Part shown: positions 1 through 64,000 of the stretch, in pieces | Layout of the letters: each line of letters starts with the position of its first letter | How positions within the stretch are numbered: position 1 is the stretch's first letter | Origin: Dehalococcoidia bacterium | GTDB taxonomy: Bacteria; Chloroflexota; Dehalococcoidia; DSTF01; RBG-16-68-14 | Direction: 5' to 3' | NCBI GenBank assembly: GCA_040882355.1 | Contig: JBBEBM010000042.1 | Span: 17,309 to 81,308, forward strand | Length of the DNA: 64,000 nucleotides | Translations under genes and position numbers: made by a program | Notes under the pieces: generated by a model | Told to the model about the DNA's origin: nothing | The model's database searches: none | The model's input: only the letters and a program-made list of their open reading frames with translations

Positions 1-62
1 GTCGCGCTGCGCGATGGACCTGGCGGGATAGCCGGCTCCCGCCCCGGCGAAGCTAAGCCTGC

Positions 63-91
63 TTGACACTAACCGAGGGCGGTGCTAGGTT
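63..91 (+). promoter_or_regulatory. sigma70-like promoter candidate (TTGACA-17nt-TAGGTT) upstream of the bc-complex operon
   Basis: Seen in sequence: TTGACA at 63-68, then a 17-nt spacer, then TAGGTT at 86-91. Confidence 0.3.
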
Positions 92-162
92 GACGTTGGA
101 CTTTGAGCCTTACTTCACAAACGAGGCAGGATCAGCCTCGTGACGGTGAGAGGGAGAGAGCC

Positions 163-267
163 GTGCCGTTCGTGATGGGCGACTTCGCCGAGTTGGGCGC
201 CGTGTTCTTCACGGTGGCCATCTCCATCATCATCATGGTCGTGCTGGGGAACTGGTGGGCGCGCTAG
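163..267 (+). CDS. small single-TM protein (34 aa; alternative ATG at 175) immediately upstream of cytochrome b; possible small bc-complex subunit
   Basis: The RBS-like AGGGAGAGAG is followed by GTG, and the ORF encodes VPFVMGDFAELGAVFFTVAISIIIMVVLGNWWAR. It has one hydrophobic helix and is absent from the ORF track. Confidence 0.3.
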   Translation: MPFVMGDFAELGAVFFTVAISIIIMVVLGNWWAR

Positions 268-291
268 CGCCCGAGTTCGCGAGGGACAGCC

Positions 292-1047
292 ATGGCAGTC
301 ACTGAGCAACCTCGAGGCCCGGGATTCGGTTCGTGGCTCTACGACAAACTCTTCCATAACTACATCTGGCGCTCTATCTTCCGTTCGGGCTACCCGAACA
401 CCCCCCGCAACCAGATGCTCGTCGTGGCCACCAACGTCTTCCTCCACCTTCATCCCACCCGCATCCACAAGACACACGTTCGGATCACCCACACATACTG
501 CCTCGGTGGCATCACCTTCTTCTTCTTCCTCGGACTCACGGTCACGGGCGTGATGCTCATGTTCTACTACCGCCCGTCTGCGGAACTCGCCTTCAGCGAC
601 ATCGCCGCGCTCGAGACCAACGTCCGATTCGGCATGCTGATGCGCAACCTCCACCGCTGGATGGCCCACGGCATGGTGATCTCAGTCTTCCTGCACATGA
701 TGCGGGTGTTCTACACCGGCGCCTACAAGCCACCGCGCGAGTTCAACTGGGTGGTCGGCGTCATCCTGCTCGTGCTGACGCTCGTGCTCAGCTACACCGG
801 CTACCTGCTCCCCTGGGACCAGCTCGCGATCTGGGCGGTGACGGTGGGCATGAACATGGCAGGTTCAGCGCCCGTGCTCGGCGAACAGTCCCGCATGGTT
901 ATGCTGGGCGGGTTCGAAGTGGGGCCGTCGGCGCTGATCCGCTTCTACACCCTCCACGTCATTGGGTTGCCCCTCCTTGCCGCGATCTTCATGGCCGTGC
1001 ACTTCTGGCGCATTCGACGTGATGGCGGGCTGGCCCGGCCTCTGTAA
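292..1047 (+). CDS. petB: cytochrome b (b6-like N-terminal haem-binding subunit) of a bc-type complex
   Basis: The 251-aa translation has the conserved cytochrome b/b6 N-terminal features: multiple TM helices and conserved His. It is followed by a subunit-IV-like gene and a Rieske gene. Confidence 0.85.
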
Positions 1048-1059
1048 GGCGAACGATCG

Positions 1060-2043
1060 ATGGCCGTTGAAGCGCAGACGATAGCGCGGGACACACCGAG
1101 CACTCGGCCGAAGCGGGAGCGCGAGCAAGAGCTCCTCGTCTGGCCGGACCTCGTCTTCGTCGAGTTCATTGCGGCGGTGGTGTTCACCATCACCTTCGTG
1201 ATTCTCTCCATGCTCATCAACGCGCCGCTCCTCGACCGGGCGAACCTGAACATCACGCCCAACCCGTCGAAGGCGCCCTGGTACTTCATGAACTTGCAGG
1301 AGCTCCTGCTCCACATGCACCCCGCTACAGCGGGCGTGATCCTGCCCACCATCGCGATCATCATCCTCGCCGCCCTGCCCTACGTCGACCGTTCGGCCGA
1401 GGGGCAGGGCGTTTGGTTCGGCACCAAGAACGCAGTCAAGATCACGATCTTCTCCGCCGTGTTCGCCGGGGCGCTGATCCCGGCCCTGGTGTTGTACGAC
1501 CAGGGCCGCCACGTCAACGTCACGACCGAAATCGCTCAGCGCTTCGACGCGGACTGGGAGTGGCCGGCCCAGTTAGACATGTTCCGCAACGTGCGCGCTA
1601 TTCAGACCACCTGGACATGGGCGGTCCCGGTTCCAGAAAGCGCCCAGCTCGGCAGCGGCGAACACGACGGCGAGCTCAACTGGCCGCAAGACTTCACTCA
1701 TATTCCGATGCCCTTCAATGGCACCAGCGGGCCCGACTGGATGCAGTGGGACCAGCCAAACTGGCCGGGCTGGATGCTCGCCATGTACTGGTATGATCTC
1801 AACTGGAACTTCCCGGCCTTCCTGGTGGAGCAGATCATCCCGGTTTCCATCATGGTCGGCCTGCCGGTCTTGCTCATTCTGATCCTCAAGAAGATCGGCT
1901 GGGTGGTCACCGTGCGTGACGGCGCGATCGCGCTGTTCACCGGCTTCATGATGACCTACATCGCCCTCACCATCATCGGCGCGGGCTTCCGGGGCGCCGG
2001 GCAGGACCTCGTCATGCCCTGGGACGTCCCGCGGCTGGAGTAG
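1060..2043 (+). CDS. cytochrome b C-terminal / subunit IV-like protein with a PEWY-type Qo motif (APWYF) and an extended C-terminus
   Basis: The translation contains KAPWYFMNLQELLLHMHP, a variant of the PEWY motif. It is a polytopic membrane protein sitting directly after cytochrome b. Confidence 0.7.
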   Translation: MAVEAQTIARDTPSTRPKREREQELLVWPDLVFVEFIAAVVFTITFVILSMLINAPLLDRANLNITPNPSKAPWYFMNLQELLLHMHPATAGVILPTIAIIILAALPYVDRSAEGQGVWFGTKNAVKITIFSAVFAGALIPALVLYDQGRHVNVTTEIAQRFDADWEWPAQLDMFRNVRAIQTTWTWAVPVPESAQLGSGEHDGELNWPQDFTHIPMPFNGTSGPDWMQWDQPNWPGWMLAMYWYDLNWNFPAFLVEQIIPVSIMVGLPVLLILILKKIGWVVTVRDGAIALFTGFMMTYIALTIIGAGFRGAGQDLVMPWDVPRLE

Positions 2044-2044
2044 C

Positions 2045-2749
2045 ATGACCGAGCAAGAGAAGCAGGAACAGCCGGCCGAAGGACCGCCCGCCGCAGAGGG
2101 CGAAGCCGCCGACGCCGAGGCGACCGGCGCCACGGCGGACGCGGCGGGGCGCCGCCCCGCGCGCAAGGAACAGGCCGCGGCGCCCGCTGGGCCCTCGACG
2201 GCCGTCCTCGCCCGGCGCAACGTTCCCGGCGAGCCCGTCGTCTCCCGGCGCACCGTGTTGCGTGTCGGCTTCTGGGCCAGCCTGGGCGCCATGATCGCCG
2301 GCATCGGCGCGTGCAGCCTCGATCTCGTCTACCCGCGAGGCGTCACCGGCTTCGGTGGTACCGTCTCCGCTGGCGAGGTGAGCCAGTACCCGCCCGGCAG
2401 CAAGACACAGGTCCCGGAAGGGCGCTTCTGGGTCGTCAACCTGACGGCGGAGCAGGGTGGCCCCGGACTGCTCGCCCTCTGGTGGAAGTGCCCGCACCTC
2501 GGCTGCACCGTGCCCTGGCGACCCGAGTTCGTCTGGCCCGACCCGACCACGGGCGCGCCAAAGAAGGGCTGGTTCCGCTGCCCGTGCCACGGCTCTACCT
2601 ACACCGACGCCGGCGTCCGTGTGTTCGGGCCCGCGCCCAGGTCCATGGACACCATGGCCATGACGATCGAGAACGGGCGCATCAGCGTTGATACCGGCGG
2701 CGTCACGCCAGGTGGACCGGACAACCCGGACCGCGCGATACGAGTCTAG
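2045..2749 (+). CDS. Rieske [2Fe-2S] iron-sulfur protein
   Basis: It has the CPHLGC and CPCHGS Rieske boxes. Its ATG overlaps the stop of the upstream gene (TAGCATG). Confidence 0.85.
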   Translation: MTEQEKQEQPAEGPPAAEGEAADAEATGATADAAGRRPARKEQAAAPAGPSTAVLARRNVPGEPVVSRRTVLRVGFWASLGAMIAGIGACSLDLVYPRGVTGFGGTVSAGEVSQYPPGSKTQVPEGRFWVVNLTAEQGGPGLLALWWKCPHLGCTVPWRPEFVWPDPTTGAPKKGWFRCPCHGSTYTDAGVRVFGPAPRSMDTMAMTIENGRISVDTGGVTPGGPDNPDRAIRV

Positions 2750-2787
2750 CACCAGCGAACTAGACCAGGAGCGAGCAAAGGAAGCGA

Positions 2788-5088
2788 ATGAACACCAGCA
2801 AGCAGATCAACGCTATGGTGGTCGTCCTCTTCCTTGCCCTGATCACCATCGGCGCCTACGTCGTCTGGGACCCCTTCCGCAGCGAAGCCGCCGAGGACCA
2901 GCAGCTCGATATCACCGTCGAGCGCGGCGCGACGACCTTCGCGCTCAACTGCCGCTTGTGCCACGGCGACCGGGGCGAGGGCGGATCGGATGGCGGACGG
3001 CTGGGGGTGGCGCCCGCGCTCGACCGGGAGGGCCTGCAGGGGATCGAAGGGGGCACGTTCACTGCGGCCGCGCACGCCGCAGCCTTCAAGCTCGTCTCGA
3101 ACACCATCACCTGCGGCCGCGCCGGCACGGCTATGCCTACATGGGGCGCCACTCAGGGCGGCACCCTGAACGAAGAACAGATCCGCCAGCTCACAGTGCT
3201 CATCACCCAGGGCACCCTGGCCGACGGCCGCTCGACGTGGGAGCTGGCGCAGGAGCACGCCGACGAGATCGACGCCGAGTCCACCGCACACGCCGAGCTT
3301 GAGATGCCCGACGGCTTGACCGCCGACGCCGGCGAGATTGTGGTCAGCAGCGCCGAGCTGTTCAACCGGGACCAGTACATCCGCATCGACGAAGAGCGCC
3401 TCTACATCCCCGGCTACCGGCTGGAGGTGCAGCGCGCCGTAAATGGCTCCGCAGGCGCCGAGCACGAAATCGGCACCGCGATCCTCGAAGTAGACGTCGA
3501 GACCGGGGAGACGGTCAAGTTCGCGATCGCGCCGGAAGACACCACCATCTACGTCAGTGGCGTTCGCGGCGTCGAGGTCGACGACGTTCTGCGTAGCATC
3601 GATGTCGGCGACACGATCCGGATCGGCGAAGAGCAGATGACGGTGACCGCCAGCGCTTCCGGCATCCCGACCACCGGTCAGTTCCTCATCGAAGAGATCG
3701 GTAGGACACCGGGCAGCTTCCTGGTGAGCGGCATCGAAGGTATCGAAGCGGGCGCCGTAATCCGGCTCAACGGCGAGCTGATGGTCGTCGAGGCGATTCG
3801 AGACGATGGCGAGACCGCGATCGAGGTCGACGCTAACGTAGACGCCTCCGCCGAGACCATCGCCGTCAGCGACCCCGCCTTCTTCGGCGCCGACTATGTG
3901 ATGCGCATCGGCGACGAGCTCCTCCGCGTGGTCGAGCCCGTCGAAACGGGCCAGGCCCTGGGCGACCCCATCGGCCGCGCAGAGACCACGTTCGCCCTGA
4001 GCGGCACCGAGGGACTCGAAGAAGGAATGATCGTCCGCATCGATAGCGAGCTGATGCGTATCACCGAGCTGACACCGGCGAGCATCGACGTCGATCGCGG
4101 AGCGCCGCTGGAGGAAGAAGGCGACGAAACCGCGCCCGCAGCCCACGACGCCTCCACGCCCATCCTCCTGACCGGCGTGGAGGAAGGCGAAGACCCGGAC
4201 ACCGACCAGACGCTGCTCGAAGCAGCGGACGCCGACGCCACAGCACTGACCGTCAGCGGCACCACTGGCCTCGCCGTCGGGCAGACGTTCCAGCTCGGAG
4301 ACGAAGGCGTGCTCGTCACCGACCTCGAGCCCGCCCGCGCCCGCGTCGAGCGCGCCGTCGAGGACACGGACCTCGCTCACCATACCCGCCGCACCGCGAT
4401 TCACGACGGCAACTTCCTTGAGGTCGAACGCGGCTTCGACGGTAGTAGCGCTTCTGCGCACGACGAAGGCGACCCCGTCAACATGTTCGAGCTCGAAGTC
4501 GAGCGCGCGGCGGAGGGCTCGGAGCTGCAGGAGCACGGAAGGGGCGCGGAGGTATTCCTCGGCAACGGGCTGATGGTCGTCCGTGGCGTCAAGAGCACCG
4601 AACCCGCCGAGCACGAAGACGGCGCCCTGGTGCGCAACTTCCCCATCGCGCCGGACAACCCGGCTGACACCGCCATCGCTTGCGGCCAGCTCGCACCTCC
4701 TGAAGGCCCCGAGCCGACAGCAGGGCCAACGCCCACGGCAGGCGCTGGCACGCCTGTGGACGTGTCCCTCATCGAGTTCGAAGTCATTCCGGATCCGACG
4801 AGTGTGGCAGGAGGCGCCATCAACTTCAACGTCGCGAACGACGGCGAGATAATTCACAACTTCCGCCTCGCACTCACCGATCTCGCCGCCGACGACCTGC
4901 CCACAAGCGGTGGATCGGTAGATGAAGGCGAGTTGGAGGTCGTCGCCACGACGGCCTCCGATCTTGACTCCGGCGGCTCGGAAACCGTGGCTGCGACGCT
5001 CGACGCAGGCAGCTACGTCATGTTCTGTAATATCGTCAGCCACTACCTCAACGGCATGTACGCGGAGTTCGAGGTCACCGGCCAGTAG
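2788..5088 (+). CDS. membrane-anchored mono-haem cytochrome c fused to about seven ~55-aa repeats and a C-terminal type-1-copper cupredoxin domain
   Basis: There is an N-terminal TM helix and a CRLCHGD (CxxCH) motif at nt ~2950 with a Met-Pro ligand region. Repeats of the form hRIGxExhxV span nt ~3370-4680. The C-terminus has cupredoxin ligands: HNF...FCNIVSHYLNGM. Confidence 0.75.
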   Translation: MNTSKQINAMVVVLFLALITIGAYVVWDPFRSEAAEDQQLDITVERGATTFALNCRLCHGDRGEGGSDGGRLGVAPALDREGLQGIEGGTFTAAAHAAAFKLVSNTITCGRAGTAMPTWGATQGGTLNEEQIRQLTVLITQGTLADGRSTWELAQEHADEIDAESTAHAELEMPDGLTADAGEIVVSSAELFNRDQYIRIDEERLYIPGYRLEVQRAVNGSAGAEHEIGTAILEVDVETGETVKFAIAPEDTTIYVSGVRGVEVDDVLRSIDVGDTIRIGEEQMTVTASASGIPTTGQFLIEEIGRTPGSFLVSGIEGIEAGAVIRLNGELMVVEAIRDDGETAIEVDANVDASAETIAVSDPAFFGADYVMRIGDELLRVVEPVETGQALGDPIGRAETTFALSGTEGLEEGMIVRIDSELMRITELTPASIDVDRGAPLEEEGDETAPAAHDASTPILLTGVEEGEDPDTDQTLLEAADADATALTVSGTTGLAVGQTFQLGDEGVLVTDLEPARARVERAVEDTDLAHHTRRTAIHDGNFLEVERGFDGSSASAHDEGDPVNMFELEVERAAEGSELQEHGRGAEVFLGNGLMVVRGVKSTEPAEHEDGALVRNFPIAPDNPADTAIACGQLAPPEGPEPTAGPTPTAGAGTPVDVSLIEFEVIPDPTSVAGGAINFNVANDGEIIHNFRLALTDLAADDLPTSGGSVDEGELEVVATTASDLDSGGSETVAATLDAGSYVMFCNIVSHYLNGMYAEFEVTGQ

Positions 5089-5178
5089 CTCTTGATCGGG
5101 CGCGGCCCGATTGGCTAGACTCAGATTCGGGACGGGCCGCTGGGGCGCGTCCCGCAGCATCGAACAGGGAGCGGGCAA

Positions 5179-5298
5179 TTGGCAAACCAGGTGGGCAAGC
5201 GGTATCAGTGCAACAAGTGCGGCACGGAGATGATCGTCACCAAGGGCGGCGAGGGTGCCCTCTCTTGCTGCGGCGAGCCGATGCAACAGAAGCAGTAA
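5179..5298 (+). CDS. desulforedoxin-like small metal-binding protein (39 aa, CxxC...CC)
   Basis: A GGGAG RBS precedes a TTG start. The product LANQVGKRYQCNKCGTEMIVTKGGEGALSCCGEPMQQKQ resembles desulforedoxin (..[27 protein letters not shown]..). Too short for the ORF track. Confidence 0.55.
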   Translation: MANQVGKRYQCNKCGTEMIVTKGGEGALSCCGEPMQQKQ

Positions 5299-5312
5299 CG
5301 CGGGGGTAAGAC

Positions 5313-5456
5313 ATGTCGAACCAGTTAGGCAAGCGGTTCCAGTGCGAGACGTGCGCCACGGAGGTGCTCTGCATCAAGCCCGGCGACGGCGAAATCGAAT
5401 GCTGCGGCGCGCCGATGCAGCTCCTCCAGCCGAAGGTGCTCCCCTCCGCCGACTAG
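5313..5456 (+). CDS. second tandem desulforedoxin-like protein (47 aa)
   Basis: The product is MSNQLGKRFQCETCATEVLCIKPGDGEIECCGAPMQLLQPKVLPSAD. It has the same CxxC...CC spacing and an RBS-like GGGGG upstream. Confidence 0.55.
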   Translation: MSNQLGKRFQCETCATEVLCIKPGDGEIECCGAPMQLLQPKVLPSAD

Positions 5457-5508
5457 CGCCCCGAACGGATCACCTCACGCGCGACCGCCCCCGGTTGGGG
5501 ACGGTCGC

Positions 5509-7038
5509 TTGCGCACTATGACCCACCTGCTCCTCCACAACGCCCGCGTCCTCACCATGGACCCCCGCCGCCCCCGAGCCAGGGCGGTCGCCGTCCAGGG
5601 CGGGCGCATCGCGGCGGTGGGCACTGAGGTGGAGGCGTTGGCTGCGGCCGGTCCGAACAGCCAGCGCATCGATTGCGCCGGCGGCGCGCTCCTGCCTGCC
5701 TTTATCGACGCCCACTGCCACCTGCTCTCGTACGCGGCCAGCCTGCGATCTGTCGACTGCACGGGCGCACGCAGCATCGATGACATCATGCAGGCGGTCC
5801 GCGATCGCGCCGCCGGGACGCCGCCCGGTCAATGGGTGCGCGCCTTCGGCTACGAAGAGACGTCGCTGCGCGAGGGCCGTCACCCGGACCGCCACGACCT
5901 CGACGCCGCCGCGCCCGACCACCCGGTGCGCCTGGTCCATCGCAGCGGGCATGCGAGTGTGCTGAACAGCGCCGCGCTCCGCAGCGCGGGCATCGACATC
6001 GCCACCGAGGAGCCGCCCGGAGGCGTTATCGAGCGCGACCTCTCGACCGGCGAGCCGAGCGGCGTGCTGCTCGGCATGGAGCGCGTCATCGACCGCATCG
6101 CGCCGCCTCTGCCCTACGAGGCGCTCGCCGCCGGCGTCCGCGAGGCGAGCGGCCGCCTGCTCTCGGCCGGCATCACCTGCGTTGTCGACGCCACCCACAC
6201 CAATGGCCCCGTCGAGTGGGCGCTCTTCGAGCGGCTCATCGCCGGCGGCGCGCTCGATATCGATGTCGTGCTCATGGAAGGCATCGAGCACCTGGGCGAG
6301 CTGCCCGAAAGCGCCGCCGGCGGCCGTCTGCGCCGCGGCCCGGTCAAGATCATCCTCCACGAGCTTGGCGACCACATCGCACCCGACGAAGCCGAGCTCG
6401 CGCGCCAGGTCTGGGCCGTCCACACAGCGGGCCGTCAGGTCGCGATCCACGCCGTCGGCGAACGCACCGTCGCCGCGACCACGAGCGCGATCGAGTCCGC
6501 GCTGCGCCGCCTGCCGCGCGACGACCATCGACACCGCATCGAGCACTGCGGCCTCCTGCCCGAAGGCCTCGCGCCCCGGCTGGCCCGGCTCAGCATCGTC
6601 GTCGTCAGCCAGCCGGGCTTCGTCGCGGAGCGCGGCGAACGCTATCTGCAGCTCGTGCCGCCGGAGCAGCTCGCCTCGCTCTACGCCTTCCGCACGTTGA
6701 CGGAAGCCGGCGTTTCGCTGGCTGCGGGTTCGGACGCGCCCGTGACGGCGCCCGTGCCACTCGCTTCCGTCGCCGCTGCTATCGACCGCGCGACCCCTTC
6801 CGGACGCAGCGTCGGGCCCGAACAGGCAGTCACCGCCGGCGAGGCCATTCGTTGGTGGACGGCCCGCGCCGCGCACTCGGCTTTCCTCGAGAACGAACGC
6901 GGCATGGTCAGGGCGGGCCTGCGCGCAGACCTTCTGCTGCTCGCCGCCGATCCGCTTGACATGACGCCCGGGGACCTGCGCGCGGCAGCCGTCGAGGCGG
7001 TCTGGCAGGGTGGCAAAGCTGCCTTGATCGGCGGCTGA
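5509..7038 (+). CDS. amidohydrolase-family metal-dependent hydrolase (TIM barrel)
   Basis: The translation contains FIDAHCHLL, the HxH metal-binding signature, and is amidohydrolase-like throughout. The start may be ATG at 5518. Confidence 0.8.
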
Positions 7039-7087
7039 AACCTATGTAAACTAACCCCGATTTTCACGACGAAAGGGGAGATGTTTC

Positions 7088-7288
7088 TTGGCGGAAGTCC
7101 ATGTTGGGGAGCACGAGAGCCTCGACGCGGCGCTGAGGCGCTTCACCAAGCGCGTGCAGCAAGACGGCATTCTGGCTGAAGCGCGCCGGCGCGGCGCCTT
7201 CGAAAAGCCCAGCGTGACGCGCAAGAGGAAGGCCGCGGCGAAGCGTCGCAAGTCAGCCCGTACCACCAGTCGCAGCCCCGGTCGCTAG
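7088..7288 (+). CDS. rpsU: 30S ribosomal protein S21
   Basis: The product (L)AEVHVGEHESLDAALRRFTKRVQQDGILAEARRRGAFEKPSVTRKRKAAAKRRK closely resembles bacterial S21. Confidence 0.8.
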   Translation: MAEVHVGEHESLDAALRRFTKRVQQDGILAEARRRGAFEKPSVTRKRKAAAKRRKSARTTSRSPGR

Positions 7289-7308
7289 CTCTCCTCCCTG
7301 TCTCACCG

Positions 7309-7758
7309 ATGTCACTCAAAGAACGGCTCGCCGCGGACCTGTACCATGCCATGCGTCAGCGCGAAGAACTCCGTCGCGATACGCTGCGCATGACGCTCGC
7401 GGCGGTCCACAACGCGGAGATCGAGGCGCGCGCGCAGCTCGACGACGAGGCCATCCTGAACGTGCTCTCGAAGGAGGCGAAGATGCGCCGCGAGAGCATC
7501 GAGGAGTTCAAGAAGGGCGGCCGTCAGGACCTCGTGGACAAAGAGACCGCTGAGCTCGAGATCATCTCCGCCTACCTCCCCCAGCAGCTCTCTCGAGACG
7601 AGATCGTCGAGGTGGCGCGCCAGGTCGTCCAGGAGACCGGCGCCAGCGGCCAGAAGGACATCGGCAAGGTGATGCCGGCGCTCATGCAGCGCCTCCAGGG
7701 CCGCGCCGACGGCCGCATCGCCAGCGAGGTCGTGCGGGAGCTGCTCTCGGGCTCGTAA
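7309..7758 (+). CDS. GatB/YqeY domain protein
   Basis: The 149-aa product has the typical YqeY layout and commonly follows rpsU. Confidence 0.85.
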   Translation: MSLKERLAADLYHAMRQREELRRDTLRMTLAAVHNAEIEARAQLDDEAILNVLSKEAKMRRESIEEFKKGGRQDLVDKETAELEIISAYLPQQLSRDEIVEVARQVVQETGASGQKDIGKVMPALMQRLQGRADGRIASEVVRELLSGS

Positions 7759-7799
7759 GCCTCGGGCACCGTAGCTGCGGGCTGGACGAAGGACATCTC

Positions 7800-7827
7800 G
7801 TAGGGGCGTTCAATTGAACGCCCCTAC
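7800..7827. repeat. perfect 28-bp palindrome GTAGGGGCGTTCAA|TTGAACGCCCCTAC; half-site repeated at 7887-7901
   Basis: Seen directly in the sequence. Confidence 0.6.
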
Positions 7828-7954
7828 CGTCGCGGTCAATCGAGCGTCACAGCTTCCCCGCGTATCCACCTCTGGCCGAAGACTGACGCTGAACGCCCCT
7901 ACCCCGCGGGTCAGGCTTTCCCGCCGCAAGCGGGTCCGCTTCAGACGTAAGCCT

Positions 7955-8023
7955 ACTGATCGACAAGGACCTGCTGATTCAGGTCGTGGCGGACAACCTG
8001 CGGCCGTACCCGCAGTAGCGCTC
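7955..8023 (+). pseudogene. orphan 3' fragment (LLIDKDLLIQVVADNLRPYPQ*) of a paralog of the lipoprotein gene at 33465-34100
   Basis: In-frame translation matches the C-terminus LIDKDLLIQVVAESLQPIPE* of ORF 33360..34100. Both are followed by a copy of the ~190-bp repeat element. Confidence 0.45.
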
Positions 8024-8039
8024 GCGGCGCACGCCGCTG

Positions 8040-8205
8040 CCACCAACCCCTTCGCGGTCTCTCCACCGCGGCCCTACCATAACCTCGACAATCCCGCGCG
8101 GGCATGCAGCGCCCACTGTTCTGGCGCCTGCTTCGCGGAATGGGAGCAATCGACGTGCTTCGCCAGAAGAAGGCGATTTTGCCAAACGTAATGACAAGAA
8201 ACCAT
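8040..8205 (-). repeat. copy A of a dispersed ~190-bp repeat family (core GGCGATTTTGCCAAACGT)
   Basis: It aligns with 34130-34330 in the same orientation and with 23690-24075 in reverse complement. Confidence 0.6.
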
Positions 8206-8346
8206 TGTCCGCCGGATGAAGGGCCCGCCCTTGCGGCCGAGGGCGAGGAAGGAGACGGGAGTCGAACTTCCAGCTTTGAAATCTCGAGCGGCGAGCCGTC
8301 GGACTGCCCCGTCCCGCGCGCCCTGCTATCATAGATCGAGACGCTG

Positions 8347-10551
8347 ATGTCAGGGCGAGCGACGAAGTCGTTGACGCCGCAGCAGTTGCTCCTCTTTGGA
8401 GCAGTGCTGACTGGTGCGCTGGTGCTGGCGCTCTTCCCGTTCTTTCCCCGCCAGCTCCGCGTCAACGAGGGCGATGTCGCCTCGCGCACCATCCGCTCGC
8501 CGCAGGGCGCCACCTTCGAGAGCGAAGTGCTCACCGACCAGGCCCGCGAGGCGGCGGCGCAGGCCGTGCCCGAGGTGCTGGTCTTCGACCCGAACGTCCG
8601 CACCGAACAGGCGGAGAAGCTCGCCACGGCAACGGAAGCCATCGCTCAAGTCCGCGACAACCCCGCGTTGGATGCGACCGTCAAGCGCGCACAACTGCTC
8701 GCCATCGAGAACTTGAGCGGCCTCTCCCGCGGCAGCATCGACACCGTCCTCACCCTGCCGCCCGACCGCTGGCAACGCGTCGCGGGTGAGGCCGAGCAGC
8801 TGCTGGGCCGGTCCATCGGCCAGTCGATCGCGCCGGACGGCGTCCAGGCCGCGCAGGACGGTCTCCTTGAGCAGGTCGGCCTCGCCCTCGCGGCCGACGA
8901 GGCAAACCTTGTCGCCGACCTCGTCCGGCCGCTCGTCGTCGCCACGCTCGTCGTTGACGACCAGGCGACCCAGGGCGCGAGAGGGACCGCCCGCCAGAAC
9001 GTCCAGCCCGTCCAGCAGACCATCGCCGAGAACCAGGTGCTCGTGCAAGAGGGCCAGCCCATCGACCCTACGGCCATCGAGGCGCTTGAGGAGGTTGGGC
9101 TGCTTACCTCTCGCGTCGAGTGGGACAAGCTGGGCGCCGTCGCCGTCGTCTCTGTACTGGCCGCGCTCATACTCACGCTTTACCTCCACCTCTTCCCCGC
9201 GCCCGGCATCACCTCGCCGCGCAACCTGGTCTTTCTGGCGCTGATCGTTGCCCTGCCCGTGCTCCTGGCGAAGGTCTACGTATCGCTCGTACTGCCCGAG
9301 GATGGGCGCCGCTTTCTCATCTACGTCCTTCCCTTCGCCGCCGCGCCCATGCTCGTCGCGACGCTCCTTGAGGCGCGTCTGGCGATCACGATCGCCCTCG
9401 TCCAGATGATGCTCCTCTGCTTCTCAGTCATCTACTTGCCGGACACCGCGATCTCCTCGTCGCTCCAGCCGCTCGAAGTCGGACGGCTGGCGTTGGCCTA
9501 CGGCCTCGGCGCCGTCGCCGGCGTCTTCGCGGTCCAGCGCGCCGACCGCCTCAACCAGTACGTGATGGGCGGCGTTATCGTCGCCATCGTCATGCTCGCG
9601 GGCCTCTTCGCCTTCTGGCTAATCGATCCCGATCGGCGTCCGCTGGACATCCCCTGGATGACCACCGCCGCCGCCATCAGCGGACTGGGCAGCGGCGTGC
9701 TCACGGCTGGCGGGTTCGCCGCCGTCGCCGCGTTCCTGGGCATCACAACGCGCGTCCAGCTCCTGGAGCTGTCGCAGCTCAACGCGCCGCTCCTCCGCCG
9801 CCTCCAGGACGAAGCCCCCGGCACCTTCCACCACAGCATCATCGTCGGCAACCTCGCCGAGCGCGCCGCCGACCTCATCGGCGCCGACGCCCTGCTCGTC
9901 CGTGTCGGCTGCTACTACCACGACATCGGCAAGGCGCTCCAGCCCGGTTTTTACATCGAAAACCAGCTCGGCGGCGCCAATCCCCACGATGAGATGGAGC
10001 CGCGAGACAGCGCCCGCGTCATCCGCCAGCACGTCCGCGGCGGACTAGAGCTGGCCCGCCGCCACGGCCTGCCGGTCAGCGTGCAGGCGTTCATCCCGGA
10101 GCACCACGGCACCAGGCTGATCGCCTACTTCTATCGCGTCGCGAGCCAGAGGGAGGGCAACGTCGACCAGAGCGCCTTCCGCTACCCGGGCCCGCGGCCG
10201 CAGACCCGCGAGACCGCCATCGTCATGCTCGCCGACTCCACCGAGGCGATGGTCCGCGCCAGCGCCGATCGCTCGCCGGAGCGCATCGACGTGCTGGTCG
10301 AAGAGGTGATCGCTGAGCGGTTGGCCGAGGGCGAGTTGGACGAATGCGACCTCACCCTGCGCGACATCCGCACGATCGCCGAGTCGTTCAAGCAGACGCT
10401 TCGCGGCGTCTACCACCCGCGCATCGCCTACCCCGAGGCGACGGAGCAGGAGCGAAGGGCGCTCATCGGCCGCTTCCGGCCGGGACGCCGCGCCGCCCAG
10501 CCGCTCCCCCAGGCGCCCGGCCCGTCCCAGGAACAGCGCCCAACCTGGTAA
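8347..10551 (+). CDS. 7TM receptor with intracellular HD hydrolase domain (PgpH/YqfF-like)
   Basis: It has an N-terminal extracellular region, a 7TM block and a C-terminal HD domain ([18 protein letters not shown]...HHGT). Confidence 0.8.
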
Positions 10552-10603
10552 CACCACTCCAAGCGCCATCAACCTGTGCTGCGGCATTGAACGGCGCTGG
10601 CCG

Positions 10604-10629
10604 TCTGTGCCAATCTGTGTCAATCTGTG
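10604..10629 (+). promoter_or_regulatory. three TCTGTG hexamers phased at exactly 10 bp, immediately upstream of the purQ start
   Basis: gTCTGTGccaaTCTGTGtcaaTCTGTGg at 10604, 10614 and 10624. The same phased motif recurs at 55456-55527. Confidence 0.4.
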
Positions 10630-10639
10630 GCTGAGAGAC

Positions 10640-11344
10640 ATGCGCTTCGCGGTCATCGTCTTCCCGGGCACCTGGAGCGACCACGACTGCCACTACGTCC
10701 TGCGCGACCTGCTCCACCAGGAAGCGGACCTCGTCTGGCACCGCGAGACCGACCTCTCACGCTACGACTGCGTCGTCCTGCCAGGCGGCTTCTCCTACGG
10801 CGACTACCTGCGCTGTGGCGCCATCGCCCGCTTCTCGCCCGTGATGCAGGCCGTCGCGCGCTACGCCGAAGCCGGCCGGCCCGTCATCGGCATCTGCAAC
10901 GGCTTTCAGGTGCTGTGCGAGGCGGGCCTGCTGCCCGGCGCCCTGATGCGCAACGACAGCCTCCAGTTCCGCTGCGTCGACGTCCACCTGCGCGTCGAGA
11001 ACGTCGAGTCGCCCTTCACGCGACTGTGCCGCCGGGGCGACGTGCTGCGCGTGCCGATCGCACACGGCGAAGGGCGCTACTACGCAGACGACGCGACGCT
11101 GGACGAGCTGGAATCGACCGGCCGCGTCGCGTTCCGCTACTGCACTGCGGCCGGCGACGTAACCCCTGCCGCCAACCCGAACGGCTCCCTGCGCAACATC
11201 GCCGGCATCGTGAACGAGCGCGGCAACATCGTCGGGATGATGCCCCACCCGGAGCGCGCCAGCGAACCCCTGATGGGCAGCAGCGACGCCCTGGTCCTCT
11301 GGCGGAGCCTCATCGAGGCGGGCGTGGCCACCGTGGCCGGGTAG
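10640..11344 (+). CDS. purQ: phosphoribosylformylglycinamidine synthase, glutamine amidotransferase subunit PurQ
   Basis: The product begins [20 protein letters not shown] and contains GICNGFQVL (catalytic Cys) and MMPHPERA. The ORF track starts at 10607, but the conserved start is the ATG at 10640. Confidence 0.9.
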
Positions 11345-11377
11345 ACGGCCATCTTGAGGATGGCGATCACGTGCATG

Positions 11378-11402
11378 CCCTCTCCCTCCGGGAGAGGGGT
11401 GA
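11378..11402 (+). terminator. GC hairpin (CCCTCTCCCTCCGGGAGAGGGG) after purQ; candidate intrinsic terminator
   Basis: The sequence is an inverted repeat with no strong T-tract, which is common in high-GC genomes. Confidence 0.3.
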
Positions 11403-11573
11403 CTGAAGGTCGGGGTGAGGGAAGGCGCAGCCTCATCGACGCAGGCGTCGGGGCGGTGGCGGGCTAGCTCGTACGCGTCCTCTGCACCCGGCCATGGCTC
11501 TCGTCCGCGACCCCAGTTGACTTTTGACGCCGGAAGCGCCATCATGGCGCGGGCCGAGCTTGGAGGGAGCAGC

Positions 11574-12200
11574 ATGAACCAGCCTAGCGCCAACTTCACC
11601 TGGGAGGAGTTTCAGTCCAAAGACGGCGCGCCTCTGCCCGAGGCGTTGCGCCCCAACATCGTCTTGCTCTGCAAGAACCTCGAGGTGCTGCGCCGGGCGC
11701 TCGGCGACCGCCCGATCCAAATCGTTTCCGGCCACCGTTCTCCCGCGCGCAACGAGGCTGCGGGCGGCGTGAAGGACAGCCAGCACGTGCAGGCGAAGGC
11801 CGCCGATATCGCGGTCGCAGGCCTGACCAAACTCGAGATCTACTGCACGGTACGGCGGCTGATCGTCGAGGGCGCGATGCACGACGGCGGACTCGGCTGG
11901 TATGATGACCGGCCCACCGTCCACTACGACGTCCGGCCCGGCAGGGTGTGGTACGGCGGCATCAACAACGACGTCCCATTGCCGGACTGCGGGGGCGCGG
12001 CCACGCTCGCACCGCCGCCAGAGGAGGAAGACATGCGTTACCTTGCGGCCACCGTGGACGGCCAGTACATGCGAGTGATCACCAACGGCCCGCAGGCGCG
12101 ATGGGTCACGAACCCGGACGAGGACGCCTACTGGGTAAGCAAGCTCGGCGACCCCGAGGCGGTCGAGCCGGGCGTCGTGAAGGCGCTGCTGGGCCGTTAG
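11574..12200 (+). CDS. peptidase M15-like (D-Ala-D-Ala carboxypeptidase fold) protein with a C-terminal extension
   Basis: It has the M15-family motifs SGHRSPARN...SQHVQAKAADI. The ORF track begins at 11415; ATG at 11574 (MNQPSANFTWEEF) is the likely start. Confidence 0.55.
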   Translation: MNQPSANFTWEEFQSKDGAPLPEALRPNIVLLCKNLEVLRRALGDRPIQIVSGHRSPARNEAAGGVKDSQHVQAKAADIAVAGLTKLEIYCTVRRLIVEGAMHDGGLGWYDDRPTVHYDVRPGRVWYGGINNDVPLPDCGGAATLAPPPEEEDMRYLAATVDGQYMRVITNGPQARWVTNPDEDAYWVSKLGDPEAVEPGVVKALLGR

Positions 12201-12411
12201 ATCGAGGGGCACGGAACACCAGCCGGGCTCACGAGCATCTCGTATCAGAGCCCTCAGCTAACGGCGTGCCAGGGGCGGTCACGCAACGTCATCGAGTCGG
12301 CGCGCGATGGGGCGATGCTTGGTTGACCAGATCCAGCCTACCGATCTGCCTTGATAGGCCGATACCTCCAGTGAAATACTGAGCGCTTGGCGTCTCGGCT
12401 GAAGGTGCATC

Positions 12412-12762
12412 ATGCAGCAACCACAAACGTCGGTGCGGCAGCCCGACGAGACGATCTGTTTCAGTTGCAACGCAACCATTAAGCGGGACGTTGGACTCTG
12501 CCCGCGGTGCGGGACGCGCATCGCCGAAGGGCCGGCTCACACCAGCACCGACCTGAGCCAGCTCGTGCCGCGTACGTCGAGCGCAGCCGAGGACACGATT
12601 GGCGCCGGGCGCTACATTCTGAACTTCCTTCTTGCGGGACTGATCGGCCTTGGCCTCTCCTACTTCCTTCGACGGCAGGGCTGGCTGGCCACCTGGATCA
12701 GCATCCCCATCTGCATCTTGAGCAACATCTACACCTACTACTACCTCACTTCCCACCTCTAG
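12412..12762 (+). CDS. hypothetical Zn-ribbon (CxxC..CxxC) protein with C-terminal TM helices
   Basis: The product contains CFSCNATIKRDVGLCPRCG followed by two hydrophobic helices. Confidence 0.4.
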   Translation: MQQPQTSVRQPDETICFSCNATIKRDVGLCPRCGTRIAEGPAHTSTDLSQLVPRTSSAAEDTIGAGRYILNFLLAGLIGLGLSYFLRRQGWLATWISIPICILSNIYTYYYLTSHL

Positions 12763-12774
12763 GCGCGGAGGGCG

Positions 12775-13365
12775 CTAGTCGAAGTCCAGCACTCCCGTCA
12801 GGCTCAGTACGACGGCCGTCGTGTTGTAGACGGCGTGAAGCGCAATGGCGCCGCCGAACGCGAACCGGCTCCTGCGAGGGAACGGCCCCTCTCCCTGCGC
12901 CCACGCGATCAGCCCCGCGTTCACTCCCAGGCCCGCGGTGAAGCTTGCTACGGCGTGGAGCAGGACTGTCACAGTGAAGCGATACACAACGAACGCCCGC
13001 GACGGGTCCGCGACGTAGATGGTGACGTAGACCACGCTTTCGATCACGCCGAAGCAAAGACCTGAGAGCCCCACAAGGATGGCGATATAGAGCTGGTTCC
13101 GAAGAAAGCCCGGCCACCGCAGGAAGAACAGGTAGACGCCGATCGGCTTCGTCGTCTCTTCGACGATAGGCGCGCCGACGAACGCAAGCAGCAGCGGCAC
13201 GCTCGTGCGCGCCTCCGCCACGAACGCGCCGAGGATGCCGAGCGCCCCGCCCATTAGCGCGAAACCGATCGCCAGCAGGTGGTACCGAAGGCCCGCCGGC
13301 GGCGCGACAGCCTCGCTCGCCGGATCGGAGTCGTTCGCCGTGTGCCGCGCTACGCCGTCCCACAT
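12775..13365 (-). CDS. PrsW/CPBP-like intramembrane metalloprotease
   Basis: It has the EETTK (EExxK), FTAGLGV..H and HAVYN motifs in a polytopic membrane protein. Confidence 0.55.
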   Translation of the reverse strand: MWDGVARHTANDSDPASEAVAPPAGLRYHLLAIGFALMGGALGILGAFVAEARTSVPLLLAFVGAPIVEETTKPIGVYLFFLRWPGFLRNQLYIAILVGLSGLCFGVIESVVYVTIYVADPSRAFVVYRFTVTVLLHAVASFTAGLGVNAGLIAWAQGEGPFPRRSRFAFGGAIALHAVYNTTAVVLSLTGVLDFD

Positions 13366-13511
13366 GGGAAGCCATCTGACATCATGGGCCCAGTATAGTG
13401 GGTGCGCCGCCCGGCCTCAGCGGCCATATGGTTGCCGCGTGCTGCCCGGCAAGAGTATGATCCCGGGCAGTAGCACCGGACCCGCCTGGAGCAGAGAAGC
13501 GTGGTGAAGGC

Positions 13512-14666
13512 ATGATCGTCGGCTCCGAAGACCGCCCCGAAGTCACACCGTACCCCGTTCGGTTCGAAGTTGAGTACCAGGAGCGGCAGTCACGATGGAA
13601 GGCGCTGTTCCGCATTCCGCTGGCTCTGCCCGCATTCCTCTTCGCGTACCTGGCTTTGGGCACTGCCATCTATTCGACGCTCCCCGTGATGTGGATCATA
13701 ATCCTGGTACGGGGACGCATCCCGCGCTGGCTGTTCGATTTCCAGGTCGGCGCGAACCGGTTCTTCGCCCGCACCCAGGCCTACGTCTCCCTGCTCACCG
13801 ACGTCTACCCGGCGTTCGATGGCCCGTATCCCGTCACTTACGGCGTGTCCTATCCGGAGAGGGTATCGCGCCGACAGGTCGTCATCTGGAAGATCGCCAC
13901 CTCGCTGCCCCACTGGCTCATCGTCTTAGTGCTGCAGAACGTGGCGTTCGCGCTGGCAGCCGTCGGCTGGCTCGCCATCCTGTTCACCGGCCAGTTTCCA
14001 AAGGGCCTCCATACCTTCATCGTCGGCGTCATGCGCTGGCGGGAGCGCGTCTATGCCTACTCCCTCTCGCTGACCGACGAGTTCCCCCCGTACAACCTCG
14101 CCGCCGACGCGCCCGCCGCGACCGGCGGCGCCCGCACCGCGTCATCAGCGGTCGGTCTGCTCGTGGTGAGCGGGCTTGTGGCCGGCATCGTCGCGTTGAT
14201 CCTAGCAGTGCCTTGGACCGGCGAGGAACACGTCGTCGATGTCTCATACACCCGCCTCGCCGAGGGCACCCTCGGGCCCGGCGAAGCGCTCGTGCGCGTG
14301 AACTCCGTGGAGGTACAACTCCTGTCCGCGCTCGATCCCGCTGACGACGCCTTCAGCTTTTATGCTCCCCGGCCTGGCAGCAGGCTCGTACTCTTCTCGT
14401 TCCTCCTCACGAATGTCCAGGACAGCGGCGACGCCCCTTACATCTCGATCTCCGGCGATGACTTCCAACTGGCAGTCGCTACAGCGGACGCCAGCGACCC
14501 TCTCCTCGCCGTCATCAACCGGCGCGCGCCTCCGGTGCGGGTCGACCGGGGCGAGACCGTGACGGCGGAGATGGTGTTTGAAGTGCCCGGCGGCTTCCGG
14601 CCAAGCGAGGTATCGTTCGGGCGGCGCGGATTCCTCGGTGACATCGGGATCTTCCGCCTCCACTAG
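13512..14666 (+). CDS. DUF4389-like membrane protein with an extracytoplasmic C-terminal beta-rich domain
   Basis: It has the YP...[33 protein letters not shown] pattern typical of DUF4389. Confidence 0.5.
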
Positions 14667-14710
14667 CTACCGCCACCCCCAGGCCGTTCGCTACGCTGGA
14701 GGCGCGCCCC

Positions 14711-16936
14711 ATGACCGTCGACCAGCGCACGCTCGACCAGATCGCCCTCTCCCGGGACGAGTATCGCCTCGCCTGCGAGCGGCTCGACCGCGAGCCGAAC
14801 GAGGTCGAGCTGGGCATGCTGGGCGCCCTCTGGAGCGAGCACTGCGGCTACAAGAACAGCCGGCCCCTCCTCCGCCTCTTCCCCACCACCGGCCCTCGCG
14901 TCCTCACCAAGGCGGGGGAGGAGAATGCGGGCGTCGTCGACATCGGCGACGGGCTCTGCGTGGCGCTGAAGATCGAGTCCCACAACCACCCTTCGGCGAT
15001 CGAGCCGTACCAGGGCGCGGCGACAGGCGTCGGCGGCATCGTGCGCGACATCTTCGCGATGGGGGCGCGGCCCATCGCCATCTTCGATTCGCTCCGGTTC
15101 GGGCCGCTCTCCGACGCGCGCAACCGCTATCTGATCGGCGGCGTCGTTGGCGGCATCGGCGGCTATGGCAACTGCCTCGGCGTACCCACCGTGGGCGGCG
15201 AGATCGCCTTCGAAGGCTCCTACTCCGGCAACCCGCTCGTCAACGCGATGTGCGTCGGCATCGCCCGCGTCGACAAGCTGCAGCGGGCGCGCGCCGAGGG
15301 GCCGGGCAACATCCTCATGCTCGTCGGCGCCGACACCGGCCGCGACGGCATTCACGGCGCCACCTTCGCCAGCGTCGAGCTGGACGAGCGCTCCGAAGAG
15401 CGCCGGCCGGCTGTGCAGGTGGGTAACCCGTTCCTCGAGAAGCTCCTCATGGAAGCCTGCCTGGAGCTCGCCGAGCAGCACGCGGACTGGATCGTCGGGC
15501 TGCAGGACCTGGGCGCCGCCGGCCTCACCAGCTCCAGCGTCGAGTGCGCGGCCAAGGCAGGCACCGGCCTCGACATCGACGTCTCGCTTGCGCCCAGGCG
15601 CGAGCGCGGCATGACCGCCTACGACCTCATGCTCTCCGAATCGCAGGAGCGCATGCTCGTCATCGCGAAACGCGAGTTCGAGGACGACGTGCGCCGCCTC
15701 TTCGAGCGCTGGGAGCTCCACTGCGCAACGATCGGCGTCGTCACGGACGACGGCATGACCACGGTGCGCGATGGGAGCGAAGTCGTGGCGCGGATACCGG
15801 TCTCGCTGCTCACCGACCCGCCAACGTACTTGCGCGACGGCGTCAAGCCTCGCTGGCTCGACGAGCTGCAGTCGTACGACCTCGCCGCCCTGCCTGACGT
15901 GACCGACGCGAACGATGCCCTGCTGCGCGTGCTCGCTTCGCCCGAGGTGGCCTCGAAGCGCTGGGTCTGGCGTCAGTACGACCACCAGGTGCTCACCAAC
16001 ACCGTCGCCGGGCCGGGCAGCGACGCAGCCGTCATCCGCGTCAAGGGCACGTCCAAAGCGATCGCCCTCAGCACCGATGGCGATGGGCGCATGTGCTTCC
16101 TCGATCCGTACGCCGGCGGCGCGCTTGCGGTCGCTGAGGCGGCGCGCAACGTCGTCTGCGCGGGAGCGGAGCCGCTCGCCCTCACCGACTGCCTCAACTT
16201 CGGCAACCCTGAGAAGCTGGAGGTCTACTACCAGCTCGAGCAGTGCATCCGCGGCATGAGCGACGCCTGCCTGGCGCTCGGCGTCCCCGTCGTCTCCGGC
16301 AACGTCTCGCTTTACAACGAAACGAACGGCGAGGCGATCTACCCCACGCCCGTCGTCGGCATGCTCGGGCTAATCGAAGACGTCGAGCGCGTCGTGCCGA
16401 TGGCGTTCCAGCGCAACGGCGACGAGGTCTTCCTGATCGGCGCGATGCTCACCGGCGACGCCACCAGCCTCGCCGGCAGCGAGTACGCGAAGGTGACGCA
16501 CGACGGCCTTGTCGCTGGCCGGCCGCGCATCGACCTCGATCTCGAAGTGCGCGTCCAGCGCCTGTGCCTGGAGGCGGCCCACCGCGGCCTGCTCGCCTCC
16601 GCCCACGACTGCTCGCGCGGCGGTCTCGCCGTCGCGCTGGCCGAGTGCTGCACGGAAGGCAGCCACGGCATCGACGCGTCCGGCGCAGCCATCGATGGCC
16701 GCATGGACGCCGCCCTGTTCGGCGAGGGGCCATCGCGCATCGTCGTCTCGACCCCGCAGTCCGCGGCCCTCCAAGCGCTCGCCCGGGAGCGCGACGTGCC
16801 CTGCGTCCGGCTGGGGGTCGTGGGCGGCGAGCGCCTCACCCTCGGTCCGTATCTGGACCTCGCCGTCGAGGACCTTCGCGCGGCGTACGAAGGCGGTCTG
16901 CCTGCGGCCCTCGACGCCCAAGAGGCGGCCCGTTAG
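14711..16936 (+). CDS. purL: phosphoribosylformylglycinamidine synthase subunit PurL
   Basis: The 741-aa product has the PurL FGAM synthase II architecture along its full length. Confidence 0.92.
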
Positions 16937-16971
16937 CCGGTCGCCCCGGGCTCAACCCGAAGTTGAGTTTC

Positions 16972-17000
16972 GGTTGACAGGCTGGCATAGAGGTGCTATG
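16972..17000 (+). promoter_or_regulatory. sigma70-like promoter TTGACA-17-TATGCT followed by a ~330-nt untranslated leader
   Basis: Seen: TTGACAggctggcatagaggtgcTATGCT. The next start codon is at 17334. Confidence 0.35.
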
Positions 17001-17333
17001 CTGATAAGGACAATCGAATACCCCGCCTGCCGAATCCCTAAGTGGAACGGGGGACCCACCGAGAACCGGGGTGAATTTCTCCTGACGATCAGGGGAAATG
17101 GCCAGTCCCTTCAGGCCAAACCCGTCAGCTAACCTCGTAGGCATCTGAGGGAAGGCGTCAGCCAGCGTAAACGCGGGACGAGGGCGGCGCTCTCATATTG
17201 CGCTCCTACGTATCCAGCGCGGTTCTGACGCAAGGCCTTCACCTCTCGGTCGTGTCCCCATTCGGTTAAGCCGCAGCAGATATGTGCGGCGCTTCTGGAT
17301 GCCAGGCGGAAGCACAGAGGAGGTGCGCCCCAC

Positions 17334-17810
17334 ATGTCACGCGAAATCGCGAGTCCCGTAGCCCTTGCCAATCGTCCACCCGCTGCAACTGCAGCCTGCC
17401 CTCAGGAAGGCCTGCTTATCACCGCCGACGGCGCCCTCGCTCGCGCCTTCCTCAGCGGGCTAGGGAGCGGCGCCGAACGCACCATCGCCTTCGATGTGCG
17501 GTCGAGTCTTGCCGACGCGAAGGAGCTGGCTGGCGATAGGCGTCGCTGGGTGGCCATCGACCTGAGCGGCGCCGTGCCGCCGGTCGAGGCTGTTGGCATC
17601 GCGCGCCTGCTCTGGCCACAAGCGCGCATCGCCGTACTCAGCTCGTGGTGGAGCGACCAGGACGCCGCCGCCCGCGAGCTGGCGGACACGGTGATCCACA
17701 AGCCGTTGCGCTCGCATGAGATACTCGCATTCTTGAGCGACAGGCCGGTCGCCGTGCCCAATGCAGCGCCGCCAGCGGCTGCGACGCCGCCGCTTCGCAA
17801 CGCAAGCTAG
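17334..17810 (+). CDS. CheY-like receiver-domain protein (stand-alone)
   Basis: REC-like landmarks are present: LLITAD, VAIDLSG, VLSS, HKPL. Confidence 0.45.
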   Translation: MSREIASPVALANRPPAATAACPQEGLLITADGALARAFLSGLGSGAERTIAFDVRSSLADAKELAGDRRRWVAIDLSGAVPPVEAVGIARLLWPQARIAVLSSWWSDQDAAARELADTVIHKPLRSHEILAFLSDRPVAVPNAAPPAAATPPLRNAS

Positions 17811-18487
17811 ACGGCCGGTCGCGCCCCGTTCTCGCGCAGCTCCCACTCCGGCCAGCCCTCCTGCCCGCCGATGAGCGGCACGAAGCGGCACTCGCCCAGG
17901 CGCTCCAACGTCACGCCTCTATCGGAGTTCGTCACCCGCACCAACTGCTGGGCCTTCCGGCTACCCACCGGGATCACCATCCGCCCGCCCATCGCGAGCT
18001 GGTCGACGAGGGAGCGAGGCACCTCGGGCGCGCCGGCGGTGACGATGATCGCGTCGTACGGCGCCTCGTCCGGCCAGCCGAGCGTCTCTTTCGCCGGGTA
18101 CACCCTCACGTTGTTGTAGCCCAGCGCCTTCAGCCGGCTCGCCGCAGACTGAGCCAGCTCCGGAATGCGCTCCACGCTGATCACTTCGCGCGCCAGCAGC
18201 GAGAGCACAGCAGCCTGGTAGCCCGAGCCCGTCCCCACTTCCAGCACCTTCCCGTCGCCTCGAAGCTGCAGCGCCTCCGTCATGATCGCCACCATCAGCG
18301 GCTGCGAGATCGTCTGCCCCTCGCCGATCGGGAGCGGCCGGTCTTCGTACGCGTAGCGGTGCAGGTCAGGGATCACGAAGCGCTCGCGCGGCACGCGCCC
18401 GAACGCCTCCAGCACGCGTTCGTCGCGGATCTCCTTGCGCAGAGCGCGAACCATGTCGGTTCGCGCAGCCTCGAAGTCGATGGGCAC
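17807..18487 (-). CDS. pcm: protein-L-isoaspartate O-methyltransferase
   Basis: It has the SAM-binding motif VLEVGTGSGYQAAVL and the ISQP motif, as in the PCMT family. Confidence 0.88.
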   Translation of the reverse strand: MPIDFEAARTDMVRALRKEIRDERVLEAFGRVPRERFVIPDLHRYAYEDRPLPIGEGQTISQPLMVAIMTEALQLRGDGKVLEVGTGSGYQAAVLSLLAREVISVERIPELAQSAASRLKALGYNNVRVYPAKETLGWPDEAPYDAIIVTAGAPEVPRSLVDQLAMGGRMVIPVGSRKAQQLVRVTNSDRGVTLERLGECRFVPLIGGQEGWPEWELRENGARPAV

Positions 18488-18552
18488 GGCTCCCTCCTCC
18501 CAAGTATCGCGAGCAGGTTAGCACACCGCGCCCGGACCGCCGTCGCGCGCTG

Positions 18553-19704
18553 TCAGGCTCTCGCTCGCTGCCAGAAGTGGCGTTGGATGCGCTCCAGATG
18601 TCCCTCAGGGAGGCGCTGCGCGGTGCCCTCTCTCAGTCCCGTCACGTCCGAGTCGAACGACTGGATCGCGGCGACACGCAGCCACCACTCGAACGTCTGC
18701 AGCACCTCCCAGTAGCGCAGCCGATCCTTATCGATGGGCAGGTGCTTCCGGTAGCCGCGCAGATAGCGCCGCACCAGCATGTACCGGCCGAAGCGGTCGA
18801 GCAGCATGCCGATCACACCGCTCAGCTCGCCGGGCGCCGTGCGCATCAGGACGAGCGTGCTCGCGATGTCGCAGTGCCGGTCGCCCAACGCCGCGCCCGA
18901 CCAGTCGATCACGCTGAGGCGCTGCTCGTCGTCCACAACGATGTTCTGCGGATGGAAGTCGTTGTGGCAGAGCGAAGCCTCCTCCGGCATCACCATCCCC
19001 TTGTGCGCTTCGAGCCAGGCGAGCGCGTCGTCTGTGCCGGTCACACCCATCGCGGCGATGCGACGGCGGAAGTCAACGAGCTGGCGCTCCACGAGCGTGC
19101 CGTCCGCGGGCAACGGACACGCCTCGACAGGAAGCCGGTGCAGATCGGCGTGCGCCTTCGCCATCAGCGGCGTCAGGCCGCGCGCAGAGATGGGGTTCGC
19201 CTGGAGGCGGTCGAGCATCGTCCGGCCGGGCGCGCGCTCCATGATCAGGAACGGCCGCCCGAGCGCACCTGCGCTCGTCTCAATGGCGAGGACCGCGGGT
19301 GCTGGATACCCACGTTCGACCACGAAGCGCTGAACCGCGCCGTCGAACTCGGCTCGCTCGCCCTGTTCGGCGTTGGGGTAGACGCGCAGGATGAGCGGGC
19401 GCGCCCACGCGGGGTCGACGCCGTCGCTCTCCAGGCGGAAGGTGTAGATGTGCGTCTCCCAGCCCGTCTCGATCGCCGCGGGCGCCTCGGCGAAGCGCAG
19501 GTCATCGACGCTGAGCCGCGCCGTCAGGTACGCGAGTAGCGCCGGCGCGACCTGATCGGCCCGGGACGGGTCGCTGGGCACGAGCCACCTCCGGCGCCCA
19601 GTGTAGGCGAGCGCCTCGGGAGGAGCCAACATTGAACCGATGCGGGACCTTAGAGCGGCTTCCAATCCTGACGAAAGGTCGGATGCGTAGGCAATTGACT
19701 CCAT
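18553..19704 (-). CDS. aminoglycoside phosphotransferase (APH)/kinase-like protein
   Basis: The catalytic loop LCHNDFHPQNIVV and the DWSGAALGDRHCDIA motif are present. Confidence 0.75.
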   Translation of the reverse strand: MESIAYASDLSSGLEAALRSRIGSMLAPPEALAYTGRRRWLVPSDPSRADQVAPALLAYLTARLSVDDLRFAEAPAAIETGWETHIYTFRLESDGVDPAWARPLILRVYPNAEQGERAEFDGAVQRFVVERGYPAPAVLAIETSAGALGRPFLIMERAPGRTMLDRLQANPISARGLTPLMAKAHADLHRLPVEACPLPADGTLVERQLVDFRRRIAAMGVTGTDDALAWLEAHKGMVMPEEASLCHNDFHPQNIVVDDEQRLSVIDWSGAALGDRHCDIASTLVLMRTAPGELSGVIGMLLDRFGRYMLVRRYLRGYRKHLPIDKDRLRYWEVLQTFEWWLRVAAIQSFDSDVTGLREGTAQRLPEGHLERIQRHFWQRARA

Positions 19705-20245
19705 GTGCCTGGATGCAAGATGGCCTCCACAATCAGCCCATCGAGTTCTGCTCTGTTCTCAATTGTCGGCTGCGGGTAAGTCCTCTCGTCCAAGTACTCT
19801 GCACGCGGTGCCCTCAATCTATCGTGTACCGACAGGAAGCCCTTGCCAACTGTCATTTCGACACCCGTGAACCGCTTCGCCAAAGTAAAGCCGACTCTGG
19901 CGACAGCCCGGTCGCTCTCAAGCCGCACACGGTAGGCAACGCAGAATCTCTTATGAAGCCATGTCTTCCGTGGGTTGAGATCGAAATACTGGTCGAAGGG
20001 GTCTCATCTACGTGCATTTGGGCGTTCCAGTTGCGATAGCTCGGAAGTAATCTAAGAGCTTCCTCTATCGATCCCTGGATCCCCGCTGCGTAGCTGAACT
20101 CGTTTACCTCAGTCCGGGCGGCTGTATACTCCCGAAGTCGGTGCTCATCTCTTTCTCGGTGACGCCGCTCCTCGCCCGATTGCTTAAGTTCGTCCTCAGC
20201 AAGGGCTCGGCGGAACCGTCCGTCCAAACTCATCATGTCCTCCAC
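19650..20245 (-). pseudogene. low-GC region with two overlapping minus-strand ORFs in different frames (probable frameshifted or degraded gene)
   Basis: ORFs 19853..20245 and 19650..19928 overlap out of frame. GC is visibly lower than in flanking DNA. Confidence 0.25.
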
Positions 20246-20308
20246 AACCTTTTCGCATCCCTCACACCAGCTCCTTCACCTTCTCCGCCGGCGACCGCGT
20301 GACGCGGC

Positions 20309-20672
20309 TTACTTCTCTTGTTCCAGGCGCTCCAGCAGCCACATGCGCGCGAGGGTAGACGCGCCCATCCCCTTCTTGCGTCCCGCCTTCGGGAGTAGAT
20401 CGATTCGTCTTCGCATCGAGGCGCACTCCCGGGATGTGCCCGAGCGGCCGCGTCACCGTCAACCGCTTCAATTCCTTCCACTCGCCGTAGTCCAGCGGGC
20501 TGTGCGTGTCCCGGAACTCCGCCTCTTCTTCGCGCGACGTGAACTCAAGGACTTCGCCGCTCACTTTGGGATGTGTCCGATGCCAATTCCGAGCTTCTTC
20601 TTCGCCTGCCCGATCTTCGTGGTGACGTTGTCCTGGTGCGGACCGAAGCGTGCGAGCTGCTTCTTCAGCCAC
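20309..20672 (-). pseudogene. BrnA-like (RHH/CopG-type) antitoxin gene, copy 1, disrupted by a 1-nt indel
   Basis: It has the N-terminal SREEEAEFRDTHSPLDYGEWKE motif. Shifting frame by one restores a C-terminal RHH, ...KKGMGASTLARMWLLERLEQEK*, ending at TAA 20309-20311. Confidence 0.5.
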
Positions 20673-20967
20673 CTGCCGCTGTAGGCAAGCTCATAGAGCG
20701 TCCAGATAGCATCTTCGGTTCGGCCAAGGGACTGCGCCAGGTTCGCTACATTCGCTCTCGTAGGTACAAGCGACAAGACCAGTTCGATCTCCCCTCGCGT
20801 GTAAGGATCAAAGGCCTTTGGCACTCCTTCTCGTTTGGTTTTCATGGAACTGTCACCTCCTCCAAGGTCGACATCTGCAATCTGGGCAGGATTGTACCAG
20901 ACCAGTGGTCACCCTCACACCGTCTCCTTCACCTTCCCCGCCAGCGACCGCGTGAGCGAGCGCGGCC

Positions 20968-21252
20968 TACTTCTCGTCTTCCAGGCGCTCGAGGAGCCGC
21001 ATACGCGCGAGGGTCGACGCGCCCATCCCGCTTTTTGCGTCCCGCCTTCGAGAGTAGATCGATCGTCTTCGCGTCGAGGCGCACGCCCAGGATGTACCCG
21101 AGCGGCCGCGTCACCGTCAACCGTTTCACTTCCTTCCACTCGCCGTGGTCCAGCGGACTGTGCGTGTCCCAGAACTCCGCCTCTTCTTCACGGGACTTGA
21201 AGCGCGGGATCTTCTTCGGCTTAGGCCCCGGTTTCACGCGTGGTGCAGCCAT
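20968..21252 (-). pseudogene. BrnA-like antitoxin gene, copy 2, frameshift at an A5 run
   Basis: MAAPRVKPGPKPKKIPRFKSREEEAEFWDTHSPLDHGEWKEVKRLTVTRPLGYILGVRLDAKTIDLLSKAGRKK is followed, after a +1 shift at CGCAAAAAG, by GMGASTLARMRLLERLEDEK* (stop 20968-20970). Confidence 0.5.
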
Positions 21253-21261
21253 CCTCAGCGC

Positions 21262-21657
21262 TTAGACACCCTCGCTCGGTTCGCAGACGCGGACGGTTCC
21301 ATCTGGTTCGACGAAGAGCCAGTAGAGCGGCAGGGCCTGCCGCACCCTCGGGCTCACCTTCCTACACTGATGGAGGAATTGCGGGATAGCTGGGACCGCA
21401 AGAGCATACCGACTCGTTTCATCCCTCATTTGCTGCAGGATTTGTCCCAGCCCAGTGCGAAAGTCGAGTCCGATGTCAGCGGTCTGCCCTTTGGCCTCTA
21501 CTACCCATCGCTCTCCTGTTGTAGGGTGGACGCTCGTAAGATCCGCTGTTCCTTCTGAGGTGGGACGAAAGCCGGCCTTGAGGAAATGCGCTTCGATCGA
21601 TTGTTGAACGAATCCCTCATTCGGGTACTCGGTGCCACGACGATAGGTCCGGCCCAT
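21262..21657 (-). CDS. hypothetical protein with a PD-(D/E)xK nuclease-like motif
   Basis: The product contains ...GTADLTSVHPTTGERWVVEAKGQ... (D...EAK). It sits directly upstream of BrnA-like copy 2 and is co-oriented with it. Confidence 0.35.
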   Translation of the reverse strand: MGRTYRRGTEYPNEGFVQQSIEAHFLKAGFRPTSEGTADLTSVHPTTGERWVVEAKGQTADIGLDFRTGLGQILQQMRDETSRYALAVPAIPQFLHQCRKVSPRVRQALPLYWLFVEPDGTVRVCEPSEGV

Positions 21658-21661
21658 CAGT

Positions 21662-23542
21662 CTACACCAGCTCCTTCACCTTCTCCGCCAGCGAGCGCGT
21701 GAAGCCGACGGTCGACGCGATCTCATCGATGGGGGCGTCGCGGATGCCCTTCACCGAGCCGAACTTGCGCAGCAGCGCCCGCTTCCGCTTCGGCCCGACG
21801 CCCGGCACGGCGTCGAGCGCCGACTGCACGGCCGCCTTCTTGCGCAGGCCGCGGTGGTAGGTGATCGCGAAGCGATGCGCCTCGTCGCGGACGCGCTGCA
21901 CCAGGTAGAGCGCCTGCGACGTCCGCGAGAGCACGATCGGCTCCGTCATGTCCTTGACGAACAGCTCCTCGTTGCGCTTCGCCAGGCCCGCCGCCGGGAT
22001 CTGCTCGACGCCCAGGTCGCGCATCGCGTCGAGCGCGGCGTGGAGCTGCCCCTTCCCACCATCGACGATCAGCAGGTCGGGCAGCGTCTGGAACGACGCG
22101 TCCTCGCGCCGGGCCGCGCGGCCCCCCGCCCGTGCGCCGTCATCCTCGCTCGAGCCGTCGCGCTCAGGCGGGGCGGTCGCGCGGCGGAAGCGGCGCTTGA
22201 GCACTTCCGCCATCATGGCGAAGTCGTTCGAGCCTTCGACCGTGCGTATCTTGAAGCGACGGTACTCCTGCGGGCGCGGCTGGCCGTCGGTGAAGACGAC
22301 CATGCTACCGACGGCGTTCGTGCCCTGGATGTTCGAGATGTCGTAGCACTCGATGCGGCGCGGCGAGTCCGGGAGGTTCAGCTCCTCCTCCAGCTCGTCG
22401 AGCGCGGCCTGCGTCTTCGACGTGTCGGCGAGCCAGCGCGCTTTCGCCTGTTCGAGCGCCTCGCGGGCGTTCGCCTCGGCCATCTGAACGAGTTTGCGCT
22501 TCTCGCCGCGCTCGGGCACCAGCAGCCGGACGACGCCACCGCGACGCTCCGTGAGCCACGACGCGAGCAGCTCTGACTCGGGGACGGCGACCGGCAGCAG
22601 GATGCGCTTCGGGATGTAGGTGGCCGAGCCGTAGAACTGCTTGAGGAAGCTGGCGAGCACCTCCGCGTCGGGCTCGTCCTTCGCGCCGTCGAGCGTGAAG
22701 TGGTCGGTGGCGACGAGCTTCCGGCCGCGCACGAAGAGCGCCTGCACCATCGCCTCGGTGTCCGTGCGGGCGAGGCCGAAGACGTCTTCGTCCGCCGGCT
22801 TCGTCGACGCGACGGTCTGCGTCTCGGTGACGCGTTCTATCGCGCGGAGCTGGTCGCGCAGGCTGGCGGCGCGTTCGAACTCCAGCGCTTCGGACGAGGC
22901 GTCCATCTGCGTTCGCAGCGCGCGCACGACTTCGTCGGTGCGGCCTTCGAGGAACATGATCGTCTGGCGGATCACCTCGGCGTACTCCTCCTGCGTGGCG
23001 AACGACGAGCACGGAGCGATGCAGCGGTGGATGTAGTACTCCAGGCACGGCCGAGGGTCGTCGCCGGTGATCACCTTCGTGCACGTTCGCCAGGGGAAGA
23101 GCTTCTTGGTGATGTCCAGCGTCTTGCGCACCGAGCCGGCGCTGGCGTACGGCCCGAAGTAGCGCGCGCCGTCCTTCTCCACGCGACGCGTGATGTAGAC
23201 GCGAGGGAACGGGTCCGTGAGGTCGACCTTCAAGTAGGGGTAGTGCTTGTCGTCCTTGAGGCGCACGTTGTAGAAGGGCTGATGGCGCTTGACGAGCGTC
23301 GCCTCCAGGAAGAGCGCCTCCTGCGCCGTGTGGGTGACGATGTACTCGAAGTCGGCGATGGCGGCGCGCAGGCTGGCGAGCTTCGCCTCCATGCTGTGGG
23401 CGGCGCCGAAGTACGAGCGCATCCGGCTGCGCAGGTTCTGCGCCTTGCCGACGTAGACGACCTGGCCGCGGTCGTTGCGGAAGACGTAGACGCCGGGGCG
23501 CTGCGGCACCGACTTGAGCCGTTCGACCAGCGGTTCGGGCAT
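21662..23542 (-). CDS. uvrC: excinuclease ABC subunit C
   Basis: It has an N-terminal GIY-YIG domain (GVYVFRNDRGQVVYVGKAQNLRSRMRSYF), the UvrC centre and a C-terminal HhH. The product ends ...SLAEKVKELV. Confidence 0.92.
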   Translation of the reverse strand: MPEPLVERLKSVPQRPGVYVFRNDRGQVVYVGKAQNLRSRMRSYFGAAHSMEAKLASLRAAIADFEYIVTHTAQEALFLEATLVKRHQPFYNVRLKDDKHYPYLKVDLTDPFPRVYITRRVEKDGARYFGPYASAGSVRKTLDITKKLFPWRTCTKVITGDDPRPCLEYYIHRCIAPCSSFATQEEYAEVIRQTIMFLEGRTDEVVRALRTQMDASSEALEFERAASLRDQLRAIERVTETQTVASTKPADEDVFGLARTDTEAMVQALFVRGRKLVATDHFTLDGAKDEPDAEVLASFLKQFYGSATYIPKRILLPVAVPESELLASWLTERRGGVVRLLVPERGEKRKLVQMAEANAREALEQAKARWLADTSKTQAALDELEEELNLPDSPRRIECYDISNIQGTNAVGSMVVFTDGQPRPQEYRRFKIRTVEGSNDFAMMAEVLKRRFRRATAPPERDGSSEDDGARAGGRAARREDASFQTLPDLLIVDGGKGQLHAALDAMRDLGVEQIPAAGLAKRNEELFVKDMTEPIVLSRTSQALYLVQRVRDEAHRFAITYHRGLRKKAAVQSALDAVPGVGPKRKRALLRKFGSVKGIRDAPIDEIASTVGFTRSLAEKVKELV

Positions 23543-23689
23543 GGCGATTCCATGGTAGCGAATCGGCCCTCACCCCCAACCCCTCTCCCGCCTTGCGGGC
23601 GAGGGGAGCGGGCCGCGGCCAGAGGGCGCTGCTGATTCTCATCCTGAGCTTGTCGAAGGGTGCCCTCCCTCGGCCCCAGTCCCGCGCGT

Positions 23690-24075
23690 TTTGTGGCAGT
23701 ACGTTTTGCAAAATCGCCTTTTCTGGCGAAGCACCTCGAATCACCTCCTGCGCGGGAGTCTGGCGGGCGGGCGCTGAGCGAAGCACGCCCTCGCCGGCTT
23801 GTCGAGTATGAGGATACGGGCGCGGCGGGAGATCTCGAAGGGGGCGGCGGCAGCGGCAATGCCCGATGCCTTAACCGCGCGTCTTGTGTCATTACGTTTT
23901 GCAAAAGCGCCTTTTTCGAGCGGATCGCCTCGAATCACCCCGCGCGCCGAATCCAGCGCACCGGCGCCGAGCGCTGTACGCCCTCGCCGGGTTGTCGAGT
24001 GTGAGGATACGGGCACCGCGGGAGAGCGCGAAGGGGGTGGTGGCGCGGTGCTTGACATCCGCCGGCGCGGTGGTA
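23690..24075 (+). repeat. two tandem copies (~193 bp each) of the dispersed repeat family (cores ACGTTTTGCAAAATCGCC / ACGTTTTGCAAAAGCGCC)
   Basis: Copy 1 (~23690-23882) and copy 2 (~23883-24075) align with each other and, in reverse complement, with 8040-8205 and 34130-34330. Confidence 0.7.
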
Positions 24076-24079
24076 TGCT
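24052..24079 (+). promoter_or_regulatory. sigma70-like promoter TTGACA-16-TATGCT for the RCC1-repeat gene
   Basis: Seen in sequence at the end of repeat copy 2. Confidence 0.35.
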
Positions 24080-24122
24080 GTGAGGCGATTGGTGGCTGTT
24101 TTCCCCCACACGGAGGTGTGGC

Positions 24123-27100
24123 GTGCGACTCTTGCATATCGTAGCGGCCGTAGCTGGTGCGGTTCTGATCGTAGCCGTTATCCTAAGTGCTTCGTCACGC
24201 CCGGATGCCATTCTGGCCTCTGGCGCAACTGAGATCTCCGCCGGTGGAAGTCACACCTGTGCACGGACAGCGCTTGGAGACGTGAGGTGCTGGGGCCAGA
24301 ACCTGGTAGGACAACTAGGGAACGGTTCGTTCTCGGGGCCAACAGACGCGAATCCAATTCCGGTGGAGGTGTTGGGGCTGGAAGGCAGCGCAGTGATGGT
24401 GTCCGCCGGCGGACTCCACACGTGCGCTGTCACGGTGATCGGCGGCGTGAAGTGCTGGGGCGACAACTTTAGCGGGCAGTTAGGCGATGGCACAACACTG
24501 GAGCAACAGCCCCCTGGCCGGGCGATTCCCGTGGACGTGGTGGGCCTCGGCAGCGGCGTTGAGACTGTCAGCGCCGGCGGCTCGCACACGTGCGCTCTAA
24601 CCGCGGAGGGAGGAGTGAAGTGCTGGGGTGGAAACGAATTTGGACAACTAGGTGATGGAACGACCACTAATCGAGCCTTACCGGTAGATGTGGAAGGGCT
24701 CAGCGAAGGCGCAACGGCAGTGGCGGCGAGTGGTTTCCACAGCTGTGCCCTCATCGCGTCGGGAGGCGTCAAGTGCTGGGGCAATAACCAGGATGGGCAA
24801 CTGGGGAACGGAATGTTTGCTAACAGTGCGATCCCCGTTGACGTGGCCGGGTTAGATGATCCAGTGGTCAAACTAACAGCCGGGTTGGGCTATGATGGCC
24901 ACACCTGCGTCTTAACCGCAAAGGGAGGTGTGCGGTGCTGGGGTGGGAACGAGAATGGACAATTGGGTGATGGAACGACGATTGACAGAAGTACACCAGT
25001 TGGCGCGGCGGGACTTGCAAGCAGCGTGACCGGCGTGTCCGCGGGCGGCGGGGGATCCATCGCGCCGTTTGCAGGACACACGTGTGCGATCACCGAGTCG
25101 GGTGGGCTGAAGTGCTGGGGTGGGAACAACTCTGGCCAGCTGGGCGACGGAACGACTACGCAGCGCCTGGTTCCAGTCGATGTGACAGGATTGAGCGCAG
25201 ACGTGTCTCGCATATCGGCTGGAGGCGGCGGCGGATGGTCGCCGTACAGCGGCCACACATGCGCGGTAGCGACTGACGGCCGCGTGAAGTGCTGGGGCGG
25301 GAATCAGTATGGACAGTTGGGTGATGGTACGGATACCGCTTCCACCTCGCCGGTGGAGGTGGTTGGATTCAGTGTGAAGCCGACGGCTACGCCGACCGGA
25401 ACGTCTACACCGTGCGGGCCAGAAGGATGTCCTACACCGACGACGACCTCGACGCCTACAGCTACGAGAACGCGGACGCCTACGTCCACGCCGACCAATT
25501 CAGCCACTCCTACCATGACGGCCAGTCCCACAGGCTCAGCGACCAGCACTGCGACGAGGACGAACACGAGGACCGCTACGTCTACTCCATCACCGACCGG
25601 AACCCGAACACCCACGCCAACACGGACACCATCCGCCACGCCGACGGCAACCCCTGTGAAGGAGGGCTTGAAGGTGAAGGTGCTGGCACCGAATTTCGTG
25701 AGCCCGGGCCAGACCTTCAATTACGTGGTCACGTATACCAATGGTGCAACTTCTCCTATAGCCGATGCGAAGCTGATCAGCCGGCTTCCATCTACGGCCA
25801 CGTTCAATTGGTCGTGGCCGCCGGGAACCTACGATGCAGAATCGCGTACCGTCTCTTGGGACCTTGGAGCAATCAGCCAGGAGAGCAGCGGATCGTTTTC
25901 GGTTAGTGTCGTGACAAATTGGGGCCTGTCGGTGGGCACAGTCCTGGAGAACCTGGCTAGCGTGGAGCAACAGGGAGCTCCTGCGGAAGCGAGCTCTGCG
26001 CACCAGTCGACAGAAGTCGCTAGCGCTGGTGCGTTTCGGCTGCCGTTTGTTGGCCGCACGAGAGCGTCGACCTACGCTGGTCATGGCGAAGCTCTGGACT
26101 TCTGGATGCACCGCCCATCTGTGGACAACTCATGGAACGGCGAAGTCAGGGCAGCGCAGCGCGGTGTGGTCGTGTACGCGCAGATGAATGTCGCAGGTGG
26201 TTCGAGCTCCGCCTGCCCAGGTAGACCCGTTGGTTACGGCAATCTCGTGGTCCTGGAGCACCACATCAAGGGCGTTCGGTACACCACCCGATATGCGCAC
26301 CTCAGCACCTTCAACGTTAGAGTGGGGGAACAGGTACCGCAAGGGTACCTAGTAGGCACCTACGGCGATACTGGCTGTACTTTTTCGGCGACAGGTGACG
26401 CGAGACACCTTCACTTCGAGCTTCGGAAGGGCGGTGCATTCTGTCCACCACATCCCACGGCCTGCCCGTCAGTCTTCAGTGGCTCTGAGCTGGATATTAC
26501 CGGACTAAGCGGGATAACGAGCGTCGGCAGCCCAAGCGGGGGCGGAGATGCAACGGGGGCTCCGCTTGCTGCTTCGGGCCAGCTCAATCAGACACGGATA
26601 GTGGTGGCCAGCGATCCTAATGCGAAGCATGCCGACCGTGAGTTCGCTGAGCATGGTGACACGGTAAACTTCACTATCGAATTCGAGAACGAGGGTGAGG
26701 GCATCGCTTTCGGTGTCAATGTTGTGGACACGCTGGACCAGGACCTCGATGTTTCTACTCTACTGCTCCCGGAGGGAGAAGGCGGAATCTACGACGCTGC
26801 CACGAGGACAATCGCGTGGGACTTAGGTGAGGTGGGGCCAGGCGAAGGCGGGGAGTTGCACTTCATCGCCAACGTGCACGGCGATGCAGAATGTGGCGAC
26901 GAGGTGATGAACTCGGCGACCGTGAACTTCCCGAGCGTACCGGAAGTGACGACTACGAATGGCGTTTCCGTGGTGGTCATCGGTTCCGGGTGCGACCTCG
27001 ATTCCGACACCTTGCCTGATCTGATAGACAACTGCTCGATAATGTCGAATGGTCCTGCTCAAGCCGCCATTCCTGGCGTAGGGAACCAGACCGACAGTGA

Positions 27101-27707
27101 CAGTGACGGGGATGGAGACGCCTGCGACAATGACGACGACAACGACGGCATGCTGGATGCTTCCGAAGTCTTCTACAGCTGCATGGACCGCGTTGTGGCC
27201 GACGCTTCACTTGACTACGATGGCGATGACCTCGCCAACGCAGCCGAAATGAGCTTGTGGAAGACCTTTGGACTGAGCACGGATCCTTGCGACGCGGACA
27301 CGGACAGCGATGGATGCCTCGACGGGCGAGAGGTACTCACTCAGGCTGGCACGCAGGTGTCCGGCGGCCGCCGGGATCCCCTGTACTTCTGGGACTACTT
27401 CGACGTGCCGACAGGCTTGCCGCCGACGCGCGACGGTGCCGTGAGTGCGGGAGATGTTGCTGGGGTGGTGGCCCGGTTCGGCTCAAACGACGATGCGCCC
27501 GGCACTTTCGATCGCGGGAGCGATCCCCTGTCCGCTCCGCAGGCGCCAGTGCAGCCCTCGGGCGCCCGGGCCAACTACCACCCCGTGTACGACAGAACCG
27601 GCGTGACGCCAGGCGGCGAGACTTGGGATCTCCTGCCGCCGAACGGTTCTATAACGTCGGGAGACCTTGCGGCGGTTGTGGCACAGTTCGGCCACAGTTG
27701 CATCTAG
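24123..27707 (+). CDS. secreted multidomain protein: signal/TM, 7x RCC1 repeats, T/P linker, DUF11-like, M23 peptidase, DUF11-like, TSP3-like Ca-binding repeats, dockerin-like C-terminus
   Basis: RCC1 repeats follow CWGxNxxGQLG(D/N)G. The T/P linker is at nt ~25390-25650. The M23 domain has HLHFEL (nt ~26090-26450). Asp-rich DxDxDGxxD repeats precede the C-terminal ...WDYFDVPTG...AGDVAGVVARFG...SGDLAAVVAQFGHSCI. Confidence 0.7.
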   Translation: MRLLHIVAAVAGAVLIVAVILSASSRPDAILASGATEISAGGSHTCARTALGDVRCWGQNLVGQLGNGSFSGPTDANPIPVEVLGLEGSAVMVSAGGLHTCAVTVIGGVKCWGDNFSGQLGDGTTLEQQPPGRAIPVDVVGLGSGVETVSAGGSHTCALTAEGGVKCWGGNEFGQLGDGTTTNRALPVDVEGLSEGATAVAASGFHSCALIASGGVKCWGNNQDGQLGNGMFANSAIPVDVAGLDDPVVKLTAGLGYDGHTCVLTAKGGVRCWGGNENGQLGDGTTIDRSTPVGAAGLASSVTGVSAGGGGSIAPFAGHTCAITESGGLKCWGGNNSGQLGDGTTTQRLVPVDVTGLSADVSRISAGGGGGWSPYSGHTCAVATDGRVKCWGGNQYGQLGDGTDTASTSPVEVVGFSVKPTATPTGTSTPCGPEGCPTPTTTSTPTATRTRTPTSTPTNSATPTMTASPTGSATSTATRTNTRTATSTPSPTGTRTPTPTRTPSATPTATPVKEGLKVKVLAPNFVSPGQTFNYVVTYTNGATSPIADAKLISRLPSTATFNWSWPPGTYDAESRTVSWDLGAISQESSGSFSVSVVTNWGLSVGTVLENLASVEQQGAPAEASSAHQSTEVASAGAFRLPFVGRTRASTYAGHGEALDFWMHRPSVDNSWNGEVRAAQRGVVVYAQMNVAGGSSSACPGRPVGYGNLVVLEHHIKGVRYTTRYAHLSTFNVRVGEQVPQGYLVGTYGDTGCTFSATGDARHLHFELRKGGAFCPPHPTACPSVFSGSELDITGLSGITSVGSPSGGGDATGAPLAASGQLNQTRIVVASDPNAKHADREFAEHGDTVNFTIEFENEGEGIAFGVNVVDTLDQDLDVSTLLLPEGEGGIYDAATRTIAWDLGEVGPGEGGELHFIANVHGDAECGDEVMNSATVNFPSVPEVTTTNGVSVVVIGSGCDLDSDTLPDLIDNCSIMSNGPAQAAIPGVGNQTDSDSDGDGDACDNDDDNDGMLDASEVFYSCMDRVVADASLDYDGDDLANAAEMSLWKTFGLSTDPCDADTDSDGCLDGREVLTQAGTQVSGGRRDPLYFWDYFDVPTGLPPTRDGAVSAGDVAGVVARFGSNDDAPGTFDRGSDPLSAPQAPVQPSGARANYHPVYDRTGVTPGGETWDLLPPNGSITSGDLAAVVAQFGHSCI

Positions 27708-27939
27708 GGGGCCACGCCCCACACCCGGCGCGAGGCGCCGCCACCGCCCCCTTCGCGCTCTCTCGGCCCGGCCCTACCCTAGACCTCGATAACTAGTCGT
27801 GGGCATGCGCCCGATTCGGGCGCCTCTCAGGTTCGCTCGCGGAGGCCGACTTACGTCATGACCAGCAAAGAGGCGCTCCTGCAAAGATCAATCAAACGCC
27901 CGCCCAGATTCACCACCGGCGCCACGCGGGCCCGGCCAG

Positions 27940-28000
27940 CTTCGGAGGTCGTCCCGTCAGAAAGGCGCTTTTGCCAAACGGCCTGGTCAAACAGAGAGCC
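27940..28000 (-). repeat. partial copy C of the dispersed repeat (GGCGCTTTTGCCAAACGG core)
   Basis: It aligns with the core of the other copies. Confidence 0.45.
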
Positions 28001-28137
28001 TGCCCGCCGCAGGAGGGCTTGCAGGGCAGGGTGGTGGGCGCGACCCGCGACCCGCGAGCCGCGACCCGGGGGCGCTGGTGGTCGCTCGGCGCGCTGTGCG
28101 CTAGACTGACGGCAACCTGGCGCCAAGGGAGGTTCGT

Positions 28138-28746
28138 GTGATGGGATTCCTGAGCTTCTTCGTCGCATCGTGGATCGGGCGGATCATCGGGCTGCTGCTG
28201 TCGCTGGTGATCCTGGCGGTCGCCTTCTTCGGGATCATCGGCGTCCTCGCCGCGACCGGCGGGCCCGGCGCCTGCACGCCCGGAGGCGGCCCAATCACCG
28301 TGAGCGACGCCAACGCCGCCGCGTTCCAGACCAAGTGGGACGCCTTCGCCGGCACGCTGAACAACGGCCAGCCGGCGACCGTCACCTTCAACGAGAGCGA
28401 GGTCTCGTCTCGCGCGAACCAGTGGGCGCGCGACGAGTCGATCGACTTCGACGCCGACATTCTCGTCTGCATCCACGACGGCTCCGGCGAGGCGACGGCT
28501 ACCTTCGGAGGCGGTTGGGTGGACTCAGAGGTGTCGGTCACCGGCACCGTGACCATCGAAGGCACGCACCCGCAGGCCCACGTCGACGACATCGAGCTCG
28601 GCAACGTGCCCGGCTTCATGATCGGGCCGTTCGAGGGTCGGATCGAAGACGCGATCCAGGAGGCGCTCGACATGATCGACCTCGACGAGCACACCTACAC
28701 CGTCACGCTCACCGAAGGCTCCGCGCAGATCGACGGCACGCCGTAG
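28138..28746 (+). CDS. hypothetical N-terminally membrane-anchored protein with a ~170-aa extracytoplasmic domain
   Basis: An N-terminal TM helix (FFVASWIGRIIGLLLSLVILAVAFFGIIGVLAA) is followed by a beta-rich soluble domain. Confidence 0.5.
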   Translation: MMGFLSFFVASWIGRIIGLLLSLVILAVAFFGIIGVLAATGGPGACTPGGGPITVSDANAAAFQTKWDAFAGTLNNGQPATVTFNESEVSSRANQWARDESIDFDADILVCIHDGSGEATATFGGGWVDSEVSVTGTVTIEGTHPQAHVDDIELGNVPGFMIGPFEGRIEDAIQEALDMIDLDEHTYTVTLTEGSAQIDGTP

Positions 28747-28747
28747 G

Positions 28748-28870
28748 GGAGCCGCCGCCAGAGCCCCACCCTGGGTCAAGGGTTCAGGGTCAAGGTTCAA
28801 GCCCGACCCGCAAGAGAGGGGTGGGCTGGCCTCGACCCCCGACCCCCGACCCCTGACCCCTGACCCCTGA
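28748..28870. terminator. imperfect long inverted repeat built from GGGTCAAGG / GACCCCT heptamer repeats between convergent genes; candidate bidirectional terminator
   Basis: gggtcaagggttcagggtcaagg ... cgacccccgacccccgacccctgacccctgacccctgaccctg. Confidence 0.35.
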
Positions 28871-28887
28871 CCCCTGACCCTGCGCCG

Positions 28888-30585
28888 TCAGGCGCAACTG
28901 TGGCCGAACTGCGCGACGGAGGCGGCGATGTCGCCGGCGGTGATCGAACCGTCGGCGGGCTGGAGGTCCCACGGCTCGCCACCCGGCAGGATGCCGCCGC
29001 GCTCGTACGCGCTGTGGTAGGCGGGCGCGGGCGGCGGCGGCGAAAGCGGGTCGCCCGGCTTGCCCGTCGCGCCGAAGCGCGCGACGACGCCCGCGATGTC
29101 GCCGGCGGTGACGGCGCGGTCGCGTGCGGGCGGCGGAGCGCCCGTTGGCACGTCGAAGAAGTCCCAGAGGTTGTTGGGGTCGCGTCGCCCGCCCTCCGTG
29201 GCATCGAGGCCCAGCTCCTGCGCGTCGCTGCAGCCGTCGCCGTCGCTGTCTTTGAGCAGGACAGGCGCCGGCAGCGGGCTGTCGGTCGTCGAGCCGTCGC
29301 CGAGCTGGCCGAAGGCGTTATCGCCCCAGCAGAGGACCGCGCCCGACGCAATCGCGCAGGTGTGCAGCGTACCGGCCGCAACAGCTTCGACGCCGCTGAG
29401 CGCAACGCAGGGCAGGTCGGCGCAGACGGCCACGGGGTTGTGCCAGTCGGTCGTGGTGCCGTCGCCGAGCTGGTTGCTGGCGTTGCGGCCCCAGCAGCGC
29501 GCGCCGCCGTTCGAGAGCGCCGCGCACGAGTGCTCGTCGCCCAAGCTGAGGCCGTCGATGCCCGTCAGCGCGACCCCGCCCGCGCAGTTCGTGCCCACGC
29601 CCGTCGCGCAGACGTCGAAGGGGTTCGCCCGCTGGAACGCCGTGCCTTCGCCGAGCTGGCCGCGGAAGTTCAGGCCCCAGCACTTCGCGCCGCCGTTCGA
29701 CATCAGCGCGCAGCTATGCCTGCCGCCCGCGTCGATGTCGCTCACGCCGGAGAGCAGAGCGCAGCCTGCGCCGGAGCCGAACTGACAGACGTCCGTGGGA
29801 CTGGGGCGCGGGTGAACGGCGGTGCCGTCGCCGACCTGGTTCTCGGAGTTCTGTCCCCAGCACTTCACGCCGCCGTTCGACATCAGCGCGCACGTGTGGT
29901 CGATGCCCGCGGCGATATCGACCACGTCCCCGAGGGCGGCGCAGGTAGCGGCGCTTCCCGTGGCGCAGACCGTCGCCGGCAGCGCGACGTCGAAGGCAAG
30001 GCCGTCGCCCAGCGCGCCCGCGGTGTTATCGCCCCAGCAGCGCGCTTCGCCGCTCGAGAGCGCCGCGCACGAGTGGTCCTTGCCCGCTGCGATCGCCGCG
30101 CTGCTGACACCATCCATGCCGGACACGTGGATCGGCAGCGGGTGCGCGTTCGTGTCCTGCGTGCCGATGCCGAGCTGCCCCTGGTTGTTCGCGCCCCAGC
30201 ACATCACGCCGTTGTCCGTGTTGAGGGCGCACGTGTGGAAGCCGCTCTCGCCGCCCGCCGCGATGGCGATGATGCCGGTGAGCGACCCACCGCCGGCGCA
30301 GCCCGCCCCCGAGCCGCTGGCGCAGACCTCCACGGGCGACGTGCGCATCGCGGCCGAGGTGCCGTCGCCGAGCTGGCCCCAGGTGTTGTCGCCCCAGCAC
30401 TTGACGGTGGTGTTGTCGAAGAGGGCGCAGGTATGGGCGCCGCCCGCCACGATCTCGATGACCTGGGCGCCTGTCGCAGCGGCTTCCGGCGGGCCGCCGG
30501 GCCGTCCGAGCGCGAGGCCCGCCGCCAGCGCCGCTATCGCGACGCCGAACGCCACCCCCACCAGCACCCATCGATTCACAAGCAT
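28888..30585 (-). CDS. secreted RCC1-repeat protein (7 repeats) with a TSP3-like repeat and the same dockerin-like C-terminal module
   Basis: It has an N-terminal signal/TM, CWGDNTxGQLGDG repeats, and the C-terminus DSDGDGCSD...LWDFFDVPTG...AGDIAGVVARFG...AGDIAASVAQFGHSCA, which is homologous to the C-terminus of 24123..27707. Confidence 0.7.
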   Translation of the reverse strand: MLVNRWVLVGVAFGVAIAALAAGLALGRPGGPPEAAATGAQVIEIVAGGAHTCALFDNTTVKCWGDNTWGQLGDGTSAAMRTSPVEVCASGSGAGCAGGGSLTGIIAIAAGGESGFHTCALNTDNGVMCWGANNQGQLGIGTQDTNAHPLPIHVSGMDGVSSAAIAAGKDHSCAALSSGEARCWGDNTAGALGDGLAFDVALPATVCATGSAATCAALGDVVDIAAGIDHTCALMSNGGVKCWGQNSENQVGDGTAVHPRPSPTDVCQFGSGAGCALLSGVSDIDAGGRHSCALMSNGGAKCWGLNFRGQLGEGTAFQRANPFDVCATGVGTNCAGGVALTGIDGLSLGDEHSCAALSNGGARCWGRNASNQLGDGTTTDWHNPVAVCADLPCVALSGVEAVAAGTLHTCAIASGAVLCWGDNAFGQLGDGSTTDSPLPAPVLLKDSDGDGCSDAQELGLDATEGGRRDPNNLWDFFDVPTGAPPPARDRAVTAGDIAGVVARFGATGKPGDPLSPPPPAPAYHSAYERGGILPGGEPWDLQPADGSITAGDIAASVAQFGHSCA

Positions 30586-30729
30586 GCCTTCCAGCGTTAT
30601 GTATTCTAACGCGGGAGGTGGCGAGATGCTACGGGAAGGGCTTGGGTCGCGGCGCTGAAGCGTTTGTCCGATCTCGCCGAGAACGCCGGGCAGATGCCTC
30701 TTCTGACACCAGCGGCTGAATCGTCGGCG

Positions 30730-31755
30730 TCAGGCCGCCTCTCGCTCCGCATCCGGCGAGTACATGGCCGTCCGCGCCAGGCCGCTCATCCGTGCCCGGT
30801 GAAGAAGGGCCGCTTGAGCCGCCAGGACGTTATCGGTGTGGCCACCCCAGGTGGGAAGTGCCGGGTACTGCAACGCCCGCCCGAAGGAGAAGCTCAGTTC
30901 CCACGGGAACGGGCCCCGTGACGCCATCGCATTGAGGTTCCTGCACGCCTCTTCGCCCGACTGGCCTCCAGAGAGAAAGGCGATCCCGGGCACTGCGGCG
31001 GGGACGCAGCGGTGGAGGGCCTTCAAGGTGCGTTCGGCTATCTGGCCGGTGTCTGCTTGAGCCGGGCACTCGCTGCCGGAGGTTACCATGTTGGGCTTAA
31101 GGACCATGCCCTCGAGGAGGCAGTGCTGCGAGACGAGCTGGTCGAATACGCTGTGGAGGACCTCTTCGGTCACCTCCTGGCAACGGTGGATGTCGTGCTC
31201 ACCGTTCATGAGCACTTCGGGCTCGACTATTGGGACGAGACCGGCCTCCTGCGCCAGGGCCGCATAACGGCCGAGCGCGTGGGCATTCGCCTCGATACAG
31301 CCGCGGCTCGGCATGTGCGGCCCGATTCTGATCACGGCACGCCACTTCGTGAAGCGCGCCCCCATCTCGCGGTACTCATCCAGCCGTTCCCGCAGCCCGT
31401 CCAGGCCCTCCGTGACCGTCTCACCGAGCGCTCCAGCAAGGGGCTTCGGGCCGGTGTCCACCTTGATCCCAGGTATGATACCCGAGGCGTTGAGCACGCC
31501 GACGAACGGCCGTCCATTCTCGGTGCTCTGGCGGATGGTCTCATCGACCAGTATGGCGGCGCTTATGTATTCGCCGATGCCCGGCGTGGTAAGGAGCATC
31601 TCCCGGTAGGCCCGCCGGCTATGCTCCGTGGAGTCGATGCCGAACTCCGTGAACCGCTTGGTACATGTCGGCGCCGTCTCATCAACGGCCAGGATGCCCT
31701 TGCCTTCCGCGACCATTGCCCGGGCAGTAGCTTCCAGCTTCTCCTCGATCGTCAT
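30730..31755 (-). CDS. fructose-bisphosphate aldolase, class I (eukaryotic-type)
   Basis: MTIEEKLEATARAMVAEGKGILAVDETAPTCTKRF...ILVDETIRQ matches the class I FBA N-terminus. The ORF track starts upstream, but the conserved start is the ATG at 31755. Confidence 0.85.
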   Translation of the reverse strand: MTIEEKLEATARAMVAEGKGILAVDETAPTCTKRFTEFGIDSTEHSRRAYREMLLTTPGIGEYISAAILVDETIRQSTENGRPFVGVLNASGIIPGIKVDTGPKPLAGALGETVTEGLDGLRERLDEYREMGARFTKWRAVIRIGPHMPSRGCIEANAHALGRYAALAQEAGLVPIVEPEVLMNGEHDIHRCQEVTEEVLHSVFDQLVSQHCLLEGMVLKPNMVTSGSECPAQADTGQIAERTLKALHRCVPAAVPGIAFLSGGQSGEEACRNLNAMASRGPFPWELSFSFGRALQYPALPTWGGHTDNVLAAQAALLHRARMSGLARTAMYSPDAEREAA

Positions 31756-31783
31756 ACTGGCCTTCCCAGCTCCGGCGCCACCG

Positions 31784-33073
31784 TCAGCGGTTGGCGGCGG
31801 GATCAAGCTCCACGACAGACTGAAATCGCTCCACGAACTCCTCCGCCTCCATTTTCGAGGCCGCAGCAAGGTCGCGCAGCAGACTCTCGTCTTCCAGATC
31901 GCTGCGACGTAGCCGGATCATATACTCCCGCGCCACCTCATAGTGCTCCGAGTTGACGTCCACCATGCGGGTGGGGATGCGGCCGGTCTCCGCGTCTCGA
32001 ATATCATCGAACGGCAGGACGCGCAGGCGGCCGTTGTCAAGGCAGACGAGGCCTCCCGCAAGCGTGTCTTCACTCGCATTCTCGTGTAGCAGGAACCGGA
32101 CGGCCCCGTATCCGAGCGTCCGGGTGTAGTCGATGTCAAATGGGATAGGCGCCGCACACCTCAGTTCATAGCCCAGGGTGACCGCCACGAGTGCGAGCGA
32201 CTCACCGCGTTCAGCGAATCGGCGCACGATCTCGCGCTCGAGGATGGACGCAAGAGCGACCTTCTCCAGACGGATGTTACCGTAGGAGTCATAGCCCACC
32301 TCCACGCCGGGGACATTCGCCAGTTGATCCGGGTCCATCCTGGCCGCCACACCTTCGGCGACGACCGCGAGGCCGTAGTCCTGACCAAGCGAACGCCTCT
32401 TTAGGATTGCGCCCTCCACCACCAAGCAGGGGTCCTCGAGGGAGATCTGATTGGCGGGAAACTCCTCCGGAATGATCGTGACGGTGGCGCCTGCTGCTTT
32501 CCCGATTCCCAGGGCTAGGTGCCCGGCCTTGCGGCCCATCACGACGACCAGACACCAGCGGTTGGTCGTGCGGGCCTCCTCCATCAGATTGAGGACCCAC
32601 TGCGTGCCGAGATGGCGCGCGGTCTCAAACCCGAATGTAGGGCCGTTCGCCGGCAGGGGAAGGTCGTTGTCGATGGTCTTCGGAATGTGTGCGACCCGTA
32701 TGCCGCCGCCACGCTGGCACACTTGCGCGGCTGCAGAAGCGGTGTCGTCACCGCCGATGGTGATCAGATGACTCACTCCCAGCTTTGTGAGCGTTTCCAG
32801 GGTCCGCTTCAAATCACTCGCGTTGCGAGTGGGGTTCGCTCGTGACGTCCTGATGATGGACCCGCCCTGGAAGTGGATGCGGGAGACGCCGGCGATGGCC
32901 AGCGGTTGAACCATATCGGTCCGTCCATTGATGAGGTGCTCGAATCCGTCGTAGATGCCGAGAACCTCCACGCCCGCCTTGGCGGATTCTATGACCGCGG
33001 CGCTCAGGGCGCTGTTAATGCCTGGAGCGGGTCCGCCCCCCACCAGGATCCCTAAACGCTGTTCTGACGTCAT
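31784..33073 (-). CDS. 6-phosphofructokinase (PfkA family, possibly PPi-dependent)
   Basis: The translation contains GILVGGGPAPGINSAL...GGDDT... Confidence 0.88.
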   Translation of the reverse strand: MTSEQRLGILVGGGPAPGINSALSAAVIESAKAGVEVLGIYDGFEHLINGRTDMVQPLAIAGVSRIHFQGGSIIRTSRANPTRNASDLKRTLETLTKLGVSHLITIGGDDTASAAAQVCQRGGGIRVAHIPKTIDNDLPLPANGPTFGFETARHLGTQWVLNLMEEARTTNRWCLVVVMGRKAGHLALGIGKAAGATVTIIPEEFPANQISLEDPCLVVEGAILKRRSLGQDYGLAVVAEGVAARMDPDQLANVPGVEVGYDSYGNIRLEKVALASILEREIVRRFAERGESLALVAVTLGYELRCAAPIPFDIDYTRTLGYGAVRFLLHENASEDTLAGGLVCLDNGRLRVLPFDDIRDAETGRIPTRMVDVNSEHYEVAREYMIRLRRSDLEDESLLRDLAAASKMEAEEFVERFQSVVELDPAANR

Positions 33074-33464
33074 CTGCCCGGCTTCCCTTCCGTATCAGAC
33101 GGCTTCCAGATTCAGTTTAGTCCCTTCGGTCAGGTCCTGCCAACAACGGGCTACCGGGTGCGACGGACGGGGCCCATAGGCGCCGCCGGCAGCTATGACA
33201 AGGTGCTCATTCTCTCGAGACACTCATCGGCACCAACCCTCGATCCGCGCCTGCCCTCGAGGCCTTGCTGCGACCCTCGACCCGGGGGAGGAGGGGCAGT
33301 GGGGGGCCTAGTCCGCCTCGCGGCCCCTGCCATCAAGAACTGCAATCACGACGCCGACCATGAATACGAGGGAGATTCGCGTCAGGAGAGAGATGCGCCG
33401 GTCCATGCAGAGTCGCCTTCCTGCTGTGCGCCACCTGTGGCGCCACCGCCCGAGCAGCGCAATC

Positions 33465-34100
33465 ATGCCACCGTCGCGTCCTCATGTCAAGGCCGTTGCC
33501 CTGCTGTTACCGCTAGCGGTCGTCGCTGCTGCTTGGGGCCTCGGGTGCACCGAACCTTCTGGACAGTCCGCTCAGAACCCCTCCGACCCCCGAACGAGTG
33601 CCGATTTTCGGGACCCGGTGGACGACGCGCAGAACGCCGGCGTCTCCGTCTATTGGCTGGGACCGGAGTTTGATGCGGGCGGCCTTCACTTCGCCGTATA
33701 CCCCGAAGCTGACTTCACTGACGACACCGATAGCCGCCATCCGGGGCTGAGCCTGGACTACTTCGCTCGCACTGCGGAAGGCAGCGTGCGCAGTGGCCTC
33801 GAGATGTACTCGAAGGCCGGCAACGGCCCACAGATCATGTTGGAACGAGCGTTGGCTGTGGATGGCGCGCTGGCGGACGAAGTTCAGGTTGGCGGGTGGC
33901 CTGCCCAACTCGTCACTCTGCCATCGCCGTCACGGCCCGTGAACAAGCTGTACCTGTTCGTTGACGTGGGCGACACGGTGGCCATCGTTCAGGCGGCCTC
34001 TGGTGAAACCGGCGTGCCCGGCGCGGACCCCAATCCTCTCATCGATAAGGACCTGCTCATCCAGGTTGTGGCGGAGAGCCTCCAGCCCATCCCAGAATAG
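33465..34100 (+). CDS. hypothetical lipoprotein (signal peptide LLLPLAVVAAAWGLGC)
   Basis: It has a lipobox. ATG 33465 is the likely start (ORF track: 33360). A fragment of its C-terminus is duplicated at 7955-8023. Confidence 0.5.
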   Translation: MPPSRPHVKAVALLLPLAVVAAAWGLGCTEPSGQSAQNPSDPRTSADFRDPVDDAQNAGVSVYWLGPEFDAGGLHFAVYPEADFTDDTDSRHPGLSLDYFARTAEGSVRSGLEMYSKAGNGPQIMLERALAVDGALADEVQVGGWPAQLVTLPSPSRPVNKLYLFVDVGDTVAIVQAASGETGVPGADPNPLIDKDLLIQVVAESLQPIPE

Positions 34101-34129
34101 CGCTCTCCGCGGCCGTGCCATCCGACCGT

Positions 34130-34330
34130 TCGCGCTCTCCCCCCGCGCGCGTATCCTCACACTCGACAACACCGCGAGGGTACGCAGCGCTCAGCGCACG
34201 GGTGCCAGACTCGCGTGAGAGAGGAGATCCGGAGTGTTTCGCCCGAGAAAGGCGATTTTGCCAAACGTACTGACAGGTTTCGCGCGGCTGCACAGCGGCC
34301 ACGCCGGACAATCGGGCATGGGGGCGGGCC
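34130..34330 (-). repeat. copy D of the dispersed ~190-bp repeat family
   Basis: It is the reverse complement of the 23883-24075 copy and is in the same orientation as 8040-8205. Confidence 0.6.
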
Positions 34331-34379
34331 GGGGCCGTCGGGCTTCCAGCTTCCAGAGACCAGGGCGGGGCGGTGTGGG

Positions 34380-35153
34380 TCAGTCCGGCTTGCGGCCGCC
34401 GAAGAGCGCCAGCTCGAAGAGCTTGAAGTAGCAGTCCACGTCCAGATAGCCCAGCTCGCGCAGCCACGCGCACTGGTCCTCGACGGAGGCCAGGATGTTG
34501 GCCTGGCGGTCCTCGCGGTGCACGTACTCCGAGGCGATCTGCGCGCGCGACTTCTCGGCGCCCGCGGCTCGATGGTGGTCGTAATAGCTATCGATGAGCA
34601 GGTCGTCGAAGATGCCCGTCAGCCAGGGCGTGGGCGAGCTGACGTGCTCGATGTTGAGGAAGAAGCCGCCGGGCGAAAGCAGGTCCAGCACCTCCACGTA
34701 GAGGGCTCGCTTGCGGGCGTCACTCAGGTGGTGGATGGCGAAGCCGGACACGACAGCGTCGAAGGGCGCCCGCCTCCGTACCGCGCCCACCCACTCCGGC
34801 TGCGAGAGGTCGGCGGCGACGATCTCGCACTGGTCGCGGCGTCCGGCGAAGCGGGCGCGCGCCTCGCGGAGCATGGGCGCCGAGAAGTCGACGAGCGTGG
34901 CGCGGGCCGTCGGGTAGCGCGTGAGGAGCGCCGCCGCCAGCGTGCCGTCGCCACAGCCCAGGTCGGCGATGCTGGTCATCGGCACGTCTGACGCCTCGAT
35001 CAGGCGGAGCATCGTGTCGATCTGCTCCCGGGCGAGCGGTATCGCCGCCCGCACGCCGTCCAGATAGGCGCGAACGGCGGTTTCGCTCTTCCAGGCGTCG
35101 GCGTGGGAGGCCATGGCCGCACGGTAGCACAGGGCGCGGTCCCAGCCCATCAA
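34380..35153 (-). CDS. class I SAM-dependent methyltransferase
   Basis: It has the SAM-binding motif I, IADLGCGDGTLAAALL. Confidence 0.8.
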   Translation of the reverse strand: MMGWDRALCYRAAMASHADAWKSETAVRAYLDGVRAAIPLAREQIDTMLRLIEASDVPMTSIADLGCGDGTLAAALLTRYPTARATLVDFSAPMLREARARFAGRRDQCEIVAADLSQPEWVGAVRRRAPFDAVVSGFAIHHLSDARKRALYVEVLDLLSPGGFFLNIEHVSSPTPWLTGIFDDLLIDSYYDHHRAAGAEKSRAQIASEYVHREDRQANILASVEDQCAWLRELGYLDVDCYFKLFELALFGGRKPD

Positions 35154-35211
35154 CCTTCGACCCAGAGGGAAGGGGAGGCGGGAGATACGGCCTGTGGCCG
35201 ATAACCCTTAG

Positions 35212-35823
35212 GTGGCCCCTGCGGGCCGCGCGAGGGGTATCGTGAGCGAAGACGAGACGTTCGCACCCGCTGACGACGAAGGCGAGGCGTTGCTGGTCGC
35301 TCGCGCGAAGCAGCGCGAGCCGTCCGCCTGGGCCGAGCTGTACGACGCCCACTACTCGAAGCTCTACCGCTACTGCTACGCCCGCACGGGCGACGAGGCC
35401 ACCGCGGCCGACCTGGCGTCGAAGGTGTTTCTGGAGGCGCTGGAGGGCATCGACCGGTACGAGTTCCGGGGGCGCCCGCTGCTCGCGTGGCTGTACCGCA
35501 TCGCCCGGAACGTGCTCACGGACCACCTGCGCGCCCGCGAGCGCGAGTCGAAGGCGCTGGAGCAGGCGGCAAGCTTGAGCGACCGGCACGACCCGGGCCC
35601 AGACGCCCACGTAGCCGACCGCGAGGACCTGCTGGCCGCGATGAAGCAGCTCACCGAAGAGCAGCAGCAGGTGGTGGCGCTGCGCTACTTCGCCGGATGC
35701 AGCACCCCTGAGATTGCGCGCCTGATGCGACGAAGCGAACGGGCGGTCTACTCGCTGGAGGCGCGCGCGCTGGCATCGTTGCGGCGGCTGCTAGAGCCGG
35801 AGCAGGCGGAATCGGCGGCCTGA
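35212..35823 (+). CDS. RNA polymerase ECF-type sigma factor
   Basis: Sigma-70 regions 2 and 4 are present (FLEALEGIDRYEFRGRPLLAWLYRIARNVLTDHLR; HTH at the C-terminus). Confidence 0.85.
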   Translation: MAPAGRARGIVSEDETFAPADDEGEALLVARAKQREPSAWAELYDAHYSKLYRYCYARTGDEATAADLASKVFLEALEGIDRYEFRGRPLLAWLYRIARNVLTDHLRARERESKALEQAASLSDRHDPGPDAHVADREDLLAAMKQLTEEQQQVVALRYFAGCSTPEIARLMRRSERAVYSLEARALASLRRLLEPEQAESAA

Positions 35824-36009
35824 GCTGTCCAGGGAGACGGATCAGGCGATGGCGCGCCGGCCGTTGGCTCGGCTAGGGAACCCACGTGTCACGTCGTGGG
35901 GCCAGACCTATCGCTCGGGGTCGGCTCGCCGACCTTTCCGCTCAAAATGACAGGAGCACCCGAGGAAAATCGCGCTCCTCCAGCGATAGACGTTCGAGGA
36001 GGTGTCTGA

Positions 36010-36636
36010 ATGGAAGGCACGCTGATAGCAAACACAGCCGCCCTGCGAATTCATGTCCCGCCGCTGAGCGCCCTCCGCCCCAAGTCAGGCACGGAGGACG
36101 CAGAGGCGCGCCTGGTCGAGCGCGCGAAGGAGCGACGGCCGTCCGCCTGGGTGCAGATCTACGATGACCATTACCGGCGTCTCTACCTCTACTGTTACGC
36201 GCGGACGGGTGGCCGAGCGGTCGCAGCGAAGCTGGCGTCGCTGGTATTTCTGCAGGCGCTGAAGGAGATCGACCATCTCGTGCATTGGAGCGGCCAGTCG
36301 CTTCTCGCGTGGCTGTACGGCATGGCACGAAGTCACGTGGATGGGCATATCGAACGGGAGAGTAGCTGCGATCAAGTGGTCGATGCTGACGATGAGGGCC
36401 GGGAGATGGCGTGGATCCGGTCGCTGCCTCGAGAACAGCAGGAGGTGCTGGCCCTGCAATACTACGCGGGCTGCACGACGGCGGAGATCGCGAAGGTGAT
36501 CGAGCGCCCAGAGCAGTTCGTGGAGGGGCTGAAGGCCCGAGCGTTGCGCGGGTTGCTGCACGCGGGCAAGCTGAGACCGGACGCCACGCTCCCTACCGCG
36601 CCAGCCCTCGCTGGCGAGAGGAGAGTCCGGGCATGA
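36010..36636 (+). CDS. RNA polymerase ECF-type sigma factor (paralog of 35212..35823)
   Basis: It has the same domain layout, and its stop overlaps the next ATG (ATGA). Confidence 0.85.
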   Translation: MEGTLIANTAALRIHVPPLSALRPKSGTEDAEARLVERAKERRPSAWVQIYDDHYRRLYLYCYARTGGRAVAAKLASLVFLQALKEIDHLVHWSGQSLLAWLYGMARSHVDGHIERESSCDQVVDADDEGREMAWIRSLPREQQEVLALQYYAGCTTAEIAKVIERPEQFVEGLKARALRGLLHAGKLRPDATLPTAPALAGERRVRA

Positions 36637-37859
36637 ACGAGCTGAGCGACAAGCAAGTGACCATCCTGACCGACTTGCTGGCGGCGCTGGACGGAGGCGC
36701 CGGCCTGGAGGCATGTCTGGCGCGCTTCCCGAATGACGCGCACGCGTTGCGCCCCTACCTGGAGCTGCACACTCAGTTGCTGAGCCAGCAGAAGCCCGCG
36801 CCTTCAGCGGCCGATTACGATGCGGGCCGGGAGGCGCTCCTGGAGCGACTGGCCAGCTCCCCTGCGCCTGCGACGGGGCTCTCGCTCCGTGACACGGTCG
36901 CCGCTGCCTGGACCAGGGTACGACGAGGCGTTCGGCGCTTCGAGCTGAGCGGACGGGGGTTCCAGCCCGCGTTGATGCGCGTCGCGGCATTCGCGGCGAT
37001 CTTCCTGCTTATCGGTGGTGGCACGCTGGGCGCTTCGGCGGCGGCGGGCTTCCGGCCCTCGCGCGCAGTGCTTTCGAGCGTGGGCCTGATGGAACGCCCG
37101 CCGGCGAACGTGGCGCACGTCGAAGGTGACGACGACGCAGGCGCGACGCCCGGGCCGAATCGAGACGACGATGACGGCGGCACGAACGAGCCTGGCGAGA
37201 GCAACGGCGGGGACGATGGCGATCAGGTCGTCCGGCCGCCCGAGAGCGACGGCGGAGACGATGGCGGCGACGGCGACCCATCGCGGCCCGACGACGACCA
37301 AGGCGTCGATGTCCTGCCGACGCTGCCGGGCGGCGTCGACGTGCCACCGATCGAGGCGCCGCCGGTGGTGGTCATCGACCCGACGCCGGCGCCGCTCGAC
37401 CGGCTCTGCATGCCGCGAGATGCCGTGCAGTGGTACCCGCAGCTCGCGCAGTACGTGCGGACATGCACGGCCGACGAGTTCGCCGCGCTGATCGCGCCTC
37501 TGGGCAACACACTGTGCGTGCCGCAGGACCTCGTGTCGCGGCTGCCGTTGCTGCTTAGGGGGCTGCTGCCGGTCTGCAGCAACGCGCAGGCACAGGCGTT
37601 ACCGTGGCTCTTCTTCGCGAAGGGGTATTGCGTGCCGCAGGCGATCGCCCAGCGCGTGCCGGCGACGAGCGCCAATGCACTGCACGTCTGCACCCCCGAC
37701 GCGATCCTCGCGATACTGCTGGAGTCGCTGCCGCAGGACGAGTGTCTCTCCGGCAACCTGCTTGACCCGATCCTCTGTCCGAACGAGGGCAGCGAAGGGA
37801 GCGCGACCGACCCGATCGACGGCTTGCTCGGCGGGCTGGGCCTGACGCTCACCAACTAG
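36633..37859 (+). CDS. putative anti-sigma factor: cytoplasmic N-domain, one TM helix, D/G-rich spacer, Cys-rich extracytoplasmic domain with three C(M/V)P(R/Q)D-type repeats
   Basis: It is translationally coupled to the ECF sigma gene. It has a TM helix (AAFAAIFLLIGGGTLGASAAA) and the repeats LCMPRDAVQWYPQL, LCVPQDLVSRLPLL, YCVPQAIAQRVPAT. Confidence 0.5.
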   Translation: MNELSDKQVTILTDLLAALDGGAGLEACLARFPNDAHALRPYLELHTQLLSQQKPAPSAADYDAGREALLERLASSPAPATGLSLRDTVAAAWTRVRRGVRRFELSGRGFQPALMRVAAFAAIFLLIGGGTLGASAAAGFRPSRAVLSSVGLMERPPANVAHVEGDDDAGATPGPNRDDDDGGTNEPGESNGGDDGDQVVRPPESDGGDDGGDGDPSRPDDDQGVDVLPTLPGGVDVPPIEAPPVVVIDPTPAPLDRLCMPRDAVQWYPQLAQYVRTCTADEFAALIAPLGNTLCVPQDLVSRLPLLLRGLLPVCSNAQAQALPWLFFAKGYCVPQAIAQRVPATSANALHVCTPDAILAILLESLPQDECLSGNLLDPILCPNEGSEGSATDPIDGLLGGLGLTLTN

Positions 37860-37978
37860 CTTCCTGACACGCTGCCCTAGAGAGACGCCCCGATGCGGAG
37901 TCGGGGCGTCTCTCTTTCACCGAGATGGCGCGTAGGGTTGGTATACTGACGTAAGACACTATCGGATAGGGGCATCGC

Positions 37979-38677
37979 TTGTTCATCTACTACCTGGATC
38001 TCCTCGATACCGACTTCCTGCTCTTCCTTTCGTTCGCGGGGGCGGTGACGCTGGCGCTCATCGGAGGCATCGCCTTCCACGAGTTCTGTCACGCCGCGAG
38101 CGCGACTGCGCTCGGTGATACGACAGCGCAGCGGATGGGCCGCCTGACGTTGAACCCGATGGCGCACCTGGACCCGTTCGGGACGCTTCTCCTGTTCATA
38201 GCGGGCTTCGGCTGGGGCAAGCCGGTGCCCGTGAATACGGCGGCCCTTCGCAACGGTCGCACGGGCATGGCGATGGTTGCTGCGGCGGGCCCGCTCTCCA
38301 ACCTGCTGCTGGCGGCCATGCTGGCGGTCCCGATCCGGCTGGGCCTCGCGGACTGGCACAGTCCCTTCGCCGTCATCTCCAGCACGACGTTCTGGACGAC
38401 GGGCGATTACGTCGGGCTGTTCTTGAGCGCGGGGATCCTGCTGAACGTGATCCTGGCCGTCTTCAACTTCATTCCCCTCGCGCCTCTCGACGGCTTCAAG
38501 GTCGCGCTGGGGCTGCTGCCCGCCGACCTGGCGCGGCCGATCGCGGAGATGGAGCGCTACGGGATGGTGATCCTGATGGGGCTCTTCTTCATCGGCCCGC
38601 TCGTGGGGATCAACTTCTTCGACTGGGTGGTGCGGCCGGCGGTGGAGGCGATCGCCGGGACGCTGTTGGGGGTGTAA
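37979..38677 (+). CDS. site-2 protease family (M50) intramembrane metalloprotease
   Basis: It has HEFCHA (HExxH) and the LAPLDGF (LDG) motif in a polytopic membrane protein. Confidence 0.8.
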   Translation: MFIYYLDLLDTDFLLFLSFAGAVTLALIGGIAFHEFCHAASATALGDTTAQRMGRLTLNPMAHLDPFGTLLLFIAGFGWGKPVPVNTAALRNGRTGMAMVAAAGPLSNLLLAAMLAVPIRLGLADWHSPFAVISSTTFWTTGDYVGLFLSAGILLNVILAVFNFIPLAPLDGFKVALGLLPADLARPIAEMERYGMVILMGLFFIGPLVGINFFDWVVRPAVEAIAGTLLGV

Positions 38678-38680
38678 CGC

Positions 38681-39196
38681 TTGCTCGGACGCGGGCTGTA
38701 CCGTAGCCGGCAGTTCTTCTCGTCGCTACGGCCGCGCGTAGACGCGGCAGCGCGCCATGAAGCGTTCGCGCTGCTCTCCGATGGCGAGCGGGCGCTGTTC
38801 GAGACGATGACGCCCCGCGACCAGCAGCACTGCCTGAACGTGTACCGGCGGCTGCGAGACGAAGGGCACGCCGAACGCGACCCAGATGGCCGCAGCCTGC
38901 TGGCCGCGGCGCTGTTGCACGACGCGGGGAAGGGACGGATCGCGCTGTGGCACCGGGTGGTGTTCGTGCTCCTCGAGGCGGGCGCGCCCGGCGTGCTGCG
39001 CCGCGTTGCCGAGCCTGGCGATGGCACCGGCTGGCGGCAGGCACTCCACCGCTGTCTGCACCACGCGGAGCTGGGCGCGGAGGCCGCGCGCAGCGCCGGG
39101 TCGTCCGAACGCACCGTCGCGCTGATCCGGGAAGACGGCAGCGAAGCCCCCCCGGAGCTGCTTCTGGCGCTCAAGGGCGCGGACGACTCGGTCTGA
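38681..39196 (+). CDS. HD-domain phosphohydrolase-like protein
   Basis: The product contains H...LLHDAGK. Confidence 0.55.
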   Translation: MLGRGLYRSRQFFSSLRPRVDAAARHEAFALLSDGERALFETMTPRDQQHCLNVYRRLRDEGHAERDPDGRSLLAAALLHDAGKGRIALWHRVVFVLLEAGAPGVLRRVAEPGDGTGWRQALHRCLHHAELGAEAARSAGSSERTVALIREDGSEAPPELLLALKGADDSV

Positions 39197-39206
39197 GGAG
39201 CTCGTC

Positions 39207-40226
39207 ATGACACGGATCGCGATCATCGGCCTGGGGCTCATCGGCGGTTCGCTGGCGCTTGCGCTCAAGGAGGCGAAACGCGAGGGACTGGAGATCGCCG
39301 GCTGCGACGCCGATCGCGACGTAACAGGTCGCGCGCGCAAGCAAGGTGCGATCGACGTCGATGCCGACGACGCGGCGTCGGCCGTAGAGGGGGCCGCGGT
39401 CGTGGTGATCGCGACGCCGATCCTCAGCGTGCCGAAGGTCATGGAGGAGATGGCGGGCGCGCTGGCGAGCGACGCCGTCGTGACTGACACCGCGAGCACG
39501 AAGCGCCAGGTGCTGCGCTGGGCCGCGGAGCTGTTGCCGGCCGGCGTGAGCTTCGTCGGCGGGCACCCCATCGCCGGCAAGGAGCAGTCGGGGCTGGACG
39601 CGGCCGACGCCGCGCTCTTTCAGGACCGCCCGTGGGCGATCACGCCGTCGATCAGCGCGTCGGAGCGGGCGATCAAGACCGTGGAGAACATCGCCGCGCT
39701 GACGGGCGCGCGGCCCCAGCAGATCGACGCCGAGGAGCACGACAGCTACATGGCGGCGGTCAGTCACCTGCCGCTTGTGGCGACCACGGCGCTCTTCTCG
39801 CTCGCAAGCAGCAGCCAGGCGTGGCCGGAGCTGGCATCGCTGGCGGGCCCCGGCTTTCGCGACACGACACGCCTCGCCTCGACCGACCCCGATCTGAGTC
39901 ACGACATCTGCCTCACGAACCGGGAGAACGTCCTGCACTGGATCGACCGTTATCTCGAGGAGCTGCGCCGCCTCCGCGCGCTCATCGCGGACGGCGATCA
40001 GCAGGACGAGCTGTTCAAGGCCTTCGCCAAGGCGCAGGCCGAACGCGACGCCTTTCTGGAGGCGCCACCGCAGCGCCCAAAGGGAGACGGCCCAAAGGTG
40101 CCGAGCGCGGGCGAGCAGATGATGACGTTCATGATGGGCGAATACCTGACGCGCCGGCAGAAGGACGTCAACGAGATGATCGAGCGTATGGGCCGCGAAA
40201 ACGAGCCGCGGCGAAGGCGGACCTAA
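39207..40226 (+). CDS. tyrA: prephenate (arogenate) dehydrogenase
   Basis: It has an N-terminal Rossmann fold (IAIIGLGLIGGS) and is TyrA-like. Confidence 0.88.
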   Translation: MTRIAIIGLGLIGGSLALALKEAKREGLEIAGCDADRDVTGRARKQGAIDVDADDAASAVEGAAVVVIATPILSVPKVMEEMAGALASDAVVTDTASTKRQVLRWAAELLPAGVSFVGGHPIAGKEQSGLDAADAALFQDRPWAITPSISASERAIKTVENIAALTGARPQQIDAEEHDSYMAAVSHLPLVATTALFSLASSSQAWPELASLAGPGFRDTTRLASTDPDLSHDICLTNRENVLHWIDRYLEELRRLRALIADGDQQDELFKAFAKAQAERDAFLEAPPQRPKGDGPKVPSAGEQMMTFMMGEYLTRRQKDVNEMIERMGRENEPRRRRT

Positions 40227-40229
40227 GCA

Positions 40230-41525
40230 GTGGCCACAAGTGTGACGCGTCCGGCGCGACTGCGGGGCACGGTCCGCGTGCCCGGCGACAAATCGATCTC
40301 GCACCGGACGGCGCTCCTGGGCGCGCTCGCTTCGGGAACCACGCAGGTGCGCCGCTTCCTGACGAGCGACGACTGCCTCTCGACGCTGGCCTGCCTGGAA
40401 GCGATGGGCCTCGAGTACCGGCTCGAAGATCAGGAGCCCGGCGTCGCGACACTGGAGATCGAGGGCGTCGGGCTGCGCGGGCTGCGCGAGCCCGCAGACG
40501 TGCTCGACGCGGGCAACTCCGGCACCACGCTCCGACTGCTTTCGGGCGTGCTCGCGGGTCAGCCGTTCTTCTCGGTGCTGACCGGCGACGAATCGCTGCG
40601 ATCGCGGCCGATGGACCGGATCGTGCAACCGCTGCGGCTGATGGGCGCACAGCTTTGGGCGCGCGACGGCGACCGCAGGCCGCCCCTGGCGATCCGCGGC
40701 GGCTCACTGCACGCCATCCGCTACCGCCTGCCCGTCGCGAGCGCGCAGGTCAAGTCGGCGGTTCTGCTGGCGGGGCTGTTCGCTGAGGGTGAAACGATCG
40801 TGGAGGAGCCGGAACGGACCCGCGACCACACGGAACGCCTGCTGCGCGCGATGGGCGCCGACCTCCAGCGCGAAGGGCCTGGGGTCAAGCTGGCGCCACC
40901 CGAGTCGCTGGAGTCGCTGGACCTGGAAGTACCGGGCGACCTGAGCGCGGCGGCCTTCTGGCTGGTCGCGGCCGTGGCGCACCCAGACGCGGAGATTGTC
41001 CTGCCGGCCGTGGGGGTGAACCCAACCCGAACCGGCCTGCTGGACGTACTATCGATGATGGGAGCGAGCGTCGACGTGGGTGAGCAGCGCATGGCGGGCG
41101 AGGAACCCGTGGCCGACATCACGGTTCGCAGTTCCCGGCTGAGCGGCGTTGACATCGGCGGGGAGCTGGTGCTGCGCATGATGGATGAGGCGCCCGCCTT
41201 CGCCGTCGCCGCGGCGGTGGCAGAGGGCCGCACAGTCGTTCGAGACGCGGCCGAGCTGCGGGTGAAGGAATCGGACCGGATCGCGTCGCTCGTGCGGGAG
41301 TTTTCGAAGCTAGGCGTGAGCATCGATGAGCGGCCGGACGGCTTCGCGATCGAGGGCGGGAGACCATTGAAGGGCGCGGGCGTCAGCGGGGGCGGGGACC
41401 ACCGGCTGACGATGGCGCTTGCGGTGGCGGGCCTGCTGGCGGAAGGAGAGACCGTGGTGGCAGACGACGACTCGGTAGCGGTATCCTATCCTGGGTTCTG
41501 GCGAGATCTAAGGCAGTGCACGTAA
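40230..41525 (+). CDS. aroA: 3-phosphoshikimate 1-carboxyvinyltransferase (EPSP synthase)
   Basis: The product is EPSP synthase-like along its full length (LRGTVRVPGDKSISHR..., LDAGNSGTTLRLL). Confidence 0.92.
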   Translation: MATSVTRPARLRGTVRVPGDKSISHRTALLGALASGTTQVRRFLTSDDCLSTLACLEAMGLEYRLEDQEPGVATLEIEGVGLRGLREPADVLDAGNSGTTLRLLSGVLAGQPFFSVLTGDESLRSRPMDRIVQPLRLMGAQLWARDGDRRPPLAIRGGSLHAIRYRLPVASAQVKSAVLLAGLFAEGETIVEEPERTRDHTERLLRAMGADLQREGPGVKLAPPESLESLDLEVPGDLSAAAFWLVAAVAHPDAEIVLPAVGVNPTRTGLLDVLSMMGASVDVGEQRMAGEEPVADITVRSSRLSGVDIGGELVLRMMDEAPAFAVAAAVAEGRTVVRDAAELRVKESDRIASLVREFSKLGVSIDERPDGFAIEGGRPLKGAGVSGGGDHRLTMALAVAGLLAEGETVVADDDSVAVSYPGFWRDLRQCT

Positions 41526-41568
41526 TTGCTGCGCGTGGGGGAGTGAACATGAGGGCAGGAGGCAAACC

Positions 41569-41835
41569 ATGGCAGCAGAACTCATCCACGTCGGTTTCGG
41601 CAACTTCGTGTCGGGGCAGCATTTGATCGGCATCGCCTCGCCGGGGTCGGCGCCGATCAAGCGGCTAATCCACGAGGGCCGGACCAAGGGCATGACGATC
41701 GACATGACGAGCGGTCGCCGCACCAAAGCGGTGCTCTTCATGGAGAACGGCGCGGTCGTCCTCGCGGCGATCACGCCGGAGACGATCGAAGGCCGCGTAC
41801 GCACCCGCCGCCGGCCTGAGGAGGAGGGTGAATAG
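41569..41835 (+). CDS. remA: RemA/YlzA (DUF370) family protein
   Basis: LIHVGFGNFVSGQHLIGIASPGSAPIKRLIHEGRTKGMTIDMTSGRRTKAV closely resembles B. subtilis RemA. It lies upstream of gmk, as expected. Confidence 0.85.
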   Translation: MAAELIHVGFGNFVSGQHLIGIASPGSAPIKRLIHEGRTKGMTIDMTSGRRTKAVLFMENGAVVLAAITPETIEGRVRTRRRPEEEGE

Positions 41836-42466
41836 CCGAGAGGCGCCCTCTTCTCAACAGGGGCAGGTCGCGGCCGGCCCGCTCCTCGTCGTCATTTCAG
41901 GGCCGTCGGGCGTGGGCAAGGACAGCGTGCTCGCGCGCATGCGAGAGCGCGGCCTGCCGTTTCACTTCACCGTCACGTCAACTACCCGACCCAAGCGCGA
42001 GGTGAACCCCGCCGACCACGAGTTCCTTCGCTTCCTGAGCGAGGAGGAGTTCGAGAAGCTGCTGGCTGACGACGGCCTGCTGGAGCACGCCCAGGTCTAC
42101 GGCTATCACTACGGGGTGCCGAAGGCGCCCGTGCGTGCGGCGCTGGAGCGTAGACAGGACGTGATCGTGCGGGTCGACGTGCAGGGCGCGGCCTCGATCA
42201 GAAAGGTCGCGCCGGGCGCGGTGCTCGTGTTCCTGACGGCGCCGTCTGTTGAGGAACTCGAGACGCGGCTGCGGGCGCGCGGCCTTGACGACCCGGAGGC
42301 GATGCGCCGGCGGCTGGAGAAGGCCTCGTGGGAGCAAGAACAGCTCCCGAACTTCGACTACGTCGTGGTGAACGAGCGCGACCGGCTGGACGAGGCGGTG
42401 GACACGGTGCTGGCGATCGTGACAGCGGAGCGGTGTCGCGTGGGGCGGCAGCGGGTGGTGGTGTAG
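41828..42466 (+). CDS. gmk: guanylate kinase
   Basis: It has the P-loop GPSGVGKDS and the TTRPKR motif. Confidence 0.9.
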   Translation: MNSREAPSSQQGQVAAGPLLVVISGPSGVGKDSVLARMRERGLPFHFTVTSTTRPKREVNPADHEFLRFLSEEEFEKLLADDGLLEHAQVYGYHYGVPKAPVRAALERRQDVIVRVDVQGAASIRKVAPGAVLVFLTAPSVEELETRLRARGLDDPEAMRRRLEKASWEQEQLPNFDYVVVNERDRLDEAVDTVLAIVTAERCRVGRQRVVV

Positions 42467-42594
42467 ACACGTCTGCGGGATAAGTCCCGCACCTTCTCAC
42501 CAGCAAAGCCCGGCCGGCGGATTGCCAGGTGAAGCCTGGCCTTCGAGCCTGCCCAACAAAAGCCTCGCCTACGTATATTGGGTATGCTGCGCGC

Positions 42595-43500
42595 ATGGGC
42601 GAGTCTGTGACCGTGCGCGTGCCCGCTACGAGCGCGAACCTGGGGCCGGGCTTTGATTGCCTCGGGCTGGCGCTGGCGATCACCGCGGACGTGACGATCT
42701 CGCTGGGGGCGGCGCCACGTGAGCCGTCCGGGGGCCTGACGGCGCTGGTAACGGCCGGGGCACGGGCGGCGTATCGCGCCGCGGGCCGGCCGGAGCCGGG
42801 CGACCTAACGGTGACGCTGAAGGGGAGCATCCCGATCGCCCGCGGGCTGGGAGCGAGCGCGGCGGGGCGGGCGGCCGGCCTGGTGGGCGCGAACGCGCTG
42901 ATGGGCGAGCCGCTCTCAACCGACGAGCTGCTGGCGCTGGGGGCGGAGCTGGAGACGCACGCGGACAACATGGCACCCGCGCTCTTCGGCGGGTTTCAGG
43001 CCGTCGCGCGCGAGGAAGGTCGCTGGCTGCACGTCGGCGTGCCGCTGGCTGTCGGTCTGAAGGTCGTGCTCTTCGTGCCCGACTTCGAGATGCCGACGCA
43101 GGAGAGCCGCAGGCGGCTGCCGAAGCAGCTCAGCCGCGAGGACGCGGTGTTCAACTCGCAACGAGTCGCGCTGCTTGTCGCGGCGCTGTCGCAGGGCCGC
43201 TGGGACCTGCTGGATGCGGCGACGCAGGACCGGCTCCACCAGCCCGTCCGCGCCGAGATCTTCCCGGCCCTGAACGACATCTTCGCCGCGGCGAAGCAGG
43301 GGGGTGCTCACGCGGCCTACCTCTCGGGTGCGGGCTCGACGGTCGCGGCGCTCGCGACTGAGGGCGAGGAACGCCCAGACGGGCCTTCTTGCGAACGGAT
43401 CGCGCGGCTGATGCAGCAGGCGGGTGTCGCGCGCGGCTACAGCGGCCGCACGCTGATCACGGAGCCAAGCGCCGAGGGAGCGACCGTACAGCGAAGCTAA
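42595..43500 (+). CDS. thrB: homoserine kinase (GHMP kinase)
   Basis: The product is MGESVTVRVPATSANLGPGFDCLGLAL... The ORF track starts at 42529, but the conserved start is the ATG at 42595. Confidence 0.85.
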   Translation: MGESVTVRVPATSANLGPGFDCLGLALAITADVTISLGAAPREPSGGLTALVTAGARAAYRAAGRPEPGDLTVTLKGSIPIARGLGASAAGRAAGLVGANALMGEPLSTDELLALGAELETHADNMAPALFGGFQAVAREEGRWLHVGVPLAVGLKVVLFVPDFEMPTQESRRRLPKQLSREDAVFNSQRVALLVAALSQGRWDLLDAATQDRLHQPVRAEIFPALNDIFAAAKQGGAHAAYLSGAGSTVAALATEGEERPDGPSCERIARLMQQAGVARGYSGRTLITEPSAEGATVQRS

Positions 43501-44390
43501 CGGTCCGCTTCGTAGATGTCGAGCACCGCGTCTACGCCCAAAGCGAGGCCGACGGCGACAGGCAGGGCGACCGCGACCCAGAGCACCCACGGTGACGGGC
43601 CAGTGCCATCGCGAGCCTCCATACCGTCGCCAGATCGCGAGGCAAGCAGCGCCGCGACCGGAGGCACGATCACGACGTAGAGTGGCAGCGCGGCGGCAGC
43701 GACAACCTCAGCCACTCCGTTGGTGCCGTCCTGGCCCAGGAAGGGCAGTCCGAGGGCGATCGGAACGGCCAGCGTTCCCGCGATGCTGTAGACGGTCAAC
43801 GAAACCGCCGCGGCCACTGTCGATTCAAAGGGAAGCGCAGGCGAACTGGCGAGGCCTCCAAACGAAAGCCGGGGAAGGAGGCGGTCGACCCAGTCGAACA
43901 GCGGGACGATCAGCACGCCGAAAAGGAGGAACACGGCTGCGAACAGCCCGATATTGAGGGCGGGCGGACCGAACCGGTGGAAGTCGGGGTTGTCGCCGTC
44001 GATGATCATCCAGCCGAACGTCGCGAGCAGGAACGCGCCGAAGAGCACGCCTCGCCACGGCCCGGCGGCGGTCAGCCACTGATGGTTCGCCAGGTAGACG
44101 AGGCCGACGATCAGGCCGGTCAGGAGCCCGCCGAAGATGACCAGCTCCAGCGTGCCACCGAGCGTGATCTCGCCGACGACCTGTTCGGCGTCCGTCAACC
44201 CGCCCTGCTCCGCCTCGGGAGCGGCGATGGCGCTGATGCGCATCGCGATGCGCGACCCGATACCTCCGGCAAGCCCGCCCGCGAGGAATCCCGCGAACAA
44301 GGCGATCGTGAGCAACCGCGCGAATGTCCAGGCGGCCCGTTCGAGGGGGTGCGGACGAGCGCCGGACTGCAGCTTTGTTTCGCTGGTCAT
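43497..44390 (-). CDS. hypothetical polytopic membrane protein
   Basis: It has at least six predicted hydrophobic helices and no recognisable catalytic motif. Confidence 0.45.
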   Translation of the reverse strand: MTSETKLQSGARPHPLERAAWTFARLLTIALFAGFLAGGLAGGIGSRIAMRISAIAAPEAEQGGLTDAEQVVGEITLGGTLELVIFGGLLTGLIVGLVYLANHQWLTAAGPWRGVLFGAFLLATFGWMIIDGDNPDFHRFGPPALNIGLFAAVFLLFGVLIVPLFDWVDRLLPRLSFGGLASSPALPFESTVAAAVSLTVYSIAGTLAVPIALGLPFLGQDGTNGVAEVVAAAALPLYVVIVPPVAALLASRSGDGMEARDGTGPSPWVLWVAVALPVAVGLALGVDAVLDIYEADR

Positions 44391-44496
44391 GCTCCCTCCC
44401 GTTCGACGTGGATTGCCGGCATTGTAGCAGCCCGCTAGCCGCTGTTCCTACGCTGGACGGCCATGCGATAGAGTACGACTACAGGTCAGACATCCA

Positions 44497-45741
44497 ATGT
44501 CTCTCATCGTCCAGAAGTACGGCGGCACGTCCGTAGCCGACGCCGAGCGGATCAAGAACGTGGCGCGTCGCGTGGCCGCGCGTCATCGTTCGGGCGACCG
44601 GCTGGTCGTCGTCGTGTCCGCGATGGGTCACACGACAGACGAGCTGCGCGATCTGGCGCTTCAGATCACCGCCCAGCCGAACGCGCGCGAGCTCGACATC
44701 CTGCTCGCGACCGGCGAGACGGTCTCGACGACGCTGGTGGCCATGGCGCTCCACGCGCTCGGCGTCGACGCGATCAGCCTCTCGGGCGCGCAGGCGGGCC
44801 TGACGACGGACCCGGTGCACGGACGCGCGCGCATCCTGCAGCTCCAGCCCGACCGGATCCGCCGCGAGCTGGAGGAGGGCCGCGTGGTGGTGGTCGCGGG
44901 GTTCCAGGGGATCACGGAGGAGATGGAGATCACCACGCTAGGCCGGGGCGCATCGGACACGACGGCGGTGGCGCTGGCGGCGGCGCTGGGCGCGCAGCAG
45001 TGCGAAATCTACACCGACGTCGACGGCGTCTACACCGCAGACCCGCGCATTGAGCCGTCGGCGCGAAAGCTGCGCGACATCAGCTACGACGAGATGCTGG
45101 AGCTGGCCGCTGTCGGCGCGAAGGTGATGCACCCGCGCGCGGTGGAGCTGGGCGCTGTCTACGGCGTCGAGATCGTCGTCGCGTCCAGCTTCAAAGAGGA
45201 GCCCGGCACCCTGATCCACGGAGGCGTGAGCATGGAGCAGTTCAATAAAGTACGCGGCATCGCCCAGGACATGGACGTGGCGAAGGTGACGCTGCGCGCC
45301 GTGCCCGACCGGCCGGGCATCGCCGCGGCGATCTTCGAGCCGCTGGCGGAGCACCACGTCTCGGTGGACACGATCGTGCAGAACGCGAGCCTGGAGCAGC
45401 TCACCGACCTGACGTTCACCGTTTCGAGCGACGACCTGCCGAAGGCGGCGCCGATCGTCGAGAAGCTGGCTCGGGAGATGGGCGCGGGTGAGGTCGTGGC
45501 GGAGAGCGGCCTGGGTAAGGTGAGCATCGTGGGCACCGGCATGCAGTCGGCGCCCGGTTACGCCGCGCGCATGTTCCGCGCCCTCTCCGACGCCGGCATC
45601 AACATCGACATCATCTCGACGGGCGAGATCCGGATCACGTGCATCATTCAGCGCGACGACGTAGAGCGTGCGGTACAGGCGCTGCACAAGGCCTTCGAGC
45701 TGGAGAAGGCGGAGCCGGACGCGCTGGCGCCGAAGGCGTAA
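44497..45741 (+). CDS. lysC: aspartate kinase
   Basis: MSLIVQKYGGTSVADAERI... is followed by two C-terminal ACT domains. Confidence 0.92.
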   Translation: MSLIVQKYGGTSVADAERIKNVARRVAARHRSGDRLVVVVSAMGHTTDELRDLALQITAQPNARELDILLATGETVSTTLVAMALHALGVDAISLSGAQAGLTTDPVHGRARILQLQPDRIRRELEEGRVVVVAGFQGITEEMEITTLGRGASDTTAVALAAALGAQQCEIYTDVDGVYTADPRIEPSARKLRDISYDEMLELAAVGAKVMHPRAVELGAVYGVEIVVASSFKEEPGTLIHGGVSMEQFNKVRGIAQDMDVAKVTLRAVPDRPGIAAAIFEPLAEHHVSVDTIVQNASLEQLTDLTFTVSSDDLPKAAPIVEKLAREMGAGEVVAESGLGKVSIVGTGMQSAPGYAARMFRALSDAGINIDIISTGEIRITCIIQRDDVERAVQALHKAFELEKAEPDALAPKA

Positions 45742-45746
45742 CAACC

Positions 45747-46511
45747 TTGACACCCGATGTTGACGCGCTCGTCGCGCGCTTCGTGCGCGCGTGCCTGGAG
45801 GTGTTCGGCGAGCAGGGCGTCGAGGGGATCGTGCTGCACGGCTCGGTGGTGAAGGGCGGCAGCATCGAGGGCTTCTCGGACGTCGACTTCATGGTCTTCC
45901 TCACGCCGGACGCATTCGATCCGGAGGGAAACCTGCCGGACGACATGGCGTTCGCGATGCAGGAGCGCATCGGCCCGCTGCCGTGGCGCGAGGCGGGCAT
46001 ACTGTACCCGCAGGCCTACTTCTACGACGCGCGCCGGCTGCCCGACTGGTGGTCGGGCCCGGCGGCGGGGTCGTTTAGGGTGCTCTTGGGCAGGCTGCCA
46101 GACGAAGCCGCGCCCACAGCCGAGCGGCTCCGAGCGAGCGCCGCACGCTACCTTCGAGACGAATTGTCGAAACGAATCACCTCGAGCGTGCAGAACTTCG
46201 CGGACGGAGACGACGCATCGCTTTCGCGGCGGGTGCGCCTGCTCGGCACCGACGTGACGCCGGCGGTGTTCTCGCTGGTAACGCCCGCCAGCGACGACCC
46301 GCTCGAGCTGTGGGCGCTTCACAAGTTCGAGGCGCTCGCGCGACTGGAGGCGCTGTACCCGGGCAACGACGGCCCTGCCCTCGGCCGGCGATTCTACGAG
46401 CAGGTGGGCGCGCTCTACGGCCACGAGCCGTTCGACGCGGAGCTGGCGCGGCAGGCGTTTCGCACGGGCGTGGCGTTTCTGCGCTGGGCGGAGAAGGTAG
46501 CGAAGACGTAA
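45747..46511 (+). CDS. nucleotidyltransferase-domain protein (pol-beta superfamily; aminoglycoside/lincosamide NTase-like)
   Basis: It has the motif GIVLHGSVVKGGSIEGFSDVDFMVFL. The start is uncertain (TTG at 45747); the ORF track extends to 45639, overlapping lysC. Confidence 0.55.
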   Translation: MTPDVDALVARFVRACLEVFGEQGVEGIVLHGSVVKGGSIEGFSDVDFMVFLTPDAFDPEGNLPDDMAFAMQERIGPLPWREAGILYPQAYFYDARRLPDWWSGPAAGSFRVLLGRLPDEAAPTAERLRASAARYLRDELSKRITSSVQNFADGDDASLSRRVRLLGTDVTPAVFSLVTPASDDPLELWALHKFEALARLEALYPGNDGPALGRRFYEQVGALYGHEPFDAELARQAFRTGVAFLRWAEKVAKT

Positions 46512-46527
46512 CGAGCAGCCGGCGGGG

Positions 46528-48843
46528 CTAGGCCGCCGCCTGCAACGGCTCGGCTTCGTCGACTAAGAGCTCCCTGAAGACCCGCGCGATGTCGGGGTCG
46601 AACTGGGTGCCGGCTCCCTCCTCTAGTTCTCGCAACACGTGTTCCAGCGTGAGCGCCTTGCGATAGGGGCGATCCAGGACCATGGCGGAATAGGCATCGG
46701 CGATGGCGATGATCCTCCCTAAGACGGGGATCTGCTTGCCCTTGAGGCCACGCGGATAGCCCTTGCCGTCGTAGCGCTCGTGGTGGCAGGAGACGGCCTG
46801 GAGGACGTCTTTGAGTTGCGGTACCTCCCTGATCAGCACCTCGCCGATGACGACGTGACGCTTGATGGCTTCGTATTCATCGGGATCCAACGCAGCTGGC
46901 TTCTTCAGCACTTCATCGGGCACGGCCAGCTTGCCGACGTCGTGGAGGAGGCCGGCGATGCGCAGCGCGCGTTGCGCCTGCTGCGACAGGCCCAAGCGGG
47001 CCGCGAGCTTCATGCCATACTCGGCGACGACGTCGCTATGGTCCTTCGTATAGCGGTCTTTCACATCGATCGCCTGGACGAGGCTGTCCAGCACGCCAAA
47101 GGCTGTATCGCCGCGGCGAGCGTCGGTGATCTGGCTGGCGCCGGGGCGACGGTTCACGCGTTCACGCTTTGCGTGATACATGGCGGCGTCGGCGGCAGCG
47201 ATGAGCTTCTCCAACGTTGTGGCGTCGCGCGGCAGGGACGCGACACCGACCGCGACGCTGACCGGGATTCTGTCGCCCGATTCGGTCCGAAACTCGCTCG
47301 CTCCAAGGAACGTCGCGATGCGCCGGGCCACGGTAAGGGCGGCCCGGTGGCCGCGGCCGGGCAGGACAAGGAGAAACTCATCACCTCCGTAGCGGCTGGC
47401 CAGGTCGCGCGTTTCACAGCTCTCCCGCAAGATACCGCCCACCAGCCGCAGGATATCGTCGCCGGCCGCATGGCCGTACGTGTCGTTGAACAGCTTGAAG
47501 CCGTCGATGTCAGTGAGCACGAGCGAGAGCGGCCGCTTCCGCCCGCGCGCCTCTTCAATAGCCTGCGCCAGGTGGATGTGAGCGCCGCGATGGTTGGCAA
47601 GACCGGTGAGCGGGTCCGTGACGGCTTGCTGATGCTCGACCTCGACGGCGCGCTCCAGCCGTTGCGCATACTCCCGTAGCTGCGTTTGCGAGTCCGCGAT
47701 CTCGCTGTGGGCGTCGGTGAGGTGCTCGTTCAGGCGCTGCAGCTCGGCGGCGTGCGAGCGTAGCTCAAGCTCGGCCTGGCGCCGCTCGGTGATGTCGCGA
47801 AAGCTCCAGACCCGGCCCGGCAGGCCCTCACCCGCCACCAGCGGACGGGACAGCAGCTCGAAGACGCGGCCATCCTTGAAGAAGATCGTGTCGGTAGCCG
47901 TGTCGGTGCTCTGATAGAGCTCGCGGACGGTCGTGGTAAAGCCGTGGGGGTCGTGAAGCTGATCGAGCGTGTGCTTCAGGATTTCGGCGCCGTCGCGTTC
48001 GGCCAGGAGGGCTTCGGGCACGCGCCACATCTCGGCCAGGCGCGAGTTCGCGTAGGACACGCGGCCGGTGTTGGTGACCACCAGAATGCCGTCCTCAGTA
48101 GAGTCGATGGTCGCGCGCAGCGTCGCCTCGCGCTCCCTGAGCGCCTCCTGCGCGCGCTGATGCTCTATCGCAATGCCTGCCAGGTGAGTCGACCGTTCGA
48201 CTCGCCGCATGTCGTGATCCGTAGCGGCGCGCGGCCCGGGCCAGTAGACAGCGAAAGCGCCCAGGACGTCGCCGGCGGCGGAGAAGATGGGCGTGGCGCA
48301 GCACCCGAGCGGGCCGAAGCGGTCGGTCAAGGCGGCCATCGTTTCGCCTAACGGATCGGTGGAGAGGTCGGCGACGACGACCGGCTGCTTGAGGTAGGCG
48401 GCGGCGGCGCAGGGCGACGCGTTCGGACCAATGGGCAGACCGTCGATCGCGTCCTTGTACGCTGGCGGCAGGTTCGGCGCCGCACCAAAACGGAGCTGAT
48501 CTCCTTCCAGGAGCGCGACTGCGCCGAGCGCGTCCGGCGCCTCCTCTTGAACGGCCCTGCAGAGCGCGTCAAGGATGCCTGCGAGGGGAGCGCCGTTGGC
48601 GATCATCTCGAGGATGCGTTTTTCGGTCGCGAGGCGCTCGTAGAGCTGCTTCATCTCCCCCGACGAGATCGTCAGCGCCCGTTCAAGCGTGTAGCGGTCT
48701 TGGTCCGCCTCCCGATAGCTGCGTTGGACGTGCTCCAGGAACGACCGCCAGAGGTCAGTGGTAACGGGGGCGCATTGGTGCCGGAGTCCCAGCCTCCGCA
48801 ACTGGAGCTCGAGCAGCGGATGGAGGTCGTTTTCAGCGTTCAC
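46528..48843 (-). CDS. GAF-PAS-GGDEF-HD-GYP signalling protein (c-di-GMP turnover)
   Basis: It has an RYGGDEF motif and HD-GYP signatures (LLHDVGK...HHERYDGKGYPRGL). Confidence 0.85.
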   Translation of the reverse strand: MNAENDLHPLLELQLRRLGLRHQCAPVTTDLWRSFLEHVQRSYREADQDRYTLERALTISSGEMKQLYERLATEKRILEMIANGAPLAGILDALCRAVQEEAPDALGAVALLEGDQLRFGAAPNLPPAYKDAIDGLPIGPNASPCAAAAYLKQPVVVADLSTDPLGETMAALTDRFGPLGCCATPIFSAAGDVLGAFAVYWPGPRAATDHDMRRVERSTHLAGIAIEHQRAQEALREREATLRATIDSTEDGILVVTNTGRVSYANSRLAEMWRVPEALLAERDGAEILKHTLDQLHDPHGFTTTVRELYQSTDTATDTIFFKDGRVFELLSRPLVAGEGLPGRVWSFRDITERRQAELELRSHAAELQRLNEHLTDAHSEIADSQTQLREYAQRLERAVEVEHQQAVTDPLTGLANHRGAHIHLAQAIEEARGRKRPLSLVLTDIDGFKLFNDTYGHAAGDDILRLVGGILRESCETRDLASRYGGDEFLLVLPGRGHRAALTVARRIATFLGASEFRTESGDRIPVSVAVGVASLPRDATTLEKLIAAADAAMYHAKRERVNRRPGASQITDARRGDTAFGVLDSLVQAIDVKDRYTKDHSDVVAEYGMKLAARLGLSQQAQRALRIAGLLHDVGKLAVPDEVLKKPAALDPDEYEAIKRHVVIGEVLIREVPQLKDVLQAVSCHHERYDGKGYPRGLKGKQIPVLGRIIAIADAYSAMVLDRPYRKALTLEHVLRELEEGAGTQFDPDIARVFRELLVDEAEPLQAAA

Positions 48844-50092
48844 GAATCGTGGTCAACGTCATCGTCTGATTGTGGAGATCGCACCTTCCGTTGGTCAACG
48901 GTGAGATCTCACCGTAGGAGTAGAAGCCGATCTGCTGTGTGCCCTCAGGCAAGACCTCCAGCGTGGCTTCCGTCTCCTCCTCCGTGCGCTCGCCCAGAAC
49001 GAGCCTGCGGCCGACGCAGCTAATCGCTACAGCCAGTGTGGGTTGACCGTCCTTGCAGGCGTCGCGAGTGGCGAGCGCAGCGCCCGACGCGCCATCGACC
49101 AGCCGGTCGAAGTTCGCCCTCATGAGCTGGGCCTGCCATCCCTCAGGGATGTCCCCGGCGAAGGTCATGGACTGCTTGTCCTCGTCTACAGCGAGGATCG
49201 TCCGAACGACGCTGTCGTCGCCGGTCGAGTCTGAGCGCAGCGCGAGAGGAAACAGGAGGGCTGTGGCGGGTAGGCCGGAGGCGCGCTCGCCCAGATACTC
49301 CTTGTAGAGCTCAAGCGCCGGCCTGCCGTCAAGCTCATAGAGGACGTTGTGATCGGAGCGGGTGACGAGCCGTTCCGGGCCAAAGATGTCCCAACCCCCC
49401 TTCGAGCCGTGGCCGACGACCACCCGCTCGCCGTAGAGCCCTGCGGCGGAGACCAGCCCGCTTGCGGGCCGCCCACGTTCGAGCACCCACGTTCGCGCGA
49501 ACCGGTCCGCGTCGCCTGCCAGACCTCCGGTGACGACGACGGCCCGCGGCAGGACGCTGTTGATCCCGCGGACGAGCTCGCTGCCGTTGACGCTGAGACC
49601 GTCGGAGAGCACGAGGACCGCTCGCAGATCAGGACGCGCGAGCTCTTTGGCCAATGTGCGGCCGGCCTCATACGATTCGTCAGCCGATTGGACTGGGGCG
49701 GCCGTGCTGGCGACGGAGCTGTACTCGAACTGAAGGACGCCGACCGCCATGCTACCGTCGGAGATCTTAGCGTCGAAGATCTCGCCCGAGCTGGAGCAGC
49801 CGATGACGTGAGACGAGGGATACGCTTGCACAAGCGCCTCGATGGGTTCCGGGGTATCGACGAATTCGGGCGCGCTGAAGACGATCACGAGCGTCCGATC
49901 GGAATCGAGATCGGGGAACGGCTGCACTGACCAGCCCGTCCGTATCGTGTAGGAAAAGGTTTCGAGCTTCACGGCAGCACCTCCGTCAGGTCGTATCGAA
50001 GCGGAAGAGCGTCTTCCCCACCGATGCAGCAGCGAGACGGACGTCTCCTGCCCGATCATCGACGCGAATGAAGGCGCCGTCGAGTCGGTCAA
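48833..50092 (-). CDS. FIST-domain sensor protein
   Basis: FIST N/C-like organisation. Its stop overlaps the start of the GGDEF gene. Confidence 0.65.
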   Translation of the reverse strand: MTDSTAPSFASMIGQETSVSLLHRWGRRSSASIRPDGGAAVKLETFSYTIRTGWSVQPFPDLDSDRTLVIVFSAPEFVDTPEPIEALVQAYPSSHVIGCSSSGEIFDAKISDGSMAVGVLQFEYSSVASTAAPVQSADESYEAGRTLAKELARPDLRAVLVLSDGLSVNGSELVRGINSVLPRAVVVTGGLAGDADRFARTWVLERGRPASGLVSAAGLYGERVVVGHGSKGGWDIFGPERLVTRSDHNVLYELDGRPALELYKEYLGERASGLPATALLFPLALRSDSTGDDSVVRTILAVDEDKQSMTFAGDIPEGWQAQLMRANFDRLVDGASGAALATRDACKDGQPTLAVAISCVGRRLVLGERTEEETEATLEVLPEGTQQIGFYSYGEISPLTNGRCDLHNQTMTLTTIRER

Positions 50093-50163
50093 GGGGCTGA
50101 TCCTCCGGAGGACAGAGGCACCGCGGGCCCTACAGGCTGAGGAATGCCAACGGACGGGTTAGG

Positions 50164-50856
50164 TCAAGTGATGTATGGAAGGTCAACGCCGTTGGCGCCC
50201 AGGTAGGCCAGGGTCAGCCCGCGTATGTTCTTGCCGACTAACACGGCGAGCATGAAGCGCCAGAAGTTCATCCGCACGGCGCCCGCTGTGATGCCTGCCA
50301 GCTCGAAGAACGGGTTCGGGATGGCGGAGAGGACGAGCAGGGTCACGAAGCCGTAGTTGTCCATCAGCCAGTCGACCCAGCCGATGATGCGCTCGACTAT
50401 CGGGCGGACGAGGCGAGGCGCCTGCACCTGGCCCTCCCGCGCGACCTCCGAGCCGACAGCGCCCGCCCCGTAAGCGGTGATCTCGCCAAGCGCCATGCCC
50501 GTTCCGCCCAGGACGCCCACAATGAAGGGGTTGAGCGTAGCGCCCTGGCTGAGGATCAGGGCCTGGCCGGCGGCGGTGAGGCCGGGCACGGGGATGAAGA
50601 CGGTCGCAGTGCTGGCCAGGTTCGCCAGGAAGACGCCGGGATAGCCGATCGCGGCGAACGCCCCTTCGTCGAGGTCGACCCAGATGGGCAGCAGCAGGAG
50701 CCCAATTGACGGAACGAGGACGAGGGCGCCGACCGCCAGCGCGAGGAGGATCTTGCCGTTCCGGCCCTTGGGCAGGTGGTCGAGGACCCATTGATGGAAG
50801 ACAGCGGCCAGCGGCAGATTGTCAGGCCGGCCGGCGGATTCGGCCTCGCGTTCCAT
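50164..50856 (-). CDS. DedA/TVP38 (SNARE-associated) family membrane protein
   Basis: It shows the conserved DedA hydrophobic pattern with G-rich re-entrant loops. Confidence 0.65.
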   Translation of the reverse strand: MEREAESAGRPDNLPLAAVFHQWVLDHLPKGRNGKILLALAVGALVLVPSIGLLLLPIWVDLDEGAFAAIGYPGVFLANLASTATVFIPVPGLTAAGQALILSQGATLNPFIVGVLGGTGMALGEITAYGAGAVGSEVAREGQVQAPRLVRPIVERIIGWVDWLMDNYGFVTLLVLSAIPNPFFELAGITAGAVRMNFWRFMLAVLVGKNIRGLTLAYLGANGVDLPYIT

Positions 50857-51000
50857 GGGGACAGCTTAACGCACGCCCTACCGCCGCGCCCCACCCCGAG
50901 GTCGTGGGTCGCGGGGCGCGCACGACCGCCTTGCGTGAGTCTGGCGGCGCCTTCTATAGTGCGAAGGCACGCCGCTTCTAGCGATCTTTACCAAGGTGTC

Positions 51001-52029
51001 ATGTACCTACTTCAGAAGCTGAACCGCTACGTCATCCCCCGCACGGAGCTGACCTACCCGTGCCATCAGCTCAAGATGCACCAGAACGCCGCGGCCGCGC
51101 CCGTCGACCACGTCATGCCGGACTTCGAGGACGCCTGCCCGTACGAGTTCAAGGGTGAACAGAGCCGCCAGACGATGGTCGAGGCGCTGAACAGCGTCGA
51201 CTTCGGGCACAAGGTGATCGCGATCCGGCCGAACAACATCCAGTCGAAGTTCTTCCTGGGCGACATCGAGGCGATCATGCTGGGCGCCCCCGACAAGTTC
51301 CACGGCATCATCCTGCCCAAGACGAACGAGCCGGACGACATCGTCTACCTGTCGAAGCTGCTCGAGGCCTACGAGCGCGACGGCGGCTGGACCACGACCG
51401 TGCAGATCGAGGCGCTGATCGAGACGCCGCTGGGCGTGCTCAACGCCTTCAAGATCGCGAGCGCATCGGAGCGGATGGCCGGCCTCATCTTCGGCATCGC
51501 GGACTTCGCGGCGGCGCTGGGCGTGCGCGAGAACGTCGAGAACCAGAACCAGAGCTTCCACTACGCGAAGCAGGCCACGGTCGTCGCGGCGAAGGCCGCC
51601 GGCCTCCACGCCGTCGATAACGCCTACCTGCGGCTGGTGCGCAAAGACACGCCGCCCGAGGAAGAGCAGGAGATCCTGGCCGGCCTGCGCGAGAAGAACG
51701 TCGGCTCGGCGAACCTGGGCATGGACGGCACGTGGGTGATCCACCCGCAGCAGGCGGAGATCGCGAACGAATGCTTCACGCCAACCGAGGAGCAGATCGC
51801 AGAGGCGAAGCACGCCGTTGAGTTCTACCACAAGGCGGGCGGCGGCTCCGTCTACGAGCCGGAGTACGGCAAGTTCCACGACGAGGCGACGATCAAGGCC
51901 TGCCTGATGGACCTGGCGAAGGCCGTGCAGGCGGGCAAGCTGGACGCCTCGTGGTTGACGACGCAGGCGGCGAAGTCGAAGGAAGTGACGGGCTACGACA
52001 TCCTGGAAGTGATGCGCAGGGTCGCCTAA
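51001..52029 (+). CDS. HpcH/HpaI-CitE family lyase (citryl/malyl-CoA lyase-like)
   Basis: The product is CitE/Mcl-like (MYLLQKLNRYVIPRTELTYPCHQ...FEDACPYE...IETPLGVLNAFKIA). The ORF track start at 50776 lies upstream of the conserved N-terminus. Confidence 0.8.
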   Translation: MYLLQKLNRYVIPRTELTYPCHQLKMHQNAAAAPVDHVMPDFEDACPYEFKGEQSRQTMVEALNSVDFGHKVIAIRPNNIQSKFFLGDIEAIMLGAPDKFHGIILPKTNEPDDIVYLSKLLEAYERDGGWTTTVQIEALIETPLGVLNAFKIASASERMAGLIFGIADFAAALGVRENVENQNQSFHYAKQATVVAAKAAGLHAVDNAYLRLVRKDTPPEEEQEILAGLREKNVGSANLGMDGTWVIHPQQAEIANECFTPTEEQIAEAKHAVEFYHKAGGGSVYEPEYGKFHDEATIKACLMDLAKAVQAGKLDASWLTTQAAKSKEVTGYDILEVMRRVA

Positions 52030-52295
52030 ACAGAGAGGCGGACGAGGTGTCGAATACCAGGAAGAAGAGGCCAACGGAACGAAGCCACATCCCAAGCGAC
52101 ATGGCCCAGATTCGGGTGGCGCTAGCGGACACGCTGATAGAGGTCAATTCGACAAGATTGCGACGTCTCTTGGCACCAAAGGGGAAGTTGGTGGATAGAG
52201 AAGCGTTGTTCCATTCGCTTCCGCGGATGGACCCGCCCTTGTCATCTACGATATCAGAGGAACGCAGAGAGCGAATCTGAGTCAGCCTCGTCTTC

Positions 52296-52964
52296 ATGGC
52301 CAATTCGATTCTGGGCAACGATGATATCCGCTCTCACTTCGAAGAGCCCAGAGAAGGCGCCTTGCCCTCCAACACACATCCATGTCAGGCACCTGACGAT
52401 TTCTGCTGGGTTCACAGTTACGCGCTGAGATCGCGCGCGCGGAACCCTCTACTGATCGGGAAGTGGCTGATTCGCGTTACGTGTCAGCATGTGGAGTACT
52501 GCTGGGGTCAAGTGCGGGATGCCACTGAGAACGGATCTCTGGGCTTTGCTGCCAAGGTCTCTACCGACTGGGGAAATCGTAACGATCCAGCCCAGACATG
52601 GCGGCCGAACGATCATATGATCTGCGCCTTCACGCGTGACTGGTCGGACTATGAAGACGTTCGTCGAGTCGCTGGGCGTCTCGCAGAGATCGATGCTGTT
52701 CGAACACAGACTCTACAGTATAAGCTGGACATCGGAACCAGAATGGGAATCTACTCAGGCAATCATCCAGGGCTTGTTGCCCTCTACACAAGCGCTCCAC
52801 CCTATCCGGAGGTCCGTCTCCGCGAAGGACCCCTGGACGAGTTGCGAGCTTTGTTTGAACGTTCCGACGCGACACCCGACCTTACCGGGATATCAGCGAG
52901 TGCGGCGGACATCGAGGAGGCTCGCGAACGGATTACACATGCGGTTCTACGAGTTCGAAGCTAA
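52296..52964 (+). CDS. hypothetical protein in a visibly lower-GC segment
   Basis: 222 aa with no confident family assignment. Its codon usage differs from neighbouring genes. Confidence 0.4.
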   Translation: MANSILGNDDIRSHFEEPREGALPSNTHPCQAPDDFCWVHSYALRSRARNPLLIGKWLIRVTCQHVEYCWGQVRDATENGSLGFAAKVSTDWGNRNDPAQTWRPNDHMICAFTRDWSDYEDVRRVAGRLAEIDAVRTQTLQYKLDIGTRMGIYSGNHPGLVALYTSAPPYPEVRLREGPLDELRALFERSDATPDLTGISASAADIEEARERITHAVLRVRS

Positions 52965-54141
52965 GCGCCTCCTGGCCAAACAGGGCATCGCCACGCCGAA
53001 GGGTGGGCTGGCGAAGACGCCCGCCGAAGCGGAGCGCATCGCCGGCGACGTCAGCGGGCCGGTGGTGCTGAAGTCGCAGGTGCTCTCCGGCGGCCGGATG
53101 AAGGCGGGAGGCGTGAAGTTCGCCGACACGCCCGCGGAGGCGAAGGCCGCCGCGGCCGACATCCTCGCGCTCGAGATCAGCGGGCAGCTCCCCGTCGGTG
53201 TGCTCGTCGAGGCGAAGGCGCCGGTGCGCCAGGAGTTCTTCCTGGGCGTGACCTACGACGCGCTCGCCAAGCAGCCGGTGGCGATCTTCAGTGACATGGG
53301 CGGCATCGACATCGAAGAGGTCGCCGAGCAGCACCCTGACCACGTCGCCAAGGCGCACTTCTCGTCGCTGCTGCCGTTCAGCGACTACCGGATGAAGGAG
53401 CTGGTCTCGTCGCTCGGCATCGGCGGCGGACAGCTCACGGCGCTGACGGGGTTTGGCGCGCGGCTGGCCCGCGCGTTCCTCGATCGCCACCTGACCCTCG
53501 CCGAGATCAACCCGCTCGCCCAGCTTGAGGACGGCTCGTTCGTCGCTCTCGACTGCCACGCGGACATGGAGGAAGAGGCGCGCGACCGCCACGGCGAGCT
53601 GCTCGCCGAGTTCGGCATCGACGCGGACGAGACGCGCCAGGGGCGCCCGCCGACCGACTTTGAGCGGCGCGGCGCGCAGGTCGACGCGGTCGACCACCGC
53701 GGCGTCGCGGGGCGCGTCGTCGAGTTCGAGGGCGACCTGGGCTGCGTGATCGGCGCCGGCGGCGGCAGCCTCACAATCTTCGATGCGATCCGCCGCCACG
53801 GCGGCCACCCGGCGAACTACTGCGAGATCGGCGGCAATCCGAGCGTGCGCAAGGCGTGCGAGCTGACGAAGCTGATCGTGAGCCAGCCGGGCGTGAAGAA
53901 GATCGCCGTGATCATGAACGTGGTGAGCAACACCCGCGTCGACATCGTCGCGCGCGGAGTGGTGAAGGGCGTTGTCGAGTCGGGCTTCGACCCGGCGGAG
54001 AAGATCGCGATCTTCCGCATCCCGGGCGCGTGGGAGGGCGAGGGGTTCAAGATCCTCCAGAAGTACGGCGTGGAATACTGCGACCGCACGGTCTCGATGT
54101 CGGAGGCGGCGCGGCGCGCCGTCGAGAAGCTTCGGGCATGA
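52939..54141 (+). CDS. sucC: succinate--CoA (or malate--CoA) ligase beta subunit, ATP-grasp
   Basis: MRFYEFEAKRLLAKQGIATPKG...VLKSQVLSGGR... matches the SucC/MtkA family. Confidence 0.85.
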   Translation: MRFYEFEAKRLLAKQGIATPKGGLAKTPAEAERIAGDVSGPVVLKSQVLSGGRMKAGGVKFADTPAEAKAAAADILALEISGQLPVGVLVEAKAPVRQEFFLGVTYDALAKQPVAIFSDMGGIDIEEVAEQHPDHVAKAHFSSLLPFSDYRMKELVSSLGIGGGQLTALTGFGARLARAFLDRHLTLAEINPLAQLEDGSFVALDCHADMEEEARDRHGELLAEFGIDADETRQGRPPTDFERRGAQVDAVDHRGVAGRVVEFEGDLGCVIGAGGGSLTIFDAIRRHGGHPANYCEIGGNPSVRKACELTKLIVSQPGVKKIAVIMNVVSNTRVDIVARGVVKGVVESGFDPAEKIAIFRIPGAWEGEGFKILQKYGVEYCDRTVSMSEAARRAVEKLRA

Positions 54142-54323
54142 CTGTCATGCTGAACGAAGTGAAGCATCTGGCCCTCGAGTTCGACGGCCCGTCCATCGTG
54201 AGGGGCCAGACCCTTCGCTTCGCTCAGGGTGACAATGGGGCCTACGGCGTCGAATACTGCGACCGCACGGTCTCGATGTCAGAGGCGGCGCGGCGTGCCG
54301 TCGAGAAGCTGGCCAAGGACTGA
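54139..54323 (+). CDS. small ORF (61 aa) whose last 24 codons duplicate the sucC 3' end
   Basis: Its ATG overlaps the sucC TGA. Nt 54241-54323 are ~90% identical to 54060-54141 (..YGVEYCDRTVSMSEAARRAVEKL..). Confidence 0.3.
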
Positions 54324-54341
54324 TGAGGAAGGAGCCCGGCC

Positions 54342-54548
54342 ATGTGGTGGGAGGACGCGCTGTGGGGATTCTGGAACGGGCTTTCGGCGTGGATCGTGTT
54401 GGTCGCGCACGCGTTCGGCGCGTGGGAGCACTTCCCGTTCTACAACGCCGAACGCGGCGGGAACTGGTACGACTTCGGGTTCTTAATCGGGGCCGGATCT
54501 CCAGTCTTGGGGATATTCGGCGGCTCCCAAGCTCGGAAGGCCGGCTAG
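54342..54548 (+). CDS. small hydrophobic protein (68 aa)
   Basis: An AGGAAGGAG RBS precedes the ATG. The product is MWWEDALWGFWNGLSAWIVLVAHAFGAWEHFPFYNAERGGNWYDFGFLIGAGSPVLGIFGGSQARKAG. Confidence 0.4.
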   Translation: MWWEDALWGFWNGLSAWIVLVAHAFGAWEHFPFYNAERGGNWYDFGFLIGAGSPVLGIFGGSQARKAG

Positions 54549-54552
54549 TGCG

Positions 54553-55449
54553 ATGTCCATCCTTGTAGACGAGAACACGACGTTCATCATCCAGGGGATC
54601 ACGGGCCGGGAGGCGGTGAACATGACCCGCGAGAGCCTCGACTACGGCTCGAAGATCGTGGGTGGGGTGACGCCGGGGCGGGGCGGGCGCGACGTCTACG
54701 GCGTGCCCGTCTACGACACGGTGCGCGAGATCACGTCGCGGCAGCGCGTCGACGGCTCGGTGCTGACGGTGCCGCCCGCGTTCGTGCGCGACGCCGCCTT
54801 CGAGGCGATCGAGTGCGGGATCAAGCTGCTCGTCATCGTGACGGAGCGCATCCCGCGGCTGGAGGTCGCGCAGATCGTGGAGCTGGCGACCATGCGAGGC
54901 GCGCGGCTGATCGGGCCGAACTGCCTGGGAATCATCTCGCCGGGCAAGGCGAAGATGGGCGGCATCGGCGGGCCGGCCAAGGACACGGGCAAGGCATATC
55001 AGCCGGGGCCCGTCGGGGTGATGTCGCGCAGCGGCGGCATGACAACGGAGATCGCGAACGCACTGACGGCGGCCGGCCTCGGCGAGAGCACCGCCGTGAG
55101 TATCGGCGGCGACGCGATCATCGGCTCGACCTACGCGGAGCTGATGCCGCTGTTCGAGGCGGACGCTGAGACGAAGGCGATCGTGATCTACTCGGAGCCG
55201 GGCGGGCCGATGGAGGCGCAGCTCGCCGACTACGTGACGCAGAACAAGTCGCGGCTGCCGATCGTCGCGTTCATGGCGGGCAAGTTCATGGACGCGATGC
55301 CCGGCATGCGCTTCGGCCACGCGGGCACGATCGTGGAGGGCCGGCAGGACACGGCGGCGGAGAAGATCCGACGCCTGAACGAGGCAGGCATCGCCGTCGC
55401 GGAGGAGATCGAGCAGATCCCGGCGCTGGTGGAGGCGCGACTAGGATGA
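54553..55449 (+). CDS. sucD: succinate--CoA (or malate--CoA) ligase alpha subunit
   Basis: It has a CoA-binding Rossmann domain and the phosphohistidine region (..MRFGHAGTIV..). Confidence 0.88.
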   Translation: MSILVDENTTFIIQGITGREAVNMTRESLDYGSKIVGGVTPGRGGRDVYGVPVYDTVREITSRQRVDGSVLTVPPAFVRDAAFEAIECGIKLLVIVTERIPRLEVAQIVELATMRGARLIGPNCLGIISPGKAKMGGIGGPAKDTGKAYQPGPVGVMSRSGGMTTEIANALTAAGLGESTAVSIGGDAIIGSTYAELMPLFEADAETKAIVIYSEPGGPMEAQLADYVTQNKSRLPIVAFMAGKFMDAMPGMRFGHAGTIVEGRQDTAAEKIRRLNEAGIAVAEEIEQIPALVEARLG

Positions 55450-55455
55450 TTTGGC

Positions 55456-55527
55456 CACAGATATCCACAGATGGACACAGACTGCCCCGAGCGACCCTTC
55501 GTCCGATTCCATCTGTGCAAATCTGTG
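55456..55527. promoter_or_regulatory. five TCTGTG/CACAGA hexamers at 10-bp phasing: three on the minus strand (55456, 55466, 55476), two on the plus strand (55512, 55522)
   Basis: Seen in sequence. The same phased triplet occurs at 10604-10629. Confidence 0.4.
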
Positions 55528-55554
55528 GCAGTCCCGGTGCTTGGAGGCGTGCTG

Positions 55555-55776
55555 ATGCCGATGTTCGTACACGTTGAGATCGACGATGACGTGGCTGGGG
55601 ACTCCGAGCTGGCTAAGAAGCTCGTCGAGGTTTGCCCGGTGAACATCTTCGAGCTCGGAACGGACGGACGGGCGCGCATCGTGGAGGAGAACGAGGATGA
55701 GTGTGTGCTCTGCGATCTCTGCATTCAGGCGGCACCCGAGAGTGAGGTGCGCGTGATCAAGCTCTACGAGTCGTAG
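55555..55776 (+). CDS. small ferredoxin-like Cys-rich protein (partial 4Fe-4S-type motifs)
   Basis: A GGAGG RBS lies 6 nt before the ATG. The product contains VEVCPVNIF...ECVLCDLCIQAAP. The ORF track starts at 55471, inside the repeat array. Confidence 0.4.
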   Translation: MPMFVHVEIDDDVAGDSELAKKLVEVCPVNIFELGTDGRARIVEENEDECVLCDLCIQAAPESEVRVIKLYES

Positions 55777-55819
55777 GCGAGGCCGTAACCCCCTTCGAAT
55801 TGCCTACACTGGGTTCCGC

Positions 55820-56752
55820 ATGGATGCGCCAACACTCCCCATCCTCAAAGACGCTGACGTAGCCTCGCTCGTCTCGATGAGCGAGGCCATCGACGTGATC
55901 GAGACGGCGCTGGCGCGCAAGGGCCGCGGCCAGTTCGTCACGCCGCCCCGCCACTACGTGCCGAACAAGAACGGCGCGCTGGTCTTCACGATCGGCGGCG
56001 ACGCCGACGAGGGCGCGATCGGCTTTCGCGTCTACGGCGCGTTCGCCGGCGGCGTCCGCGATAGCCAGGTGGTCGCCGTCTTCGACGCGAAGACAGGCGC
56101 GCTCAAGGGCCTGGTGCTCGGCGAGGTGGTTGGGTCGATGCGCACCGGCGCGATCGGCGGCGTCGCGATGAAGCACGGCGCCAGGCCCGATGCGAGGGTG
56201 GTCGGGGTGATCGGCTCCGGCGAGCAGGCGAGGACGCAGGTCGAGGCGGCAGCGGCCGTTCGCGATCTCGCTGAGGTGCGCGTCTACAGCCGGACACCGG
56301 CGCATCGCGAGGCGTTCGCAGCGAAGATGAGCGAGCGGCTCGGCCTGCCGGTCTTCGCCGTCCCTTCGGCAGAGGAGGCAGTACGGAGCGCGGACATCGT
56401 CGTGACGGCAACGAACAGCGGGACGCCGCTCTTCGACGCGGCGCTGCTGTCGCCGGGCGCGCACGTGAACGCGCTCGGCCCGACGTTCGCGCAGCGGCAC
56501 GAGCTGGACGCGGCGGTCGCTGAGCGGGCGGCGTCGATCTTCACGGACTCGCCGGAGCAGCTCCGCGCCTACCCGGAGCCGTCGTTCCTCGAAGGCACGC
56601 CGCACATAGCGCGCGTCAGCGACCTGGCAGGCCACGTGGCCGGCGGCGCGCCGATTCGGTCATCGGGCGAGGACATCACGCTGTTCCTGTCGGTGGGCCT
56701 GTCGGGCACGGAGGTCGTGCTGGCGGACCTGGCGCTATCGAAGGTGAAATGA
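55820..56752 (+). CDS. ornithine cyclodeaminase/mu-crystallin family protein
   Basis: It has a Rossmann GVIGSGEQA motif and family-typical N-terminal features. Confidence 0.85.
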   Translation: MDAPTLPILKDADVASLVSMSEAIDVIETALARKGRGQFVTPPRHYVPNKNGALVFTIGGDADEGAIGFRVYGAFAGGVRDSQVVAVFDAKTGALKGLVLGEVVGSMRTGAIGGVAMKHGARPDARVVGVIGSGEQARTQVEAAAAVRDLAEVRVYSRTPAHREAFAAKMSERLGLPVFAVPSAEEAVRSADIVVTATNSGTPLFDAALLSPGAHVNALGPTFAQRHELDAAVAERAASIFTDSPEQLRAYPEPSFLEGTPHIARVSDLAGHVAGGAPIRSSGEDITLFLSVGLSGTEVVLADLALSKVK

Positions 56753-57243
56753 AGCCCACGGAAGGGAGTCTGCGTATGGCCATCATAGAGAAGCGTCACT
56801 ATGAACCCCTGATCGACGATCCGGACGATTACCGGCCGAACTCGCAGCTCGCGCTGCTGGCTGACCCAGAGAGCCAGGATGGAGCGTTCGTGAAGGAGAT
56901 GAGCATCCTGTTCGAGACGTGCGCGCCGGGAGATCGGATCCCGCTCCATACGCACCCAATCGAAGAGGTCATCGTAATCGAGGAGGGAGAAGCGGAGGTC
57001 TCCCTGGGCGACGAACGCCAAACAGTGGGCGGCGGCGGCGTCATCTTCATCCCGACTGGCGTGGCGCATGGCCTGCGTAACGCGGGCGAAGCCAACCTGC
57101 GCCTCCTCGCGGTCTTCTCGTCCACCACGATCAGCCTTCAGTACCTGAACCGCAATCCGGCTCCAGGAACAGAGGGTAACGCGCCCCAGCCGCCGGTGTC
57201 GATCGACGTGCACGAGTACCAGAGATCGGTCGATGCGCGCTAG
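56749..57243 (+). CDS. cupin-domain protein
   Basis: Two cupin motifs are present: IPLHTHPIEEVIVIEEGEAEV...IPTGVAHGLRN. Confidence 0.75.
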   Translation: MKPTEGSLRMAIIEKRHYEPLIDDPDDYRPNSQLALLADPESQDGAFVKEMSILFETCAPGDRIPLHTHPIEEVIVIEEGEAEVSLGDERQTVGGGGVIFIPTGVAHGLRNAGEANLRLLAVFSSTTISLQYLNRNPAPGTEGNAPQPPVSIDVHEYQRSVDAR

Positions 57244-58699
57244 CGTCCGCATCGACCCGTACCGGCTGATCGGCGTGATCGACCCGCGCATCTACGGCTA
57301 CTTCATCGAGCACCTGGGGCGCTGCATCTATACGGGCGTCTTCGACCCGGGCTCGCCGCTGGCCGACGAACGCGGCTTCCGGCGCGACGTGCTGGAGGCC
57401 GCGCGAAGGCTCCGGCCGCCGGTCTTGCGCTGGCCGGGCGGCAACTTCGTATCGGGCTATCGCTGGCTGGACGGTGTGGGGCCCGGCCCGCAGCGTCCGT
57501 CGCGACCGGAGCTGGCCTGGCGCACGACCGAGAGCAACCAGTTCGGCACGAACGAGTTCATCGACTACTGCCGCGCGCTCGACACGGAGCCGTACATCTG
57601 CGTGAACATGGGAGACGGCTCGATGCGGGAGGCGGTCGCGTGGGTGGAGTACTGCAACCGCGCGGGCGGCACCCAGTACGCCGACCTGCGCCGTCGCCAC
57701 GGCTACGAGTCGCCGCACGACGTGACGTTATGGGGGCTGGGCAACGAAGTCTACGGCGAGTGGCAGATCGGGCACAAGAGCGCATCCGATTACGCGGAGG
57801 AGGCGCGCGAGTGGGGCAAGCTGCTGAAGTGGCTCGACCCGCGCGTGCAGCTCGTCGCGGCTGGCAGCGACCGGCCGGCCTGGAACTGGGAGCTGCTGAC
57901 GCAGGCGGGACGGGCGATGAACTACATCTCCATCCACTTCTACTTCGGGCCGGACCGCCCCGCCGGCGATGCGTACCATTCGCTGCTCGCGCGCACTGAC
58001 GCAGCGGAGGCGGCGATCCGGGCGCTCTGGGGCCAGGTGCAGGCGGCGCGCATCGAGACGAAGCTGAAGAAAGACATCTGGATCGCAGTCGACGAGTGGA
58101 ACGTCTGGTACCGGACGACGGGCGACTACGGCGACCCCCCGCTGGAGGAGCGCTACGACCTGACCGACGCGCTCACGGTCGCCGGCTTCCTGAACGTGCT
58201 ACACCGCAACGCCGACAAGGTGCGGCTGGCAAACCTGGCGCAGATGGTGAACGTGATCGCCCCGATCATGACGAAGCCGGACGGCGTGCTGCTCCAGAGC
58301 ATCTACTGGCCGCTCGTCGCCGTTGCGGAGCACCGGGGCGACGTGGCCCTCGACGTGTGGAGCGAGAGCGACGGCTTCACGCCTCGCGAAGGCGCGGCGC
58401 AGTCGCCCTACCTCGACGTGTCGGCGACGCTCGACGTGGGCACGAGGACGCTCTACGTCCACGCGGTGAACCGGCATCGAGACGAGGCGGCGGAGGTGCG
58501 GCTGCGGCTGCTCGATGTGATGCCGCAGCCAGAGGGCGCCCTCCACCTCATCACAGCGCCCGACCCAAGCGCGACCAACACGTTCGACCATCCCGACGCC
58601 GTGACGCTGCACTCGCAGCCACTCACGGACCTCTCGAGCGACTGCGTCGTCGAGCTACCGCCGCACTCGGCGGGTACGATCGAGCTACGGCTGGAGTAG
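57233..58699 (+). CDS. alpha-L-arabinofuranosidase (GH51)
   Basis: The product is GH51-like: RWPGGNFVSGYRWLDGVGP...GLGNEVYGEWQIGH. Confidence 0.88.
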   Translation: MRASVRIDPYRLIGVIDPRIYGYFIEHLGRCIYTGVFDPGSPLADERGFRRDVLEAARRLRPPVLRWPGGNFVSGYRWLDGVGPGPQRPSRPELAWRTTESNQFGTNEFIDYCRALDTEPYICVNMGDGSMREAVAWVEYCNRAGGTQYADLRRRHGYESPHDVTLWGLGNEVYGEWQIGHKSASDYAEEAREWGKLLKWLDPRVQLVAAGSDRPAWNWELLTQAGRAMNYISIHFYFGPDRPAGDAYHSLLARTDAAEAAIRALWGQVQAARIETKLKKDIWIAVDEWNVWYRTTGDYGDPPLEERYDLTDALTVAGFLNVLHRNADKVRLANLAQMVNVIAPIMTKPDGVLLQSIYWPLVAVAEHRGDVALDVWSESDGFTPREGAAQSPYLDVSATLDVGTRTLYVHAVNRHRDEAAEVRLRLLDVMPQPEGALHLITAPDPSATNTFDHPDAVTLHSQPLTDLSSDCVVELPPHSAGTIELRLE

Positions 58700-59185
58700 G
58701 CTCCTTCCCTTCCCTTCCCTTTCGTGACCGTCTGAGGATTTTCAACCCTCGGCTTCCATCCAGCAGCGCGTGTCGCCTTGGCGTTGCTCCCACCACACCT
58801 CAGCTGCGAGGAGGGTGCTAGGAGCTGAGGGATTCTCGCCATAGCGAGTCGCCGGAGGCGACATCCCGCAGATGCGGAGCCCCACCGACCGCCATTGGAT
58901 GGGCCACGCTGCACTCACCTTCCCTAGCCACGGGTCCGGCTGCAGACCTTTAGGTCTGCCGAGTCGCCGTCGGTCCGGGCAGGGCTGAAGCCCTGCAGCT
59001 ACCGGCGGCAGCACCCCAGCCTCGGCCAGCGCTCACGAGTAGTGGTTCTCCCCGTGCCGTGTAAGCTTTTCCGCCGCTCGCCGTCTTACTAGTAGAAGCT
59101 GGCGAAACTGCGGAAGCCCGCTTTCCCCAACTCTCAGGTCCCGCCCACAAGGGCCTTGCAACGTCTCTGCGAGGAGGAGTGACGC

Positions 59186-59365
59186 ATGCTGGTGTTATCG
59201 CGAAGGGTCATGGAAGGCGTTGTCCTGTCGGGCAACATCCACGTGCAGGTGTTGTCGATTAAGCGCGGCCGGGTGAAGATCGGCATCACGGCGCCAAGCG
59301 AGGTCGAGGTGCTCCGTGAGGAACTGCGCGGGCGCGAGCTGGAGGGGCTGTCGAGCGATGCTTGA
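59186..59365 (+). CDS. csrA: carbon storage regulator CsrA
   Basis: A GAGGAGGAG RBS precedes the ATG. The product MLVLSRRVMEGVVLSGNIHVQVLSIKRGRVKIGITAPSEVEVLREEL is a strong match to CsrA. It is not in the ORF track (59 aa). Confidence 0.8.
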   Translation: MLVLSRRVMEGVVLSGNIHVQVLSIKRGRVKIGITAPSEVEVLREELRGRELEGLSSDA

Positions 59366-59936
59366 GGTCGCGCCTTCCGAGTCTGCAAGCGAACGGGAGT
59401 TGGTGGAGCGAGCGATCGGACGCGACGGCGACGCGTTCGCGGCGCTCTACGACCGCCATGCCACAGCCATTTATCGGCGCCTTTACAAGCTCGTCGGTAA
59501 CGCGCCGGACGCGGAGGACCTCACGGCCCAGGTCTTCCTGCAGGCCTGGCAGGCCATCGACCGATTCGAGCTTCGAGGGGCGCCGTTTGTTTCGTGGCTG
59601 ATGCGTATCGCGCACAACCTGGCCGTGAGCCACCTACGGCGACACCGGGACCATGCGCAGCTTCCGGAGGCTGCGGAAGGCCCAGGTTCAAGACAGACCA
59701 ATCCGGAGGAGGCGGTCCAGCGCCTTCTGGACGAGGAGCGCGTCCTGCGGGCGCTCCAGAACCTAGGACGCGAACAGCGCCTGGTCGTCGCGCTGCGGGA
59801 GCTTGACAACCTGGACTACCGCGAGGTGGCAGCCATTTTGGGCAAGAGCGTGCCCGCGGTGCGGGTGATCCGGCATCGAGCGATCAACGCCCTACGCAGG
59901 CAGATGGCCCCGGACGCCCAGATGGCCGGCGCCTGA
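59358..59936 (+). CDS. RNA polymerase ECF-type sigma factor; start overlaps the csrA stop (ATGCTTGA)
   Basis: The product is MLEVAPSESASERELVERAIGRDGDAFAALYDRHATAIYRRLYKLVGN... It contains sigma-70 regions 2 and 4. Confidence 0.75.
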   Translation: MLEVAPSESASERELVERAIGRDGDAFAALYDRHATAIYRRLYKLVGNAPDAEDLTAQVFLQAWQAIDRFELRGAPFVSWLMRIAHNLAVSHLRRHRDHAQLPEAAEGPGSRQTNPEEAVQRLLDEERVLRALQNLGREQRLVVALRELDNLDYREVAAILGKSVPAVRVIRHRAINALRRQMAPDAQMAGA

Positions 59937-60039
59937 GGGCGATTCCCGGCCTGACGCCACGGGGAAGCGCATCCTAGGCGTGTGGTACCGTTAGCATGCT
60001 GGAATCCCGTGTTCTCCCAACCCGGGGTGGCTTAGGTTC

Positions 60040-61941
60040 ATGCAAACTACTCAAGCGCCGGAGCGCGAAACGGACGATGTCCTCGTCGTACGGGCGCGGG
60101 CAGGCGATGAAGACGCCTTCGCCCGGCTCTACGAGCGCTACTTTGGCGGGGTCTACGACTTCGTCCTACGGATCGTCCGCAACCCCGACGCCGCGGCGGA
60201 CGTGGTGCAGAGCACCTTCGTGTCGGCCTGGCAGGCGCTTCAGAAGGGGAGCGGCCCTGCGAACTTCAAGGCCTGGCTCCTCGTCACCGCCCGGAACGGC
60301 GCGATCGACGAAGTCCGGCGACGGCAGCGCTTGACTTCGTTGCCGGACGAGGCAAACGATCGGGGCGAGCCCAGCCCCTACGCGGAACTCTCGGCCGGCA
60401 GGTCGTCCGATCCGCTGGCCGTGGCCCAGGAGCGAGAGGTGGCGGAGTTGGTCTGGGGCGCGGCGACCGCGCTGGACCCGCGAGAGTACTCGCTGCTCGA
60501 CATGAACCTCAGACAGGGCCTGAGCGCCGACGAGCTCTCCGACGTGCTGGGCGTGAGCAAGGGCAGCATCTACACCCGACTCTCCCGGCTGCGCGGTTCG
60601 TTGGAAGAGTCGGTCACGTCGTCGTTGCTAATGCGGCGCGGACGGGAGGAGTGCCCCGACCTCGACCTCCTGCTGCTCGAGCTCAATGCAGTCGAGCTGA
60701 CAAAGGACGTACGGCAGAGGATTCAGGCCCACCTCAAGGAGTGCCCTCGCTGTCAGGAGAGCAAACGCCGCTTCGTCTCCCCAATCGAGATCTTCGCCGG
60801 CATCCTGCCCATCGCGGTGCTCCCAGCCGTCCAGGACTCGATCTGGCAGGGCGTGGTAGCCGGGATTGCTGCGGGCGTTGCCGTCGGCCATGGCTTGCTC
60901 GCTGTCCCGCGCCAGTGGTGGGCGGCAAGCTCAACCGCGACGCGAGCCATGGTGGTCACCGTGCCCGGCGTCGTCATCGTGGCCGGCCTCATCCTGGGTC
61001 TCCTGTCGCTGCTCGGAGGTGGAGGCGGGGTCGAGGACCCGGGTGACGTCCACAGCACGAGTCACGAAATCGGCCGGGCCTCCGGCGAAAACGTGGTCCA
61101 GGTCGTTTGGTCCCGTCAGGAGGACGTGCAAGGTTACTCCGTGCGTTGGAGTCAGGCGCCCCGGGACCTGCCGGACGAGGAGACGGATCTCCTGGGAAGC
61201 GCAACCGGGGCGACCAGCCCCGCGCTAGCCGGCGGATCGTGGTACTTCCACCTGCGGACGCAAGGGGACGGCGGCGACTGGACGAGCACGGTGCATGTCG
61301 GACCATTTGTCATCGACGAGACAGGTGAGGTGGCGGGAGCCACGAGCGTTCCGCCCGAAGCTGAAACATCGCCCTCCGAGACGCCCACCCCGAGCTACGT
61401 TCCGACCGCCGCGACTCCCATGTCGCCGCCGGCAATCGCTGCGCCGCGATCGAACGCCGTAGGACCGATTCCGGCCACGCCGAAGACTGCAGCCGCAACG
61501 CCAACCGCTACGCCGTCACCGACCGCGACACCAAGCGCGACTCCGACCGAGACCCCAACCGTGACACCCACGAAGACGCCGACCAAGACACCCACAAAGA
61601 CGCCGACCAAGACACCCACGAAGACGCCGACCACGACACCCACGAAGACGCCGACCGAGACACCAACGCCAACAGCGACGGAGTCCCCTACGCCGCGAGC
61701 GACGCCGACGCCGACCGAAACACCTACGCCAACACGCACGCCGACACCGAGAGAGACGCCTACACCAACTCGGACGCCTATTCCAACACCCTCCGAGACG
61801 CCCACACCAACGAAGACTCCCACGCCTGCCAAGACGCCTACGCCAACGAAAACTCCTGTACCGACAAAGACCCCTACCACGGCCAAGACGCCAACGCCGA
61901 TAGCGATGCCCACCCCCACGCGACCGCCCAACCCCCACTGA
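60040..61941 (+). CDS. single-polypeptide ECF sigma / zf-HC2 anti-sigma fusion with TM helix, conserved extracytoplasmic domain and a long Thr/Pro-rich tail
   Basis: Sigma regions 2/4 occupy aa 1-190. A Cys motif [10 protein letters not shown] is followed by a TM helix. The external domain carries the motif [36 protein letters not shown]. The tail is (TPTKTP)n. Confidence 0.7.
61555..61670 (+). repeat. ~24-bp tandem nucleotide repeat (ACGCCGACCAAGACACCCACGAAG)n encoding TPTKTP units
   Basis: Seen in sequence inside the tail of the 60040..61941 gene. Confidence 0.7.
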
Positions 61942-62048
61942 CGCACCGGCGTATCACAGACCCTGAGCCCCAGAGCCGCCGCCAGTAAGCGGGACAGCCT
62001 CGTCTAGCCTGGGCGGGGGGCCCTAGGAGCAGAACGGGTGTACAATGG

Positions 62049-63572
62049 TTGGCGGGAGCGGCACGGAGTACCACCCACAGGATGGAAATGGAAGTCGAAC
62101 AGCTCACGGACGAGGAGCTGGCCGTCAGGGGAGGTGAAGGCGACCAGGCCGCCTTCACCTCCCTCTACGAGCGCTACTTCCAGCGCATCTATGACTTCGC
62201 GCTGCGCCTCACGCGCGATCACGACGAGGCGGCAGATGTCACACAATCGACGTTCCTCAAGGCATACCAATCGCTCGAGCAGCGAGACCAGAACGCCAGC
62301 TTCAAGTCGTGGCTCTTCACGATCGCCCACCACGATGCGCTCGACCGCATGCGTCGCGGGCGTCGCCTCGTGCGCACCAGCGATGCCCAGGACGAGGAGG
62401 GTCTGGCCGTCCTCGCTTCGGACCGTCTGCGCGATCCGCTGGAAGCGGCCGAGCGAGACGAGATCGGGCGGCTGGTCTGGGAGGCGGCGCGCGGGCTCAA
62501 ACCACGAGAGTACGCGCTGCTCGATCTCTATGTGCGGCAGGGCATGGATCCGGTCGAGATATCGCAGATCACGGGCGTGCGGAGGGAGTCGGTGCATACG
62601 GCGCTGAGCGGCCTGCGCGGCGAGTTCGAGGAGGCGTTCACAGCGCTGATCCTGGTCGCGCGTGGCCGTTCCGCCTGCGAGGAGCTGGCGCAGCTCGCCG
62701 GCCCGCCTTCGCCCAAGGTGCGCGAGCGGGTGATGCGCCACCTGGAGGTGTGCGAAACGTGCCAGGAGAGCCGGCGTCGCTACGTTACGGCCGTCGAGTT
62801 CCTGGGCGCGATGCCACCGGTGGTGGTGCTGCCCGCGCTGCAGGACTCGATCCTGAGCCACGTCCTCACGCACACAGGGACCGCTGCGGACACCGAAGCG
62901 CCCGTTCTGGACGAAGGCTCGCCAGGCGTCGATGCGTTGCGGCGGTTCTGGCTGCGCTGGCGGCTGGCGCTGAGCGCCGCAGCGGTCGTGGTCGCGTCGC
63001 TCCTGTTCTTCGGGGTCGTGATGGCGCAGCGCGGTTCGGGTGGTGGTGAACAGGGCCCCCGCGACCCCCAGGACATCCGCAGCACGTCGCATGAAGTGGG
63101 CGTGCCGTCCCAGGAGCAAGACGTGGTCATCGTCTGGACGCCGCTCGACGACCTGCTGGGCTACTCGGTGCGCTGGAGCCAGGACCCGGACGCGCTGCCT
63201 GACACAACGCGCGACCTGCCCGGCGACGCCGACCGCGCCTGGACCCATCTTGCGCCGGGGAACTGGTACTTCTCGCTGCGGACAGAAGACCAAGACGAGC
63301 AGTGGACGAGCACGGCGCACCTGGGGCCATTCATGATCCGGGGCGACGGGCCGACGCCGACGATCACGGCTTCGCCGACCGTGACGCCCACCGGCGAGGC
63401 GACCCCAGCGCCGACCCGACCGCGGACGCAGCCGCCCGCCGTCGCTCCCAGCGCCACGCCCATCATTATCCGGCCGCCCACGGCAACGCAACAGCCCGCG
63501 CCGCCACCACCCACCGCGACACGCGTACCGCCCACAGCCACTCAGGCGCCGCCGCCCACGCCGACCCCGTAG
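62049..63572 (+). CDS. paralogous ECF sigma / zf-HC2 anti-sigma fusion with the same extracytoplasmic domain and a Pro/Thr/Ala-rich tail
   Basis: It contains HLEVCETCQE, a TM helix (ALSAAAVVVASLLFFGVVMA) and [37 protein letters not shown]. The start may be ATG 62082 (MEMEVEQL). Confidence 0.7.
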   Translation: MAGAARSTTHRMEMEVEQLTDEELAVRGGEGDQAAFTSLYERYFQRIYDFALRLTRDHDEAADVTQSTFLKAYQSLEQRDQNASFKSWLFTIAHHDALDRMRRGRRLVRTSDAQDEEGLAVLASDRLRDPLEAAERDEIGRLVWEAARGLKPREYALLDLYVRQGMDPVEISQITGVRRESVHTALSGLRGEFEEAFTALILVARGRSACEELAQLAGPPSPKVRERVMRHLEVCETCQESRRRYVTAVEFLGAMPPVVVLPALQDSILSHVLTHTGTAADTEAPVLDEGSPGVDALRRFWLRWRLALSAAAVVVASLLFFGVVMAQRGSGGGEQGPRDPQDIRSTSHEVGVPSQEQDVVIVWTPLDDLLGYSVRWSQDPDALPDTTRDLPGDADRAWTHLAPGNWYFSLRTEDQDEQWTSTAHLGPFMIRGDGPTPTITASPTVTPTGEATPAPTRPRTQPPAVAPSATPIIIRPPTATQQPAPPPPTATRVPPTATQAPPPTPTP

Positions 63573-63654
63573 CGAACCGACTGGCGGATCGCGCCAGAGG
63601 ACGGCGCGCGCCACCCACCGATCGAGGCACGTCGGTGCGTGGCGCGCGTAGCGG

Positions 63655-64000
63655 CTAGGTCGTGGCGCGGGTGCCGTCGCCGGAAGAGGTGGCGGCAACG
63701 GCGGTCCGGCGGCGTCGCGCGACGATCGGGGGCGGCGTCGCAACGGGCGATCCCCGAACCGCTGCCTCCACCGGTCGCGAAGGCGCCTCGCTGAGGAAGC
63801 CCCACGCCGAAGCGAGTGCGGTGGCCTCGGAGAGCTGCTTCGTTGCCTTCGTCATGCGCTTCTTCGAGCGCCGCAGCATGGTCGCGGTGCGGCTGGCCGT
63901 GATCAGCGACCGGGCCTGCTCGCCCTGTAGACGTTCCAGATCTTTCGTGGCGTTGCGGGCGGCTTCTCGCAGGTAGCTGAGGTGCTTGTCGACGGTGGGC
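63655..64000 (-). CDS. hypothetical protein, 5'-truncated by the window edge
   Basis: The reading frame stays open on the minus strand from the window edge, past the ATG at 63879, to the stop at 63655, so the gene probably starts beyond 64000 (...LERLQGEQARSLITASRTATMLRRSKKRMTKATKQLSEATALASAW...). No family was recognised. Confidence 0.3.
   Translation of the reverse strand, partial: PTVDKHLSYLREAARNATKDLERLQGEQARSLITASRTATMLRRSKKRMTKATKQLSEATALASAWGFLSEAPSRPVEAAVRGSPVATPPPIVARRRRTAVAATSSGDGTRATT

Follow-up and report, generated by a model that had tools for sequence, protein, structure and literature searches.

The route by which electrons leave Rieske/cytochrome b complexes varies by lineage. 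Auracyanins, the solution of phototrophic Chloroflexota, are membrane-tethered carriers, and in the SoxM supercomplex of Sulfolobus the blue copper protein sulfocyanin (SoxE) forms the link between the Rieske/cytochrome b module and the terminal oxidase. Aerobic Dehalococcoidia-class Chloroflexota, most of them uncultured, abound in soils, aquifers, and oceans, and the literature search found no description of how electrons leave their bc complex. In Actinobacteria, QcrC, the dihaem cytochrome cc of the bcc complex (PDB 9wcx, 7q21, 6hwh), is encoded with cytochrome b and the Rieske protein and carries two redox modules on one membrane-anchored chain, so that no soluble carrier is needed. Auracyanins are separate proteins whose partner is alternative complex III (PMC10873879, PMC7439408). 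The fusion of a carrier by a linker to its redox partner is presented in two further papers as the principle of tethered-partner enzymes (PMC13324648, PMC9358711), and a tethered cognate carrier is found in copper nitrite reductases fused to cytochrome c or cupredoxin, in caa3 oxidases, and in the membrane-anchored cytochrome cy.

The protein considered here (766 aa) is encoded by an aerobic Dehalococcoidia-class Chloroflexota bacterium, in a stretch of 64,000 nucleotides that was analyzed as a whole and is referred to as the window. It is probably a QcrC-like c subunit of a b6-type quinol:acceptor oxidoreductase, with a tethered auracyanin-type domain as second redox module and a block of repeats that lies outside the electron path. 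In this arrangement, the Rieske cluster would reduce haem c, acting in the role of cytochrome c1 or f, haem c would then reduce the tethered copper domain, and the latter would swing on its linker and deliver the electron to a terminal acceptor, for which the CuA site of a haem-copper oxidase is the likeliest candidate. In this way, the copper domain would do the work that falls to the second haem domain in QcrC, or elsewhere to an auracyanin or a cytochrome c, whether soluble or anchored. Like QcrC, the protein combines two redox modules on a membrane-anchored chain and is encoded together with cytochrome b and Rieske protein; unlike QcrC, its second module is a cupredoxin on a flexible linker and not a haem c domain, its anchor is N-terminal, its cytochrome b is of the split b6 type with a CxGG motif, and a beta insert of 450 aa is present. 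It also differs from auracyanins, since its cupredoxin shares one chain with the cytochrome c of a Rieske/cytochrome b complex, and from SoxE, which is a separate archaeal subunit without a fused haem c. The tethered-partner enzymes mentioned above are different enzymes, and in none of them are the modules separated by a repeat or LysM insert. No published description of a bc-complex subunit that fuses cytochrome c and cupredoxin was found in the literature search. The distribution of the family suggests that aerobic Dehalococcoidia-class Chloroflexota have, as their standard solution, a cytochrome c into which a blue-copper carrier is built. Such a fusion would combine the auracyanin of phototrophic Chloroflexota with the actinobacterial device of a second redox domain on the same chain.

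The gene closes an operon in which the cytochrome b6-type subunit, a subunit IV-like protein, the Rieske protein, and the 766-aa protein follow one another with intergenic gaps of 12, 1, and 38 nt (Table 1), and the same four genes stand in identical order at the related loci L002, L004, and L068. The cytochrome b6 gene product carries a CxGG motif (YCLGG, aa 69–73), which is read as a signature of haem c_n (PMC5600118). Across related loci, a Rieske motif lies immediately upstream of the orthologue in 72 of 74 cases and a cytochrome b CxGG motif lies upstream in 62 of 63. With members in at least 274 species-level genomes, the family makes up the standard fourth bc-operon gene. These counts agree with the sequence-only reading, which had taken the gene for the last one of a bc operon, and its gene order points to a subunit of the Rieske/cytochrome b complex encoded in a conserved four-gene operon. 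A protein identical to the predicted product is titled 'MAG: cytochrome c [Dehalococcoidia bacterium]' (P0001). Neither a terminal oxidase nor another partner gene was detected among ten large open reading frames scanned elsewhere in the window, and the scan for promoters and terminators returned 0 promoter-like sites and 1 terminator-like site, not above shuffle expectation.

Table 1. Features of the bc operon and of the 766-aa cytochrome c–cupredoxin protein, with nucleotide positions in the window and residue numbers in the protein
Feature	Position (nt)	Strand	Residues (aa)	Basis or remark
Cytochrome b6-type subunit, four-helix split form	292..1047	+		Pfam PF00033, E=3e-45
Subunit IV-like protein, 327 aa (unusually long)	1060..2043	+		Pfam PF00032, aa 61-115 only
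Rieske iron-sulfur subunit	2045..2749	+		Pfam PF00355; CPHLGC...CPCH motif present
Cytochrome c–cupredoxin gene, 766 aa (TM anchor, cyt c, beta-repeat body, linker, cupredoxin)	2788..5088	+		ORF
N-terminal hydrophobic helix, signal-anchor	2806..2868	+	7-27	INAMVVVLFLALITIGAYVVW; AF2 helix aa 3-27
Class I monohaem cytochrome c domain	2893..3282	+	~36-165	Pfam PF13442, E=1e-5
Haem-attachment CRLCH	2950-2964	+	55-59	
Clamp Cys	3112-3114	+	109	
Axial Met of AMPTWG motif	3133-3135	+	116	
All-beta repeat body, nine copies/half-copies of ~55-aa beta-barrel module	3319..4671	+	178-628	
Unit 1, full	3337..3489	+	184-234	Unit HMM
Unit 2, N-half only	3595..3660	+	270-291	Unit HMM
Unit 3, N-half only	3718..3801	+	311-338	Unit HMM
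Unit 4, N-half only	3859..3948	+	358-387	Unit HMM
Unit 5, full	3991..4167	+	402-460	Unit HMM
Unit 6, full	4246..4410	+	487-541	Unit HMM
Unit 7, C-half only	4417..4479	+	544-564	Unit HMM
Unit 8, C-half only	4489..4560	+	568-591	Unit HMM
Unit 9, C-half only	4561..4632	+	592-615	Unit HMM
Cys of invariant CGQ motif	4681..4683	+	632	Invariant in 89 homologues
Pro/Thr/Gly/Ala-rich flexible linker, ~22 residues	4684..4749	+	633-654	Low pLDDT
Auracyanin-type type-1 copper cupredoxin domain	4750..5085	+	655-766	Foldseek, profile, ligand motif
Predicted Cu ligand His	4855-4857	+	690	
Predicted Cu ligand Cys	5026-5028	+	747	
Predicted Cu ligand His	5041-5043	+	752	
Predicted Cu ligand Met	5056-5058	+	757	

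The AlphaFold (AF2) model of the full-length protein is of high overall confidence (pLDDT 91.3, pTM 0.76), and its N-terminal hydrophobic helix is kept in all orthologues. CRLCH is the sole CxxCH motif of the 766 residues, as expected of a class I monohaem cytochrome, and Met116 sits in an invariant G-x-x-M-P-x-W motif, in the manner of the distal methionine of this class. The residues of the domain that are invariant in the family are C55, C58, H59, C109, M116, P117, and W119, and both the haem and the copper motifs of the protein are at least 90% conserved among 89 homologues. The membrane-anchored monohaem cytochrome c that had been read from the letters alone is borne out by the helix and the single CxxCH. 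Compared with the PDB, the family profile of the domain retrieved CcoP (E=5e-12), actinobacterial QcrC (E=1.9e-10), and cytochrome c6 (~1e-4), in line with a haem domain similar to that of QcrC. By itself, the sequence scores just under the gathering cut-off of PF13442 (26.3 vs 27), and a PDB search with the single 766-aa sequence returned only spurious armadillo-repeat matches and weak QcrC matches; such a search being insufficient, the PDB relatives of the domains were taken from profiles. Membership of the QcrC family itself (NF050122) was rejected, since the protein scores 27.5 bits where 200 are required and has one CxxCH instead of two.

The C-terminal domain is modelled with a pLDDT of 86–97 (aa 651–766) and is predicted to be a type-1 copper cupredoxin of the auracyanin type, as the sequence-only reading had claimed in calling it a type-1 copper domain. 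The His/Cys/His/Met ligand set is complete (H690 ... C747-x4-H752-x4-M757) and its four residues are invariant across 22 diverse sequences. The cupredoxin fold is matched by Foldseek with probability 1.0 to auracyanin 6kol (TM 0.66), the other matches being auracyanin 1qhq, AcoP, rusticyanin, and the Cupredoxin_1 protein 4hcf. Auracyanins are also the closest solved relatives by profile (E=1.4e-5 and 1.5e-5), with C-x4-H-x4-M aligned, 'CNIVSHYLNGM' here corresponding to 'CTYPAHYAGGM' and 'CTFPGHYLAGM'. Thus, the domain shares the ligand spacing and the 'HY..GM' element with auracyanins A and B of Chloroflexus and Roseiflexus (PDB 6kol, 1qhq/1ov8, 2aan), members of the same phylum. Identity with sulfocyanin SoxE was rejected, as the score for PF06525 was 18.5 against a cut-off of 21 (E=1.5e-3) and that for TIGR03094 was 11.9 against 168.4.

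The second redox module seems to be exchangeable, since a further CxxCH domain takes the place of the cupredoxin in three orthologues; moreover, in close homologues (P0002, 72% identical) a plastocyanin-type cupredoxin replaces the auracyanin type. The first of these replacements bears on whether the domain could serve in copper resistance or as a chaperone, as CopI does, instead of carrying electrons. A weak NCBIfam match to CopI (E=3.5e-4) and the copper chaperone genes SCO1 and PCuAC, which adjoin the bc operon at locus L002 and also agree with a copper-carrying bc subunit, would fit such a role, yet the CopI score lies far under its cut-off (20 vs 280 bits), so that CopI identity was rejected, the type-1 ligand set is complete, invariant, and spaced as in auracyanins, and a haem c domain can take its place; copper handling is therefore very improbable.

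Between the cytochrome c domain and the linker, orthologues possess a variable slot that is empty in proteins of 277–310 aa, or holds 1–3 units, 5–9 units, or 3–5 LysM domains. LysM (PF01476) occupies it in the cultured Tepidiforma flava and in other orthologues (Pfam E 1e-27 to 1e-50); no LysM was found by Pfam in the 766-aa protein. In T. flava YIM 72310 (locus L068), the gene lies at about 1,409,962–1,411,812 of NZ_CP115149.1 and its product has 616 aa. Whatever the insert, a pair of cysteines, CGR (C109) and CGQ (C632), flanks the slot in 76 of 76 orthologues examined. These residues probably form a disulfide, the CGR cysteine adjoining the loop of the haem Met, and because both are invariant and bracket the slot, the chain would come back to the cytochrome c domain before the linker. 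The repeat insert is thus probably a side excursion, and the linker of the cupredoxin would depart from the cytochrome c domain itself. The linker is the sole low-confidence stretch of the AF2 model (pLDDT 50–64 at aa 630–650 and <50 at aa 640–647). Such a swappable slot, with nothing, beta-barrel repeats, or LysM domains in it, is unusual inside a core respiratory subunit.

The sequence-only reading had proposed that a repeat scaffold separates haem c from copper and makes the protein a built-in electron wire. A carrier built into the subunit remains a reasonable reading; neither the separation of both centres by the scaffold nor its part in a wire finds support, as the slot is dispensable, has no cofactor motif, and is bracketed by a Cys pair. 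Conduction of electrons by the repeats, or their use to set the distance between haem c and copper, on the way to a distant acceptor would agree with the position of the block between both redox domains in the linear sequence, with its rigidity in the model, and with a conserved His in every C-half. However, aa 178–628 contain no Cys, no CxxCH, no cofactor motifs, and no family-specific conserved residues, and orthologues function with an empty slot or with LysM in it. The limit for electron tunnelling is about 14 Å, and a cofactor-free body of some 450 residues is too long for electron transfer at physiological rates. Moreover, the E, R, and H of the repeat unit show equal conservation in phage tail proteins and in 928 copies of the unit taken from giant proteins that are unrelated, so these residues are general determinants of the fold, and the conserved His of each unit was ruled out as a metal ligand on the same grounds. 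A role of the repeats as a wire is, thus, highly unlikely.

The repeats themselves are real, although they are not the seven equal copies of ~55 aa that had been described from the letters. A unit HMM trained solely on unrelated proteins and then run on the repeat region gave nine matches over aa 184–615 (nt 3337–4632), comprising 3 full units, 3 N-halves, and 3 C-halves, whereas 500 shuffled versions of the region averaged 0.01 matches and never had more than 1. Profile–profile comparison among units yielded 85–99% probability for related pairs. The N-half is recognized by the signature h-x-R-I-x-x-E-x-h-x-V, which corresponds to the core given in the sequence-only reading, and the C-half by L-x-V-x-R-G-x-x-G-[ST]-x-A-x-x-H-x-x-G-x-x-V. 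AlphaFold models the repeat block as a single rigid all-beta body (pLDDT 93.7, pTM 0.83), for which Foldseek, run with the whole body against the PDB, found no significant match (best E=0.012). The earlier impression that the repeat has no named domain is upheld, also with regard to Big_2 or fibronectin domains as an explanation: single units matched no Pfam or NCBIfam family at E<=10 (Big_2, fn3, PKD, and others included), and Pfam matches of the whole block were at chance level (E 0.03–0.3).

Outside this protein, the unit is present in 8,451 protein clusters, with up to 33 copies per protein, so that it represents a large unnamed domain family that merits a profile entry. Outside proteins with 10–16 copies matched no Pfam family and gave only faint hints of MJ0548_C, EFP_N, and SH3-like domains, and the cluster names of ten outside unit-bearing proteins were uninformative. 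By both sequence and fold, the unit matches the minor tail protein of phage Chi at the tail tip (8vjh_A, E=4.5e-12) and the tip attachment protein J of JBD30 (8rk3_o), and unit and phage module have in common the signature I-x-I-D-x-E-x-M-x-V ... V-x-R-G-x-x-G-T-x-A-x-x-H-x-x-G-x-x-V. A tblastn search of a phage collection with one unit gave weak matches in genes for tail, tail-fibre, and capsid proteins (E 2e-3 to 0.6), which agree with this kinship without establishing it by themselves. As judged from sequence and modelled structure, the unit is homologous to a siphophage tail-tip domain, a module common in tail-fibre proteins and giant bacterial surface proteins; a more distant likeness extends to the I-domain of the P22 coat protein and the domain II barrels of EF-Tu. 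In contrast to the phage tail tip, the module is found here in a respiratory cytochrome, with 3 full units, 3 N-halves, and 3 C-halves in one rigid body. The slot ties a phage tail-tip module to bioenergetics.

Since the slot of orthologues may be empty, unit-filled, or LysM-filled, the repeat insert seems to be accessory, and its role is likely structural or envelope-associated because glycan-binding LysM domains occupy the same slot in Tepidiforma. The body most likely holds, spaces, or shields the redox head that is exposed on the membrane's outer face. Alternatively, it could act as a docking platform that joins the bc complex and the terminal oxidase in a supercomplex instead of binding the envelope. 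Fused second redox modules do accompany obligate supercomplexes in Actinobacteria (QcrC), and the body is modelled as rigid; nevertheless, this is improbable, as a slot that may be empty or filled with LysM is hard to square with specific protein–protein docking, and the number of units ranges from 0 to 9 among orthologues.

The envelope-associated role could also be taken further outwards, with the beta body, or LysM in relatives, docking on the wall, an S-layer, a mineral, or another cell, and the copper domain exchanging electrons externally, for instance in metal oxidation whose electrons would flow back through the bc complex, as happens in acidophiles by the rusticyanin pathway. The relatives of the unit among receptor-side tail proteins of phages and giant surface proteins, the LysM domains in the slot of Tepidiforma, and the structural matches of the cupredoxin to rusticyanin and AcoP, which are cupredoxins of iron oxidizers, are consistent with such an external partner. 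However, auracyanins are the best matches of the cupredoxin in both sequence and fold, a family that is the standard fourth bc gene of so many species-level genomes fits housekeeping respiration, and no genes for outer electron conduits were found near the bc operon at loci L002 and L004 or among the ten large open reading frames of the window, so that an external partner is quite unlikely. The reading of the protein as a QcrC-like subunit with a tethered copper domain and an accessory insert is preferred.

A bolder version of the accessory role, which is speculative and rather unlikely, is that the slot, with phage-tail-type barrels here and LysM in Tepidiforma, ties the outer-face redox head of this complex physically to the envelope. 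The nine units would then form an out-and-back 'split-barrel' stalk, in which the N-halves 2–4 would be completed by the C-halves 7–9 and the full units would lie at the tip. Such a stalk would carry the complex out into the wall zone, thereby allowing the tethered auracyanin domain to serve partners beyond the membrane surface. If true, an envelope-coupled stalk of this kind would represent a new respiratory organization in bacteria without a conventional periplasm. Tepidiforma flava, which has the LysM form and is in culture, makes parts of the overall interpretation testable.

The product of the last gene in the bc operon joins a haem c domain and a cupredoxin domain with a predicted type-1 copper site in one polypeptide, as the sequence-only reading had proposed. 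A hydrophobic N-terminal helix (aa 7-27) is followed by the sole CxxCH motif of the protein (CRLCH, aa 55-59), and the C-terminal domain carries the copper motif H690 ... C747-x4-H752-x4-M757; across 89 aligned full-length homologues, conservation reaches at least 90% for the haem residues, for M116 (in AMPTWG) and for each of the four copper ligands. The N-terminal domain profile matches CcoP (5e-12) and actinobacterial QcrC (1.9e-10), while that of the C-terminal domain matches auracyanins (E=1.4e-5, 1.5e-5 and 9e-3), whose copper-ligand motifs (CTYPAHYAGGM, CTFPGHYLAGM) correspond residue for residue to CNIVSHYLNGM of the window protein. Moreover, cupredoxins dominate the Foldseek matches of the full model in the PDB, the best single-domain ones being auracyanin (6kol, TM 0.66; 1qhq), AcoP, rusticyanin and Cupredoxin_1. 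An identical database record is named 'MAG: cytochrome c [Dehalococcoidia bacterium]', relatives carry generic names ('c-type cytochrome' or 'mono/diheme cytochrome c family protein / uncharacterized cupredoxin-like copper-binding protein'), and no paper describing such a combination of haem c and blue copper was found in the literature.

The gene closes a series of four tightly spaced genes, separated by 12, 1 and 38 nt; since the next gene, an amidohydrolase, starts 420 nt beyond, its terminal position is upheld. The operon order is conserved, with a Rieske motif directly upstream of the orthologue in 72 of 74 loci and a cytochrome b with CxGG upstream in 62 of 63.

Genes of the bc operon (nt of the window) and units of the window protein (aa)
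Feature	Position	Strand	Basis
Cytochrome b	292..1047	+	Pfam PF00033, E=3e-45
Subunit IV-like	1060..2043	+	Pfam PF00032
Rieske	2045..2749	+	Pfam PF00355
Window protein, 766 aa	2788..5088	+	
Full unit	aa 184-234		unit HMM
N-terminal-half unit	aa 270-291		unit HMM
N-terminal-half unit	aa 311-338		unit HMM
N-terminal-half unit	aa 358-387		unit HMM
Full unit	aa 402-460		unit HMM
Full unit	aa 487-541		unit HMM
C-terminal-half unit	aa 544-564		unit HMM
C-terminal-half unit	aa 568-591		unit HMM
C-terminal-half unit	aa 592-615		unit HMM

Electrons would pass from the Rieske protein to haem c, from there to the tethered type-1 copper, and then to a terminal acceptor, probably the CuA site of an oxidase. 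In this scheme, the copper domain would serve the bc complex as an integral carrier and correspond to the second haem domain in QcrC, an equivalence that dihaem orthologues support. The fusion and the built-in carrier of the earlier proposal stand. The domain identities, ligand conservation, operon and flexible linker are demonstrated. Fusing or tethering an electron carrier to a bc complex is already a known principle: QcrC also places two redox modules in one anchored subunit, and functional likeness extends to anchored auracyanin and to the sulfocyanin link of SoxM. The window protein scores below the curated QcrC and SoxE cut-offs. The unusual secondary feature is a swappable insert made of a phage-tail-type module.

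Relatives occur in at least 274 genomes (scan with one genome per species), nearly all of them Chloroflexota/Dehalococcoidia MAGs, together with the cultured Tepidiforma flava, an aerobic bacterium of the class Dehalococcoidia. Among 76 complete orthologues reconstructed from loci, 13 are long forms like that of the window (676-773 aa, auracyanin-type copper motif, 5-9 unit matches), about 50 are short forms that combine a plastocyanin-type cupredoxin with 1-3 units, four minimal forms (277-310 aa) lack the insert, and two have units without a cupredoxin. Three (L053, L072, L074) carry a second CxxCH domain but lack a cupredoxin and represent dihaem, QcrC-like versions at the operon position of the window gene. 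Six others, including that of T. flava, carry LysM domains in the slot between the cytochrome c domain and the equivalent of C632 of the window protein (L068, L069, L071, L076, L081, L082), with 3-5 LysM stretches recognised by Pfam in the four scanned (E from 1e-27 to 1e-50). Thus, the slot and the second redox module are both modular. The copper module, too, has undergone a swap within the family, as a homologue 72% identical overall to the window protein (P0002) has a plastocyanin-type rather than an auracyanin-type cupredoxin; the corresponding motif, …FQCDVHxxxMxG…, is seen in the long-form homologues P0002, P0027 and P0090. In T. flava (L068 5001..6851, NZ_CP115149.1), five LysM stretches lie where the window protein has beta-barrel units, and the protein has N instead of D two residues past CxxCH and the cupredoxin motif CDYHPPM. 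Some short forms have one unit placed within the cytochrome c domain itself, where it separates the CxxCH helix from the Met loop (P0101, P0110, P0115-P0117; L046, L047, L049, L050, L055 and others), and their CGR Cys is found near aa 176-181 instead of near aa 110.

The repeat body lies off the electron path: cofactor motifs are absent from it, some orthologues do without it, and in others LysM takes its place. An electron wire, or a spacer separating haem and copper, as the sequence-only reading had envisaged, is not supported for this block. An extra Cys pair is present in 76/76 orthologues, whatever the insert: the first Cys (C109 in the window protein) lies in T-x-x-C-G-R, seven residues ahead of the haem Met, and the second (C632) in C-G-Q, directly past the slot and ahead of the linker, or about 10-15 residues beyond the last cytochrome c helix in insert-less forms. 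The simplest reading is a disulfide pinning the chain back onto the cytochrome c domain, in which case the insert would loop out to one side, and the linker to the cupredoxin would depart from the cytochrome c domain.

A 55-position unit HMM searched over the window protein finds nine sites within aa 184-615, and an HMM rebuilt as a circularity control from 928 copies, all from unrelated proteins, recovers the same nine. Shuffles of the repeat region (n=500) give a mean of 0.01 matches and a maximum of 1, and profile-profile comparison of related units gives 85-99% probability. Thus, the repeats noticed earlier are real, but their layout differs from the seven or so similar copies then described: the 'h-x-R-I-x-x-E-x-h-x-V' core belongs to three N-terminal halves, beside three full units and three C-terminal halves with 'L-x-V-x-R-G-x-x-G-T-x-A-x-x-H-x-x-G-x-x-V'. 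The full-length AlphaFold2 model (family alignment) reaches pLDDT 91.3 and pTM 0.76; pLDDT drops below 50 only at aa 640-647 and is 50-64 in the Pro/Thr-rich stretch around them (630-650). The repeat region modelled alone (aa 178-628; pLDDT 93.7, pTM 0.83) is all beta and so comes out as a single rigid body, not as separate beads strung along the chain; a Foldseek search of the PDB with the whole nine-unit body gives no significant match. The order of three N-halves, two full units and three C-halves, together with chain ends that have to meet, points to a hypothetical out-and-back stalk whose N- and C-halves could complete each other.

The sequence-only reading had not recognised the unit as a named domain, and Pfam and NCBIfam hold no family for it, even in proteins with 10-16 copies. 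Against 1.84 billion cluster representatives, its profile finds 8,451 proteins when the threshold is E<=1e-3, of which 1,189 remain at E<=1e-10; some are 3,000-7,900 aa long, and a single protein can carry as many as 33 copies. It also matches the phage Chi minor tail protein (8vjh_A; E=4.5e-12, two copies), the JBD30 tip attachment protein J (8rk3_o; E=2e-4) and PHROGs tail-fibre and tail families (best E=1.4e-6); judged by these profiles, the unit is a widespread module homologous to phage tail-tip protein domains. The outside-copy consensus is I-x-I-D-s-E-x-M-x-V-T-A-V-s-G-N-T-L-T-V-x-R-G-x-n-G-T-x-A-A-x-H-x-a-G-A-x-V, with E kept in 93%, R in 97% and H in 86% of copies, so that the invariant E, R and H of the window protein are fold determinants, not cofactor ligands. 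The relatives of the unit are surface proteins and proteins from the receptor side of phages, and LysM is a domain that binds glycans of the wall; our best guess, with modest confidence, is therefore that the body has an envelope-associated, structural role. The metagenomic protein P0121 (7,472 aa), itself present in 25 near-identical copies, has 33 copies of the unit. One strong match with 11 unit copies, P0127 (Rhodomonas salina set), is listed under a eukaryotic alga, and contamination is possible.

The window cytochrome b is of the short b6 type, scores 289.7 bits against NCBIfam 'ExtP' (selenite/tellurite reduction operon cytochrome b; cut-off 290) and has its CxGG motif (YCLGG) at aa 69-73, a site that binds an extra haem c_n in b6f-type complexes (PMC5600118). 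The subunit IV-like protein (327 aa) is about twice the usual length, its PF00032 match being limited to aa 61-115; two more hydrophobic helices follow a hydrophilic, Trp-rich stretch of roughly 100-130 aa (…DADWEWPAQL…DWMQWDQPNWPGWMLAMYWYDLNWNFPAF…), and orthologues are also long (318 aa in L002, 338 aa in L004, 296 aa in L068). In the Rieske protein, the twin-arginine-like 'SRRTVLR' anchor is preceded by an N-terminal extension, about 60 aa long and rich in Ala, Glu and Pro. In a related MAG (L002, GCA_964406605.1), SCO1/SenC and PCuAC (PF04314) copper chaperone genes (5246..6876) lie directly upstream of the bc operon. Elsewhere in the window, 24123..27707 encodes a 1,194-aa protein with RCC1-like repeats, an M23 peptidase domain and DUF11, and a second RCC1-repeat protein (565 aa) lies nearby on the opposite strand (28888..30585, -).

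Follow-up and report, generated by a model that had tools for sequence, protein, structure and literature searches.

A stranded lipoprotein gene tail and its companion repeat in the yqeY spacer of a Dehalococcoidia genome: a probable lineage-specific insertion

In the 64,000-nt stretch of Dehalococcoidia DNA analysed here (the window, from a MAG with locus tags WEE64_; the run SRR27977658 has matching contigs), the last codons of a lipoprotein gene stand in the spacer behind yqeY without the gene that they should end, and a copy of an intergenic repeat follows them. The same succession of gene end and repeat is found behind an intact lipoprotein gene elsewhere in the window. How did such a gene end come to lie where it does, and did the repeat have a part in bringing it there? 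The features on which the question turns are as follows.

7309..7758, + strand: yqeY, with a GatB/YqeY domain (Pfam PF09424, E=5e-50), the upstream neighbour
7799..7954, no strand: native spacer 3' of yqeY, with a 28-nt palindrome and two tandem versions of one unit
7956..8018, + strand: orphan tail, the 3' end of a lipoprotein gene without its body; 21 codons, read in the frame from 7953, and the stop codon TAG at 8016-8018
8023..8213, + strand: repeat copy A, behind the orphan tail (nhmmer E=8e-50)
8214..8346, no strand: remaining spacer before the 7TM-HD gene, with a possible weak third repeat module (CTTCCAGCTT, 8266-8275)
8347..10551, + strand: 7TM receptor with HD hydrolase, PgpH-like (Pfam PF07697, PF07698, PF01966), the downstream neighbour
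33465..34100, + strand: intact lipoprotein paralogue B, lipobox LGC, whose tail (34038-34100) ends in AESLQPIPE and the stop
34105..34291, + strand: repeat copy B, directly 3' of the intact lipoprotein stop codon (nhmmer E=5e-53)

The orphan tail and the lipoprotein family

The frame of the orphan tail, CTA CTG ATC GAC ... CAG TAG from 7953 to 8018, translates as LLIDKDLLIQVVADNLRPYPQ followed by the stop. A preliminary description of this DNA had placed the coding piece at 7955-8023 and called it a paralogue of the C-terminus of the lipoprotein encoded at 33465-34100. We found the coding tail there, although it ends earlier, at the stop codon, and the relationship stands far above chance: the tail forms an ungapped repeat (D16) with the 3' end of the intact gene, 77% identical over 74 nt, and tblastn with family members matches the window at 7941-8012 with E values down to 3e-6. 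The likeness might have been restricted to the ~20 codons; instead, blastn aligns 7956-8196 with 34038-34275 at 73% over 244 nt (E=1.4e-30), crossing the stop codon and extending into the repeat. The repeat does follow both tails in the same orientation as described, at a distance of about 5-20 nt by the nhmmer envelopes and not at the 30-40 bp first given.

Everything that should precede the tail is missing. Local alignments to five family genes all begin abruptly at 7947-7957, no homology was found upstream of that point in any frame, and the stretch immediately 5' is unrelated to family genes. Neither a signal peptide with lipobox nor the ~150-aa beta-sheet domain is present at the locus. 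Searching the window by tblastn with all family proteins returned no other pieces of a lipoprotein gene, leaving one orphan in 64 kb. By these alignments, what stands at the locus is a fragment and not a gene. There are in-frame stops just 5' of the tail, and the sole in-frame start is a GTG at 7986 that leaves 10 codons; the tail is thus an untranslatable, true orphan.

To place the fragment in its family, we searched 1.84 billion cluster representatives with a family profile (E<=1e-3). This gave at least 203 clusters at 50% identity, mostly of about 200 aa (the product of paralogue B has 211 aa), for which no Pfam match was found. Nearly all of the 203 align to the very last profile position, and the C-termini share ...NPL[IL]D..LL..V..NLRPYP[EQ]; clusters P0001-P0155 make up the LRPYPE-tail lipoprotein family. 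The orphan tail carries this same C-terminal motif with an immediate stop. Because the motif is common to the family clusters, the orphan has, in LRPYP, the ending that is usual in the family, and LQPIPE, with which the intact gene in the window ends, is the derived form. An AlphaFold model of paralogue B (mean pLDDT 83) renders the tail as a confident terminal helix (195-205) that packs on the beta-sheet domain. As the orphan lacks a usable start and corresponds merely to this helix, its 21 codons could not make a protein alone. Structural matches of the fold are weak and PsbP/Mog1-like (best E=3e-3, TM 0.3), and we therefore assign the lipoprotein no function. Between tails of intact genes there are 6-10 third-position changes, against 0-2 at codon positions 1 and 2; the conservation thus reflects selection on the protein and not on a nucleic-acid signal. 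An ECF-type sigma factor gene (35212-35823, +) lies one gene from the intact lipoprotein gene and repeat copy B.

An insertion between yqeY and the 7TM-HD gene

With YqeY homologues as anchors, we compared the site with three relatives (L087, P0161 and P0159) in which the order rpsU, yqeY, long co-directional gene is kept. In the window, yqeY and the 7TM-HD gene are 588 nt apart. The spacer measures 192 nt in the P0161 contigs (YqeY 81% identical) and 113 nt in the P0159 contigs (83%), and L087 (89%) offers at least 252 nt after yqeY, to the contig end. The empty-site DNA was read in L087 alone, P0161 and P0159 being compared by gene coordinates; from its position and size, we infer that the long downstream gene in these two is the 7TM-HD orthologue.

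L087 matches the window at 89% across yqeY and remains collinear exactly through 7954: its positions 1348-1448 align with window 7799-7889 at 73.5%, and 1381-1443 with 7891-7954 at 87.5%. Past the equivalent of 7954 it continues with 150 nt of unrelated sequence that holds neither tail nor repeat. The left junction of the insertion is accordingly sharp, at 7954/7956. Directly abutting it is a tandem duplication of a native spacer unit (7799-7889 and 7891-7954) that is single in L087. On the right, window 8214-8346 and L087 1444-1580 gave no alignment (z=0.2, compared with z=17 for the left flank).

The lineages that lack the insert do not form one clade, being as distant from one another (78-84%) as from the window, so that a single gain in the window lineage is more parsimonious than repeated losses. 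Since the relatives' spacers are short and L087 is without both elements, tail and repeat would be a lineage-specific insertion and not an old resident gene. That the two belong together as one block, as the preliminary description supposed, is borne out by their both lying in DNA absent from the relatives. Its proposal that a member of the gene family was partly deleted at 7955 does not agree with spacers of 113, 192 and at least 252 nt, or with an L087 sequence that matches to 7954 and then lacks tail and repeat.

The spacer upstream of the junction has a feature of its own, a perfect 28-nt palindrome, GTAGGGGCGTTCAATTGAACGCCCCTAC (GTAG...CTAC), at 7800-7827, which lies 42 nt past the stop codon of yqeY; a third arm is found 61 nt further on (7889-7902). 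The palindrome is kept in L087 (1348-1376) and occurs only at this one site in the window. By its sequence, it resembles either a U-less terminator or the GTAG-tagged REP palindromes, a group of palindromic repeats (PMC3733652), as it begins with GTAG and ends with CTAC. What sets it apart is that it is resident in the spacer, is present in the insert-free L087 as well, has a single site in the window, and lies outside the 170-190-nt repeat. A c-di-AMP riboswitch (17018-17158, +; Rfam RF00379, 87.8 bits), the only Rfam match passing in the window, shares the window with the PgpH-like 7TM-HD gene that stands immediately downstream of the inserted block.

We next consider where the tail came from. 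Clusters P0009 and P0010 end in LIDKDLLIQVVADNLRPYPE, to which the orphan is identical at 19 of 20 residues. Its nucleotides match the P0010 gene (L086) at 58/63 positions (92%) and the tail of paralogue B at 48/63 (76%). Of the five positions at which it differs from L086, four are synonymous third-position changes, so that the fragment has decayed very little. The donor was thus a lipoprotein gene of the P0009/P0010 type and not the gene at 33465-34100. Repeat copy A is likewise the most divergent copy in the window: its identity to B, C1 and C2 is 64-66%, and these three reach 74-79% among themselves. With a donor of another type than B and a divergent repeat, the A-B pair is not one datable duplication of B, and the earlier reading of the pair as a dated duplication event falls away. 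A donor locus that joins a P0009/P0010-type gene to an A-type repeat was not found; the sole P0010 locus with DNA is without a full repeat behind the gene.

The intergenic repeat and its contexts

The repeat is ~170-190 nt long, with long forms up to 280 nt, and is present in five copies in the window, two of them preceded by lipoprotein tails. The copies other than A and B, and the boxes of copy A, are these.

23680..24056, - strand: repeat copies C2 (23872-24056) and C1 (23680-23867), in tandem (nhmmer E=1e-51 and 2e-54)
27733..27984, + strand: repeat copy D, long form (nhmmer 27733-27885 and 27951-27984)
8038-8044, 8051-8056 and 8075-8080: boxes TGCCACC, TTCGCG and, after an 18-nt spacer, TACCAT of copy A
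8084-8091 and 8170-8189: box CTCGACAA and core AAGGCGATTTTGCCAAACGT of copy A

Copies C2 and C1 lie upstream of uvrC and are co-oriented with it, and copy D lies behind an RCC1-repeat gene; a lipoprotein tail is found at neither place. Just downstream of uvrC, 20259-21702 holds two to three tandem ~650-bp units, 84-91% identical (families D8, D12 and D17), which are probably tandem paralogous small genes. At 24123-27707 (+), 29293-30490 and 61493-61756 there are large RCC1-repeat proteins, one with a peptidase-like C-terminal region, and long 12-nt-periodic Thr/Pro-rich linker repeats. Another direct repeat in the window, of 68 nt (54064-54131 and 54243-54310; 96% identical, 179 nt apart), lies at the end of an ATP-grasp (succinyl-CoA-synthetase-like) gene.

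Beyond the window, an HMM built from four copies matched L069 and L070, each with a copy upstream of a lipoprotein paralogue and pointing away from the gene, as well as L021, with one copy, and L060, another Dehalococcoidia MAG, with one copy between a LuxR-like gene and scpA. A scan of genome contigs with the repeat core gave 67 matches, nearly all due to chance, the true copies being that of L060 and perhaps that of L021. In viral contigs, scans for the core, for the 5' box and for the tail gave chance matches or none, and a degenerate tail pattern found only unrelated proteins containing DLLIQVVA in metagenome contigs. Behind the stop codons of lipoprotein genes the picture varies: L070 has a 47-nt 5' piece of the repeat directly behind the stop, L086 a 12-nt look-alike with no full copy, and no repeat copy stands behind the genes of L069 and L086. 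In L085, a copy identified by eye follows a chimeric ORF from about 655. In all, a copy is found within 100 nt at four of the five family loci for which there is DNA. This association of repeat and lipoprotein gene is suggestive, and we grade it no higher, since repeats are places at which short metagenome contigs are apt to break. The preliminary description offered the repeat as a 3' UTR or terminator of the gene family. It is not one private to the family, as is seen from three of the five window copies, which lie elsewhere (uvrC twice, RCC1 once), from the L060 copy, from the upstream copies of L069 and L070 that point away from the gene, and from the bare gene ends of L069 and L086.

The copies share a series of boxes, in the order TGCCACC, CCCCTTCGCGCTCTC, (G)TATCCT, CTCGACAAC and, ~100 nt later, GAAAGGCGATTTTGCMAAACG; the family signature can be written TGCCACC / TTCGCG-17-TATCCT / CTCGACAAC / AAGGCGATTTTGCMAAACG. 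In copy A the boxes are complete and ordered and the core is an exact match, with a spacer of 18 nt. The pattern TT[CTA]G[CA]G, 17 nt (18 in A), TA[TC][CTG][CA]T is found in 10 of 10 copies that have the 5' part, and the spacer sequence is variable. This spacing resembles the -35/-10 geometry of a sigma-70-type promoter; of the consensus, the two hexamers keep no more than 3/6 and 4/6 positions, which is below the threshold of a promoter scan. An extra internal module of ~100 nt (GATCAATCAAACG...) is common to copy D (27733-27984) and the upstream copy of L070 (809-1062, -), and this long form at two different loci implies that the repeat family has subfamilies. Copy B (34281-34367) and the L070 upstream copy (about 685-775, -) have yet another module in common (z=6.9), which lies farther downstream (..GGGGC.TCCAGC.TCCAG.G.CCAGG); near copy A (8253-8285, with CTTCCAGCTT at 8266-8275) it is weak and not significant (z=1.6). 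Between the repeat core (AAGGCG..AAACGT) and the start codon that follows it there are 158 nt for A (8189 to 8347), 159 nt for C1 (23701 to 23542) and 157 nt for D (27981 to 28138), with unrelated intervening sequences. This spacing fails in L060 (about 73 nt) and L070 (about 220 nt), and may be a coincidence.

Several identities for the repeat were tried and set aside. It is not coding sequence, as the frames are broken by indels between copies, and a protein search with concatenated six-frame repeat translations (spurious ORF calls) returned nothing. A structured RNA or hairpin-type MITE was dropped: RNAalifold on both strands showed no supporting covariation, and folding z-scores were unremarkable, from -1.5 to +2.2 for seven short copies and D on both strands, with lower values for the L070 upstream copy (-2.3/-3.1). 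The repeat has no Rfam match, permissive scans of copies A, C1 and C2 giving noise only (best 19 bits, E >=0.36). A scan for intrinsic terminators found none; the window copies have a 5-bp TCGCC/GGCGA hairpin ahead of TTTTG, which L060, L021 and L069 do not share. Terminal inverted repeats were found neither in copy A nor in common among the copies, and by its sequence the repeat would not qualify as a MITE on that count. Literature searches on Dehalococcoidia/Chloroflexi intergenic repeats yielded no description of such a repeat, the GTAG-REP paper being the sole relevant item. We conclude that the repeat family is modular and non-coding and, by these searches, not described before.

Small intergenic repeats are familiar from other bacteria. 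The pneumococcal BOX, enterobacterial ERIC/IRU and neisserial Correia elements are non-coding, multi-copy intergenic elements of 100-300 nt that lie near gene ends; they are modular, with optional internal modules, and some have promoter-like boxes. By analogy, the present repeat may be of their kind in size, non-coding nature, intergenic position, modularity and promoter-like boxes. It differs from them in that it has neither terminal inverted repeats nor a stable hairpin, its sequence is unrelated, and its host belongs to another phylum; with the left junction mapped, no target duplication is recognisable.

How tail and repeat may have reached the spacer

We favour ordinary recombination over transposition as the process that brought tail and repeat to the spacer, and hold this to be the probable course of events. 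In outline, an insertion of at least ~250 nt would have entered the spacer between yqeY and the 7TM-HD gene, carrying a P0009/P0010-type tail and one repeat copy. The block would be a copy of the 3' end of a lipoprotein locus with the repeat directly behind the stop, as at 34038-34291. Either a break took up a fragment with part of the locus, through microhomology joining or template switching, or the whole gene came in with the repeat and afterwards lost its 5' ~190 codons by deletion; illegitimate or microhomology joining would have produced the left junction at 7954/7956. The tail would now be a functionless relic and the repeat a passenger, or a mere supplier of homology. We infer the arrival of the block in one piece, the mechanism of joining and the absence of function.

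Three things fit recombination: the abutting tandem duplication, which makes the junction look like messy repair, a right flank that does not align, and the want of transposon features, as a scan of 44 window proteins found no transposase, integrase or reverse transcriptase. The right flank is also counted against this explanation, as is the missing donor locus. In L085 (153-599), the ORF P0008 fuses ~65 N-terminal FecCD permease residues in frame to the last 83 lipoprotein codons. It may be a second 5'-truncated fragment, or the product of a chimeric metagenome assembly or of a plain deletion. As a second such fragment with a repeat, it could speak against the favoured view and for a recurrent, repeat-driven process.

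Such a process is the substance of the alternative in which the repeat is a non-autonomous mobile element, and the mobilised segment sometimes starts 5' of its normal end and carries a gene tail along (flank transduction, of a one-ended or rolling-circle kind). Gene-piece capture from the flank is known from ISEcp1 and IS91/ISCR (one-ended/rolling-circle), from L1 3' transduction, and from Helitron and Pack-MITE elements, in all of which an identified transposase or reverse transcriptase is encoded or serves the element and the ends are defined. The likeness to this class, by analogy, would be that a copy of the repeat takes along part of the gene next to it at the donor site. The difference is that no such enzyme was found among the window proteins scanned, the ends are not defined, and a single event shows no mechanism. 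The repeat does occur at several unrelated intergenic sites, in tandem, in long and short forms and in other Dehalococcoidia; the tail-repeat block is an insertion relative to related genomes; and two independent 5'-truncated fragments of different length (21 codons here, 83 in L085) are each followed by a repeat in the same orientation. These points are offset by a repeat with neither terminal inverted repeats nor excess folding stability on either strand, by the lack of a transposase or reverse transcriptase among the 44 window proteins, by the one sharp 5' boundary that the other repeat copies have in common, by the chance that L085 is a chimeric metagenome contig or a simple deletion, and by 3'-truncated fragments being equally common in protein data. 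We consider this explanation unlikely.

Rather more broadly, and at slightly longer odds still, the repeat might be an undescribed Dehalococcoidia element that is either mobile with its upstream flank or a set of dispersed small transcription units, marked by the promoter-like boxes TTCGCG-17-TATCCT and a conserved 3' box.

It is more unlikely still that an ancient resident paralogue stood here and lost its body by deletion, so that the tail would be an in-situ remnant and the repeat a 3' UTR or terminator conserved in the family. The deletion bias of bacterial genomes would suit this idea, as would the repeat or its first ~45 nt behind the stop in B, L085 and L070, the 12-nt look-alike of L086, and the copies within 100 nt at four of five family loci. 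The idea must contend with insert-free spacers in three separate lineages and a left junction that is sharp at 7954, with repeats that have no lipoprotein gene at C1, C2, D and L060, with repeats missing behind the L069 and L086 genes, and with the lack of a conserved terminator hairpin.

That the tail is kept for a function, as a silent recombination cassette or as part of an RNA made from or into the promoter-like boxes of the repeat, seems very improbable to us. Its 21 codons are nearly undecayed (19/20 residues as in P0009/P0010), the stretch just upstream is unrelated, and the boxes have a -35/-10-like geometry; but a recent event explains the low decay equally well, the tail lies upstream of the boxes and thus outside that transcript, a cassette of the family's most conserved part would add no diversity, and there is a single orphan in 64 kb. 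Finally, an orphan copy of an extreme gene 3' end that includes the stop has the look of a template repeat, with B as the variable repeat of a diversity-generating retroelement, an idea that the mismatch spectrum excludes to near certainty, as the mismatches are not adenine-specific (2/15 at A positions of the orphan, 5/15 at those of B). Nor does the tail vary within the family, of which it is the invariant part, and no reverse transcriptase was found among the window proteins scanned.

Under the recombination that we favour, the orphan tail itself is a standard 5'-truncated pseudogene remnant, a piece of ordinary genome wear. It shares with the known bacterial remnants a short untranslatable piece, intact paralogues elsewhere, a sharp breakpoint and a duplication at the junction; unlike them, it does not lie at the site of the ancestral gene, and was inserted together with neighbouring non-coding DNA. 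The site affords a clean comparison of filled and empty states, by which tail and repeat came jointly into a spacer between housekeeping genes. The family to which the tail belongs, with at least 203 clusters, no Pfam model and an invariant C-terminal helix, is uncharacterised. The tail has also pointed to an uncatalogued intergenic repeat of Dehalococcoidia whose boxes have a spacing typical of promoters. If the repeat is a small transcription unit, it would start about 7 nt past TATCCT and end near GGCGATTTTGC. Should the repeat prove to be mobile or a transcription unit, the stranded tail would be a first trace of its manner of spreading, and the site would be suited to the study of its movement and of its effect on neighbouring genes, here that for a PgpH-like, c-di-AMP-related protein and elsewhere uvrC.

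Follow-up and report, generated by a model that had tools for sequence, protein, structure and literature searches.

Copies of the uvrC tail delimit small cassettes at an insertion hotspot in a Dehalococcoidia bacterium

Introduction

Downstream of uvrC in an uncultured Dehalococcoidia bacterium the 3' end of the gene recurs twice among small open reading frames, raising the question of whether this locus is a site of repeated DNA insertion or a pair of toxin–antitoxin systems. We analysed a window of 64,000 nt (contig JBBEBM010000042.1, positions 17,309–81,308 of the forward strand; GCA_040882355.1), for which a sequence-only reading had proposed sequential integration at the uvrC 3' end, frameshifted BrnA-like antitoxin genes and a nuclease-like non-canonical toxin. 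L-numbers denote the relatives' loci or genomes compared at uvrC; the features of the window are collected in Table 1.

Results

On the minus strand the order of the locus is uvrC-t0, ORF131 with the copG-A1 pseudogene, t1, ORF94 with the copG-A2 pseudogene, t2, ORF130 with ORF68, APH and pcm, with a uvrC–pcm interval of 3.2 kb. Three small cassettes of foreign origin are stacked there behind uvrC. The encoded UvrC shares 60–81% amino-acid identity with its Dehalococcoidia/Chloroflexota counterparts and ends in a family-typical C-terminus (..LAEKVKELV and stop). A low-GC stretch of 2 kb is bounded by uvrC and APH/pcm, the APH gene itself lying inside the variable interval. The GC content is 0.545–0.56 at 19600–20200, in line with the drop noted previously toward 19640–20240, and 0.58–0.66 onward to 21660, compared to ~0.70 in the flanks. 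Cassette 3 forms the lowest-GC part (0.55), and its two reading frames of 130 and 68 residues, formerly taken for a degraded pair, are better read as an intact pair coupled by an ATGA overlap, a two-ORF structure also seen in gene calls on L081. Neither frame had a family match in Pfam, NCBIfam, PADLOC or PHROGs. The separately assembled Logan contig SRR27977658, which may share reads with the window assembly, shows 100% identity across 3631 bp, a span that contains both frameshifts.

Table 1. Features of the uvrC–pcm interval and its borders, in window coordinates.
Feature	Coordinates	Strand	Description
pcm	17807..18487	(-)	protein-L-isoaspartate O-methyltransferase; conserved far boundary of the hotspot
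APH	18553..19632	(-)	APH-family phosphotransferase; PF01636, E=3.7e-33
Cassette 3	19650..20245	(-)	130-aa ORF (19853-20245) and 68-aa ORF (19650-19856)
t2	20259..20302	(-)	tail copy; 37/42 identical to t0, TGA stop; nhmmer E=4.5e-13
copG-A2	20309..20563	(-)	orphan CopG-family antitoxin pseudogene; +1 insertion at ~20404-20405
ORF94	20561..20845	(-)	predicted small homeodomain/Myb-like helix-turn-helix protein; cassette 2 cargo
t1	20912..20955	(-)	tail copy; 35/42 identical to t0, TGA stop; nhmmer E=1.9e-11
copG-A1	20967..21252	(-)	orphan CopG-family antitoxin pseudogene; +1 insertion at ~21030
ORF131	21262..21657	(-)	predicted XisH-like PD-(D/E)xK protein, intact; cassette 1 cargo
t0	21659..21702	(-)	native uvrC 3' end with TAG stop; nhmmer E=2.8e-15
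uvrC	21662..23542	(-)	intact, 626 aa

The repeat comprises the last 42–44 nt of uvrC and is present in three copies of 84–91% identity, confirming the recurrence claimed from the sequence; the copy placed earlier at 20925–20965 is shifted by ~10 nt and corresponds to t1. The copies are spaced by 747 bp and 653 bp, delimiting units of these lengths. A 30-nt tail core with up to 3 mismatches yielded 3 matches, whereas none were expected from 100 shuffles, and a tail HMM run on the 64-kb window detected only t0, t1 and t2, each with E≤2e-11. Non-synonymous changes are present in the tail copies, t1 among them, so that they are not coding. Similarity to the native tail is lost within ~3 nt of the stop codon in every copy, while the left edge is variable, ranging from 11 to at least 57 nt, with T(C/G)AC as the start shared by most copies. 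Copies are closer to the uvrC tail of their own genome than to the copies in other genomes. Furthermore, the duplicated block is larger than the tail, as 20259–20543 and 20912–21201, comprising the tail and most of copG, are ~90% identical.

The earlier proposal of a hotspot with tail-delimited cassettes was borne out by the relatives. In the more distant L001, L005, L006 and L011 the uvrC 3' site is empty, with pcm following 12–100 nt after uvrC. Among metagenomic Chloroflexota, at least five further genomes contain uvrC-tail copies and common cassettes (brnT-copG, orphan copG, APH, an ORF94 homolog and a beta-lactamase-like gene) in differing order within the uvrC–pcm interval. Tail copies lie between the cassettes at the same locus in the closer relatives L090/L105, L101, L102 and L089: L090/L105 reads uvrC-t0, copG-A, t1, brnT-copG-B, t2, ORF182 and further on pcm; L102 reads copG, tail, APH, tail, brnT, APH being a tail-flanked cassette; L101 shows brnT-copG-B followed by a long tail; and L089 shows a tail remnant, the ORF94 homolog and, further on, the bla-like gene. 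In L093 an APH gene is located between two copG genes. The position of a given cassette differs between genomes: brnT-copG-B is the leading cassette behind uvrC in L092, L100 and L107 and takes the second place in L090. In L090, L093, L110 and L112 the variable region terminates distally at pcm. Since related genomes have the same hotspot, the insertion site is real, and the uvrC 3' end is a lineage-wide insertion hotspot.

Both antitoxin genes of the window contain the previously described EEAEFWDTH and GMGASTLARM(W/R)LLERLE motifs. Their BrnA-like label holds in so far as related copies partner BrnT, but the Pfam family is CopG_antitoxin (PF12441) and not the BrnA model. The repaired copG-A1 translation matched PF12441 with E=4e-7 and is 74–78% identical at the amino-acid level to the unbroken genes of L090 and L092; the copG-A2 match (E=7.6e-4) is below the Pfam cutoff, and copG-B has only ~40% amino-acid identity to copG-A. 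Compared with three intact homologs, each window copG carries its own, different +1 insertion, in agreement with the indels reported for both, although the extra base of copG-A1 is found beside and not inside the A5/T5 run; that of copG-A2 lies in GACGA[A]TCG. In copG-A2 the first ~8 codons are replaced and the start codon, GTG, overlaps in GTGA with the stop of ORF94, and because these codons were removed the ORF94/copG-A2 junction is a secondary fusion. The window genes resemble BrnT/BrnA-type operons (BrnT_toxin PF04365 with CopG_antitoxin PF12441) in their family and in that their copG relatives at the uvrC locus are downstream partners of BrnT, yet they differ in being frameshifted and in that brnT is absent from the window. 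Elsewhere this copG type is solitary or lies behind brnT-copG. All five close copG-A homologs looked up sit in the uvrC–pcm interval, and those in L110 and L112 follow brnT without a tail copy, the brnT of L110 being intact and that of L112 apparently degraded. The window copG genes are descendants of a brnT-copG operon long resident at uvrC.

Consistent with the sequence-only reading, the window yielded no integrase, either by Pfam on 30 mid-size ORFs or by phmmer with a single recombinase query of each type (serine, tyrosine), and gene calls at the array loci L090, L092 and L093 contained no integrase or other recombinase. The sole tyrosine recombinase seen, of a housekeeping Xer-type look, is located next to pcm in L110, a locus without tail copies. 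Neither a full-length element with uvrC tails on both sides nor an attP-arm motif common to the flanks of copies on the three cassette classes was found. The cassettes end at functional borders, a promoter -35 box or a stop codon, and not at recognisable recombination sites.

Discussion

We favour, with moderate confidence, the reading that integrase-less cassettes accreted at a gene-tail att-like site in the uvrC–pcm slot. The slot would be filled by small cassettes, none of them with an integrase, entering at the last 42–44 bp of uvrC. Upon each insertion uvrC would keep a complete tail and a non-coding copy would be left beyond the incoming DNA, so that t1 and t2 would represent old, att-equivalent junctions. 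The copG genes would be relics of a brnT-copG operon present beside uvrC since before the lineages diverged; in the window the toxin would have been lost and both antitoxin copies inactivated, with ORF131 and ORF94 as unrelated cargo in the former toxin position. Recombination at the tails may be catalysed by an enzyme encoded elsewhere or proceed as a RecA-type process between tails, a tyrosine-type integrase probably being the best fit to a 42–44 bp identity block ending at the stop codon, and the array may have grown by accretion as for cis-mobilizable elements. The favoured reading is supported by the tail copies beyond chance expectation, the low GC content, the empty site in more distant relatives, the same architecture with differing cassette positions in other genomes and the common end of the copies near the stop codon. 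The missing recombinase in the window and the array loci, the lack of a full-length tail-flanked element and of a common attP-arm motif, and the functional cassette edges count against it. Sequential site-specific integration would be just one among several mechanisms compatible with the data.

A somewhat unlikely alternative involves no dedicated recombinase: after one ancient event had placed a uvrC-tail copy behind copG, ordinary homologous recombination would have shuffled the locus, by unequal crossing-over between two tails or two copG genes, by gene conversion with uvrC as donor, and by allele replacement after DNA uptake with uvrC and copG/pcm as flanking homology. In this scenario the two window units arose when the block of copG-A and tail was duplicated locally. 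Their ~90% identity extends over 285 nt including the spacer from the copG stop to the tail, and the t1 and t2 blocks have common derived states (CGG, TGA, GGG) absent from t0. As the window's copG-A and tail units are ~90% identical to each other compared to ~76% to the units of other genomes, local block duplication fits as well as two separate insertions. That the copies track the resident uvrC tail is expected under gene conversion, and the lack of a recombinase in the arrays as well as the conserved anchors around the variable slot (uvrC and copG-A or pcm) also agree with this route. However, 42 nt is a poor RecA-type substrate, and tails are found behind three unrelated cassette ends (copG-A, copG-B, APH), so that one ancestral duplication is insufficient without many extra events. 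Moreover, comparison of uvrC between genomes revealed neither mosaic nor raised similarity at the 3' end, and the source of the first duplication is left unexplained.

It is improbable that brnT-copG itself is the inserted unit, duplicating 27–60 nt of a host-gene tail via staggered cuts, and not only at uvrC. The locus pointing in this direction is L124, from a low-GC organism, where the gene for a class-Ib aminoacyl-tRNA synthetase is followed after 46 nt by a copG homolog with 68% identity to that of the window. The same operator-like ACAATGTTATACAATG is located between the two genes, together with a short stretch resembling the start of brnT (MKIRNYKKW, compared by eye with BrnT-B N-termini), and directly 3' of copG the tail of the synthetase gene is repeated (24/27 nt), with an in-register stop at its end. 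This possible parallel gives a hint of a less usual mechanism in which the duplication is linked to the cassette and suggests that tail duplication may not be uvrC-specific. Cassette edges ~10 nt from the promoter and ~0–13 nt from the copG stop, together with the variable left edge of the tail copies, are also in line with it. Yet L124 is the only non-uvrC example and a modestly supported one, its local alignment score of 44 comparing with a maximum of 41 in 500 AT-rich shuffles; the APH, ORF94 and ORF130/68 cassettes are tail-flanked without brnT-copG; and L110 and L112 have brnT-copG beside uvrC without duplication. No terminal repeats were seen, and none of the genes nearby encodes an enzyme with a known action on cassettes of this kind.

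The PD-(D/E)xK-like character ascribed to ORF131, which begins 4 nt past the uvrC stop, was supported at the level of the predicted fold: ORF131 is a well-modelled PD-(D/E)xK protein, nearest to XisH, and D39, E54 and K56 are invariant in 13 homologs. XisH (PF08814; PDB 2okf/2inb) is the excision factor of the fdxN element, working with the serine recombinase XisF; the sequence identity is only 18%, Pfam returned a weak PDDEXK_9 match and no XisH match, and neither XisI nor XisF is present as a partner at the uvrC locus. The ORF131 family occurs on mobile elements, with a serine recombinase within 3 kb in only 2 of ~13 contexts examined. That each unit is a toxin–antitoxin pair, with ORF131 (and ORF94) as a non-canonical toxin against a CopG/BrnA-like antitoxin, is highly unlikely. 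Both proteins occupy the position of BrnT in L092, L090 and L110, both are tightly linked to the downstream copG (SD-ATG 10 nt beyond the ORF131 stop, GTGA overlap for ORF94), and the nuclease-type D-E-K triad of ORF131 is intact. Nevertheless, copG adjoins neither the ORF131 homologs (L082–L086, small plasmids, proviruses) nor the ORF94 homologs (L087–L089), and because the two are not paired with CopG elsewhere the non-canonical toxin reading is unsupported. ORF131 is intact although both antitoxins are frameshifted, which should not be tolerated for a CopG-dependent toxin; ORF94 models as a homeodomain-like DNA binder; the copG N-terminus is deleted at the ORF94 junction; and PADLOC and Pfam gave no toxin match.

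That the repeats are not junctions, being instead elements of functional-RNA or terminator type whose likeness to the uvrC tail is convergent, or an assembly artefact, has a negligible chance: although the purine-rich tail contains AAGGAG and could serve as ribosome-binding site for the next gene, its folding is not significant on either strand (z -0.95 to +0.75), no minus-strand terminator or promoter was predicted, Rfam gave no match, k-mer collapse is unlikely because the copies are not exact, the separate Logan assembly is identical, and the same architecture occurs in arrays from other samples.

Among known systems, the uvrC array is probably best read as comparable to CIMEs, pseudo-SCC elements and the Dehalococcoides ssrA islands. 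The latter are stacked in tandem downstream of one essential gene with 20-bp repeats of its 3' end, measure several kb and in many cases encode the 540-aa serine recombinase DsiB, while some have no integration module and are proposed cis-mobilizable elements (McMurdie et al. 2011, PMC3146451; staphylococcal SCC arrays are mentioned in its Fig. 2 legend). The bacterial class, the stacking behind one gene and the 3'-end direct repeats are the same; the target, however, is a tmRNA gene there and the protein-coding uvrC here, the repeat is 42–44 bp instead of 20 bp, and the uvrC units measure 0.37–1.15 kb with no recombinase found in any array. CIMEs and site-specific accretion are likewise described for protein genes, again at the 3' end, e.g. 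ICESt1/ICESt3 at fda (PMC5704250). CIMEs are similar as decayed elements retaining attL/attR without an integrase, but are remnants of identifiable ICEs or IMEs with a known cognate integrase, whereas the uvrC units have no known parent element and are as small as integron cassettes. Chromosomal integrons share the sub-kb, often promoterless cassettes with frequent toxin–antitoxin cargo and the single co-oriented array at a fixed entry point with a repeated site after each cassette; in contrast, no intI was found here, and the uvrC repeat copies coding sequence, does not fold and lacks an attC-like imperfect palindrome. Staphylococcal SCC and pseudo-SCC elements form cassette arrays at the rlmH (orfX) 3' end with short gene-end repeats of ~15–18 bp in between, some cassettes lacking ccr recombinase genes, and the Ccr serine recombinases are known. 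The uvrC array matches them in that short repeats of a gene end separate cassettes located behind a housekeeping gene, but its near-identical 42-nt repeat fits the attB/attP asymmetry of serine integrases poorly. The locus is a real insertion site and not a pair of new toxin–antitoxin systems.

Gene order and tail repeats in the window

All genes from position 23542 down to 17807 are encoded on the minus strand, and the slot between uvrC and pcm contains a series of small cassettes followed by a kinase gene. The end of uvrC (t0, the native tail) recurs twice downstream (t1 and t2), giving three tails of 44 nt each, one of which is the target gene's own 3' end, with identities of 84–91% and spacings of 747 and 653 bp. 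The 30-nt tail core, allowing at most 3 mismatches, yielded 3 matches compared to 0 in 100 shuffles, and a tail HMM revealed no significant further copy over the 64-kb window. The repetition extends beyond the tail, as positions 20259–20543 and 20912–21201, comprising the tail and most of copG, are ~90% identical. Across 19600–21660 the GC content drops from ~0.70 to 0.55–0.64, in agreement with the low GC that the sequence-only reading had described for the distal part. The integration hotspot with att-like tail copies at the uvrC 3' end proposed by that reading is corroborated by the three tails, the shuffles and the arrays in relatives; its repeats hold, with small corrections to their coordinates. 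A separately assembled Logan contig (run SRR27977658), which may share reads with the assembly of the window, showed 100% identity over 3631 bp and contains the frameshifts of both copG genes.

Upstream of uvrC, we observed an intergenic tandem duplication of ~193 nt (copies 77–90% identical) and, between uvrC and an M50-HD-PDH-EPSP synthase block, two large RCC1-repeat proteins. The RCC1-like domain was confirmed by Pfam for the 28888–30585 protein and was read from the translation only for the 24123–27707 protein. As this block adjoins uvrC in L090, a locus of a closer relative, the two genomes are also unlike each other upstream of uvrC.

Features of the uvrC–pcm region in the window and of the compared loci (L-handles denote contigs or loci of other genomes)
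Feature	Position	Strand	Remark
RCC1-repeat protein	28888-30585
RCC1-repeat protein	24123-27707
Tandem duplication	23682-23851 and 23875-24044		intergenic
uvrC	23542..21662	-	gene call
t0, native uvrC tail	21659-21702
ORF131	21657..21262	-	directly after uvrC in order
copG-A1	21252..20967	-	CopG-type gene
t1, uvrC tail copy	20955..20912	-
ORF94	20845..20561	-
copG-A2	20563..20309	-	second CopG-type gene
t2, second tail copy	20302..20259	-
ORF130 and ORF68	20245..19650	-	130-aa and 68-aa ORFs, ATGA overlap
APH-family kinase	19632..18553	-
pcm	18487..17807	-
Tandem 7-8-nt units	L090:4933-4970; L093:77-125; L107:270-300
GC-rich palindrome	L089:1-27; L093:~4940-4966
Operator-like palindrome of brnT-copG	L090:5307-5345; L092:3940-3985; L102; L110:7678-7720; L112:7582-7625; L124:5955-5980		L102 on reverse strand
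Synthetase tail and its copy	L124:5918-5954 and 6340-6376		copy ends in in-register stop codon

The locus in related genomes

The window belongs to a Dehalococcoidia MAG: NCBI assigns the ORF94 protein to "Dehalococcoidia bacterium", and the best uvrC match among GTDB species representatives reached 68% identity. The empty site, which had been proposed as a check of the hotspot, is present in four distant relatives (L001, L005, L006, L011), where pcm directly follows uvrC at a distance of 12–100 nt. The tail duplication is not general to Chloroflexota, as the repeat was found in 0 of 32 species-level relatives and the 10 kb around uvrC contained neither copG nor brnT in any of 80 relatives. 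The loci L110 and L112 (uvrC 62–67% identical) exhibit the basal order uvrC, brnT, copG and later pcm, devoid of a tail copy; brnT is intact in L110, and the L112 copy lacks a gene call and seems to be degraded. This order indicates that the toxin-antitoxin operon is an old resident of the uvrC–pcm site.

Arrays with tail copies were found in closer relatives with 74–84% identical uvrC (L090/L105, L101, L102 and L089). Here copG-A denotes the CopG type of the window and copG-B the type paired with brnT. L090/L105 (Chloroflexi RBG_16_68_14) carry, in order, uvrC with t0, copG-A, t1, brnT-copG-B, t2 and ORF182, with pcm further on. In L101, brnT-copG-B is followed by a longer tail copy, reading AATPGFTRSLAEKVKELV and then stop. 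L102 shows a copG remnant, a tail, APH, a tail and brnT, and the tails on both sides of APH imply that this gene is itself a tail-flanked cassette. L089 carries an ORF94 homolog with a degraded tail (nhmmer E=0.014) ~75 nt upstream of it; after the homolog comes a beta-lactamase-like gene, which L093 and L100 share. The brnT-copG-B unit is the first one downstream of uvrC in L092, L100 and L107 but the second one in L090. Together, the same units occur in other orders or combinations at the same site in L090/L105, L092, L093, L100, L101, L102, L107 and L089.

Two further sequence features were observed in these hotspots. Directly after the uvrC stop codon of three relatives stands a tandem 7–8-nt unit (GCTCGAGG, GGTCGAGG or GCTGGAGG) in 3–4 copies, which is absent from the window. 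The hotspots of L089 and L093 share the same GC-rich palindrome (CCCCTCTCCCTCG..GAGGGAGAGGGG), which looks like a REP-type element or a terminator.

Properties of the tail copies

In every copy, the similarity to the native tail ends within approximately 3 nt of the stop codon, and most copies start at the same T(C/G)AC ~42 nt upstream, the exceptions being the longer copy in L101 and the shorter t2 of L090. Given the non-synonymous changes they contain, and the stop codon lost from one of them, the copies do not represent translated relics under selection. Copies match their resident uvrC tail at 33–37 of 42 positions, whereas they match copies of another genome at 28–31 of 42; third-codon positions of uvrC and copG are only 50–69% identical between these genomes. 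This closeness within each genome indicates that the tails are young in each lineage, or are kept similar by ongoing recombination or gene conversion.

Tail folding was no better than that of shuffled sequence on either strand, neither a terminator nor a promoter was predicted on the coding strand, and Rfam returned no match; on these grounds we rejected integron attC sites and terminators as readings of the tails.

The copG genes and their missing BrnT

After removal of one base, copG-A1 matched PF12441 (CopG_antitoxin) with E=4e-7 and 31.1 bits, above the Pfam cutoff of 28, and copG-A2 with E=7.6e-4 and 20.6 bits, under the cutoff. Alignment with three intact homologs located a separate single-base (+1) insertion in each copy, at ~21030 in copG-A1 and at ~20404–20405 in copG-A2. 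The frameshifted BrnA-like genes of the sequence-only reading are thus supported; the copG-A1 insertion, which it had placed inside an A5 run, lies beside the run. In addition, copG-A2 is missing its first ~8 codons, and its GTG start overlaps the ORF94 stop, a junction that represents a secondary fusion.

By tblastn, BrnT had no match in the window, where the genes upstream of the copG copies are ORF131 and ORF94; its identity in L092 and L090 was confirmed by Pfam. In the closer relatives copG-B is the partner of brnT and copG-A is an orphan in all. All close copG-A homologs that could be placed on contigs (5/5) lie between uvrC and pcm. A plasmid origin of copG-A was rejected, the search giving a sole, distant match with 30% identity.

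Every brnT-copG cassette starts with a conserved promoter/operator-like palindrome (TGTATATACAATG or TGTATTACAATGTT) overlapping or abutting the brnT start codon; this position suggests leaderless or tightly autoregulated transcription.

ORF131, ORF94 and the distal pair

The predicted model of ORF131 (pLDDT 92) shows the restriction-endonuclease-like α/β fold of the PD-(D/E)xK superfamily, and D39, E54 and K56, which make up the conserved D...(D/E)xK catalytic motif, do not vary among 13 sequences; the PD-(D/E)xK-like assignment made from the sequence is thus supported. The family, absent from Pfam, comprises ~720 clusters, with fusions to OGG-like glycosylase domains in some members. A Pfam scan at E<=1 gave no match of ORF131 to XisH (PF08814), only a weak one to PDDEXK_9 (E=0.28), and distant family members had no Pfam match either. 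As PADLOC, NCBIfam and PHROGs were blank and no sequence-level PDB relative emerged, we dismissed membership in a known defence or toxin family.

Homologs of ORF131 reside in mobile contexts. In L085, beside the 3' end of a tRNA, one adjoins a large serine recombinase, and in L119 such a recombinase lies within 3 kb; none was found in the other contexts or the window. L084 has a homolog in the vicinity of a tyrosine integrase and a restriction-modification system, and L082 has one in a prophage-like region; relatives occur on small ColE1-type plasmids and in 7 IMG/VR contigs. On 3–5-kb plasmids of E. coli and Enterobacter (L121/L122), a ~240-aa hypothetical protein has the ORF131-type domain as its N-terminal half. 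This protein and a 99-aa ORF constitute the principal cargo of small ColE1/Rop plasmids in Enterobacteriaceae.

ORF94 is, as judged from its predicted model, a homeodomain-like DNA binder, which speaks against a toxin. The proposal that ORF131, and by implication ORF94, act as non-canonical toxins partnered with CopG was not upheld, as these partners are not conserved elsewhere and the intact ORF131 contrasts with two dead antitoxin copies. The distal ORF130/ORF68, previously described as degraded, look like an intact coupled pair in view of their ATGA overlap; as separate ORFs and as a repaired fusion they matched no family in any library tried.

Search for a recombinase or parent element

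Consistent with the earlier reading that the window contains no integrase, phmmer was negative for both of its queries, one large serine recombinase and one tyrosine integrase, and Pfam detected no Phage_integrase among 30 mid-size window ORFs, only housekeeping families. The gene calls of the array loci L090, L092 and L093 contain no recombinase. Neither the window nor the array-locus gene calls thus revealed a cognate recombinase or a parent element that carries one. Close to the hotspot, the sole tyrosine recombinase is an Xer-like gene next to pcm in L110, where tail copies are lacking. By inspection, no attP-arm motif is shared beside the tail copies, and sliding-window identity gave no mosaic indicative of recent homologous exchange at the uvrC 3' end.

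A tRNA or tmRNA as the target was discarded, as the window contains none, and a phage origin was rejected with the tail pattern absent from viral contigs and the tail pattern, copG-A and ORF131 all missing from the phage collections tried, yet with ORF131 relatives in IMG/VR.

Discussion

Accretion architectures at a gene-end att site have been described for the Dehalococcoides ssrA islands (PMC3146451) and for CIMEs (PMC5704250). The uvrC array resembles a CIME-type array in that direct att-like repeats flank each unit, an empty site exists and units are reshuffled across genomes, but differs in the absence of a cognate recombinase or parent element. Its cassettes are as small as those of integrons; in contrast to integrons, no IntI stands beside the array (30 ORFs by Pfam, phmmer) and attC-type folding is lacking on either strand. 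The window antitoxins belong to the CopG_antitoxin family of BrnT/CopG(BrnA) type II systems (A1 above, A2 below the cutoff), whereas an upstream BrnT is absent and both frames are broken. The structure 2okf is listed as XisH, a PD-(D/E)xK family (PMC3424549); ORF131 has no match to the family model, and of the contexts compared only L085 and L119 show the large serine recombinase that an XisF-type association would predict. We classify the uvrC locus as a gene-tail accretion array that is unusual in its uvrC target, its very small cassettes and the absence of a visible recombinase in arrays from different samples.

Mechanistically, accretion at an att site containing the gene end would generate the succession tail, cassette, tail, cassette, tail. 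Identity blocks of this kind, 42–44 bp long and closing with the stop codon, are characteristic of the sites that tyrosine integrases use in gene 3' ends, and are a poor match for serine integrases, whose attB and attP are unlike each other.

A role for plain homologous recombination finds support in the two copG-A plus tail blocks of the window, which are each other's closest relatives (~90% identity) and share derived bases absent from t0. A purely homologous route is at odds with the tails behind three unrelated cassette ends, namely copG-A, copG-B and APH. Alternatively, the tail duplication could be tied to the brnT-copG cassette rather than to uvrC, if the case of L124, a locus of a low-GC organism, is real. 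There, a copG homolog directly follows a class-Ib aminoacyl-tRNA synthetase gene and is followed at once by a 24/27-nt copy of the synthetase tail, a layout matching that at uvrC but in an unrelated genome and behind another host gene. Between the synthetase gene and copG lie a brnT-type operator-like sequence and, by eye, a remnant brnT start. The tail copy itself has modest support, with an alignment score of 44, where 500 shuffles reached at most 41.

Beyond the accretion array, we regard it as rather improbable that this Chloroflexota clade harbours a new cassette system, in which an integron-like array would use a ~42-nt housekeeping-gene tail as its repeated attachment site, by way of an unlinked or unknown recombination activity. 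The cassettes of such a putative system, of 0.4–1.2 kb, may comprise toxin-antitoxin modules, orphan antitoxins, a kinase, and nuclease-like and HTH genes. In a stronger form, brnT-copG cassettes may target the ends of several essential genes (uvrC, aminoacyl-tRNA synthetase) and make tail duplications of 27–60 nt as they insert.

It is well established that the 3' ends of tRNA, tmRNA and a few protein genes can be insertion hotspots, with an identifiable integrase as the normal explanation. Here, a protein-coding repair gene is followed by integron-sized cassettes between 42–44-nt copies of its own tail, in at least five related uncultured genomes. The analysis also defines two uncharacterised mobile-element-associated protein families, an XisH-like PD-(D/E)xK family (~700 clusters) and a small homeodomain-like family. 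The locus amounts to an ordinary genomic islet if the arrays are nothing more than old relics that homologous recombination has shuffled. Should a trans-acting enzyme, or a route without a recombinase, be at work, the uvrC array would be a simple and tractable model, which could address how streamlined uncultured Chloroflexota genomes exchange small accessory genes, how toxin-antitoxin systems decay into orphan antitoxins and how gene tails become attachment sites.

Follow-up and report, generated by a model that had tools for sequence, protein, structure and literature searches.

A conserved promoter-like module within a family of intergenic non-coding repeats in uncultured Chloroflexota

The DNA analysed here, a single stretch of 64,000 nucleotides (hereafter the window), contains five copies of an intergenic, non-coding repeat of about 175 bp, and further copies are present in related uncultured Chloroflexota. 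Judged from sequence, the family is best read as a set of sibling small RNA (sRNA) or leader cassettes that would carry their own conserved, non-canonical promoter, a tentative assignment to which we give a probability of about 0.4. The original prediction had described a dispersed family of five copies including a tandem pair, and had proposed either a MITE/REP-like mobile repeat or a family of small RNA or regulatory sites. The family itself was confirmed, the mobile-repeat interpretation was not supported, and the small RNA or regulatory one emerged as the best-fitting option, although on the opposite strand and with a promoter-like module that had gone unrecognised.

The family was recovered far beyond chance expectation by tandem-repeat detection, by matches to its core and by profile searches. 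TRF reported a tandem repeat at 23682-24048 with a period of 193, 1.9 copies and 81% matches, and a repeat finder linked this pair (copies A and B), in inverted orientation, to segments at 8124-8196, 27736-27808 and 34113-34287. Exact matches to the core CGTTTKGCAAAAKCGCC were located at 8172-8188 (-), 23702-23718 (+), 23895-23911 (+), 27964-27980 (-) and 34251-34267 (-), compared with 0.4 matches in shuffled sequences with three mismatches allowed. A pattern for the second conserved block (the 3' block) matched five of five window copies with 0.00 matches expected, the pattern having been derived from those same copies. Finally, an nhmmer profile built from the short-class copies retrieved the five copies at E values of 1e-17 to 1e-49 and gave no other match in the 64 kb. 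All five are intergenic and, as had been noted earlier, they occur in both orientations, with A and B on the (-) strand and C, D and E on the (+) strand.

The loci first proposed were real, but better boundaries could be assigned to copies A, B, C and E, all of them of the short class. Copy C (nhmmer E=4e-43, together with pattern matches) spans 8035-8208 on the (+) strand, which is its promoter strand, and comprises a -35-like TTCGCG at 8051-8056, an 18-nt spacer, a -10-like TACCAT at 8075-8080, CTCGA at 8084-8088 and an AT-rich core at 8172-8188. The tandem pair lies on the (-) strand. Its uvrC-proximal member, copy A (23682-23855; TRF, nhmmer E=7e-49), carries TTCGAG at 23839-23834, TATCCT at 23816-23811, CTCGA at 23806-23802 and the core at 23718-23702, and its distal member, copy B (23874-24048; TRF, nhmmer E=3e-47), carries TTCGCG at 24032-24027, TATCCT at 24009-24004, CTCGA at 23999-23995 and the core at 23911-23895. 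Copy E (34113-34288 (+); nhmmer E=9e-48) has the corresponding boxes at 34129-34134 (TTCGCG), 34152-34157 (TATCCT) and 34162-34166 (CTCGA), with its core at 34251-34267. What had been taken for a partial copy at 27940-28000 is actually the distal end of a full-length, long-class variant, copy D, at 27737-27995 (+), which was identified by nhmmer in two segments and by alignment, and whose architecture recurs in a copy from another assembly (L014). In copy D, TTCGCG is found at 27752-27757, TACCCT at 27775-27780 and CTCGA at 27785-27789. Alignment revealed in D an internal duplication of the core-proximal third: the first core-like segment, around 27860-27895, is degenerate, and the true core is at 27964-27980.

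The source of the window is close to a MAG labelled Dehalococcoidia bacterium (locus tags WEE64_): one of its hypothetical proteins shares 99% identity with a protein beside copy E, and a 104-kb contig under the same label encodes a protein 100% identical to YqeY. Eight more copies were obtained from related metagenome contigs: L013 and L014 from contigs that encode paralogues of a lipoprotein neighbouring the element in the window, and L015-L020 from a metagenome scan with the second-block pattern. The related Logan contigs originate from SRR27977658. The resulting set of 13 consists of 11 full or variant copies and two that match in the second block only. The long class, in which the distal part is repeated, is made up of D, L014 and the more divergent L016. 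Pairwise identity is 56-80% overall, the best pair being the tandem A/B at 80%, and pairs within the window genome (63-80% identical) are no closer than pairs drawn from different metagenomes; for instance, copy A is 76% identical to L020, from another metagenome, vs 66% to C, from the same genome. Because of this range of identity, because the conserved blocks are split by freely varying sequence, and because within-genome pairs are equally diverged, the copies fit old paralogues held by purifying selection and not a recent burst. The blocks have stayed constant although, at this level of divergence, they would have disappeared from neutral sequence. A search with a 20-mer of the core against a collection of species-representative genomes excluding the source genome returned 12 matches, each single and in unrelated taxa; the one inspected (L004) is in a low-GC region from which all other blocks of the element are missing. 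Nothing relevant was retrieved when viral contigs, plasmids and phages were searched for the repeat.

Alignment of the 13 copies, read on the strand opposite to that used in the original prediction, revealed a module of about 55 bp with the organization GCCACC-N3-CCCCTTCGCGCTCTC-N12/13-TAYCCT-N3/4-CTCGAYAACCC. The second block described earlier, TTGTCGAG..GAGGATACGGGC, is indeed conserved, but it is the reverse complement of the TAYCCT-N-CTCGAYAA part of this module. Information content is high at GCCACC, CCCCTTCGCGCTCTC, TAYCCT (where A2 and T6 are invariant) and CTCGAYAACCC, and low in the 12-13 nt between CCCCTTCGCGCTCTC and TAYCCT, an interval whose length is nevertheless fixed. The spacing between the -35-like TTCGCG, inside CCCCTTCGCGCTCTC, and the -10-like TAYCCT is 17-18 nt, and CTCGA is located where a start site is expected relative to this pair. 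The possibility that the variable interval is a stem partner of the segment after CTCGAYAA was rejected by a permutation test, in which each interval paired with its own downstream segment at -12.75 kcal/mol vs -12.91 kcal/mol with the segments of other copies; 11534 of 20000 permutations were at least as good as the own pairing (p about 0.58), as were 6220 of 20000 on the opposite strand (p about 0.31). As own pairing was no better than pairing across copies, the interval seems simply unconstrained, as the spacer of a promoter would be. In two of the metagenome copies the module stands alone, immediately before an ORF that it faces in the correct orientation. An ATG begins 8 nt past TACCCT in L015, a leaderless geometry, and in L018 a GAGGTG Shine-Dalgarno sequence and an ATG lie 38 nt past CTCGA.

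The box pair agrees with the sigma-70 consensus at 3/6 and 4/6 positions (7/12 in all), and it was not called by the promoter scanner. If the element is a promoter, another sigma factor or an activator would probably be needed. The two best candidates of the scanner in the window regions scanned are canonical, TTGACA-16/17-TGnTATGCT, one just upstream of a c-di-AMP riboswitch and the other before an RCC1-repeat gene. The latter corresponds to the promoter TTGACA-16-TATGCT that had been placed at 24052, which was confirmed by the scanner; its position is immediately beyond copy B, and the gene it serves is the RCC1-repeat gene. The riboswitch, at 17018-17158, is the sole match in the window above an Rfam gathering threshold. 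The module is absent from the region upstream of the ECF sigma gene at 35212-35823, which has an ECF paralogue at 36010-36636. Several other readings of these motifs were discarded. A sigma-54 reading of TGGCAGTACGTTTTGCA fails on a GG-to-GC spacing of 11 nt, not 10, and on a GG lacking conservation; a promoter on the forward strand of the AT-rich core would depend on -10 candidates (TACGTT or CAAAAT) that are not conserved between copies; and, by eye, none of the RecA-NDp, sigma-28, sigmaB-type, CtsR, DnaA-box and IHF motifs fits.

Downstream of the module, about 120 nt of block-conserved sequence follow, terminating in GGCGNTTTTGCMAAAC, the AT-rich core. In the short class the blocks are GGGCATGC, GCGCCAGAYTCGCG, a GGAGG-like run and TTCGCC-N-GAAAAAGGCGNTTTTGCMAAACNNACTGCCAC, the last of which includes the core of the original prediction. 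That core was said to be present in every copy and to be near-palindromic, in a genome of 68% GC. The window measures 67.1% GC, and all five matches stand, except that the core of D begins with CCG and not ACG. The near-palindromic character holds for A and B, which are the only window copies with the 10-bp palindrome TTTTGCAAAA, but C, D and E carry the non-palindromic TTTGGCAAAA. Of 11 copies we count five with a near-palindromic core and four (C, D, E and L014) whose palindrome is disrupted by the T/G polymorphism, a result that does not sustain the proposal of a shared operator-like palindrome. The core, TTTKGCAAAA, has a GC centre, unlike the CG centre of PurR/LacI-type boxes, and it matched neither these nor a FadR operator when compared directly with their consensus boxes.

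No conserved reading frame was found by inspection on either strand, and indels between copies shift the frame. A small ORF suggested by a GGAGG run followed by GTG or ATG in five of eight copies was discarded owing to frameshifts and to the lack of a common stop, and by our reading the variation between copies falls at codon positions 1 and 2 of this candidate. On the forward strand, long spurious ORFs traverse every copy, and the repeat thus constitutes a warning for gene callers.

RNA folding gave little signal. Folding energies of eight copies, on both strands, equal those of dinucleotide shuffles (z-scores of -1.4 to +1.4), and the consensus fold is weak (-9.9 kcal/mol), although two small helices contain some pairs changed on both sides (6 pairs), with a score that 0 of 500 shuffles reached. 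An apparent preference for the promoter strand from G-U pairs (31 vs 2 cells) was rejected, since it arose from having predicted the structure on the strand in question; when RIBOSUM alifold was applied symmetrically the two strands scored similarly, and RNA structure thus does not select between them. In the element regions no match reached an Rfam release 15 gathering threshold, and at E values up to 10 only noise of at most 14 bits was obtained, so that no family was found to match. At the end of the element, a 5-bp hairpin precedes a U-tract (UCGCC-N6/7-GGCGA-UUUUGC); it is paired in 85% of cells, with two pairs changed on both sides. The tract has four U only, the hairpin is missing in L017, conserved sequence (AAACGNACTGCCAC) extends beyond the tract, and the terminator scanner called no site on the promoter strand of the element. 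Terminator-like sites are altogether scarcer in positions 1-20000 (4 observed) than in shuffles (7.7).

With respect to its neighbours, the element faces the next gene start on its promoter strand in eight of the nine assessable loci, so that the earlier description of copies beside gene 3' ends, while true, was misleading. The co-oriented next genes are uvrC, the 7TM-HD gene, the membrane-protein gene and those at L014, L016, L017, L019 and L020. Only loci that lie between genes of the same direction are informative in this respect, and the three available (C, D and L019) all agree, a small sample with p = 0.125. Upstream of copy C is yqeY (7309-7758) and downstream of it the 7TM-HD gene (8347-10551), both assigned by Pfam and co-oriented with the copy. 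Copy A aims at the start of uvrC (23542), 140 nt beyond its own end, and B has copy A directly next to it and no gene. Copy D comes after the stop of an RCC1/M23 gene (27707) and aims at a membrane-protein gene at 28138-28746. Copy E begins 13 nt past the stop of a lipoprotein gene (33360-34100). Downstream of it a methyltransferase gene (34380-35153) runs convergently, its 3' end towards the copy, which makes this the only locus without a co-oriented downstream gene. The flanking and downstream genes are functionally unrelated, and several of the latter have an apparent -10 box of their own nearer the start codon, which makes the element dispensable as their promoter. The distance from core to start codon ranges from about 70 to about 216 nt and that to the gene-proximal -10 boxes is not fixed either, so the element is not placed as a fixed operator would be. 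As copies E and B keep every block in front of a convergent gene and of copy A, respectively, the unit seems to matter in its own right and not solely as the promoter of a neighbour, and for the same reason a function intrinsic to it, such as an RNA product, is favoured over mere promotion of the adjacent gene.

The lipoprotein gene next to copy E belongs to a family without Pfam assignment (P family), characterized by a lipobox and a highly conserved C-terminus ending in ..LIDKDLLIQVVAENLQPIPE, and five of the 13 copies touch a gene of this family or its remnant, the other eight having no P gene nearby. Copies E, C and L019 lie right after a P-family stop codon, and L013 and L014 are upstream and divergent. 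In the case of C, only a 3'-end remnant (LIDKDLLIQVVADNLRPYPQ*) is left at 7958-8018 (+), identified by translation and by alignment with the copy E region and the P family; its 60 nt, the last 20 codons, are fused to the left edge of C, with no intact ORF upstream. At the left edge of both C and E, homology extends across 60 nt of a gene 3' end, and the moved or decayed unit had imprecise ends at least once, in copy C. In a close relative (L021, 89% YqeY identity) the yqeY-proximal hairpins are shared and the sequence then diverges completely, with neither P remnant nor element in the 252 nt available downstream of yqeY; in two relatives with 81% YqeY identity the spacer downstream of yqeY is 192 nt vs 588 nt here. 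From the missing element in the former and the short spacers in the latter, copies have been gained or lost between close relatives. The structure model of the P-family lipoprotein is confident for residues ~75-246 and yields a weak PsbP/Mog1-like lead (TM ~0.3), with no link to mobility. A composite transposon, with inverted elements flanking a P gene, is present in part at L014 only and not in the window or at L013, and the idea of the template and variable repeats of a DGR was dismissed as differences between copies are not adenine-specific.

The marks of a MITE or of a REP-like element were not found. Searches of copies and flanks yielded only idiosyncratic, GC-rich inverted pairs, none terminal or shared (and none at all in copy C); the aligned flanks of the window copies contain no flanking direct repeats that could be target-site duplications; relative to L021 the whole spacer is replaced and not cleanly interrupted; and no near-identical copies exist among the window and metagenome copies compared. 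No stable hairpin of the REP, BIME or REPIN kind was detected either, the core palindrome being only 10 bp long and AT-rich besides its disruption in several copies, and no RAYT (TnpA-REP) gene is present among the 18 proteins scanned in the window. BOX modules of Streptococcus pneumoniae and BIME modules of Escherichia coli form stable stem-loops, and REPs are short palindromes. The window repeat is like BOX and BIME in its modular build, in having a repeatable middle or distal module (here in the long class) and in forming tandem arrays, but its folding energy is that of shuffled sequence. According to PMC3488235, Correia elements (CREE/NEMIS) of Neisseria and ERIC elements of enterobacteria are intergenic repeats of 100-200 bp with promoter elements that are co-transcribed with their neighbours. 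Our repeat is also intergenic, belongs to that size class and has promoter-like elements, but it has neither the terminal inverted repeats of Correia and ERIC nor the TA target duplication of Correia. Less probable, in view of these results, is a selfish non-autonomous repeat that would resemble REPINs in its logic and not in its sequence, its blocks being sites for a recombinase or transposase encoded elsewhere; such a repeat would spread into intergenic DNA and persist there, with any promoter activity incidental. The multiple copies, always intergenic and in both chromosome orientations, the tandem and internally duplicated forms, the gain or loss downstream of yqeY and the unrelated functions of the flanking genes would all be expected from it, and long-lived repeat populations of this kind, such as REPINs, are known (PMC8049555). 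It is harder to reconcile with copies that are 56-80% identical and never near-identical, with an imprecise left edge by which C drags along 60 nt of a neighbouring gene, or with the lack of shared terminal inverted repeats, of target-site duplications, of a hairpin signal, of a transposase or RAYT-like gene among the 18 window proteins scanned, and of matches in the plasmid, phage and viral collections.

The element might instead act at the DNA level, as a reused regulatory region copied upstream of several genes that answer to one regulator. In that case the AT-rich core would serve as an operator or activator site, and the box pair would supply a promoter or additional sites. Putative mobile promoters are defined operationally by homologous sequence in front of non-homologous genes whose neighbours are not homologous either, with an identity of 80% or more along 50 nt or more and a position no further than ~150 nt from the start codon (Matus-Garcia, Nijveen and van Passel 2012, PMC3488235); duplication through recombination is among the routes proposed there for their spread, and many of the families have no known function (PMC3488235). 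The co-oriented downstream gene in eight of nine loci, conservation of primary-sequence blocks with no RNA structure and the near-palindromic cores point in the same direction. We consider such a region unlikely, however, as 80% identity is reached by A/B only, the element lies ~70-300 nt upstream, so that most copies are outside 150 nt and apparent gene-proximal promoters intervene, two copies (E and B) have no downstream gene, neither the core-to-start distance nor the gap to the gene-proximal -10 boxes is fixed, four cores (C, D, E and L014) have a disrupted palindrome, and ~120 nt of conserved sequence is long for a cluster of operators. It is quite improbable that the copies are functionless leftovers of segmental duplications travelling with P-family genes, with conservation reflecting mere relatedness. 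The contacts with P-family genes or remnants in five of 13 copies, and the displacement or decay of C together with a P-gene 3' end, would be explained in this way, but neutral decay to 56-80% identity would not leave sharply bounded invariant blocks in several organisms (A2 and T6 of TAYCCT, CTCGA, TTCGCG and TTTTGC, in all copies), and eight copies have no P gene nearby, besides the stand-alone modules L015 and L018. The selfish, DNA-level and leftover explanations overlap in practice. A structured cis-regulatory RNA, such as a riboswitch or leader controlling the downstream genes, is disfavoured and highly improbable: its position upstream of genes and the six pairs changed on both sides, at a score that none of the 500 shuffles reached, speak for it, against which stand z-scores near 0, a consensus of only -9.9 kcal/mol, the lack of an Rfam match at E up to 10, the unrelated downstream genes and the 70-216 nt between element and gene, which vary, are not homologous and hold apparent gene-proximal promoters.

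In the reading that we prefer, the cassettes would constitute a modular, lineage-specific intergenic unit acting as a small independent transcription unit. We infer the promoter identity of the boxes, the production of an RNA, the position of its 3' end and its role. The ~55-bp module would be the promoter, with TTCGCG as -35 and TAYCCT as -10 and with transcription starting at the G or A of CTCGA, which predicts starts at 8087/8088 (+), 27788/27789 (+), 34165/34166 (+), 23803/23802 (-) and 23996/23995 (-). This common promoter would probably be read by an alternative sigma factor or with an activator, and not by the housekeeping sigma alone. The product would be a non-coding RNA of ~100-125 nt (~215 nt for the long class), exposing the conserved and largely unstructured blocks GGGCATGC, GCGCCAGAYTCGCG and the GGAGG-like run, and its putative end would be the short hairpin and U-tract within the AT-rich core. 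The copies would then be sibling sRNA genes or, where a gene follows, alternatively long leaders, and new copies may have arisen by tandem (A/B), internal (long class) and segmental (C) duplication, not by cut-and-paste transposition. A bolder version, which we regard as unlikely, holds that the module would be the promoter of a dedicated regulon in an uncultured, high-GC Chloroflexota lineage, under an alternative sigma factor or an activator, and the element an sRNA gene that duplicates itself together with this promoter, spreading and diversifying as repeats do and partly tied to PsbP-like secreted lipoproteins.

Families of sibling sRNAs that share one promoter include Qrr1-5 of Vibrio, the CiaR-dependent csRNAs of Streptococcus and the tandem PrrF1/PrrF2 of Pseudomonas. 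The present family is like these in its dispersed and tandem copies with promoter-like boxes of their own, in the ~100-150 nt that follow the boxes, non-coding and with conserved single-stranded blocks, in the unrelated intergenic contexts and in copies that are paralogous and not identical. It is unlike them in being known here from sequence alone, in boxes that are not known to match any described sigma factor or regulator motif, and in having no convincing intrinsic terminator and no stable predicted fold.

To our knowledge, intergenic repeats and sRNAs have been almost unstudied in the Chloroflexota, a phylum known largely from MAGs, and we know of almost no characterised sRNAs in it. The dedicated-regulon version, if true, would place this family among the first sRNA families described for the phylum. 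Should the element not be expressed, it would be a lineage-specific repeat, still useful as a marker and as a caution in gene calling. As it stands, it offers a testable candidate, a conserved non-canonical promoter motif with a putative transcript of ~120 nt whose starts are predicted to the single base, and its confirmation would reveal a promoter class and a family of sibling sRNAs in this lineage, and a case in which a promoter and its sRNA have spread by duplication and not by transposition.

Hairpins lie near the element copies at the two loci bordered by yqeY and uvrC. A short distance past the yqeY stop codon there is a perfect palindromic hairpin, GTAGGGGCGTTCAATTGAACGCCCCTAC (7816-7843), with no U-tract after it. 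A second occurrence of GAACGCCCCTACC was found at 7891, and a multi-hairpin segment, GGGTCAGGCTT..CCCGCCGCAAGCGGG..AAGCCT, comes after it (7891-7957 in all). Both the hairpin and the segment are kept in the orthologous region of a close relative (locus L021, 1365-1460), and these structures may constitute a terminator or a processing structure. Between the uvrC start and copy A, the strong GC-rich hairpin CCCCTCTCCCGCC-TTGC-GGGCGAGGGGAG was detected at 23570-23600; read on the uvrC strand, this hairpin could halt transcripts that arrive from copies A and B of the tandem pair. As the box TACCAT (23552-23557, minus strand) precedes the start codon of uvrC (ATG at 23542) by 9 nt, and no Shine-Dalgarno sequence was found before this codon, the sequence suggests that the uvrC mRNA is leaderless. 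Comparable -10-like boxes (TATCAT, TAGACT and TACAAT) precede other genes located downstream of elements.

Small repeats were also found around the element copies. Analysis with TRF revealed two intergenic heptamer tandem repeats near elements, CGCGACC (4.3 units, 28039-28068) and GACCCCT (6.7 units, 28834-28880). Heptads of the CTCCAGC/CTGGAGG type lie beside element copies in three related metagenome loci (flanks of L014, L016 and L020), and degenerate forms of these heptads border copies C (8265-8300) and E (34340-34365). In addition, the 15-mer CTGAGCTTGTCGAAG adjoins copy A (23646-23660, plus strand) and is also present beside the L014 copy (at about 780-795), in inverted orientation relative to the element; this 15-mer, whose opposite strand reads FDKLR(M/S) in translation, may be a separate small repeat.

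Further direct repeats are scattered over the window. Just downstream of uvrC, repeats D7, D10 and D13 (20259-21702; two or three direct copies spaced 653-747 nt apart, with 84-91% identity) overlap minus-strand ORFs of about 107-136 aa (20262-20672, 20929-21252 and 21262-21657), which may be tandem paralogous genes. About 900 nt from copy E lies an ECF sigma factor gene (35212-35823), and the 181-nt direct repeat D6 (35275-35455 and 36094-36274, 73% identity) suggests that a paralogue of this gene follows directly downstream, at about 36010-36636. No Pfam match was obtained for the 482-aa ORF at 36411-37859. Elsewhere, a 68-nt direct repeat with 96% identity and a spacing of 179 nt was observed (54064-54131 and 54243-54310), its first copy being at the 3' end of ORF 52636-54141.

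Two convergent genes, 24123-27707 (plus strand) and 28888-30585 (minus strand), encode large secreted RCC1-repeat proteins. One of them additionally contains M23 peptidase and DUF11 domains, and the two have in common a paralogous C-terminus of about 40 aa (..GDIAA.VAQFGHSC*). The first protein carries Thr/Pro-rich linker repeats, which ACC/CCG-rich DNA repeats at 61493-61877 resemble. The P-family lipoprotein (33360-34100, plus strand; family members P0001-P0007), of which the MAG encodes three or more paralogues, gave no Pfam match, and conservation in the family is by far strongest over the C-terminal 30 residues. The AlphaFold model of the lipoprotein, confident over residues ~75-246, bears a weak predicted similarity to PsbP/Mog1/MTC28 (TM about 0.3).

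A c-di-AMP riboswitch (RF00379, 87.8 bits) was detected at 17018-17158 on the plus strand, just downstream of a canonical promoter, TTGACA-17-TGcTATGCT (16974-17002); the 158-aa ORF downstream of it (17334-17810) had no Pfam match. The gene downstream of copy C (8347-10551) encodes a 7TM-HD protein; PgpH c-di-AMP phosphodiesterases belong to this domain family.
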